The notes: generated by a model from the letters alone, not told the origin. A DNA stretch of 32,000 bases from Phycisphaera mikurensis NBRC 102666 (GCF_000284115.1 NC_017080.1:3420001-3452000), one strand, 5' to 3'. Shown: positions 1 to 32,000, counted from the stretch's first letter. Translations and numbers: made by a program.

Positions 1-504
1 CGCAAGCTCGCGCTCGTCCGCCTCGTTGAGGTCCACGCGTCCGGCGGCGCCTCCACCCGACGCGGCTGGGTCGGCGGCGGCCCGCGGGCCGGTGGACCGC
101 TTCGCCGGCCGCTTCTTGGGCCGCCCCGCGGCCGCCGATTTCTTCCCCGCGGGACGCGGCGCGGCGGCCGGTTCGTCGTCCTCCTCGTCGTCGCCGAGCA
201 CCGCCACGACGGCCGCGGCGACGCCCGCCGCGAGCACGGCTCCAAGCGAAACCGCCGCCACCACCTGCAGCGTCGTCAACCCGCCGACCAGCCCGCTCTC
301 AGAGTCGCCGGTGCCTGCGGCCGACCCGTGCCGGGGAGCGGCACCGGCGAGCGGCTCCCGCGGGAGCGGGCCGCGGGTGGAGGTGCTTTCGGCGGTGCGG
401 CGTGGGGCCGCGCCCGCCCCAGCGCCGGCGTGGTGGTCGGTCTGCGGGATGGGCATGGCGGCCGGGTCCGCGTCGTCGTCTCGCTCGGGGAGGGGCTTGG
501 GCAT
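1..504 (-). CDS. N-terminal part of a single-pass membrane protein, possibly ComEA-like (helix-hairpin-helix DNA binding); the gene continues past the left edge
   Basis: This edge-open ORF is absent from the track. My translation of the minus strand in the frame ending at nt 1 gives MPKPLPERDDD...SGLVGGLTTLQVVAAVSLGAVLAAGVAAAVVAVLG-DDEEDDE...GRPKKRPAKRS...GRVDLNEADERELA. There is an in-frame stop upstream at 646-648; the first ATG is at 502-504 and a second at 454-456. Third codon positions are G/C-rich. VDLNxAxxxEL is the usual entry into ComEA-type HhH modules, but only about 12 aa of it are visible. Confidence 0.35.
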   Translation of the reverse strand, partial: MPKPLPERDDDADPAAMPIPQTDHHAGAGAGAAPRRTAESTSTRGPLPREPLAGAAPRHGSAAGTGDSESGLVGGLTTLQVVAAVSLGAVLAAGVAAAVVAVLGDDEEDDEPAAAPRPAGKKSAAAGRPKKRPAKRSTGPRAAADPAASGGGAAGRVDLNEADERELA

Positions 505-680
505 GCCGGACGCTACGCGCCGGAAGGATGCCAGGCGCGGCGGCCGCGGAGGCGACGCGAGCCCCGCCGCACCCCCTCCACCACGCGTGGCAGGCGGACG
601 GCCCGGGATCGGCGCCCGGAGATCCACCCAATTCTGCGGCTTCGCTCACCCTTTGCTCACGCAACGCTCATACTCGATGG

Positions 681-1442
681 ATGGCTCCAGCTTCCTCCCC
701 ACCCGCGGCCGCCGCGACGGCCACCGATCCCGCGGCGGCGGCGAGCCGGCTGCGCACCGTGCTGCTGCGCGTCTGCTGGATCGCCATCCCCGTGCTCGCG
801 CTGATGAACGTGCTCGACCGGGTGCTCGACGACCGCCTGCCGATCGCCACGCTGAACATGGTGATGGGCAAGTTCCACATGGACTTCGACCTCTCGATCC
901 CCGCGTGGTTCACGGTCCAGCTCATCTTCCTCTCCGCCGCGGTCACCGGCGGCCTGGCCTGGCGGGCGTGGCGGCGCGGCGGCCCCGACGCGTGGCGGTA
1001 CACGCTCCTCGCGGGGGTGCTGTTGTTTCTCTCCGCGGACGAGTCCGCGGGGCTGCACGAGCTGCTCGGAACCGCCATGCGGGAGCGGCTGAATCTCTCG
1101 GGGCTGCTCTTCTTCGGGTGGATGATCCCGGTGGGGCTTGCCGCCGCGGGCGTGGGCGTCTGCATGATCCCGCTGCTCAAGCGGCTGCCGGCGGCCACCC
1201 GCAACACGATGATCCTCGGCGGCGGCGTCTACATCCTGGGAGCCGCCGGCCTGGAGATGCTCGCCGGCCCCTTCGCCGAGGCCGGCAACGGCCAGGGCAT
1301 CGAGTTCTTCACGCTGATGACCGTCGAGGAGTGCCTCGAGATGGCGGGCATGCTCATCTACCTGCAGGCCGCCAGCGCCTTCCTGCTCGGGCAGGTGGAG
1401 GTGCCGCTGCGCGAGCCCGACGCCGCGGTCGCGATCGCCTGA
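681..1442 (+). CDS. multi-pass integral membrane protein, function unknown
   Basis: Track ORF 402..1442. The first 93 codons are Arg/Pro-rich GC noise, so I start at ATG 681 (MAPASSPP...). There are about six hydrophobic segments: VCWIAIPVLALMNVL, WFTVQLIFLSAAVTGGLAW, YTLLAGVLLFLSA, LLFFGWMIPVGLAAAGVGVCMI, MILGGGVYILGAAGLEML, MAGMLIYLQAASAFLL. Confidence 0.6.
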   Translation: MAPASSPPAAAATATDPAAAASRLRTVLLRVCWIAIPVLALMNVLDRVLDDRLPIATLNMVMGKFHMDFDLSIPAWFTVQLIFLSAAVTGGLAWRAWRRGGPDAWRYTLLAGVLLFLSADESAGLHELLGTAMRERLNLSGLLFFGWMIPVGLAAAGVGVCMIPLLKRLPAATRNTMILGGGVYILGAAGLEMLAGPFAEAGNGQGIEFFTLMTVEECLEMAGMLIYLQAASAFLLGQVEVPLREPDAAVAIA

Positions 1443-1534
1443 TCCCAAGCCCGCGGCCGGGGGCACCGCAGCCGCCGCCCCCGCGGATCGCCGCCCCGGC
1501 CGGGCTGGAAGGCACGCGGTCCGCGGCGCGTCGC

Positions 1535-2338
1535 TCAAACGATCGAGTCGATGATCCCGCCCTCGCAGCGGAGCGTCGCGCCGGTGGTGGCCGAAGCGAG
1601 CGGCGACACGGCGAAGGCGACCAGGTCCGCGACCTCCTCCGGTGTCGCGAAGCGGGCGATCAGCGAGCCCGGCCGCTGCTCCTCGAAGAACCGCGTCTTC
1701 ATCTCGTCCACGCTCAAGCCCTTCTCCGCCGCGACCTGCTCCACGAAGGCCGCGACGCCCTCGGTCCAGGTCGGCCCCGGCAGCACGCTGTTCACCGTGA
1801 TCCCGCTGCCCCCAAGCTCCTTCGCGAGCCCGCGTGACAGCGCCAGCTGGGCGCTCTTGGTCACCCCGTAGTGGATCATCTCCTCGGGCGTGCACACGCC
1901 CGACTCGCTGGAGATGAAGACCACGCGGCCCCAGCCGGCGTGCTTCATCCGCGGCAGCAGCGCCCGCGTCATCCGAACCCCCGACATCACGTTCAGATCG
2001 AAGATCCCCGCCCAATCTTCGTCCGTGATCTTCTCGAACGACTTCGGCGCGTACGCGCCCGCGTTGTTCACCAGCACGTCCACCATCGCGACGTGCTCGG
2101 CCGCCGCCGCGAGGTCCAGCGCCCCGCGCTCCGCCGAGAGGTCGGCCGCGACGCCGTGCACGTCGGCGCCGGCGACCTCCCCGCGCAGCTTCTCGACCGC
2201 CTCCGCAACCGAGCCCTCGCTCCGCCCGTTGACCGTGACGGTCGCGCCTTCCCTCAGCAGCCGCTCCGCGATCGCGAAGCCGATGCCCTTGGTCGATCCG
2301 GTCACCAGCGCGTGCTTGCCGTTGAGTTTCAGGTCCAT
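1535..2338 (-). CDS. short-chain dehydrogenase/reductase (SDR) family oxidoreductase
   Basis: This is the C-terminal 267 aa of track ORF 1535..3544, starting MDLKLNGKHALVTGSTKGIGFAIA (TGxxxGIG Rossmann motif). It also has NNAG and the catalytic YGVTK (YxxxK). The upstream 402 codons of the track ORF overlap the next gene in another frame and are not coding. Confidence 0.9.
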   Translation of the reverse strand: MDLKLNGKHALVTGSTKGIGFAIAERLLREGATVTVNGRSEGSVAEAVEKLRGEVAGADVHGVAADLSAERGALDLAAAAEHVAMVDVLVNNAGAYAPKSFEKITDEDWAGIFDLNVMSGVRMTRALLPRMKHAGWGRVVFISSESGVCTPEEMIHYGVTKSAQLALSRGLAKELGGSGITVNSVLPGPTWTEGVAAFVEQVAAEKGLSVDEMKTRFFEEQRPGSLIARFATPEEVADLVAFAVSPLASATTGATLRCEGGIIDSIV

Positions 2339-2370
2339 GGCCGACGGTAGCGCCGGCCCGGCCCCGCCGA

Positions 2371-3387
2371 TCACCTCACCCGGATCACGACCTTGCCCAC
2401 GTGCTTCTGCTGCTGGAAGTAGCTGTAGGCCTCGACCGCCTCCTCGAAGGCGAACGTCCGGTCGATCTTCGGCTTGATCCGATTCGCCTCCACCGCCTGT
2501 GCCAGCCCCTCGAACTGCGCCACCGAGCCGACGTAGATGCCGCGGATCGTCTGCGCATTCAGCAGCGCCGGCAGCACCGAGGGCTGCTCGTCGGGATTCG
2601 TGAGCAGCCCGATCAGAGAGATCGTCCCGCCCACGCGCACGCTCTTCAGCGACCGCTCCAGCGTGCCCGCTCCGCCCACCTCCAGCACGTTGTCGACGCC
2701 GCGGCCGCCGGTGATCCGCAGCACCTCCTCGTGCCAGTCCGGCGTATTGCCGTAGTTGATGACGTGGTCCGCCCCGAGCCCGCGGGCCAGGCCCAGCTTC
2801 TCGTCGCTGGAGCTGGTGACGATCGTCGTCGCCCCCGCGGCGTGCGCGAGCTGCAGCCCGAACACGCTCACCCCGCCCGTCCCCAGCAGCAGCACCGTGT
2901 CGCCGGGCTTCAGCCCCGCCGAGGTGAGCGCGTTCCACGCCGTCACCCCCGCGCACGGCAGCGTCGCAGCCTGCTCGTGGCTGAGGTGCGCCGGCACCCG
3001 CACCAGCGCCTCCTCGCTCGCCACGATTCGCTCCGCCAGCACCCCCTCCAGCCCGCCCCCCAGCGACGACCGCGCCCCCGCCTCGGTCAGCCCGCCCGCG
3101 GGATGCTTCGCCAGGAAGTTGGGCATGACGCGGTCCCCCTCGCTCCACCTCCGGACGGCGGAGCCCACCTCGACGACCTCCCCCGAGGCGTCCGACAGCG
3201 GCACCACCGGCGAGGTGTCGTTCCGCGGGTACCCGCCCCGCGTCACGATCAGGTCCCGGAAGTTCAGTGAGCAAGCGTGTACCTCCACCCGCACCTCGTG
3301 CGGCAGCAGCTCCCCCGGCTCCTCCACGTCCACCCGGGAGATGGCCTCGGGAACGCCGGCGTCTGACACAATGCGGTAAGCCTTCAT
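2371..3387 (-). CDS. medium-chain dehydrogenase/reductase, NADPH:quinone oxidoreductase / zinc-type alcohol dehydrogenase-like
   Basis: Track ORF 2371..3453 starts at a GTG. I prefer ATG 3385-3387 (MKAYRIV...), which is preceded by GAAGGAAAAG. HACSLNFRDL and GDTVLLLGTGGVSVFGLQLA (nucleotide-binding glycine motif) are typical of zeta-crystallin-like MDR enzymes. Confidence 0.88.
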   Translation of the reverse strand: MKAYRIVSDAGVPEAISRVDVEEPGELLPHEVRVEVHACSLNFRDLIVTRGGYPRNDTSPVVPLSDASGEVVEVGSAVRRWSEGDRVMPNFLAKHPAGGLTEAGARSSLGGGLEGVLAERIVASEEALVRVPAHLSHEQAATLPCAGVTAWNALTSAGLKPGDTVLLLGTGGVSVFGLQLAHAAGATTIVTSSSDEKLGLARGLGADHVINYGNTPDWHEEVLRITGGRGVDNVLEVGGAGTLERSLKSVRVGGTISLIGLLTNPDEQPSVLPALLNAQTIRGIYVGSVAQFEGLAQAVEANRIKPKIDRTFAFEEAVEAYSYFQQQKHVGKVVIRVR

Positions 3388-3455
3388 GATCTTTTCCTTC
3401 GGGAGCGAGAGAAAGTGAGATAGTTCGATTCCGATCGAACAGTACCGAGCCACGC

Positions 3456-3761
3456 ATGCCGCCGCAACCGTCCGAGCCCGACGCCGCCGACCTCGACCTG
3501 CCCCGGGTCCTCCGCGCGCTCGCCGATCCGGTCCGACTCGACATCGTCCGCTACGCGCACGCCCACCCCGGCGCGCCCTGCTCCACCATCCTCGCCGACG
3601 TTCCCAAGAGCACCGCCAGCCACCACTGGAGGGTCCTCCGCGAGGCCGGCCTGCTCCACCAGGAACCCGCCGGCCGCCAGAAGCTCAACCACCTGCGGAA
3701 GGCCGAAGTCGATACCGCGTACCCCGGCCTCCTCGACGCCGTGCTCGCCGGGCGTGAGTAG
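3456..3761 (+). CDS. ArsR/SmtB-family winged-helix transcriptional regulator
   Basis: 101-aa ORF. LRALADPVRLDIVRYA...STILADVPKSTASHHWRVLREAGLL is the ArsR-type HTH pattern. It is divergent from the oxidoreductase gene with a 68-bp shared upstream region. Confidence 0.85.
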   Translation: MPPQPSEPDAADLDLPRVLRALADPVRLDIVRYAHAHPGAPCSTILADVPKSTASHHWRVLREAGLLHQEPAGRQKLNHLRKAEVDTAYPGLLDAVLAGRE

Positions 3762-3774
3762 CGGGCTTGTTGGC

Positions 3775-4130
3775 GTTCCTCTCGCTGGCCTCGGGCCGGT
3801 TGCTGACGCGGCCCCAGCGGGAGTCGCGTTCTTCCGGCGTGCTGCCGGGGCCGAGGGATTGGCCGTCCCGGCGGGCGTTGGCATTGGCGAAGGTCCCGAT
3901 CCAGCTCTGCGTGGTCCCGAACTGCTCCTTCATCACGCAGAGGAAGGGGTCGGGGATCTTGTCGACGACGCGGATCTCCTGCGGGAGCGAAGCGCCGGGC
4001 GCTTCGCCGCCCGGGGCTCGCCCCCCCCGGGAGCGTTGGCTCCCGTCCAGCCTCGCAGCCGCCGCCTCCAACGCCGCCACGGTCCCGGCGACATCGACCT
4101 CCAGGTTCACCGGTGCCGGTGGCAAGCGGC
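3775..4130 (-). pseudogene. orphan, diverged copy of the 3'-terminal ~115 codons of the 1800-aa ATPase gene (fragment or small paralogue)
   Basis: The minus-strand translation is RLPPAPVNLEVDVAGTVAALEAAAARLDGSQRSRGGRAPGGEAPGASLPQEIRVVDKIPDPFLCVMKEQFGTTQSWIGTFANANARRDGQ..RWGRV. It aligns with the end of the large protein: RLPPAPVNLEVDVAGIVAALEAAAAKLDGSQRSRGERATGDTHPQEIRVVNKIPDTFLYVMKEQFEIMQSWIEPFAQVNARQDGQ..RWGRV. The nucleotide match is very high for about 3990-4130 versus 6750-6890, apart from a 15-nt indel, and stops abruptly at 4130/6890. There is no ATG. An open frame 3685..4176 is possible from GTG 4174-4176; the native stop position is lost and the tail overlaps the 3' end of the ArsR-like gene. 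Confidence 0.7.
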
Positions 4131-4180
4131 GGATGCGCCCGAGCCTGCCGGAGTGGATCCACCTCGCGAGGTCCACGGTT

Positions 4181-5170
4181 CTAACGCCGCGTCGCCCGCA
4201 GGATCCACCAGCCGCGGCGGTGGTCGGCGCCGGTGTAGAAGAGCACGCCCGCACCGCCTTCGCCCGTGGCGAAGCTGATCGAGGGGGCGATGATCTCGGA
4301 ACGTTCCAGCGGGCCGTGCTGGACGAGCAGGGGTGCGGGGTCGGGCGTCCAGGGGCCGAAGGGGTGGTCGGCGGTCGCGCGGAAGATGGCCTCGCGGTCG
4401 CCGTGGGCGTCCGTGCGCACGGCGACGAAGCCGCCGCCGGGCCGCGGGGTGACCTGGCCCTCCATCCCGATCGGGCAGTCGACCTCGGCGGGCTCGCTCC
4501 AGGTGGTGCCGCCGTCGGCGGAGGTCGCGCCGAGGACGCGGACGCGCGTCACGCGATCGGGCGGGGCGTCCCAGGCGAGGAAGACCAGGTGCAGCGTTCC
4601 CTCGTGCTCCACGACGCTCGGGGAGGTCACGCAGTGGACGAACGCGCCGGCGAGGTGCCCGCGCTCCACGACCGGGCCGGGTCGCTCGCGGTACGGGCCC
4701 TCCGCGGAGGCGGCCTCGGCGACGTGCAGCTGCGCCTCGTAGCTCGCTTCGTCCGCGTAGGCGATGTACCACAGCCGGTGACGGCCCCCGGCGGTGGCGC
4801 GGTGGAAGCCGGTCTCGCGGCTGATCGCCGGGGCTCCGGCGGGCCGGAGGATCTCGATCGTCCGGCCCGGCGCCCATCCGCCGGCCGCCCCGCGGGTGGC
4901 GAGCTTGAGCGCAGGCCGGTCGTCGTGGTCACCGGTGTAGAGCATGCGAACGACGCCGCGACCGTCCGCGAACACGTGCGGATCGCTCGCCACCTCGTAC
5001 CCGCCGCCGGGCAGCGGGTCGCGCAGGATCGCACCGGCGGGATCGCGGTGCCAAGCCCCGACCGCCGCCGCGGGGGCCGCCTCGCCGCAGCCGGGCATGC
5101 AGAGGCAGGCGGCGGCGGCGACGGCCACCCAGAGCCTCGCCGGCGATCGCTTCGGGATGCTGCGGATCAT
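4181..5170 (-). CDS. secreted (possibly lipidated) protein with glycoside-hydrolase-like beta-propeller features (GH43/GH32-like), function uncertain
   Basis: 329-aa ORF with SD GAGGAG 6 nt upstream of ATG 5168-5170. The N-terminal signal sequence RLWVAVAAAACLCMPGCG has a possible lipobox Cys. Recurrent blade-like motifs are present (VRMLYTGDHDD, HRLWYIAYAD, TLHLVFLAWD, GVLFYTGAD). Confidence 0.5.
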   Translation of the reverse strand: MIRSIPKRSPARLWVAVAAAACLCMPGCGEAAPAAAVGAWHRDPAGAILRDPLPGGGYEVASDPHVFADGRGVVRMLYTGDHDDRPALKLATRGAAGGWAPGRTIEILRPAGAPAISRETGFHRATAGGRHRLWYIAYADEASYEAQLHVAEAASAEGPYRERPGPVVERGHLAGAFVHCVTSPSVVEHEGTLHLVFLAWDAPPDRVTRVRVLGATSADGGTTWSEPAEVDCPIGMEGQVTPRPGGGFVAVRTDAHGDREAIFRATADHPFGPWTPDPAPLLVQHGPLERSEIIAPSISFATGEGGAGVLFYTGADHRRGWWILRATRR

Positions 5171-5287
5171 CGCGTGCTCCTCGCAAAAGGCTGAGGATCC
5201 CGATCGCGTGGTCCGTTCTCGGGCGACACGCCGCTTCGCGCCGGCTGCCGGCGGTGCGCCCCGGGGTCCGCCGGACCCGTCCGGGCT

Positions 5288-5758
5288 TCAGATCGGATCG
5301 GCCGAGGCATAGAGCACCGCGCTCACCCGTCGCACCCGATCCAGCTGAGCCGGCGGCAGCGTGATCATCAGGCTGGCGAGCTGGGTCTGCTCGCCCGCGG
5401 GGATGCCGTCGTCCCCGAAGCTCGACTGGCTCGACGCGCCGATGAGTTCGCCCGCCGCGTCGAAGACCGCGACGTGCATGCTCACGTGGCGGGCTCCGTC
5501 GGCCTCGTTGAACAGCTGCGCCGACACCATCAGCTTCTCGCGGCCGAAGAATTCGCCGCGGTAGAAGGACGTCTCGAGGCGGACCGACGCCGCTTCGAGC
5601 TGGAACGCCGGCGCCCCTTCCGGCGGCCCGAACTCGCTCGCGGGCAGCGCCTCGAAGCCGACCGAGGCGGCCTCGGAAGCCGGTCCCGCGAACGCGGTCG
5701 CCGAGGCCAGCCACACCGCCGCGAACGCGGCCACGATCCGGCAGGGAAGGGATCTCAT
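5288..5758 (-). CDS. small secreted hypothetical protein
   Basis: 156-aa ORF with a signal peptide (MRSLPCRIVAAFAAVWLASATAFAGP) and good GC3 bias. I recognise no family motif. Confidence 0.6.
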   Translation of the reverse strand: MRSLPCRIVAAFAAVWLASATAFAGPASEAASVGFEALPASEFGPPEGAPAFQLEAASVRLETSFYRGEFFGREKLMVSAQLFNEADGARHVSMHVAVFDAAGELIGASSQSSFGDDGIPAGEQTQLASLMITLPPAQLDRVRRVSAVLYASADPI

Positions 5759-5764
5759 CCCCCG

Positions 5765-5770
5765 AAGCTA
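5765..5770 (-). promoter_or_regulatory. -10-like hexamer TAGCTT, 6 nt upstream of the ATG of the small secreted protein gene
   Basis: The mRNA-sense sequence is GCGGTAGCTTCGGGGGATG. Confidence 0.3.
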
Positions 5771-5985
5771 CCGCAACACGGCCGCCGGGGCCCCGCCCCA
5801 AGATCTCGGGCCTTCCCCAGGATCCTCCGCCCTTGCACCGGAGCCCGCCTTGGCGTCGCGGCCGGGCCGTGGAGGAGCTCCGGCCCCTTCCCGCGAGACG
5901 AGGCCGCGGCTGGGGTCTAGTGTCGACGGGACGTCGCCGGAGGAGGCGGCGTCATCCTCGGGTCGAGAAACGAAGGAGTGGTGAA

Positions 5986-6528
5986 ATGCGGATCCCAACG
6001 ATGGGAGCGCTTGTGATTGGTGCCGCGGGCGCAAGCGGCGTCGCGGCTGCGCAGAGCGTGGAGGGGTCGATCGTGAGCGGCGGAACCACCGTCACCTCGG
6101 GCACGGCAACGCCGGGGCCGGGGGTGGAGTTCCGCGGCGAGGTCTTCCGCAACGAGATCTTCGGTGTCAACAGCGCCGACGCCTTCATCGACGTGGACGA
6201 CGACGGGCTGGGCGCGAGCTTCGGGATCGAGCGGACGGCCGGCTCCGCCGGGGTGTCGTCCGAAACGCCGGTGACGTTCACGCTCTCTGGCGCCGCGGTC
6301 GCGGGCATCGCCTCGGTGGACCTGCTCGACGAGAGCTTCGGCCAGGACCGGCCCGTCGAGAGCAGCTTCCGCGGCGGCACGCTGACGGTGACGCTGACCA
6401 ACGGCTTCTTCGTGGGCTCCTCCGACCCCAGCCGCGCGGCGGACTTCGGCTTCACGCCGATCCCCGAGCCCGCCGCGGCGGGGGTTCTCGCCCTCGGCAG
6501 CGCGGCTCTGCTCCGCCGGCGAGGCTGA
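5986..6528 (+). CDS. PEP-CTERM sorting-domain protein
   Basis: Track ORF 5833..6528, trimmed to ATG 5986 (MRIPTMGALVIGAAGASGVAAAQS signal), which is preceded by GAAGGAG at 5972-5978. The C-terminus, TPIPEPAAAGVLALGSAALLRRRG, has the PEP motif + TM helix + Arg cluster. Confidence 0.85.
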   Translation: MRIPTMGALVIGAAGASGVAAAQSVEGSIVSGGTTVTSGTATPGPGVEFRGEVFRNEIFGVNSADAFIDVDDDGLGASFGIERTAGSAGVSSETPVTFTLSGAAVAGIASVDLLDESFGQDRPVESSFRGGTLTVTLTNGFFVGSSDPSRAADFGFTPIPEPAAAGVLALGSAALLRRRG

Positions 6529-6546
6529 AACGCCTGTCACCAGGCC

Positions 6547-9500
6547 TCAGCTCCGGTCGCTGTTCTCGAGCTTGTCGATGACGCGGCCCCAGCGGTGGGT
6601 GAGCTTGTCGAGGGTCTGCTGCAGCTCGGTGAGCTGGCCGTCCTGGCGGGCGTTGACCTGGGCGAAGGGCTCGATCCAGCTCTGCATGATCTCGAATTGC
6701 TCCTTCATCACGTAGAGGAAGGTGTCGGGGATCTTGTTGACGACGCGGATCTCCTGCGGGTGCGTATCGCCGGTGGCTCGCTCCCCCCGGGAGCGTTGAC
6801 TCCCGTCCAGCTTCGCAGCCGCCGCCTCCAACGCCGCCACGATCCCGGCGACGTCGACCTCCAGGTTCACCGGCGCCGGTGGCAAGCGGCCGTCGCGGAC
6901 GGCCGAGGCGATCCCGCCGATCGCGGCGTTCACCTTCGAAAGCTCGGCGATGGCCGCGGCGGTCGCGTCGCCGGACGAAACGGCGGCGGCGACGGAGGCC
7001 GCGGAGCCACTGATCTTGCTCAGCTCGGCGATGGCGGCGGCGGTCGCGTCGCCGGACGAAACGGCGGCGGCGACGGAGGCCGCGGAGCCACTGATCTTGC
7101 TCAGCTCGGCGATGGCGGCGGCGGTCGCGTCGCCGCCGAGTGCTCTGACGCTGTTGTTCCGCACGAAGGCGGACTTGATCTCCACCCACCGCTCTTCCTG
7201 CTCGGGTGTGAGCCCGAAGACCAGCTCGCGGAACTTGAGCAGGTTGGCCTCGGCGCCGGTGGTGAGCGTCTGCGCATCCTGCTCGTAGGCGGAGACGATC
7301 AGCTCCCGCAGCTCCGCGTCGTTCATGACGGCGGAGACCTTCTCGGCGATGCGGTTCATGTTCCGGTAGCTGCCTTGCAGCAGGAACGGCGGCTCGGTGC
7401 GGTAGTCGTCGTCCTGACCGGCGGAGGCGATGTACGCGAGGTTGACCTTCAGGATCACATCGCGGACGCGGGCCAGCTTCCGCACGACCTCGACCATCTC
7501 CGCCAGCTCGTCGGGCGGGAAGCTCCCGTCGAACTCGACTCCGTCGGGCGAGGCGCCGCCGGCGAGGCGGATGACGCGGTGAACGTCGTCGCGGGTTGCC
7601 GTGGCCAGCGGGTTCAGCGCCGGGTTGCTGGTGAGCGCGTTCTCGAGGTAGCTCATCTCGAAGGCGTCGCCGTGCGCCCCGATGATGTCGCCGAGGTTGT
7701 ACGTGTCGGCCCGGTTGCTGAGCATGTCCGGGATGCGGAAGGCCTCGCCCGACTCCGTGTACGGGTTGCCGGCCATGACCACGGCGACCCGCCGGCCGCG
7801 GAAGTCGTAGGCCTTGGGCTTGCCGTGGCGGACGCCCTCGATCCGGCGCTGGGCGTCGCAGAGGCTGATGAACTTCTGCAGGAACGCGGGGTTCGTGTGC
7901 TGGATGTCGTCGACGTAGACCATCACGTTGTCGCCCATCTCAAAGCCGAGGTTCAGCTTCTGCAGCTCCTCCTTCGCCGCGGCGTTGGTGGCCTCGGCGG
8001 GGTCCAGCGAAGTGACGCCGTGCCCGAGCGCCGGGCCGTTGATCTTGAGGAACACCATGCCCAGCCGGGCGCACACGTATTCCATCAGCGTCGTCTTGCC
8101 GTAGCCGGGCGGCGAGATGAGCAGCAGCAGGCCCATGCGGTCGGTCCGGGTGTCGGCGCCGGCGGTGCCGATCTGCTTGGCGAGGTTGTCGCCGATCAGC
8201 GGCAGGAAGACCTCGTCGAGCAGCCGATTCCGGACGAAGCTGGTGAGCACCTTCGGCTTGAAGGTGTCGAGCCGCATCTGGTCGCGGGCTTCTTTAAGCA
8301 CCTCGTGCTTGGTGTCGCTGAACGCCTCGAACGCGGCGACGCCGGCGGTGGCGAAGCGCCGCATGCGCGGGACCCAGACCGGGTAATCGATCGTCAGCTC
8401 GCCGCCGCGGATGCGGGGGTGGTCGCCGACGAGGTTCTCCACGCTGCGCGTTGGCGAGGCGTCGAGGACGCGGAGGTTGTTCTCACCTCCGGCGAGGCGC
8501 AGCGCAACTTCCGGGTCACGATCCCAGGTGCGGGCGAGGCGGAAGCGCTCCACGGCATCCGGAGCCGCTTCGAGCGCGGCGGCGAGCGGCTCGCCCGCCG
8601 TCTCGCGCAGCGAGGCGGCGGACGCAACCGCCCCGCCGCTCGCCGCGAAGCGGACCTCGCCGCCGATCCCCGCGAGGCCGACCTCGGCGGCGAGCACGGC
8701 AACGGCCTCGTCGGCTTGCTCGGCCGTGAACCCCCCGACCTCCTCCGCGAATCCGCGGACCGTGGCCTCCAGCGCCGGGAAACCTCCACGGTCCGCGGCA
8801 TCCGCCTCTGCCTCTGTGCCTCCTCTGTGCCTCTGTGCCTCCGTGTCCTCTGCGTTCCGCGAAGCGGGTCCCGGAGACGCGGCCGCGGCGGCGTTGGCGA
8901 GGCGGAGGTGCCACAGCTTCCGCTCATCGTCGGTGGCGCCGGCCTCCCACCAAAGCTGCGCCAGCACCCGAGCGGGGGCGGAGAAGCGGAGCGTGCCCAG
9001 CGTGTCCCGCAGCTCGACCAGGGCCGACAGGATCTTCGCCGCGTCGGCGTCGTGGACGCCCTTCACGTAGCCCTCGGCGTAGCGCGGCGCCATGTACGCC
9101 TGCACCGCCTCGACGGAGGTGCCCGCGCCCGCTTCGAGCATGAGGTACGCGAGGTACTCCGCCCGGTACACGCTCGCGGACTCGCTGACCAGCGCCTGGT
9201 CCCACCGCGCAGACGCTCCACGCAGGCGGGGATCCGCAACCTCCTCGAAGAACTGCGTGCCGGTGACGTGCAGCACCGGCGTGTCGTCGCGGTGCACGAG
9301 CGTCAGGTCGATCGGCTGCGTGCTGATCGCGAAGGTGTGCCGGCCGAAGCGGATCGTGTCGCGGCCGCCGCCCTGCAGGTCGAGCCGATCCTTGAGCCGC
9401 CGGACGGCGTCCTCCTTCGCGGCCTTCAGCCCCGCGCGCAGGTCACCCTCGCGTACCCGGTCGTCCATCCCGCCCAGCTCGTCCGCGAGGTCGCGGAGCT

Positions 9501-11949
9501 TCTCGACCATCAGGTCGCCGGCGAAGTAGGCGTTGATCTCCTCGACCGCGTCCATCGACTCGACCCGCGAACGGACCGTCCCGAGGATCCGTTCCGCCGC
9601 CCGGGCGAGCGTGTCGGCCCGCTGGTTCTTCTGCTCGACGAGCGCGAGCCTTCGCTGCTCGAAGGCCGCGAGCACCTCCTCGCGCTTCTCGATGAGCACC
9701 CCGACGAAGTCGTCGAAGCCGCCGAAGCTCGCTTCGAGTTCCTCGACCTGGACCATCAGCTTCGCGAGCGAGGCGTCGGCCTTCTCGGGCGTGTCGGCCA
9801 GCTCCAGCGCGTTGGTGATGCTCTGCTCCAGCAGCTTCAGCCGGGAGGCGAACTCGGCGGCGCCTTCCTGTTGGCCCAGCTCCTGCCGCCGGGCCCGCAG
9901 CCGGGAGCGGGTGGCGTTCAACCGGGAGAAGACCTCGGAGATCGCCTCGACCACCGCGGTCCGCTGCGTCGCGTCGTCGATGTCGAGGTTGTTGACGACG
10001 TCGATCAGCAGCTCCAGCTCGCCGGCTGCCTCGGCGACTTCGTCGCCGAGGGCTTCGGCCTCGGCCGCGGTGGCGAGGGCACCGACGGCTTCGTCCTGCG
10101 CCCGGACCCGATCGCGGTACGGGTCCAGCGCGTCGTCGCGGAGCAGGAACGAGAGCGTCTTCTGCGAGACGGCCTCGGTCTGATCGACGACCTCGGCCTC
10201 CATCGCCTCGACCTCGCCCGGGTCGACATGCCGCAGCTCGCGGAGGCCGATGACCTCGCCGCGGACCGCCCGCAGCGCCGCGAGCGTCTCGACGTACCCG
10301 CCGACCTCGTCGGGGTTCGCCACGCGGGCCGAGGCGATCGCGGCGTCGACCTCCGACCGCACCTCCGCGACGGCCCGGGCCGTCTCGCGTCGCTGCCGGG
10401 TCAGCTTCTCGTACTCCCCCACCGCCGCGGCCGCCGCGTCGCGGATGCCCGCCAGCGGCTCGGCCACCCGCGCGGCGGCATCTTCTCCTAGCCAGAAGTA
10501 GGTGTCCAGCAGGTCACCGGCCTGCTTGACGAGGTCGGCGTACAGCGATTGGTAGAGGTCCTCCCGCGTCGCGAGCCCGAGCACCTGCCGGGCCTCGGCC
10601 ATGGCCCGGACCACGTCGCGGTTGCCGATCCGCTTGAGCGGGTTGTCGTCCCCCCCGCCGGCCACCGCGGGCGCGACGTGGTCGGGCCCCACGAACGGAG
10701 TCGTCCAGTTCTGCACCGCGTGGTGCTTCTGCGGCTCGGCGCCCTCCGGAGACTTGAACAGCAGCAGCCGCCCGTCGTCGCGGAAGGCGTAGCCGTTGCA
10801 CACGATCGGCGCGGCGACTTGGCGGGCGATCAGGTTGTACGCGAACAGCACGTAGACGCCCCGCTCCCGCTGGTAGAAGACGTAGAGGAAGTCCTCTCCA
10901 TTCGGAGACACGACCCTGCGGTCGAAGGTGAGCCCGCCCGGGGCCGCCACCAGGTCCGCCACCGCCGCGAACACCTGCTTCTCGCCGGTGGCGAGGTACA
11001 CGCCGTCGGCGGTCATCACGCCCTGGTCCTCGGGCAGCAGCACCGCGGCAGTGCCCAGGCCGTCGGCCCGGACCGCGGTGCCGAGCTTCGTGTTGAAGAC
11101 GAAGTGCCGCCACGCCTTCTCGCGGTACGGGCGGATGCGCAGCAGGACCAGCGGGCCCTCGACCACGTACAGCACGTCGGCGTCGTCGAGGCCCTGGTCC
11201 GGCTCGTCCACCGGCTCGGCCAGGATGCCCTCGCCCGTCTCGGTGTTGTTCTCGACCTTGATGGTCAGGTCGCCCCCGGTGGTCTCGACGAAGACCAGGT
11301 CCTCGATCGAGTAGTGCGGGAACCGCCCGCCGGTCTGCATGTCGCGGGTCACGCGTTTCCACGCGAAGTCGTGCTGGGGCGGGTAGGTGACCTCGTGGTC
11401 GGATCGATTGCCGAGGTAGGCCAGACCTTCTCCTTCTTGTCCTGACTCGCCGGGGGCGAATGCCCACTTGAACGCCTTGAAGTCGTCGACGGTCCGGCCG
11501 GTCCGGAACTTCATGTAGACGTGGGGCCCGCGGCGGAAGAACTTGGTGAAGCGTGCGTCCTTGTAGAAGCGCATCAGGTCGGTGAAGTCCTTCCTGAAGC
11601 TCTCGTTCTCCAGCAGCCCGAGGCCGTCGTCGTGGAAGACCGCTTCGTCGTCCTGCCGGTAGCAGGCGAAGACGTCGCCGAGGTCGACGGTGCTCTTGAG
11701 GCCGAAGTGCACGTTGAAGCCCATCAGCACGCGGTCGCCGACGGCCACGATGTCCCGCGGCACGCAGGCGTGCGCCGTGGTCACCCGCGAGGTGCCGGCC
11801 AGCGCGAGCTCGACGCTGCCGAACGCCTCCTTCCGCTTCGCGTTGAGCGCCTCGAGCCGCTCCCGCAGCTCTCTCGCCTGCGCATCGAGCCGCCCGCGGA
11901 GCACGTCGTAGGAAGACCGGTCGAGCTGTTCGGGTGGGGCGTCAGGCAT
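6547..11949 (-). CDS. giant (1800 aa) AAA+ ATPase: DUF3686-like beta-rich N-domain, long helical region, MoxR/midasin-like ATPase core, repeat-containing C-terminus
   Basis: Uninterrupted 1800-codon ORF starting at ATG 11947-11949. The N-terminal ~440 aa are beta-rich (FVETTGGDLTIKVENNTETGEGI, YVFYQRERGVYVLFAYNL); from memory I recognise this as the DUF3686-type domain that accompanies AAA modules. About 550 aa of A/E/R-rich helix follow. Walker A is ISPPGYGKTT (Lys codon 8095-8097, aa 1285). Walker B is VYVDD (7906-7920). VMAGNPYTESGEAFRIPDMLSNRAD resembles the MoxR/dynein-clade sensor region. There is no TM segment. Confidence 0.85.
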   Translation of the reverse strand: MPDAPPEQLDRSSYDVLRGRLDAQARELRERLEALNAKRKEAFGSVELALAGTSRVTTAHACVPRDIVAVGDRVLMGFNVHFGLKSTVDLGDVFACYRQDDEAVFHDDGLGLLENESFRKDFTDLMRFYKDARFTKFFRRGPHVYMKFRTGRTVDDFKAFKWAFAPGESGQEGEGLAYLGNRSDHEVTYPPQHDFAWKRVTRDMQTGGRFPHYSIEDLVFVETTGGDLTIKVENNTETGEGILAEPVDEPDQGLDDADVLYVVEGPLVLLRIRPYREKAWRHFVFNTKLGTAVRADGLGTAAVLLPEDQGVMTADGVYLATGEKQVFAAVADLVAAPGGLTFDRRVVSPNGEDFLYVFYQRERGVYVLFAYNLIARQVAAPIVCNGYAFRDDGRLLLFKSPEGAEPQKHHAVQNWTTPFVGPDHVAPAVAGGGDDNPLKRIGNRDVVRAMAEARQVLGLATREDLYQSLYADLVKQAGDLLDTYFWLGEDAAARVAEPLAGIRDAAAAAVGEYEKLTRQRRETARAVAEVRSEVDAAIASARVANPDEVGGYVETLAALRAVRGEVIGLRELRHVDPGEVEAMEAEVVDQTEAVSQKTLSFLLRDDALDPYRDRVRAQDEAVGALATAAEAEALGDEVAEAAGELELLIDVVNNLDIDDATQRTAVVEAISEVFSRLNATRSRLRARRQELGQQEGAAEFASRLKLLEQSITNALELADTPEKADASLAKLMVQVEELEASFGGFDDFVGVLIEKREEVLAAFEQRRLALVEQKNQRADTLARAAERILGTVRSRVESMDAVEEINAYFAGDLMVEKLRDLADELGGMDDRVREGDLRAGLKAAKEDAVRRLKDRLDLQGGGRDTIRFGRHTFAISTQPIDLTLVHRDDTPVLHVTGTQFFEEVADPRLRGASARWDQALVSESASVYRAEYLAYLMLEAGAGTSVEAVQAYMAPRYAEGYVKGVHDADAAKILSALVELRDTLGTLRFSAPARVLAQLWWEAGATDDERKLWHLRLANAAAAASPGPASRNAEDTEAQRHRGGTEAEADAADRGGFPALEATVRGFAEEVGGFTAEQADEAVAVLAAEVGLAGIGGEVRFAASGGAVASAASLRETAGEPLAAALEAAPDAVERFRLARTWDRDPEVALRLAGGENNLRVLDASPTRSVENLVGDHPRIRGGELTIDYPVWVPRMRRFATAGVAAFEAFSDTKHEVLKEARDQMRLDTFKPKVLTSFVRNRLLDEVFLPLIGDNLAKQIGTAGADTRTDRMGLLLLISPPGYGKTTLMEYVCARLGMVFLKINGPALGHGVTSLDPAEATNAAAKEELQKLNLGFEMGDNVMVYVDDIQHTNPAFLQKFISLCDAQRRIEGVRHGKPKAYDFRGRRVAVVMAGNPYTESGEAFRIPDMLSNRADTYNLGDIIGAHGDAFEMSYLENALTSNPALNPLATATRDDVHRVIRLAGGASPDGVEFDGSFPPDELAEMVEVVRKLARVRDVILKVNLAYIASAGQDDDYRTEPPFLLQGSYRNMNRIAEKVSAVMNDAELRELIVSAYEQDAQTLTTGAEANLLKFRELVFGLTPEQEERWVEIKSAFVRNNSVRALGGDATAAAIAELSKISGSAASVAAAVSSGDATAAAIAELSKISGSAASVAAAVSSGDATAAAIAELSKVNAAIGGIASAVRDGRLPPAPVNLEVDVAGIVAALEAAAAKLDGSQRSRGERATGDTHPQEIRVVNKIPDTFLYVMKEQFEIMQSWIEPFAQVNARQDGQLTELQQTLDKLTHRWGRVIDKLENSDRS
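6940..7135. repeat. 81-bp tandem repeat, about 2.4 copies, in frame inside the ATPase gene
   Basis: Copies start at 6940, 7021 and 7102. Copies 1 and 2 differ at only 2 of 81 nt. They encode GDATAAAIAELSKISGSAASVAAAVSS twice, then GDATAAAIAELSKV (aa ~1606-1670). Confidence 0.95.
8801..8868. repeat. solo arm of the CTCTGTG-rich inverted-repeat element, embedded in frame in the ATPase CDS
   Basis: tccgcctctgcctctgtgcctcctctgtgcctctgtgcctccgtgtcctctgcgttccgcgaagcggg shares the core cctctgtgcctctgtgc, then tccgtgt and gcgaagcg, with the arm at 12450-12509 in the same orientation. On the coding strand it reads ...SRNAEDTEAQRHRGGTEAEADAADRGG... (aa ~1028-1050). Confidence 0.75.
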
Positions 11950-12000
11950 CAGCGGTGTCGCTCGTGGTTCGGATGCTGCGGGGCGGGAGGTGTACGAGCG

Positions 12001-12058
12001 GCGCTTCGCTTGATCACAGAGAGCACAGAGGCACAGAGGCCACAGAGAGGCACAGAGG
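12001..12058. repeat. left inverted-repeat arm of the GxxExxY cassette
   Basis: gcgcttcgcttgatcacagagagcacagaggcacagaggccacagagaggcacagagg, complementary to 12450-12509. Confidence 0.85.
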
Positions 12059-12065
12059 TTGGGGC

Positions 12066-12443
12066 TCAGGCTTGGTCGGCGATCACGCGGCGGCTGTGGT
12101 CTCGGATGTTGTCGCCGTGGAAATTGATCAGGAGGCCCAGTGGCAACTGCATTGCGCGGAGATAAGTGATGACCTGGTCGCGATGAGCATCGTGGAGTCG
12201 CTCTACAGCCTTCAACTCGATCACGAGCTCGCCCTCGACAAGGAGATCCACCTTTCCTTCGCCAACCACCACGTCCTTGTAAACCAGCCGGACCGAAACC
12301 TGCCGCTCGAAGGAGATGCCACGCGAACCCAACTCGACAGCCAGCGCATTCTCGTAGGTCTGCTCCCTGAATCCCGCACCCAGTGCCGAATGCACCTCCA
12401 TGGCGGCACCCAACACCCGCCCGGTCAGTTCGCTGTCGCTCAT
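12066..12443 (-). CDS. GxxExxY family protein (PD-(D/E)XK nuclease-like fold)
   Basis: Track ORF 12066..12518, trimmed to ATG 12441-12443 (MSDSELTGRVLGAAMEVH), which is preceded by GGAGGAAGAAG; 125 aa. It contains GFREQTY (the GxxExxY motif) and VDLLVEGELVIELK (D..E.K). The extra N-terminal codons in the track (TESTEAQRPQRE) are just the translated repeat arm. Confidence 0.85.
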   Translation of the reverse strand: MSDSELTGRVLGAAMEVHSALGAGFREQTYENALAVELGSRGISFERQVSVRLVYKDVVVGEGKVDLLVEGELVIELKAVERLHDAHRDQVITYLRAMQLPLGLLINFHGDNIRDHSRRVIADQA

Positions 12444-12449
12444 CTTCTT

Positions 12450-12509
12450 CCTCCGTGCCTCTCTCTGTGGCCTCTGTGCCTCTGTGCTCTCCGTGTTCAA
12501 GCGAAGCGC
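12450..12509. repeat. right inverted-repeat arm of the GxxExxY cassette (contains the cassette gene SD)
   Basis: cctccgtgcctctctctgtggcctctgtgcctctgtgctctccgtgttcaagcgaagcgc. The cctcc at 12450-12454 is the complement of the GGAGG Shine-Dalgarno of the GxxExxY gene. Confidence 0.85.
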
Positions 12510-12534
12510 TGCCCGCACGCAGCTGACTCCCGAA

Positions 12535-14532
12535 TCACCCCCCGATCTCGCTGAGGCGTTTGTCGCTCGCGCCCGTGGCTTTGGCGAGGCCGAGCAGGCC
12601 TTTCAGCTCGCCGAGCAGGCCCTCGTCGTCGGAAGAGGCCATGGCTTTGCCGAGCAGCGCGGCGATGGTGAGGTTCTTCACGTCCTCCGAGGACACGCCG
12701 GTCTGCTGGACGAGCTCCTTGAGCCGGCCGCCGAACTCGCCGTTGGACAAAGCTCCCCCCGGGCCGTCGCCGGAGAGCTGAGACGCGATGCGCTCGACGT
12801 GCTTGGAGTTGTCGACGAAGCGGTCGACCTGCTTGCCGCGGGTGATCGCGTTGATGAGGTTGTCGAAGAAGACGCCGTCGCCGCCGACGATGTCGATGTT
12901 CGCGGACTTGAGCGCCTCGGCCAGCACCCTCGCCTGCTCGGCGGCGATGTCCTTCTGGATGCCAATCTCGGCGAGCTCGACCTGGAGCCTCCGCTCCAGC
13001 TCCAGCTTGAACTCCTCGTGCTCCTTGCCCACGCCGTCGAGCTTCCGCATCGCCTCGGCCTTGGCCGCGACGGCCTCGGCCTCGGCGTTGCCCTTGGCCC
13101 GCATCACCTGCGCCTCGGCGGCGCCGTACTTGTCGAGCGCCCCGGCCTGGGCGTCCATCACCTCGGCTTCGGCCAGGCCCGCGGCGGCCTTCTCGGCCTG
13201 CAGCGCCTCGGCCATCTTCATCTTGCCCAGCGCCTCCTGCTCGGCCGCCTCGCGGTGGGCGCCCGCCTCGATGAGGATTTCCTCGGCCTGGAACTTCGCG
13301 GCCAGCTGCCCGGCCTCGGCCTTCTGCACTTCCTGCACCTTGGCCTCCTCCGCCTTGGCCTGGGCCGCGGTGACGCTGACGGTCTTCGCCCGCTCGGCGG
13401 CGGCGACCTCTTCGGTGTCCTTGATCTTCTCCTGCTCCTCGACGACCGCCCGCTCGACGACGACCCGCTCGCGGATGACGTCCTGGATCTGGCGGCGCTG
13501 CTCCTCGAGCGCCTTCTCCTTCTCGATCTCCGCCAGCTCCACCACGCGCTCGCGCTCGGTCGCTTCGAGCCCCTTCTCCCGCAGCACGCGCTCGCTCTCG
13601 ACGGCGTCGGTCTTCTCCTTGGCCTTGGCCGCGACCAGGATCTGGCGGAGCTTGTTCTGCTCGGCGATGCCCAGCTCCTCCTCGGTGCTGATGCGGGCCC
13701 GCTCGCTCTTGAAGCGTTCCTCCTCCTCGACCTTCTGGGCCTCGGCCTGCTCACGGGCCTTGACGCTGGCGATCTCGCGGGCCTGGCGGTCTTCCGCCTC
13801 CTCCTGCTGACGCTCGAGCTCGAGGATCGCCTCGCGGGCCTCGACGTCCTGCTTCTTGATCGTCTTCTCCTTCTCGCGGGCGATGCTGTTGGACAGCACC
13901 GCCTCTCTCGCGGTCAGGTCGGTGATCTTCTTGATCCCCTCGGCGTCGAGGATGTTGCTGGGATCGAGCTGCTTGAGGTCGGTCTGCTCGAGGTAGTCGA
14001 TCGCCGCGTCGTCGAGCACGTAGCCGTTCAGGTCCGTGCCGATGTGGGCGAGGATCTCGTTCTTGAACTTCTCCCGCTCGGTGTAGAGCTCGGTGAAGTC
14101 GAAGCTCTTGCCGACGGTCTTGAGCGCCTCGGAGAACTTGGCGTCGAAGAGGTCCACCAGCGCCTGGATGTCGCTGGCCCGGCGGCAGCCGATGCTCTGG
14201 GCGACCTGCAGCACGTCGGCGCTGGCGTTGTTCACGCGGACGAAGAAGGCGACCTTGATGTCGGCCCGGACGTTGTCCTTGCAGTTGAGCCCCTCGGAGC
14301 CGTGGCGGTAGATCTCGATCCGCTTCACCGAGATGTCCATGAACTCGGCGCGGTGCATGATCGGGATCACCGGGATCCCCGAGAAGGTGACCTTCGTGGG
14401 ACCCACGCCGGTCCGCACCAGCGCGGTGCCCTGCTCGACCTTCACGAAGAACTTCGCGAGCATCGTGAGGAAGCCCACGGCGATGACCAGGAGCCCGACG
14501 ACGACGACGGCGATGACGATGGCGGTTTGCAT
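12535..14532 (-). CDS. flotillin / SPFH (band 7) family protein, YqiK-like
   Basis: 665-aa ORF starting at ATG 14530-14532. It has an N-terminal membrane anchor (MQTAIVIAVVVVGLLVIAVGFLTMLA), an SPFH core (VKVEQGTALVRTGVG...VSVKRIEI...DNVRADIKVAFFVRV) and a ~300-aa E/A/K/R-rich coiled coil. The flotillin-type C-terminus is IDIVGGDGVFFDNLINAITRG. Confidence 0.92.
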   Translation of the reverse strand: MQTAIVIAVVVVGLLVIAVGFLTMLAKFFVKVEQGTALVRTGVGPTKVTFSGIPVIPIMHRAEFMDISVKRIEIYRHGSEGLNCKDNVRADIKVAFFVRVNNASADVLQVAQSIGCRRASDIQALVDLFDAKFSEALKTVGKSFDFTELYTEREKFKNEILAHIGTDLNGYVLDDAAIDYLEQTDLKQLDPSNILDAEGIKKITDLTAREAVLSNSIAREKEKTIKKQDVEAREAILELERQQEEAEDRQAREIASVKAREQAEAQKVEEEERFKSERARISTEEELGIAEQNKLRQILVAAKAKEKTDAVESERVLREKGLEATERERVVELAEIEKEKALEEQRRQIQDVIRERVVVERAVVEEQEKIKDTEEVAAAERAKTVSVTAAQAKAEEAKVQEVQKAEAGQLAAKFQAEEILIEAGAHREAAEQEALGKMKMAEALQAEKAAAGLAEAEVMDAQAGALDKYGAAEAQVMRAKGNAEAEAVAAKAEAMRKLDGVGKEHEEFKLELERRLQVELAEIGIQKDIAAEQARVLAEALKSANIDIVGGDGVFFDNLINAITRGKQVDRFVDNSKHVERIASQLSGDGPGGALSNGEFGGRLKELVQQTGVSSEDVKNLTIAALLGKAMASSDDEGLLGELKGLLGLAKATGASDKRLSEIGG

Positions 14533-14582
14533 GGGGTTTCTCGGCCTTGGGTGGTCAGGGGGTCAGGAAGCAGGGAGCAGAG

Positions 14583-14716
14583 CCGCAGAGGACGCAGATG
14601 GCCGCAGAGGGAAGAGGGGAAGGATCGAGTTGGACTGGAGCAGCAGCTGAAGGGACGGAGCTGGGGGTTGTGCGGGAGCCTGGTCTCGGCTTTGCGTTCC
14701 TCTGCGTCCTCTGCGG
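14583..14716. repeat. ORF-less hairpin element related to the cassette arms (CTCTGCG variant)
   Basis: ccgcagaggacgcaga at 14583-14598 is the perfect reverse complement of tctgcgtcctctgcgg at 14701-14716. The loop is 102 nt, and more gcagagg/cctctgc units flank both arms. It lies in the 211-bp gap between the NfeD-like and flotillin genes. Confidence 0.75.
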
Positions 14717-14743
14717 GTTGACTCGGATCGACTCACCACGACC

Positions 14744-15463
14744 TCAGAACGCGGCGACGTAGTAGACGCGGGACTCGTCGTCCTCCGCGACCAGGACGGC
14801 TTCGTCGCCCTTGTTCAGGACGACGCTCTCGTCGCGGGTGCGGGCGTGGAGCTTGAGGGGGGCGCCGGCGGTGGCGACCTCGACCTGGCCGCCGCGGGTG
14901 TCGACGGTCAGCGAGGAGACGGTGCAGCGGCGGCCGAGCAGCTTCAGGTTGCTTTCGGCCTCGCTGTCGGCCTCCATCGTCTTGACCATTCTTGCGATCG
15001 GCATCGTCACGAGCTTCATGACGATCAGCGAGACGAGCAGCACGGGGACGAAGAAGAGCAGCTGGAAGAGCAGGCCCCAGCCGCCGAAGACCGGGTACGC
15101 GAGCACGCCGATGGCCCAGAGCGACAGCAGCAGCACCGACCACAGGACCAGGATCGGCACGCGGCCGACGTTGAGGAACTCCAGCGTGTCGCCGACGAAG
15201 CCGTGGGCGCCGACGTCGCCGTCCACGTCGGCGTCGCCGGCGTCGAAGTCCAGGTCCAGCGAGTCGATGCCGACGGCACCGAGGATCACCACGAGCCAGT
15301 AGAGGCCCGTGACGCACAGCAGCACGCTCAGCACCAGGTTGACCGGGCTCGCGACGCAGGCGTTGAAGAAGTCGATCACCAAGTCCGCCCTTCGCCACGC
15401 GGTCGCTCCCGGGTTGCGGCCGCGTGGGGAGGCTCGGAAACTCCCCCGGGGGGAGACTCGCAT
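14744..15463 (-). CDS. NfeD/YqiJ-like inner-membrane protein (DUF1449-type, C-terminal OB-like domain)
   Basis: This is the C-terminal part of track ORF 14744..16162. The first ATG in the plausible region is 15461-15463; an alternative GTG at 15377-15379 (VIDFFNACV...) may be the true start. It has an acidic loop (DSLDLDFDAGDADVDGD), three or four TM helices and a C-terminal beta segment, LLGRRCTVSSLTVDTRGGQVEVATAGAPLKLHARTRDESVVLNKGDEAVLV. This is the layout of YqiJ-type NfeD partners of flotillins. Confidence 0.75.
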   Translation of the reverse strand: MRVSPRGSFRASPRGRNPGATAWRRADLVIDFFNACVASPVNLVLSVLLCVTGLYWLVVILGAVGIDSLDLDFDAGDADVDGDVGAHGFVGDTLEFLNVGRVPILVLWSVLLLSLWAIGVLAYPVFGGWGLLFQLLFFVPVLLVSLIVMKLVTMPIARMVKTMEADSEAESNLKLLGRRCTVSSLTVDTRGGQVEVATAGAPLKLHARTRDESVVLNKGDEAVLVAEDDESRVYYVAAF

Positions 15464-15528
15464 TCTAAAGGTTTCCGCGGACCGTGGAGGTTCCCGCCGC
15501 CTGTGCGTCGCGGTCCGCGGGTGCGGCG

Positions 15529-17655
15529 TCAGCGGGTCCAGGCGCGGCCCGCCAGCGCTTCGAGCACGAGCAGAGCGAGCACGACCCAGAGCAGACCGGC
15601 GGCGAGGGAGGCCCGCGCCGGGTCGCCGGCGAAGGCGGCGGCGGGGTCGTCGGCGGGGAGGAACGCGACGGGCCCGAGGCCGGCGTACGCGGCGGCGACG
15701 CGGGAGGCCGCCTGGCCGGTGGTGTCGGCCGGGGCGGGCGAGACCACGGTTCCGCCGGAGAGGCCGGCACGGCCGCCCGTCGCGTCGCCCGCGGCGGCGA
15801 CGGCCGGCTCCGCCTCGGCGCGGGCGGCGACGGCGGCGAGCAGGCCGTCGCGCAGCAGCGCGGGGAAGAGCGGCTTGGCCGGCAGGTTCGTCCAGGCGGG
15901 ATCGAGGGCGGTGGCGAGGTAGACGACGCGGCCGGCGGCCTCGGCGGAGCGGGCGGAGGCGGTGAGCGGCACGCCCGCGGCGGAGCGGATCCAGACGTCG
16001 GCCGGATCGACGCCGGCCGGCGCCGCGAGCCGATCGATGCGGAGCGGGCGGAGAAGCGCCTCCCACTGGCCGGCGAGCAGCGCGAGCGTCGCGGGAGCGG
16101 GCCGGGAGGCGTCGGCGCGGATGGGCCCCTCGGCGCCCTCCGCCGCGGGGGACGGCCGCCACGGGAGGCCCAGCGCCTCGAACAGCGCGCCCAGGCCGGC
16201 TCCGGGCTCGTCTTCGGGTGCCGCGGCGGAGGGCGTGACCCAGGCGGCACCGCCGGCGGCGACGAACGCGGCGACGGACGCGCGGCCCGCCGGGCCCAGC
16301 GCGGCGGGGTCGAGCGTGACGACGGCGTCGAGCGTGTCGTCGCCGCCTCCGGGCGGGACCAGCGCCACCGGCGAGCCGAGCGGGCGGACCGCAAAGCCGG
16401 TGCCCTCCCCCAGCGCCGCGGCGGCGAAGTCGGAGGGCGCGAGGCCGCCGTCGGCCGATTCCCCGCCGAGCAAGCCCACGCGCACGGCCTCCACCAGCTC
16501 CACGCGGGCGAGGCCGGCGTCGTCGGCGGCGACGGCGTCGCCGGCGGGCGGATCCAGCGTGGCGAGCAGCAAACGGCGGCCGGGCGCGAGCGGCTCGGGC
16601 GCCTCCAGCGGGACGCGCACGACCGCCTCGGCGACGCCGGCGTCGAGGGTGACCTCGCGGCGGCCGGTTGCGAGCGCCGGCCGCTCCGCGAGCGCCGCGA
16701 GCGGGGTGAAGCCGGCGGCGGCCGCGGGTTCGACCAGCTTGACGACGACGGAGGCGTCGGCCGCCGCGCCGGCGGCGCCCGCGGCTTCGCCCGCCCGGCG
16801 GACCCGCACGAGGGCCTCGAGCCGGCCCGCCGAGCGGGACGCGGCGGCGTCACCCGCCGCGACCACCGCCCGCGTCGGGCGGACGCCGCCGAGGGCGAGG
16901 TTCGGCACGCCGGCCGCCGGCCGCGACAGCCAGACCCGCGGACCCACGCCGTTTCCGCCCTCCGGGGCCCACGGTCCGCGGCCGGCCACGCCCTCCTCGG
17001 GGAAGTGGGGGGAGAGCACGACCACCGCGGCCTCGCGGCCGGCGGCGGCGTCGGCACGGGCCGCCTCGGCGACGCGCGGGAGCACAGCCTCCCGGGCTGG
17101 CGCGGCGTCGGTCACGCCAAGGCCGGCGACCCGCTGGCGGGCGGCCGCGGGGGCAAGCGACGGCGGATCGCCGGCGTCCCCGCCGCCGGCGAGCGGCCAG
17201 ATCCGCACGCGGTCCGCGGGGTCGAGCGAAGCGAGCACGGCGTCGGCTTCACGCAGGGAGCGGGCGAGGAAGGCGTCTTCCTCGCCCGGCAGCCGTGCAC
17301 CCGACGCGATCCCGTTGTCGATCACGAGGTCCACCGACCGCCCCGCGGCCCCGGCGACCCCCAGCGCCGAGGCGAGCCGCCCGCTCACCAGCGGCCCCGC
17401 CAGCGCGAGCCCGAGCAGCACGAGCAGCAGGCAGCGGCAGCCCAGCAGCAGCCACCGCTCGAAGCGGAGCCGGCGACGCTGCTTCTGGATGGCCTCCCGC
17501 AGGAAGCGCATCGCCGCCCACGGGCGCTGCTTGCGGCGTCGCCGCGAGAGCAGGTGCAGCGTGACCGGCACCGCCACCGCCGCGACGCCCGCCACCGCGA
17601 GCGCCGGCGCGACCAGCGAGGCGGCGGCCTGGGCGAGAACGAACGGAGCCTGCAT
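15529..17655 (-). CDS. BatA-like N-terminal double-transmembrane domain protein (708 aa) with a degenerate vWA-like region
   Basis: The N-terminus, LVAPALAVAGVAAVAVPVTLHLLSRRRRKQRPWAAMRFL...WLLLGCRCLLLVLLGLALAGP, matches the aerotolerance-regulator BatA N-terminal pattern. It is followed by VDLVIDNGIAS (a weak MIDAS-like position). It lies 36 bp downstream of the DUF58 gene. Confidence 0.75.
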   Translation of the reverse strand: MQAPFVLAQAAASLVAPALAVAGVAAVAVPVTLHLLSRRRRKQRPWAAMRFLREAIQKQRRRLRFERWLLLGCRCLLLVLLGLALAGPLVSGRLASALGVAGAAGRSVDLVIDNGIASGARLPGEEDAFLARSLREADAVLASLDPADRVRIWPLAGGGDAGDPPSLAPAAARQRVAGLGVTDAAPAREAVLPRVAEAARADAAAGREAAVVVLSPHFPEEGVAGRGPWAPEGGNGVGPRVWLSRPAAGVPNLALGGVRPTRAVVAAGDAAASRSAGRLEALVRVRRAGEAAGAAGAAADASVVVKLVEPAAAAGFTPLAALAERPALATGRREVTLDAGVAEAVVRVPLEAPEPLAPGRRLLLATLDPPAGDAVAADDAGLARVELVEAVRVGLLGGESADGGLAPSDFAAAALGEGTGFAVRPLGSPVALVPPGGGDDTLDAVVTLDPAALGPAGRASVAAFVAAGGAAWVTPSAAAPEDEPGAGLGALFEALGLPWRPSPAAEGAEGPIRADASRPAPATLALLAGQWEALLRPLRIDRLAAPAGVDPADVWIRSAAGVPLTASARSAEAAGRVVYLATALDPAWTNLPAKPLFPALLRDGLLAAVAARAEAEPAVAAAGDATGGRAGLSGGTVVSPAPADTTGQAASRVAAAYAGLGPVAFLPADDPAAAFAGDPARASLAAGLLWVVLALLVLEALAGRAWTR

Positions 17656-17661
17656 CGGCGG

Positions 17662-17667
17662 ACGCTA
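17662..17667 (-). promoter_or_regulatory. -10-like hexamer TAGCGT, 6 nt upstream of the ATG of the BatA-like gene (leaderless-type arrangement)
   Basis: The mRNA-sense sequence is TCCCGTAGCGTCCGCCGATG (17672..17653). There is no Shine-Dalgarno. Confidence 0.35.
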
Positions 17668-17691
17668 CGGGAGCGGACGGACGCCCGCGGG

Positions 17692-18705
17692 TCAGGCCCG
17701 CATCGCGGAGGAGCGCTGGGCGAGGGCGGCGGCGAGCTGCGCGCCCGGCGGCTCGTCGGTGCGCATCAGGCGGTGGTCGTAGCCGAAGCGGGTGCAGGCG
17801 GCGCCGACGGCGGCGAGGTGCTCCCCAACGGCGGCGCGGTAGGCCTTCCGCAGCGACCTGGGGTCGGCACCGACGCGGCCGCCGCCCTCGAGGCCGACGA
17901 ACTCGGCTGGCTCGTCGCCGCCGGGCCCGCTGCCCAGGTCCAGCTCCACCGGATCGAGCACCTGCAGCACGAGCGTGTCGTGGTTCGCTCCGCCGTGCCG
18001 CAGCCGGCCCAACGCCGACTCCAGCGCCGCGACCGGGTCGAGGAGGTCGGCGAGGATCACGACGAGCCCGCGCCGGCCGCCGCCGCCGCCCAAGCCGCCG
18101 GCGATGCGGCCGGCGGCGGCGAGGAGGCCCGCGCCCCGGTCGTCTTCCTCGGCGGCCTCCCCGCCGGACGCCTCGGCCTCGGCCACGCCCGCCGCGTCGA
18201 GCGCGGCGGTGACTTCCTCGGCGTGGCCCGACGCGTTGCTCGGCGGCAGGCCGCCGCTCACGCCCGCGTCGAACAGCACGAGCCCGACGCGGTCGCGCTG
18301 GCGGGTGCCCAGGTGCGCGAGCGTGCCGGCGAGCACGGCGGCGTGGTCGAACTTGCTCCAGGCGTCCGGCCGCGTCCGGCCGCCGGGCCGGACCGCACCG
18401 CCGGCGCCACCCGCGAAGCGCATCGACGCGGACCGGTCGACGGCGAGGGTCAGCTCCAGCTGGCTCTCCCGCTCGAACTGCCGCAGGTGGGCCTTGTCGG
18501 TGCGGGCGAGCACCTTCCAATCGAGGTGCCGCAGGTCGTCGCCGGCGACATAGGGCCGGTGCTGCGCGAACTCGGTGGAGACGCCGGAGAGCGGCGTGCG
18601 GTGCCCGCCGGAGAGCAAGCCCTCAACGACGAGGCGGCTGCGTAGCTCGACCCCCTCGACGGCGCGGAGCGTCTCGGGATCGGGATGGAGGCTTCTCTCC
18701 GGCAC
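17692..18705 (-). CDS. DUF58 domain protein (vWA-like partner of MoxR ATPases)
   Basis: 337-aa ORF starting at GTG 18703-18705. GGHRTPLSGVSTEFAQHRPYVAGDDLRHLDWKVLARTDKAHLRQFERE...LAVDRSASM is the canonical DUF58 signature. Confidence 0.85.
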   Translation of the reverse strand: MPERSLHPDPETLRAVEGVELRSRLVVEGLLSGGHRTPLSGVSTEFAQHRPYVAGDDLRHLDWKVLARTDKAHLRQFERESQLELTLAVDRSASMRFAGGAGGAVRPGGRTRPDAWSKFDHAAVLAGTLAHLGTRQRDRVGLVLFDAGVSGGLPPSNASGHAEEVTAALDAAGVAEAEASGGEAAEEDDRGAGLLAAAGRIAGGLGGGGGRRGLVVILADLLDPVAALESALGRLRHGGANHDTLVLQVLDPVELDLGSGPGGDEPAEFVGLEGGGRVGADPRSLRKAYRAAVGEHLAAVGAACTRFGYDHRLMRTDEPPGAQLAAALAQRSSAMRA

Positions 18706-18711
18706 GCGCGG

Positions 18712-18717
18712 AGGCTA
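18712..18717 (-). promoter_or_regulatory. -10-like hexamer TAGCCT, 6 nt upstream of the GTG of the DUF58 gene; its TA is the IS630 target duplication
   Basis: The mRNA-sense sequence is TAGCCTCCGCGCGTG. The IS end abuts the TA at 18716-18717. Confidence 0.35.
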
Positions 18718-18725
18718 GTGCCGCG

Positions 18726-19439
18726 TCACGCCGCGATCCGCGGGTAGAGGCTCAGCAGCTTGATCCGGGCGTCATCGGCGGTGAACTGCCAGTGCACGCC
18801 TCGCTGGCTCTGGTTGCGAGCGGCCGCCCAGGCTCGGGCCTCGCGATCGATCTCCTGGATGGTGTCGATCCGTCGGCCGAGGCATTGCCTTGAGAGCACA
18901 CTCAGTTCGCACTCGGCGATGTTCAGCCACGAACCGTGGGCCGGCGTGTGCACCAGCTCGATCCGCTCAGCGATCCGCCGCGCCTCTGCTGCCTCGAATG
19001 CTTCGTACAACGACGCGATCCTGTGGGTGTTCAGGTTGTCGCACACCAGGCGGATCCGCGTCGCTGACTCGTAACGCGGGGCGTCCACCAACGCCTGGAT
19101 CTGGTGGGCCCAGTCCGCCGCGGTGCGTCGCCGACTGGTCCGAACGTCCCGCCACCCAGCCAACGGCTCGGTGAACATCCACAGGTTGCAGGTGCCGTGC
19201 CGCACGTACTCGTGGTCCTCGATCCGACGGCCGGTGGAGTCGGTGAAGCGGCGGCGGGTCTCGCCGATGAGCTGCTTGGGCTGCTCGTCCATGCACACCA
19301 CCGGCAACGCCGGGTCGTAGGCGAGCGCGTACAGGCACAGCACCGCCTCCATGGCCGCGACGAAGGCCGCGGACTGCTCCGGCGGGATGCACCACATCTT
19401 CTTCCTCCACGGCTTCAGGCCGTTTTTTGAAGAGCGCAC
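18726..19439 (-). CDS. IS630-family transposase, DDE catalytic part (orfB, probably expressed by -1 frameshift fusion)
   Basis: NGLKPWRKKMWCIPPE is the typical IS630 junction motif. Acidic triad candidates are VVCMDEQP, LVCDNLNTH and WLNIAECE. There is no convincing independent start; the track start is a GTG inside the overlap. Confidence 0.85.
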   Translation of the reverse strand: MRSSKNGLKPWRKKMWCIPPEQSAAFVAAMEAVLCLYALAYDPALPVVCMDEQPKQLIGETRRRFTDSTGRRIEDHEYVRHGTCNLWMFTEPLAGWRDVRTSRRRTAADWAHQIQALVDAPRYESATRIRLVCDNLNTHRIASLYEAFEAAEARRIAERIELVHTPAHGSWLNIAECELSVLSRQCLGRRIDTIQEIDREARAWAAARNQSQRGVHWQFTADDARIKLLSLYPRIAA

Positions 19440-19879
19440 CGCACCGCTTCGCGGCTGATCGAGTCCACCACCTTCAGCTCCACCAGCCGGCCGGCCAGGA
19501 GGCGGAGGCTCCAGCGATCATGGCCCTCGGGCGGGTCCGAGCAGGCGATCGTCACCAGCTGAGCTTCGCCTACGCCGTCGAGCTTGCGTTGCATCGCGCG
19601 GTCTTGAGGCTTGCGTTCGAGCAACGAGAGCGGACCGTCCTCGACAGCCTTCTTCCGCCAGCCCTCCACAGTGCGGACACCCGCGTCGAAAGCCTCGGCA
19701 ATCTGCTCGTCGGTCCAGGCCGGGGCGCCGGGCGATTCGTCGCACTTGAGCAGGGCTTGCGCCCGCTGGATCTTCCAGCCGGCGACGCGGCCGCTGCGGA
19801 CCAGCGTGGTCAGCTGCTCCCGCTCGTCGTCGGTGAGGTGGACGTGGTAGAGCTTTCGATTCTTGAGCTTCGTGGCCAT
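19415..19879 (-). CDS. IS630-family transposase, N-terminal HTH part (orfA)
   Basis: Track ORF 19415..19897, trimmed to ATG 19877-19879 (MATKLKNRKLYHV), which is preceded by GGAGGCCAAGG. It has helix-turn-helix-like segments (DEREQLTTLVRSG, DEQIAEAFDAGVRTVEGWRKK). Confidence 0.85.
   Translation of the reverse strand: MATKLKNRKLYHVHLTDDEREQLTTLVRSGRVAGWKIQRAQALLKCDESPGAPAWTDEQIAEAFDAGVRTVEGWRKKAVEDGPLSLLERKPQDRAMQRKLDGVGEAQLVTIACSDPPEGHDRWSLRLLAGRLVELKVVDSISREAVRCALQKTA
19422..19428 (-). promoter_or_regulatory. A6C slippery motif, putative programmed -1 ribosomal frameshift site of the IS630 transposase
   Basis: The minus strand reads CTT CAA AAA ACG GCC TGA in the orfA frame and TCA AAA AAC GGC CTG in the orfB frame. 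A -1 slip on the A run gives ...CALQK-NGLKPWRKKMWCIPP. Confidence 0.6.
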
Positions 19880-20146
19880 CCTTGGCCTCCTTTGCATTCG
19901 GTGGTGAACCCGTGCACGGTGACGCTACACGCCTCACCCGCAGATCGGCGGCAGCCGCGGCACTAGAGCATCCAAGCGGCGTCAAGCTGCCGCTCGGCTG
20001 GGAGCAGACCCCGCCGCCCGCGGCCCGCGAGCCGGGCGATCGTGCGGCGACGCGGCCGCGGGCCGCGGGCTGCGGGCCGCCACCGTGCGGAATCCAGGCG
20101 GGCGTAACGCCATGAACCGATGCGACGCTCGATCCCTCCGCCTGGA

Positions 20147-21154
20147 TCAGGCCGCGAGGCGGTGATCGGAGAGGTCGGCGTCGGCTCCGCTTCCCAGCGG
20201 CCCGAGGTCGGCGGCGGGGGCGCCGCGGAAGCGGAGGTCGGGGGCGTCGGAAGCGGCCGGGGCCTGCCCGCCGCGGCGGCGCTCGCGGTCGGCCTCCCAC
20301 GCCTTCACGAGCGACTCGGTGCTGCGCTGCAGGCGCAGCACGCTCTGCCACTCGGTGTCGAGGTCCTCCTGCGTCTTGGCGGCTTCGGCCTTCGCCTCGT
20401 CGAGCCGCTGCCGCTCGCGGGCGAGGTTCGCACGCTCGGTCTCGAGCGCCTCCCGCTCGCGCTGAAGGTCCGCCTCGACGTCCTGGCGATGGGCGTCGGC
20501 GTCAGCCAACGCCGCGGCGCGCTGCTCCGCGATCCGTTCGGTGGCGGCGGTTTCGCGTTCCTTGGCCTGCTCGGCGGCCTGCGCGTCGGCGGATTCGATC
20601 AGGATCCGCGCGTCACGCTCCGCCTCGGCGACCGTCTCGGCGGCCTGCCGCTCGGCCTCGGCGGCCGCGGCGACGAGCTTCTCGGTCTCGGCCGACCGGT
20701 AGCGGGCGAAGCGCTCCCGGTCGTGCGCGGTCTTCTGCTCCTCGGCCACGAGCGCGTCGCGGCGGGCGGCGAGATCGGCCTCGGCGACCGCGATCCGCTC
20801 ACGCCGCGCGACGAGATCGCTCGTGCTGGCGTCGGCCCACTTCTGCAGCTCCTCGAAGCGGCCCTGCATCTCCGCGAGCAGGCCGCCGGCGAGGTCGGGG
20901 ACCTCGGGCAGCGGGGTCGCCGGCGCGACGGTCGGCTCGGCCGCGGCTTCCGGCTCCGCCTCGCCGCCGGCCTCCGGCGCCGCCACCGCGAGCGGGCCGA
21001 AGACCGCGTCGGGATCCAGGTCCGACGCGTCTCCGAGCCCGTCCGTGAGCCCCAACGCGAGCTCCATGAGCCCCGAGCCGCCGGTGGAGGCGCGCGGGCC
21101 GGCTTGGGCGGCGGCGTGGGAAGGATCGGAACGCTTGGATCGAGAGCGGGGCAT
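20147..21154 (-). CDS. coiled-coil protein, function unknown
   Basis: Only the last 335 aa of the 1529-aa track ORF 20147..24736 look coding. The start is ATG 21152-21154 (MPRSRSK) or ATG 21065-21067 (MELALGL). It has a long A/E/R/Q heptad-like region (AEADLAARRDALVAEEQKTAHDRERFARYRSAETEKL...ERANLARERQRLDEAKAEAAKTQEDL). Confidence 0.6.
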   Translation of the reverse strand: MPRSRSKRSDPSHAAAQAGPRASTGGSGLMELALGLTDGLGDASDLDPDAVFGPLAVAAPEAGGEAEPEAAAEPTVAPATPLPEVPDLAGGLLAEMQGRFEELQKWADASTSDLVARRERIAVAEADLAARRDALVAEEQKTAHDRERFARYRSAETEKLVAAAAEAERQAAETVAEAERDARILIESADAQAAEQAKERETAATERIAEQRAAALADADAHRQDVEADLQREREALETERANLARERQRLDEAKAEAAKTQEDLDTEWQSVLRLQRSTESLVKAWEADRERRRGGQAPAASDAPDLRFRGAPAADLGPLGSGADADLSDHRLAA

Positions 21155-21237
21155 CGGCGGGGCTCGGGGGTGGGTTCGGGCCGTCGCGTCGCTGCGACCG
21201 GCTCCGCCGACTCCATCGGCACCCCCCGCCCGCCGCT

Positions 21238-24200
21238 TCAGCCCGGAGAACCGGAACCTCCGGCCACGCCACAGCCGACGACCACCTCGGTCGCACCGCC
21301 GAGCGCCGCGACCGGCAACGCCCAGCCGGCGCCGGCCCGCTGGGCCCCCGCGAGCGGCTCGCCGCCGGCGGTCGGCGGGGTCCCGGCCGGCACCGCCGGA
21401 TCGACCACGACCCGGACCGGGAGGCCACGCGCCGCGAGGTCCAGCTCCACCGGCCCGGCGAGGTCGGCGGGCAGCCGGGGGTCCAGCCCGAGCACCGCCG
21501 CTTCGCCGGAGCCCGCCACCGCCACGCCCACCAGCTCCTGCACGATCAGGCGGACGAAGATGCCCGGCCCGCTGGAGTAGACCCGCCAGCCGCCCTCCAC
21601 CGGCACCTCGCCGGCCATCACCTTCGCGTAGTGCTCGTCCGCCTCCTCGCGGTGGGCGAAGGCCGCGTCGGAGCTGCTGAAGTAGGCGTTGGCCTGCCGC
21701 GGGAGCGCATGGCTCACCGAGTCCGCGATGCCCACGGGGTTGACCTTCAGCAGCTCGGCGAGGACGCCTCCGGCTCCGGCTTCGGCGCCGGCCGCGTCGC
21801 GGCCGACGTTCGCCAGCACCTCGGCGTAGCGGAGGTGGCTGTGCGTGTACATCAGCCCGACCTCGCGGCCGAAGAACGCGGCCGACTCCGCCCGCTGGAA
21901 GGTCTCGCTCACACCGCCGCGGTACGCCGGCGGCCGGTCCATCAGGCGGGCGCCGTCGGGGGCGAGCAGGTGCTCGCGGAGGAGGGCGAGGTGGCGGGCG
22001 GCCGCGTCGCCGGCGAGGAGGCCCGAGAGGATCCCCCGGTTGATCGCGATGAGCCCGTGCCGCACGACGCTGCGGACGGCAGCGGGGTGCAGCAGCGGCT
22101 CCACGCTCTCGCCCGCCTCGTCGAAGATCCCGACCCCCATGACCTCGGCCTCGCCGTCGGGGCCCGGCGGCGTGAGCAGGCGGTGGAAGTCGGCGGCGAG
22201 CGCGTCGGCCCGGGCCTCCAGCCGGCCCTTCCACGCCGGGTCCCCGCAGCCCACCGCGAGCCCCAGCAGCGTTTCGAAGAGCAGCGCGTTCGTCCACGCG
22301 CTCACCATCCGCTCCGCCATCCACGGCTCCGCCGGCTGCAGCGCGTCGTTCCAGTCGCCGTGGCCGTAGGCCATGAGCGCGGTGCCGGGGATCCGGTGCG
22401 CGTCGATGTTGCCGACGGCGGCTTCGGCGTGCTCGCGCAGCGTCGAGGCCGCGTCGTCGTCGACCCAGGCGACCTTCTCCTCCAGCAGGGCCGCGTGGCC
22501 GGCGGCGCGGAGGTGGTCCGCCAGCGCCTTGAGCGGCCAGACGACCACGTCGCCGTGCGCGTCGCCGGCGCGGGTGTCCTGGTAAGGGGGAAGCATGAAC
22601 CACTGCGGCCAGCCGCCGGCGGCGACGCCGCCGCCGCCGGCCCGGCGCTGGTTCGCGAAGACGATCTTCAGGATCTCCGCCACCACGTCGTGCCGGCCCA
22701 GCCCCGCGAGCAGCTCCACCGGGCCCTGGCACACGTCGCGCGTGCCCCAGGCGCCGCCGGTGAACTGCTCGAGGCCCACCGGCGTGGAGAGGTGGATCAC
22801 CGCGTTGTGCACCAGCCACGGCAGCGCTTCGGACAGCCGCCGCGTCCGCGGGTCGGGCCCGGCGTCGAAGCCGGCGCGGGCGGCAAGGCCAAGCCAGAAG
22901 GCGTCGGGGTCGGCCGGCTCGTCGGAAACGTCCACCGTCTCCGCGAGGTTGTTGCACAGCTCGATCGTCCACGCCGTCGCCGCCTCCGCCGCCAGCACGG
23001 CGACCAGCCACGGGTGGCCGACCCGCTCCTCGCCGGTCAGCAGCTCGTCCCCGCCGAGCGTCTGCGCCGAGCCCTCGGCGAAGCGGAGCAGCAGGCCCGG
23101 CGCCGGGCCCTGCGCGTCCAGCGGCGAACCGCCCGCGGGCCGCGCCGCGAAGCCGTCGTCGAGCACGCCGACCTCCACCGCCGCCGCGTTCTCCGCAGGC
23201 CCCGGGCTCACCTGCAGCGACACCCGGAGCCGCCGCGGCTCGCCGGCGAGCCACTCCGCCGCGTACGCCAGCAGCGGGCCCTCGGCCGCGGCCGCCACCC
23301 ACACCCGCAGCACGTCGGGCCCGAAGCGGTACCACCAGCTCGCCGTGCCCGGGGTGGTGGCGAACGCGGTGGCGACGCCGAGGACGCGCCAGCCGCCGGG
23401 GGCTCCCTCGTCCTCGACGGCGATCCGCAGGCCGGTCGAGGGGTCGAGGTTCAGCTCGTCGCGGACGACGCCGCTCCAGCGGCCGAAGACGGTGTTGCCC
23501 AGCGTGAGGTGCGAGCCGAAGGCGCCGCGCTGGAACACGGTCGCCGTCGCGAGCTCCGCACCGGGCATCAGCCCCTCGCCGGTGCGCAGCAGGTGGCCGT
23601 GGCCGCGGCGTAGCCGGGCCTCCTTGCCGCGGGTGGCGACGTGCGTGGCCTCGCCGCAGAAGAAGGAGGCCAGCTCGCCGTGCAGCTCCTCGATCTCGCG
23701 CCAGTCGTCGCGCGGGCCGAACCAGGCCGCGAGGTCTTCGCCCGAAGCCGGATCGCCGGCGAGCGGCGCGGCGGCGAAGCCGCGGACCGCGGCCAGAACC
23801 GGCGTCCCGGACCGGCGGTCCGCGGATTTCTGCCGCGACTTCTGCCGCGCGCCCGCCGCGGCCCGCTCGATGGCGTCGACCCGCGACAGATCCTCGCCCG
23901 ACGAAGCCTGGGGGTGGTCCGGGCAGAGCTCGAAGAAGAAGGTCGCCTCGCCGGGCCGCCCCGGGGCGACCCGCAGCGGGCAGCTCCGCAGCACGGCCGC
24001 CGCCGCCTCGTGCTGGCAGACGTTGGCGCCCTCGGGCCACTGCCGCACCCCGGCGTCGGGCGTCGCCACCTTCGCCCGCGTGCCCATCGCCGCCACGGCG
24101 TCGGTCGCGACGCCGACGCAGGACGGCACGCAGCCGGCCAGCACCTGGGGGAAGCCGGTCGACTGCTTCAGCGCCTGACGGCACAGCTGCACGAGCCCCA

Positions 24201-24693
24201 CCCGGCCGTGCTCGAGGACGGCGTGATCGACGTAGTGCGAGACGTACTTCTCGTTGTTCCGCAGCGTCCCCTCGTCGGCGAGCCCGATCCCGGCGAGCAG
24301 CAGCAGCTCGACCTCGGCCTCGTCCTGCGGCGTGTCGGCCTCCACGCGGACGAGCCAGAACCAGCGGGCGGCGTCGGCGTCGAGCCGCAGCTCGACCGCG
24401 TAGCCGAAGCCGCCCGCGTCGCCGGACCAGCGGATCGCCTCGTCGCTCGCGGCCAGCGTCGGCTCCGCCCCCGGCCCGAGCAGCGGCACCGCCGCCTCCT
24501 CCCCGGTCTTCCGCAGCCACAGCCGCGGCCCGCCGGCCGCGAGCGGCGAGGCCACCTCCGACGACAGCGCCAGCGACCCCGCGTTGAGCCGGGCGAGCCC
24601 GCCGGTGGCCCGCACCTCGGCGACGAGCCCCCCGCCCCCGCGGAGGCGGTGAACCGGCCAGTCGGAAGAGGCGAGCGTGCGGAAGTCCTGCAT
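21238..24693 (-). CDS. GH94-like (cellobiose/chitobiose phosphorylase, 'glycosyltransferase 36' type) alpha/alpha-barrel protein, 1151 aa
   Basis: 1151-aa ORF. The C-terminal half has LMAYGHGDWNDALQPA (the GDWND catalytic-loop motif of GH94), WTNALLFETL and MYTHSHLRYAEVL. I do not recognise the N-terminal ~500 aa. Confidence 0.6.
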   Translation of the reverse strand: MQDFRTLASSDWPVHRLRGGGGLVAEVRATGGLARLNAGSLALSSEVASPLAAGGPRLWLRKTGEEAAVPLLGPGAEPTLAASDEAIRWSGDAGGFGYAVELRLDADAARWFWLVRVEADTPQDEAEVELLLLAGIGLADEGTLRNNEKYVSHYVDHAVLEHGRVGLVQLCRQALKQSTGFPQVLAGCVPSCVGVATDAVAAMGTRAKVATPDAGVRQWPEGANVCQHEAAAAVLRSCPLRVAPGRPGEATFFFELCPDHPQASSGEDLSRVDAIERAAAGARQKSRQKSADRRSGTPVLAAVRGFAAAPLAGDPASGEDLAAWFGPRDDWREIEELHGELASFFCGEATHVATRGKEARLRRGHGHLLRTGEGLMPGAELATATVFQRGAFGSHLTLGNTVFGRWSGVVRDELNLDPSTGLRIAVEDEGAPGGWRVLGVATAFATTPGTASWWYRFGPDVLRVWVAAAAEGPLLAYAAEWLAGEPRRLRVSLQVSPGPAENAAAVEVGVLDDGFAARPAGGSPLDAQGPAPGLLLRFAEGSAQTLGGDELLTGEERVGHPWLVAVLAAEAATAWTIELCNNLAETVDVSDEPADPDAFWLGLAARAGFDAGPDPRTRRLSEALPWLVHNAVIHLSTPVGLEQFTGGAWGTRDVCQGPVELLAGLGRHDVVAEILKIVFANQRRAGGGGVAAGGWPQWFMLPPYQDTRAGDAHGDVVVWPLKALADHLRAAGHAALLEEKVAWVDDDAASTLREHAEAAVGNIDAHRIPGTALMAYGHGDWNDALQPAEPWMAERMVSAWTNALLFETLLGLAVGCGDPAWKGRLEARADALAADFHRLLTPPGPDGEAEVMGVGIFDEAGESVEPLLHPAAVRSVVRHGLIAINRGILSGLLAGDAAARHLALLREHLLAPDGARLMDRPPAYRGGVSETFQRAESAAFFGREVGLMYTHSHLRYAEVLANVGRDAAGAEAGAGGVLAELLKVNPVGIADSVSHALPRQANAYFSSSDAAFAHREEADEHYAKVMAGEVPVEGGWRVYSSGPGIFVRLIVQELVGVAVAGSGEAAVLGLDPRLPADLAGPVELDLAARGLPVRVVVDPAVPAGTPPTAGGEPLAGAQRAGAGWALPVAALGGATEVVVGCGVAGGSGSPG

Positions 24694-24699
24694 GGGCGG

Positions 24700-24705
24700 A
24701 GGCTA
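24700..24705 (-). promoter_or_regulatory. -10-like hexamer TAGCCT, 6 nt upstream of the ATG of the GH94-like gene
   Basis: The mRNA-sense sequence is CTCCGTAGCCTCCGCCCATG (24710..24691). Confidence 0.35.
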
Positions 24706-24922
24706 CGGAGCGACCCGGGCGACGCACCGCGGGCACGCCGTGCGGGCCTGCTCCCCGCGGCAGAAGGCGGACAGAACCCGTCGGGCCGACGCGGCGCGTC
24801 GGTCGCGGAGGGCGCGGCGAGCGCCGCTCCTCGCTGCGTGGGCCAGCCGCTTCCTTCGCGTCCCCCGCGTCCTCCCTCCCTTCGCGACGGAGCGGAGCGA
24901 CCCGGCCCGCAACGACAGGGCG

Positions 24923-26017
24923 TCACACCCGTCGCCGCAGCTCCGCCTCGATGAAGCCCTGGAGGTCGCCGTCCATCACCGCCTGCGGGTTGCCCTTCTC
25001 GAAACCGGTGCGGTGGTCCTTCACGCGGTTGTCGTAGAAGACGTAGCTGCGGATCTGCGTGCCCCAGCCCCGGTCGACCTTGCCGCCGGTCGCGTCGTCC
25101 ATCTCGGCCTGCCGCTTCTCCTCCTCGATCAGCTCCAGCTTCGCCCGCAAGATCCCCAGCGCCTGCTTGCGGTTCTGCTCCTGCTTGCGGTGCACCGAGC
25201 ACACCACCATGATCTGCGTCGGCTTGTGAACGATGCGCACGGCCGAGGCGACCTTGTTCACGTTCTGCCCGCCGGGGCCGGACGAGCGGGCGAAGGCGGT
25301 GACTTCCAGCTCGTTCTCGTCGATCTCCAGCTTGCCGTCGTCCTCGAACTCGGGCACCACGTCCACCGTGGCGAAGCTCGTCTGCCGCTTGCCCTCGGCG
25401 TTGTACGGGCTCACCCGCGCCAGCCGGTGCGTGCCGCGTTCGGCGGAGAGGTAGCCGTAGGCGAAGGGCCCGGTGACGTGCAGCGTCACCTCCTTCACGC
25501 CCGCCTCGGTGCCGTGGGTGAGGCTGACCTCCGAGGCATCGAAGCCCTGCTTCTCGAAGTAGTACATGTACATCCGCATCAGCATCTCGGCCCAGTCGTC
25601 GGCCTCGGTGCCGCCGGCTCCGCTCTGGATGGTCAGGTACGCCGCCTTGGCGTCGTGCTTGCCGGACAGCAGCGAGGTGATCTCCAGCTTGTCCAGGTCG
25701 GCCTCGATGGCGTCGAGCTGCTGATCGACCTCCTCCTTGCTCTCCTGATCGCCGGCCTCTCCGGCCATCTCCCAGAGCAGCACCGCGTCCTCGACCTTCG
25801 CCGCCGCCGCCTTCCAGGGCTCCAGCACCACCTTCACCGCCTTCATCTCGGCCAGCATCCGATTCGCCTGGTCCGGGTCGTCCCAAAACGTCGGCGCGTT
25901 CATCCGCTCGGTGAAGGCGGCCAGCTCCGCCTCCCGCTCCTCCACGTGCAGGGCTCTGCCCATGTCGGCGACGCGGGTCTGGTACTCGTCAAGAACGGCG
26001 GGGATGTTGTCGCGCAT
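24923..26017 (-). CDS. prfB: peptide chain release factor 2
   Basis: 364-aa ORF with SGAGGTEADDWAEMLMRMY, RVSPYNAEGKRQTSFATVDV (SPF/SPY tripeptide region) and RSSGPGGQNVNKVASAVRIVHKPT (GGQ motif). It is a single continuous frame. Confidence 0.95.
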   Translation of the reverse strand: MRDNIPAVLDEYQTRVADMGRALHVEEREAELAAFTERMNAPTFWDDPDQANRMLAEMKAVKVVLEPWKAAAAKVEDAVLLWEMAGEAGDQESKEEVDQQLDAIEADLDKLEITSLLSGKHDAKAAYLTIQSGAGGTEADDWAEMLMRMYMYYFEKQGFDASEVSLTHGTEAGVKEVTLHVTGPFAYGYLSAERGTHRLARVSPYNAEGKRQTSFATVDVVPEFEDDGKLEIDENELEVTAFARSSGPGGQNVNKVASAVRIVHKPTQIMVVCSVHRKQEQNRKQALGILRAKLELIEEEKRQAEMDDATGGKVDRGWGTQIRSYVFYDNRVKDHRTGFEKGNPQAVMDGDLQGFIEAELRRRV

Positions 26018-26116
26018 GGGAAGCCGCGGGGCGGGGGCGTGAGCGTACGGGGCCGGGGCCGGCCGGCACGGCGGTCGGCCCCGGCCCGCGGCCGCGGGTT
26101 GCCACGCCGGCGGCCT

Positions 26117-26794
26117 TTAGAGGAAGGGGTTGCCGGCCCGCTCCCGCCCCACCGTCGTCTCGGGGCCGTGCCCGGGGAGCACGCGGGTGTCCTCCGGCAG
26201 CGTCATCAGCTGGCGGAGCGACGCCTGCAGCGCGGCGGGGTCGGAGTGGGGGAAGTCGGTCCGGCCGACGCCGCCGGCGAAGAGCGTGTCGCCGACGATG
26301 GCGAGGCCCAGCTCCTGCTGGTGGAAGGTGAGCCCGCCGGGGCTGTGGCCGGGGGTCGCGAGGATCGCCCAGTCGAGGCCGGCGGCCCGGGTTGTGGTGC
26401 CGCCGGCGAGGGTGCCGGTCGCGGCGGGCGCCACCAGCGGCTGGCCGATCCAGGCGGAAAGGTTGTTCTCGGGGTCCTGCAGGTAGGCGGTCTCGGCGGC
26501 GTGGATCTCGATGGCGCAGCCGGGGTGGAGGTCACGCAGCTCGGCGAGGCCGGCGATGTGGTCGGCGTGGGCGTGGGTCAGCACGACCCGCTCGACGGCG
26601 AGCCCGAGCCCGCGGATCCGCGCGAGCAGCGGGCCGGGCCGCTGACCGGGGTCGAAGACGGTCGCGGCCGCGTCGGGCTCCCCGGTCCGGTACGCGAGGT
26701 ACGCGTTCGTGCCGAGGTCGCCGAGCTCGAAGGCCTCCACGCGGACGCCGGAGGAGGAGGAGGGTGAGGCATCGGTCGTCCGCGGGGTTTCCAT
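26117..26794 (-). CDS. MBL-fold metallo-hydrolase (glyoxalase II-like)
   Basis: 225-aa ORF with VVLTHAHADHIAGL (HxHxDH), TPGHSPGG, and GDTLFAGGVGRTDF. Confidence 0.9.
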   Translation of the reverse strand: METPRTTDASPSSSSGVRVEAFELGDLGTNAYLAYRTGEPDAAATVFDPGQRPGPLLARIRGLGLAVERVVLTHAHADHIAGLAELRDLHPGCAIEIHAAETAYLQDPENNLSAWIGQPLVAPAATGTLAGGTTTRAAGLDWAILATPGHSPGGLTFHQQELGLAIVGDTLFAGGVGRTDFPHSDPAALQASLRQLMTLPEDTRVLPGHGPETTVGRERAGNPFL

Positions 26795-26800
26795 CGGCGG

Positions 26801-26806
26801 ACGCTA
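26801..26806 (-). promoter_or_regulatory. -10-like hexamer TAGCGT, 6 nt upstream of the ATG of the MBL hydrolase gene
   Basis: The mRNA-sense sequence is CGCCGTAGCGTCCGCCGATG (26811..26792). Confidence 0.35.
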
Positions 26807-26971
26807 CGGCGCGCCGGCACCGGCCGCCGGTGGGGCCAGCCTCCGTGAACGATGTTCGACTCCGAGCCCCTCCAAGCGTCAGGACCGTTAGAGTCCCCGC
26901 CCGGCGGTCGATGGGTCCGGCTTCCGCGGCGCAGCGGGCCACCCGAACCGCAACCCGAGAGAGAACCCCGC

Positions 26972-29212
26972 ATGAGCCATCTGCCGCCCGCCGACTCCCC
27001 CGCGCCGGCCCCGCGTGACGCACCCGCCCGCGACGCCGGGCCCGGTCCTGCGCCGCTGGAGCCGCTCGAGAAGCGGGAGCTGCTGTCCGGCGGGCCGCAG
27101 ATCCTCACGATCGGCGACTCGATCACCTGGGGCTCGCCCGACCCGAGCCAGAGCTACCGCCGCGAGCTGGACCGCGGCCTGGAGCGGCGGGGCGTCGATG
27201 CCGAGTTCGTGGGCAGCCGCTCCGACGGCCGCGGCTTCGACAGCGACCACTACAGCCAGCCGGGGATCACCGCCGCAACCAGCTACCGCGGCAGCGGCGG
27301 CGAGTGGCGCGGTTCGCTGAACGACGGCTTCCGCAGCGGGCAGGTGCTCAAGCGCGGCGAGAAGCCCGACCTGGTCCTGCTGCACATCGGGACCAACTCG
27401 GTCAAGACCGGCTCCCGCGACGCGGACAACGCCGCGAACGAGCTGCGGACCCTGCTCAACACGATGGCCGACCGCTGGCGGCGCGGCGAGCTCGCCCCCG
27501 ACGTCAAGGTGCTCGTCGCCGACATCATCCCCGGGGGCCGCGGCAGCGGCGGCGGCGGCGGCCATCACCCGCTGGACACCCGCCGCCTCGAGAACATCCG
27601 GGCGTACAACGGCAAGATCGGGCAGGTGATCGGCCGCCTCTCCGACCGCGGCTTCGCCAGCCGGATCCAGCGGGTGGACATGAGCCGGATCGACGCCTCG
27701 AGGCTCGATCGCTCCGCGTTCTCCTCCTCGGAGCTGCGCTCGATCGACAACGACGGCGACCGCTGGGTCGACTGGTTCAACGGCGTGGACGAGGGCGGTT
27801 CGCAGCGGGGTGCCCGCGGCCACAACCCCGCGGTGATGAGCCGCGACCTGCTCCACCCGACCTCGCTGGGCTACCGGGTCCTGGGCCAGGCGTGGCTGGG
27901 TGCGGTGGTCTCCAGCGGGAAGCTCGGCAACGCCGGCGCGTCGCGACCCCTCACGCCGACGGCCCCTGCGCCGCGTCCTTCCGCTCCGAAGCCCGCGGCC
28001 CCCCGGCCCGTCGCGCCGACGCCCAAGCCGGTGGCGGGCAAGCCGAGCCTCTCGGGGGCGGGCACCGCCACCGCGGGTTCGACGTACCGGCTCGCGCTCG
28101 ACGACGGCGGGCTGAACGTCCGCAAGTGGTACGTCGACTTCGGCGACGGCTCCGGCGGCCGCTGGCTGGGACCGACCGACAGCGTCAGCCACACCTACCA
28201 GCGGGCCGGGAGCAACCCAACGATCCGGGCCTTCGCGGAGGTCAACGGCAAGCGGATCGGGGCGAGCGGCCTGCGCGTCGGCGTCGTCGGCGGGGGGAGC
28301 CACGCCGCGCCGAAGCCCGCGCCGAAGCCGGGGGCGCCCGCGTCGCCGCGCCCGGCCCCCGCGCCCTCGGGCGGCGTGGCGATCGCCGCCGCTTCCTCGG
28401 CGACGGTGGGCCGGTCGTTCGAGGTCGTCTTCTCGACCAATGGCGTGCGGGCGGACAGCTGGTACATCAGCTGGGGAGACGGCAGCAAGGGCCGGTGGAT
28501 CAAGGGCGCCGACCGCGTCAGCCACACCTTCACGTCCACCTCCGGGAACCGCACGATCCGCGCCTTCGCCCAAGTCGGCTCGAAACGGATCGGGGCGAGC
28601 CCGCTGCGGGTCCCCGTCCGCGCGGCGGGCCAGGGCGCCGCCCCCACGCCCTCGAAGCCGTCGACGCCCCCGATCCGTTCCACGGGCGACGGCCGCATCG
28701 ACCGCGCCTACTGGACCGGCATCGGTGGCACCCGCGTCTCGGACCTCACCCGGTCCTCCAAGTTCTCCGGCCGCCCCACCGGCACCGACACGCTGACCAG
28801 CCTCCGGGCCGGCAACTGGAACAACCCCCGCGACACCCAGAACTTCGGGAGCCACTACGGCCAGAAGCTTTCGGGCTTCATCGTCGCCCCCCGCAGCGGC
28901 CAGTACAGCTTCTGGATCAGCGGCGACGACAACGCCTCCTTCCGCCTGAGCACCGACGCCAGCACCTCCCGCCTGCGGGAGGTCGCCCGGGTCGACGGCT
29001 GGACACGCGAGCTGCAGTGGGACAAGTACCGGGGCCAGAGGTCCGCCTCCATCTGGCTCTCCGCCGGCAGCAGCTACGCCTTCGAGGTGCTGCACAAGGA
29101 GGGCTCCGGCGGGGACCACGTCGCCGTGGGCTGGCGGACCCCCGACCACGGGGGCGGGCGGAGCCCGGCGGAGGTGATCGGCTCGGACCACCTGTCGCGC
29201 TACGCGGTCTGA
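26972..29212 (+). CDS. secreted SGNH/GDSL hydrolase with two PKD-like repeats and a C-terminal PA14-like domain
   Basis: Track ORF 26852..29212, trimmed to ATG 26972 (MSHLPP). It has ILTIGDSITWG (GDS block) and VLLHIGTNS. Two ~70-aa repeats are present (WYVDFGDGSGGRWLGPTDSVSHTYQRAGSNPTIRAFAEVNGKRIGAS / WYISWGDGSKGRWIKGADRVSHTFTSTSGNRTIRAFAQVGSKRIGAS). GQKLSGFIVAPRSGQYSFWISGDDNASFRLS is PA14-like. Confidence 0.85.
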   Translation: MSHLPPADSPAPAPRDAPARDAGPGPAPLEPLEKRELLSGGPQILTIGDSITWGSPDPSQSYRRELDRGLERRGVDAEFVGSRSDGRGFDSDHYSQPGITAATSYRGSGGEWRGSLNDGFRSGQVLKRGEKPDLVLLHIGTNSVKTGSRDADNAANELRTLLNTMADRWRRGELAPDVKVLVADIIPGGRGSGGGGGHHPLDTRRLENIRAYNGKIGQVIGRLSDRGFASRIQRVDMSRIDASRLDRSAFSSSELRSIDNDGDRWVDWFNGVDEGGSQRGARGHNPAVMSRDLLHPTSLGYRVLGQAWLGAVVSSGKLGNAGASRPLTPTAPAPRPSAPKPAAPRPVAPTPKPVAGKPSLSGAGTATAGSTYRLALDDGGLNVRKWYVDFGDGSGGRWLGPTDSVSHTYQRAGSNPTIRAFAEVNGKRIGASGLRVGVVGGGSHAAPKPAPKPGAPASPRPAPAPSGGVAIAAASSATVGRSFEVVFSTNGVRADSWYISWGDGSKGRWIKGADRVSHTFTSTSGNRTIRAFAQVGSKRIGASPLRVPVRAAGQGAAPTPSKPSTPPIRSTGDGRIDRAYWTGIGGTRVSDLTRSSKFSGRPTGTDTLTSLRAGNWNNPRDTQNFGSHYGQKLSGFIVAPRSGQYSFWISGDDNASFRLSTDASTSRLREVARVDGWTRELQWDKYRGQRSASIWLSAGSSYAFEVLHKEGSGGDHVAVGWRTPDHGGGRSPAEVIGSDHLSRYAV

Positions 29213-29272
29213 AGCATCGACGCGGCCCCGCGGCCGCTGCGGTCCCGGTCGATTTCCCGGCGGCACGGACCC

Positions 29273-29300
29273 GGCGTCGGGCGTCGGGCGTCGGGCGTCG
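29273..29300. repeat. heptanucleotide microsatellite GGCGTCG x4, intergenic
   Basis: Four perfect head-to-tail copies lie between the convergent genes ending at 29212 and 29430. Confidence 0.9.
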
Positions 29301-29429
29301 CGATCCTGACGGGTTCCACCGGCCGCGCCCGCGTCGGAGGGGAGCTGGCTCGGCAAGCCGGCGTCTCCACCGGATCCAGGCCCGGATCGCACGCGACAGG
29401 CGCGGGCGAGCGGCCGCAGACGAGCAACC

Positions 29430-30881
29430 TCACCTGCCCGGTGGCTCCGCAGCTCCGCGGAGAAGCGGGGCGATCACCCGCTCCAGCACCGCCTCCGAAG
29501 CCTCGTCGAGCACGTACTCGGCACGCTCCGCGTCGTCGGGCACCCGGATCACCCAGTTGCCCCAGCGGCGGACCAGCAGCGTCGCGGACCGCCCGCTCAC
29601 GCCGTGCGCGAGCGTGACCGCACCGGCGTAGCCACGCGGGAGGTCGTCGGCGTCCCCCGGCGACGCGATGGCGGCTTCGGAGGTGCCGTCGTGGTACAGC
29701 CGCTCGGGCGGCCGCAGGCGGCGTTCGCCGCGCAGCGAGAGCAGGGCCTCGAGCACGGCGGTGGGTTGGGTGTCGGCGGCGGCACCGCCCACCGCCACGA
29801 AGCGGCCCTCCGCGTCCCGCTCGAAGAGCACCGGGGACGGCCCGCCCGCCGGGGGCTCCAGCCGCAGCGAGGTCACCTCGGCCGCTTCCGCGGTGAACAC
29901 GCGGTCGTCGGCGATGGTCGCCCGCCCGCCCGCGAGGGCGGAGACCGTCGGCGGCAGCCGGAGGATCGGCGACCGAAGCGTGGCGCTCCCCTCCCGCCGC
30001 TCCAGCCGCGCGAACACGCTGTCGTCGCCCACGCCCGCGGTGCGGCCCAGCAGCAGCGTGGTCCGCCGCCCCCCCTCCTCGATGAGGTCCCACGCCGCCG
30101 CGGGCTGGCTGAGCCCGAAGACCGCCGGCCGGGCCGTGGCCGCGCCGCCTTCGAGCAGCTCGCGGGCGTAGAGCCCGTCGGTGAGCTCGCGCATGGTCTC
30201 GATCACGCCCGGCCGCACGGGCGCTCCGTCGTCCGCCAGCCGCCACCGGTCCCGGTCTCGCAGCAGCGTCACGGAGGCCCGCTCCCCCTCGCCGCGGAGG
30301 GCCATCTCCACGACGGCCCCCAGCGGCGGCAGCGGCACGCGGGGGTCGAACCAGCCCGCGTCGCGGCGGGCGTAGACGAAGGTGTGGAGCCCGTCCGGCA
30401 GCGTGATCAGGCGGCCCCGGAGCCGCGCGTCCTCCGACTCTTCGACCTGCGCGAAGCTCCGCCCGCCCGGCATGCTCTCGCCGAGGGCGACGCGGGTGAC
30501 GCCGGAGTCGTCCACCACCTCCACCACCGCGCGGGGGGGGTCCAGCGAGGCCTCCCGCGGCGTTGGCCCCTCACCCGGTGCATAGATCTGCTGCGTCACT
30601 GCGCCGGCCAGCGTTCGCGTGATCTCCCGCCCGGCGGCCTCGGACAGCGGGAACCACACCGGGCTGACCTGGCTCCAGTAGCCGCCTTCGCGTCGGAAGA
30701 CCGTCGCTTCGGCCCCCCGCTCGACGCGGACCGCCAGCGGCGAGGAGCCAAAGAGGGGCTGCCCGGCCGGCGCTCCCGCCCCGGGCACGCTCCCGCCCCC
30801 GCGGCTGGCGAGCCAGAGCACGCCGAACGTGGCGAGGGTGACGAGCAGCAGCGCAGGGGTTCGCAGGTTCATGGCGGCCAC
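29430..30881 (-). CDS. membrane-anchored/secreted hypothetical protein (DUF4340-like)
   Basis: 483-aa ORF with an N-terminal anchor (MAAMNLRTPALLLVTLATFGVLWLA). Repeated beta-rich modules with W..x..P motifs (GGYWSQVSPVWFPLSEAAGREI) remind me of DUF4340. The family assignment is from memory only. Confidence 0.5.
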   Translation of the reverse strand: MAAMNLRTPALLLVTLATFGVLWLASRGGGSVPGAGAPAGQPLFGSSPLAVRVERGAEATVFRREGGYWSQVSPVWFPLSEAAGREITRTLAGAVTQQIYAPGEGPTPREASLDPPRAVVEVVDDSGVTRVALGESMPGGRSFAQVEESEDARLRGRLITLPDGLHTFVYARRDAGWFDPRVPLPPLGAVVEMALRGEGERASVTLLRDRDRWRLADDGAPVRPGVIETMRELTDGLYARELLEGGAATARPAVFGLSQPAAAWDLIEEGGRRTTLLLGRTAGVGDDSVFARLERREGSATLRSPILRLPPTVSALAGGRATIADDRVFTAEAAEVTSLRLEPPAGGPSPVLFERDAEGRFVAVGGAAADTQPTAVLEALLSLRGERRLRPPERLYHDGTSEAAIASPGDADDLPRGYAGAVTLAHGVSGRSATLLVRRWGNWVIRVPDDAERAEYVLDEASEAVLERVIAPLLRGAAEPPGR

Positions 30882-30966
30882 GCAGACCCCGGAGGGGATC
30901 CACCCGGGTGCTATCGGTCCGATCCGCCCGCGGCCTGCCGCCGCGGCGGGAGAGGCGCGGCGCGGA

Positions 30967-31836
30967 TCACCGGCCGTCGGTCAGCACGTCGCAGCCGGTC
31001 TCGGTGACCGCGATCGTGTGTTCGTAGTGCGCCGCCGGGAGCCCGTCTGCGGTCACGACGGTCCAGCCGTCCGCCAGGGTCTGCACGTCGGCCGTTCCCT
31101 GGTTGCACATCGGCTCCACCGCCAGCACCATGCCCGGACGCAGGTCGATGTCGTGGCGGAGCAGGTCGCGGTTCACGAAGTTGGGCACCTTGGGTTCCTG
31201 GTGCATCGTGTCGCCGATCCCGTGACCCACGAAGTCGCGGACGACGCCGTAGCCGCGGGCCTCCGCGTAGCCCTGCATCAACCGGGCGACCTGGCTCCAC
31301 CGGCGGCCGGGCTTGATGTTCTCCACGGCGATGCGCAGCACGTGCTCGGTCTCCTCGCAGAGCCGCCTCGTCGCCGGCGCAACGTCGCCGACGAGGATCG
31401 TTGTCGCCGCGTCACCGCACCACCCGTCGAGGCGGACGCCGCAGTCCACCCCCACGATGTCGCCGTCGCGGATCGGCTCGTCGTTCGCGATCCCGTGCAC
31501 CACCACCTCGTTCACCGAGATGCACAGGTTCGAAGGGAAGCCCTCCCCGGGCACGTAGGTCGGGTAGTGCTTGAAGAGGCCCTCTGCGCCCCGCTCCGCG
31601 ATGAGAGCGCCCGCCGCCTCATCGATCATGCGGGTGGTGTTTCCGGGCTTGGCCATCTCCCGGCACAGGTCGTGGACCTCCACCACCAGCCGCCCCGCCA
31701 CCCGCATCTTCTCGATCTGCTCTCGCGTCTTCAGCTGGATCCCCGCGTTCCCCCCGCGCGTGGACCCGCTGGCCTTGGGCTTCTTCGCCTTCGGCCGCTT
31801 CGCCAGCAACCCTCGTCGCCCACGCTTAGCGGCCAC
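30967..31836 (-). CDS. map: type I methionine aminopeptidase with a Lys/Arg-rich N-terminal extension
   Basis: VVHGIANDEPIRDGDIVGVDCG, FVGHGIG, GMVLAVEPM and HYEHTIAVTETG (metal ligands D, D, H, E, E). GTG start 31834-31836 with GGAGG 5 nt upstream. Confidence 0.93.
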   Translation of the reverse strand: MAAKRGRRGLLAKRPKAKKPKASGSTRGGNAGIQLKTREQIEKMRVAGRLVVEVHDLCREMAKPGNTTRMIDEAAGALIAERGAEGLFKHYPTYVPGEGFPSNLCISVNEVVVHGIANDEPIRDGDIVGVDCGVRLDGWCGDAATTILVGDVAPATRRLCEETEHVLRIAVENIKPGRRWSQVARLMQGYAEARGYGVVRDFVGHGIGDTMHQEPKVPNFVNRDLLRHDIDLRPGMVLAVEPMCNQGTADVQTLADGWTVVTADGLPAAHYEHTIAVTETGCDVLTDGR

Positions 31837-32000
31837 GGGAACCTCCGGAGCTCAGCGGGATGGGGAGCCGCGAACAAGCCGTGGATGCACGCGGATGAAG
31901 AGGGACACGAAACCCGTGGCGATGCCACAAGGCGTACGCGGGCGCAGCGGCAGCGGGCCTGGAAGAACCAGCACGTCGCAGAAGCAAAGCGGAAGCCACC

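Follow-up and report, generated by a model that had tools for sequence, protein, structure and literature searches.

The closest description of the genes studied here comes from comparative genomics: Ravi et al. (2024, mSystems, PMC11237479) reported an operon coding for CesT/Tir, PspA, YqiJ/YuaF, flotillin and AAA+ proteins, exemplified by Dokdonia donghaensis ANH61663.1, together with an "abbreviated" form devoid of PspA. They read the operon as a PspA-linked system of membrane dynamics, drew for PspA-AAA+ associations the analogy with ESCRT-III/Vps4, and suggested that the abbreviated operons rely on a PspA whose gene lies elsewhere; statistics, an assignment of the AAA+ clade and experiments are not part of that paper. 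Three better-studied SPFH systems give mechanistic landmarks. The YbbK (QmcA)-YbbJ pair of E. coli, an SPFH-NfeD couple, assembles 26 heterodimers into a cage that projects into the cytoplasm, according to the summary given in PMC13086221; FloA-NfeD of Staphylococcus aureus stabilises unfolded proteins without ATP (PMC11222466); and HflK/C is found in complex with the AAA+ protease FtsH (PMC13220708). The molecular role of bacterial flotillins and of their NfeD partners is nevertheless still unsettled.

The window—the whole 32-kb stretch of DNA analysed—carries the abbreviated form: a three-TM YqiJ/YuaF protein, a flotillin with the TM-band7-coiled coil-flotillin layout and a protein combining a beta-propeller, a coiled coil and an AAA+ module are all present, as three co-directional genes on the minus strand (Table 1). 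The gene order is identical to that of the published Dokdonia row, the comparison with Dokdonia being one of architecture and order, and to that of the Flavobacteriaceae loci collected here, while the complete published arrangement, with its divergent HTH gene, CesT_Tir and PspA, recurs in our Bacteroidota loci. Compared with the full operon, the window lacks CesT/Tir and PspA (no homologue of either was found within its 32 kb) and bears insertions in the two intergenic gaps as well as within the ATPase gene. The earlier note, made from the sequence, had drawn these three genes and named them a YqiJ/NfeD-like protein, a flotillin and a soluble AAA+ protein; all three open reading frames lie where it had placed them, and Pfam, hhalign and hydropathy bear out the domain calls. 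Its statement that no characterised system has this triad is true for experiments, of which our literature search found none, but not for the operon itself, already described in PMC11237479: as an observation the triad is not new.

Table 1. Position of the triad genes, of the domains of the ATPase and of the inserted elements in the window.
Feature	Coordinates	Strand	Basis
YqiJ/YuaF-type short NfeD-like membrane protein	14744..15463	-	YqiJ_N, hhalign to YqiJ, hydropathy, gene order
Cargo-less inverted repeat (CGCAGAGGACGCAGAGG ... CCTCTGCGTCCTCTGCGG type), NfeD-flotillin gap	~14583..14716	.	RNA fold
YqiK-type flotillin, 665 aa	12535..14532	-	Band_7, YqiK homology, hydropathy
Inserted cassette, flotillin-ATPase gap	11992..12518 (527 bp)	-	GxxExxY/PD-(D/E)XK gene and 58-nt inverted repeats
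1800-aa soluble ATPase, family annotated "DNA repair ATPase" (DUF3686)	6547..11949	-	Pfam, homologues, hydropathy
ATPase beta-propeller (residues 49-416, DUF3686 core)	10702..11805	-	AlphaFold pLDDT ~85-95, Foldseek
ATPase long alpha-helical, coiled-coil-like bundle (residues 437-858, includes DUF7902)	9376..10641	-	AlphaFold helices of 40-58 residues, pLDDT ~80-90
Single AAA+ module of the ATPase (residues ~1230-1600)	7150..8262	-	Motifs, Pfam, model core pLDDT 85-98
ATPase C-terminal extension: low-complexity helical linker and conserved terminal helical hairpin (~1735-1800)	6550..7149	-	

The strongest argument for a single system is the conservation of the linkage. Same-strand gene order was scored in the 61 genome loci of the ATPase having enough upstream DNA, spread over seven phyla, with linked loci in Planctomycetota, Verrucomicrobiota, Kiritimatiellota, Bacteroidota, Desulfobacterota, Clostridia and Omnitrophota. 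The flotillin gene lies directly upstream of the ATPase gene in 58 of them and is absent nearby from the other three (L028, L038 and L040); an NfeD-like gene is also present, directly upstream of flotillin, in 55/61, mostly at a distance of -4 to +50 bp. The reverse test, seeded with flotillin in metagenomes, found the ATPase downstream in 61/63 loci, and the NfeD-like gene upstream in 67/68. As to the background, 64 SPFH matches were counted in the 330 kb of immediately upstream DNA versus none in 849 kb of other flanking DNA. The earlier note had made its interpretation depend on such an enrichment beside the homologues of the ATPase, and these counts establish it: the NfeD-flotillin-ATPase adjacency is not incidental. 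Moreover this dependence holds both ways, at about 95% in each direction and across at least seven phyla, so that the ATPase is probably an integral part of how this flotillin works, not an accessory. No further gene was found conserved across all loci.

Around the triad the window contains housekeeping genes, and the neighbourhood otherwise varies between loci; the DUF58 and BatA-N genes found upstream of the triad in the window do not recur at the other loci.

For the NfeD-like protein, YqiJ_N is borderline in the window sequence (22.0 bits for a Pfam cut-off of 23), is matched by 19 of 57 orthologues (best E 4e-8), and the profile built on these 57 sequences aligns to E. coli YqiJ by hhalign with 96.6% probability (E 6e-10, 184 columns). 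The same profile reaches E 0.033 with the OB domain of B. subtilis YuaF (2k14), and the Pfam NfeD domain is matched by 2/57 orthologues only. The protein comprises three TM segments, seen as three hydrophobic segments in the hydropathy profile of the window protein, an acidic DxDxD loop and, at the C-terminus, a domain that is probably rich in beta structure. As its start, the orthologue alignment favours the GTG at 15382 over the ATG at 15463.

For the flotillin, the anatomy proposed earlier—an anchor, an SPFH core and a coiled coil of about 300 residues—was recovered: a TM anchor at ~4-27, an SPFH/Band_7 domain at ~31-200, a helical part at ~200-520 and then a conserved C-terminal part. A single N-terminal TM segment is detected, within a hydrophobic stretch covering residues 1-33, and it is followed by lysines which, by the positive-inside rule, put most of the protein on the cytoplasmic side. 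Band_7 matches residues 31-172 (E 6e-11, 43 bits for a cut-off of 23.6) when residues 1-224 are scanned alone; the Pfam scan of the full-length protein returned no match, most likely because the compositional bias of the coiled coil makes the HMMER filters reject it. That coiled coil is called from composition and alignment: Glu, Ala and Lys abound at residues 200-520, a stretch that aligns with the corresponding coiled coil in E. coli YqiK, to which the flotillin is 29% identical over 516 aa (E 1e-37). The alignment with YqiK stops at residue 501, and the last 235 aa match no Pfam family including the Flot domain (PF15975); this C-terminal region is conserved among the orthologues. In NCBI and JGI, its relatives carry the names "flotillin family protein" or "YqiK". 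Conservation across phyla is unusually strong: orthologues share 60-70% identity in the SPFH domain, and the majority-residue frequency stays at 0.65-0.72 even in the coiled coil, whereas YqiK, which lacks an ATPase partner, is only 29% identical.

The ATPase belongs to a large family (more than 2156 homologues, and matches to 885 representative clusters built at 50% identity). Pfam finds DUF3686 at residues 27-485 (E 7e-179), DUF7902 at residues 606-690 (E 7e-27), AAA_5 with 25.4 bits for a cut-off of 22, and also AAA; no TM-like segment was detected, the maximum of the Kyte-Doolittle 19-mer being 1.46. In the AlphaFold model a long helix (residues 6-43) precedes the beta-propeller, whose Foldseek matches are CyRPA, WD40 domains, the clathrin terminal domain and prolyl oligopeptidase. 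The AAA+ module displays the Walker A GYGKTT, Walker B YVDDIQH, sensor 1 AGNP, arginine NRAD and sensor 2 GSYR motifs, all five invariant in 74 ATPase sequences from seven phyla, and the AAA+ core reaches 85% majority-residue conservation across phyla. The DD of Walker B, in place of DE, might confer slow hydrolysis or a switch-like behaviour. The C-terminal extension, which includes an 81-bp tandem repeat at 6941-7135 and a conserved VVNKIPxTFLxVxKEQF motif, is matched throughout by sequences of Planctomycetota and Desulfobacterota, while most matches from Bacteroidota, Verrucomicrobiota and Clostridia stop near residue 1630 (gap frequency 0.54).

With moderate confidence, we propose that the triad is one conserved module for inner-membrane maintenance and envelope stress, in which the ATPase docks on and remodels a flotillin/NfeD scaffold. 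The flotillin, TM-anchored with its bulk in the cytoplasm, and its three-TM NfeD partner would build, on the cytoplasmic side of the membrane, an oligomeric cage or scaffold of the SPFH type, a proposal we make because of the solved SPFH and SPFH-NfeD cages. The soluble ATPase would use its one MoxR-like AAA+ module to form a ring and would dock on the scaffold via the beta-propeller and the helical bundle of ~400 residues; ATP hydrolysis would then open, disassemble or recycle the scaffold and thereby control what it holds, which could be unfolded membrane-protein clients or, at loci that also encode PspA, polymers of that protein. PspA, an optional neighbour, connects the module to membrane repair. 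More tentatively, the ATPase may be a dedicated remodeller, a non-proteolytic AAA+ ring that docks with its beta-propeller and helical bundle on the coiled-coil dome of the flotillin and opens or dismantles the cage, the unusually conserved coiled coil then being the interface with the ATPase. If this were true, flotillin microdomains would gain an ATP-controlled assembly cycle, the ATPase playing on an SPFH scaffold a role similar to that of Vps4 for ESCRT-III.

PspA, which is the bacterial homologue of ESCRT-III, could alternatively be the true substrate of the ATPase, as ESCRT-III is for Vps4, with its polymers disassembled or recycled and with flotillin/NfeD as a mere membrane platform; where no PspA is adjacent, the one acted upon would be encoded elsewhere in the genome. 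Ravi et al. drew the same analogy for PspA-AAA+ associations and suggested PspA encoded elsewhere (PMC11237479), and our loci show that PspA is an optional neighbour of the triad: PspA_IM30 adjoins it in three lineages and two gene orders, in 20/80 genome loci—upstream, with CesT_Tir_1 and the divergent HTH gene, in 17 Bacteroidota loci, upstream in one Kiritimatiellota locus (L006), and downstream of the ATPase in two of Phycisphaerae (L017 and L058)—and upstream in 35/80 metagenome loci. However, the ATPase is linked to flotillin in ~95% of the loci and to PspA in only ~25-45%, which indicates that its obligate partner is flotillin. Besides, no MIT-like domain was seen in the ATPase, and its AAA+ module resembles p97-type proteins in the Walker A region only, being otherwise unlike the classical-clade Vps4 and p97. 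We consider PspA as the true substrate to be rather unlikely.

In another possibility, flotillin/NfeD is an ATP-independent holdase microdomain from which the ATPase extracts, unfolds or releases clients, a protease-free analogue of HflK/C-FtsH. MoxR-type ATPases are generally regarded as chaperone-like, and MoxR is the type that gives the best structural match. Foldseek retrieved MCM, NorQ/CbbQ (MoxR), RuvB, ClpX and Lon; the best target-normalised superpositions are with the MoxR proteins NorQ and CbbQ (TM 0.55-0.58), at E-values of only ~1e-3 which MCM and RuvB reach as well. Structural matches of the model as weak as these (E ~1e-3) do not settle the clade. The "MoxR/dynein class" of the earlier note is partly supported, by AAA_5, just over its cut-off, and by the superposition on NorQ/CbbQ, while MCM and RuvB come equally close; in our reading of the sequence, the layout from Walker B to sensor 1 seems to resemble that of AAA_5 proteins. 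The stabilisation of unfolded proteins by S. aureus FloA-NfeD in the absence of ATP (PMC11222466) and the HflK/C-FtsH complex (PMC13220708) speak for such a quality-control function. On the other hand, no gene for a protease, a chaperone or a client is conserved nearby, substrate-threading pore loops are conjectural in this ATPase, and the very high conservation of the flotillin coiled coil (majority-residue frequency of 0.65-0.72 across phyla) points to one constant partner more than to a variety of clients. This quality-control reading appears to us unlikely.

The gaps between the triad genes of the window, 211 bp from NfeD to flotillin and 585 bp from flotillin to ATPase, both hold inserted elements, so that co-transcription is not assured there. 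Between flotillin and ATPase, the earlier note had seen a cassette of 509 bp leaving 76 bp; bounded by its 58-nt inverted repeats (91% complementary), the cassette measures 527 bp and its removal leaves 58 bp, a close agreement. The note had treated it as a repeat element only; it also encodes, on the same strand as the triad, a protein of 125 aa (12066-12443) of the PDDEXK_3/GxxExxY type (E 3e-39). This cassette is not a conserved member of the triad system. The inverted repeat of the other gap folds as RNA at -52 kcal/mol (z = -3.6 versus shuffles). In related loci the distance from flotillin to ATPase is -11 to ~100 bp in roughly half of the cases and exceeds 300 bp in ~40%; such frequent uncoupling or insertion at this junction might reflect a need for far more scaffold than motor.

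The flotillin-ATPase gap draws selfish genes in other phyla too. At two loci (L043 and L054), toxin-antitoxin and Abi genes stand within the triad locus, alongside transposases.

A large ATPase associated with membrane proteins is a common architecture of defence systems, and this, together with the toxin-antitoxin and Abi genes just mentioned, could point to an anti-phage or abortive-infection system acting at the membrane. We find it very improbable: none of the three triad proteins (0/3) matches a defence-system model of PADLOC, the high conservation across phyla (60-70% in SPFH, 85% in the AAA+ core) is unlike that of fast-evolving and patchy defence genes, the neighbourhood is variable and, in the window, made of housekeeping genes, and the toxin-antitoxin and Abi genes look like passengers in an insertion hot spot containing transposases. 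That the ATPase repairs DNA next to incidental membrane neighbours, as the Pfam description of DUF3686, the NCBI product names and weak RuvB matches at the level of Walker A would have it, is hardly credible given its near-obligate linkage to flotillin/NfeD, the absence of any DNA-binding, nuclease or helicase domain by Pfam and Foldseek and of repair genes conserved nearby, and the fact that our literature search found no paper mentioning DUF3686. The name "DNA repair ATPase" is very probably wrong, and it is spreading through the annotation of thousands of genomes.

Returning to the triad as a module in which the ATPase remodels the flotillin/NfeD scaffold, an ATPase of their own whose catalytic motifs never vary offers an experimental handle on these flotillins and their NfeD partners, by means of point mutations that inactivate the motor, of trapping mutants and of defined binding partners.

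Compared with known systems, the triad first extends the NfeD-flotillin pairs: yqiJ-yqiK of E. coli and yuaF-floT of B. subtilis have homologous NfeD and flotillin genes in the same order, but yqiK has no ATPase downstream, sibD/ibsD coming next. The flotillins linked to the ATPase are also conserved much more tightly than those of the pairs, being 50-79% identical to one another across related loci versus 29% to YqiK. With ESCRT-III/Vps4 and PspA, part of the triad family shares a gene for a membrane-remodelling polymer beside an AAA+ gene; it differs in that PspA is optional and the AAA+ module is not Vps4-like. The MoxR family (NorQ-NorD, CbbQ-CbbO, RavA-ViaA) has in common with the ATPase the AAA_5 match and the superposition on NorQ/CbbQ. 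However, the triad ATPase exceeds MoxR proteins six- to sevenfold in size and has DD in Walker B, and, while MoxR-type ATPases are usually paired with a VWA partner, no VWA-domain partner gene is conserved across our 80 loci. FtsH, a member of the classical AAA clade, is anchored in the membrane and has a protease domain, whereas the triad ATPase is soluble, devoid of a protease domain, MoxR-like, and equipped with a beta-propeller and a long helical bundle. What HflK/C-FtsH, and likewise prohibitin with the m-AAA protease and erlin with p97, share with the triad is the association at the membrane of an SPFH-family scaffold with an AAA+ machine, hexameric in those systems (PMC13220708).

Relatives of the giant AAA+ ATPase of the window were sought in one genome per species (GTDB) with the alignment of the ATPase as query, which gave at least 570 relatives, and we examined the best 80 loci of these; they belong to Planctomycetota, Verrucomicrobiota, Kiritimatiellota, Bacteroidota, Desulfobacterota, Clostridia and Omnitrophota. 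Clustering of their ORFs leaves exactly three widely conserved families: the ATPase, a flotillin and an NfeD-like protein. Among the 61 loci having at least 3.5 kb of upstream DNA, the flotillin gene lies directly upstream of the ATPase gene and on the same strand in 58, and an NfeD-like gene is also found upstream of the flotillin in 55, the usual gap between these two being -4 to +50 bp. SPFH matches number 64 in the 330 kb of immediately upstream DNA, versus none in the 849 kb of remaining flanks. The reverse test compares with this: on metagenome contigs seeded by the flotillin, the ATPase gene lies downstream of it in 61 of 63 cases, and 67 of 68 have the NfeD-like gene on its upstream side. 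The adjacency from which the earlier note proposed a membrane-microdomain ATPase system is thus not incidental, and the enrichment of ATPase homologues beside SPFH and NfeD genes that it looked for does exist. We nevertheless observe three loci (L028, L038 and L040) whose ATPase homologue has neither flotillin nor NfeD-like gene within 7-10 kb upstream, possibly by break-up or loss of the operon. Judging from gene order, we hold with high confidence that the triad would act as a functional unit, a statement made at the level of the module.

In the window, whose G+C is about 72%, the region of interest consists of four ORFs, all co-directional.

Features of the window and of the ATPase, and loci with an occupied flotillin-to-ATPase gap
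Feature	Position	Strand	Basis or remark
YqiJ/NfeD-like gene	14744-15463	minus	ORF
Flotillin gene	12535-14532	minus	ORF
GxxExxY/PD-(D/E)XK gene, 125 aa	12066-12443	minus	ORF
ATPase gene, 1800 aa	6547-11949	minus	ORF
BatA-N membrane protein (708 aa, up to 82% G+C), DUF58 protein, IS630-type transposase (HTH_32 + DDE_3)	15529-19897	minus	directly upstream
Two secreted proteins of no assigned family, zinc alcohol dehydrogenase			downstream of the ATPase
ATPase, long N-terminal helix	residues 6-43		AlphaFold model
ATPase, beta-propeller	residues 49-416		AlphaFold model
ATPase, helical bundle, helices up to 58 residues	residues 437-858		AlphaFold model
ATPase, small beta domain, then helices	residues 882-903		AlphaFold model
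Inserts in the flotillin-to-ATPase gap	loci L014, L016, L019, L034, L044, L061, L077, L020, L036, L024, L054, L043

None of the flanking genes, upstream or downstream, recurs beside the triad in the ORF clusters of the 80 loci. DUF58 and BatA-type genes are the usual companions of MoxR ATPases, and no MoxR gene was found near those of the window; as neither is conserved beside the triad, we rejected them as MoxR-type partners. The ORF at 5917-6540, directly downstream of the ATPase, is probably no gene: it is Arg-rich, matches no family and failed the GC3 coding filter.

Both intergenic gaps of the window hold inverted-repeat elements, and the element of the larger one has its own gene: at 11992-12518 the GxxExxY/PDDEXK_3 gene stands between 58-nt inverted repeats. 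The NfeD-to-flotillin gap holds, at 14583-14716, a cargo-less inverted repeat with CGCAGAGG-type motifs (RNA fold -52 kcal/mol, z = -3.6), which resembles an empty version of the ends of this cassette. The scan of both gaps for promoters and terminators detected neither a sigma-70-like promoter nor a convincing terminator on the minus strand, a result that is uninformative for a high-GC planctomycete. Across loci, 28 of 69 have a flotillin-to-ATPase gap of more than 300 bp, versus 1 of 57 for the NfeD-to-flotillin gap; the former is an insertion hot spot across phyla. Seven Verrucomicrobiota loci have GxxExxY homologues in it, encoded on the same strand and 32-36% identical over most of their length (59% for a short fragment in locus L077); other loci hold there IS200-like Y1 transposases, a DUF559 endonuclease, ParE with an antitoxin, or AbiEii. 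The GxxExxY gene was rejected as a fourth conserved member because it is present only in the window and these seven loci, and because unrelated selfish genes take the same gap elsewhere.

A partial protein of Phycisphaera mikurensis (Planctomycetota), named "DNA repair ATPase", matches the ATPase with 100% identity, and the ATPase family comprises 885 representative clusters at 50% clustering, with E-values up to 1e-3. Pfam recognises DUF3686 (E 7e-179) and DUF7902, besides a single AAA+ module whose AAA_5 match scores 25.4 bits for a cut-off of 22; a TM-like segment was searched for and none was found. Sequence and profile searches of PDB sequences returned only matches of Walker A level, to p97 and RuvB, and the NCBIfam and PADLOC scans no informative match. 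AlphaFold models were built from alignments of 64 sequences. In the N-terminal one (residues 1-1010, mean pLDDT 82), the propeller resembles, by Foldseek, CyRPA, WD40 domains, the clathrin terminal domain and prolyl oligopeptidase; the C-terminal one (residues 1190-1800, mean pLDDT 78) has a single AAA+ module with helices after it. Foldseek groups this module with the pre-sensor-1 hairpin proteins MCM, NorQ/CbbQ (MoxR), RuvB, ClpX and Lon. NorQ and CbbQ have the best TM scores when these are normalised to the target (0.55-0.58), all E-values being only about 1e-3. The MoxR/dynein class proposed in the earlier note thus finds some support in these scores and in AAA_5, but with such E-values the modelled module can only tentatively be placed near MoxR-type ATPases.

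Comparison of 74 sequences, drawn from seven phyla, shows no variation in five motifs: GYGKTT (Walker A), DDIQH (Walker B), AGNP (sensor 1), the arginine motif NRAD and GSYR (sensor 2). The AAA+ core of these sequences reaches 85% majority-residue conservation, and the lineage-specific parts are the variable linker (residues ~1011-1210) and the C-terminal 170 residues. The Walker B has the form hhhhDD (YxDDIQH; 7903-7929, residues 1341-1349) and not the usual DE, in all 74 members, which may point to a slow or regulated hydrolysis.

The ATPase gene itself carries repeats. At 8748-8857 an element made of the hairpin CCGCGGACCGTGG...CCACGGTCCGCGG and, after it, CACAGAGG-type repeats lies in frame within the variable linker (residues ~1031-1067), where it replaces a segment that is conserved among more distant homologues; this hairpin is also present at 15470-15525, just upstream of the NfeD-like gene, and at 16936-16981, inside the BatA-N gene. 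A near-perfect 81-bp tandem repeat (6941-7135; two full copies and one partial, 97-99% identical) codes for the 27-aa repeats (GDATAAAIAELSKISGSAASVAAAVSS) that the C-terminal linker contains; P0001, the public partial protein, stops just before it, which may be an assembly break. Besides, the last ~110 codons have a degenerate second copy 2.76 kb downstream (~3790-4140 versus 6570-6897, 85-92% nucleotide identity), with family-conserved residues mutated. The layout looks like the trace left by an element that entered the 3' end of the gene and brought a replacement end with it; an integrase was sought in the intervening 2.4 kb and none was found.

The full-length flotillin has no Pfam match, even at E 10; its first 224 residues scanned alone match Band_7 at E 6e-11. 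It has one N-terminal TM segment, and sequence and profile searches against PDB chains found nothing. With E. coli YqiK it shares 29% identity over 516 residues (E 1e-37). Between phyla, identity within its SPFH domain is 60-70% and the majority-residue frequency of its coiled coil is 0.65-0.70, versus only 29% identity to YqiK, a flotillin without ATPase partner; we infer from this comparison that a fixed binding partner probably constrains the protein. The NfeD-like protein alone is borderline for YqiJ_N (22 bits, cut-off 23), and the profile built from 57 orthologues gives an hhalign probability of 96.6% (E 6e-10) against E. coli YqiJ and a weak match to the OB domain of B. subtilis YuaF (E 0.033). 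Together with Pfam, the YqiK and YqiJ comparisons confirm the three genes and the domain identities first read from the sequence. For the NfeD-like protein, the GTG at 15382 is a more likely start than the ATG at 15463. Its TM1-TM2 loop bears alternating aspartates, DxDxDxDxD (15200-15260, residues ~36-58), conserved also in orthologues, which suggests cation binding.

After its TM segment the flotillin has lysines, which indicate that the bulk of the protein is in the cytoplasm, reachable by a soluble ATPase. Related scaffolds have been described: according to the summary in PMC13086221, the E. coli SPFH-NfeD pair YbbK/QmcA-YbbJ builds a cage that extends into the cytoplasm; unfolded proteins are stabilised by FloA-NfeD of S. 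aureus independently of ATP (PMC11222466); and HflK/C is in complex with the AAA+ protease FtsH (PMC13220708). In the best-supported model, which we give about an even chance, a ring-forming ATPase would dock on the flotillin/NfeD scaffold, which would probably also be its substrate, and by remodelling this scaffold it would control PspA or client cargo. One variant takes the client proteins themselves as substrate, as for an FtsH without protease. Another takes PspA, in a Vps4-like manner. PspA/IM30 precedes the unit in 17 Bacteroidota loci, 15 of which also have CesT_Tir_1 and a divergent HTH regulator; one Kiritimatiellota genome and 35 of 80 metagenome loci likewise have it upstream, and two Phycisphaerae MAGs have it immediately after the ATPase; a PspA gene was looked for in the window and is absent. 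Linkage is about 95% for flotillin versus 25-45% for PspA, and these frequencies favour flotillin over PspA as the obligate partner. That the triad is a defence system is disfavoured by the lack of PADLOC matches and the very high cross-phylum conservation, and a role of the ATPase in DNA repair, by the search for domains and neighbours related to nucleic acids, which found none.

Ravi et al. 2024 (mSystems, PMC11237479) describe an operon of CesT/Tir-PspA and three further proteins, one of them a 3TM YqiJ/YuaF protein. The triad is thus already published as a gene-neighbourhood observation; the earlier claim that no such system is characterised stands as regards experiment, since we found no experimental study of the triad: the literature searches on DUF3686, YqiK+YqiJ+ATPase and "DNA repair ATPase"+flotillin gave no papers, and a 2026 survey of Pseudomonas SPFH proteins makes no mention of such an ATPase partner. 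New here are the linkage statistics in both directions, the tentative MoxR-near placement of the AAA+ module, the invariant DD of Walker B, the strong conservation of the flotillin coiled coil and the flotillin-ATPase insertion hot spot. The Dokdonia donghaensis row of Ravi et al. has the same layout as our Flavobacteriaceae loci, and the window locus is the Phycisphaera short form, i.e. the PspA-less "abbreviated" operon, of this published type of gene neighbourhood.
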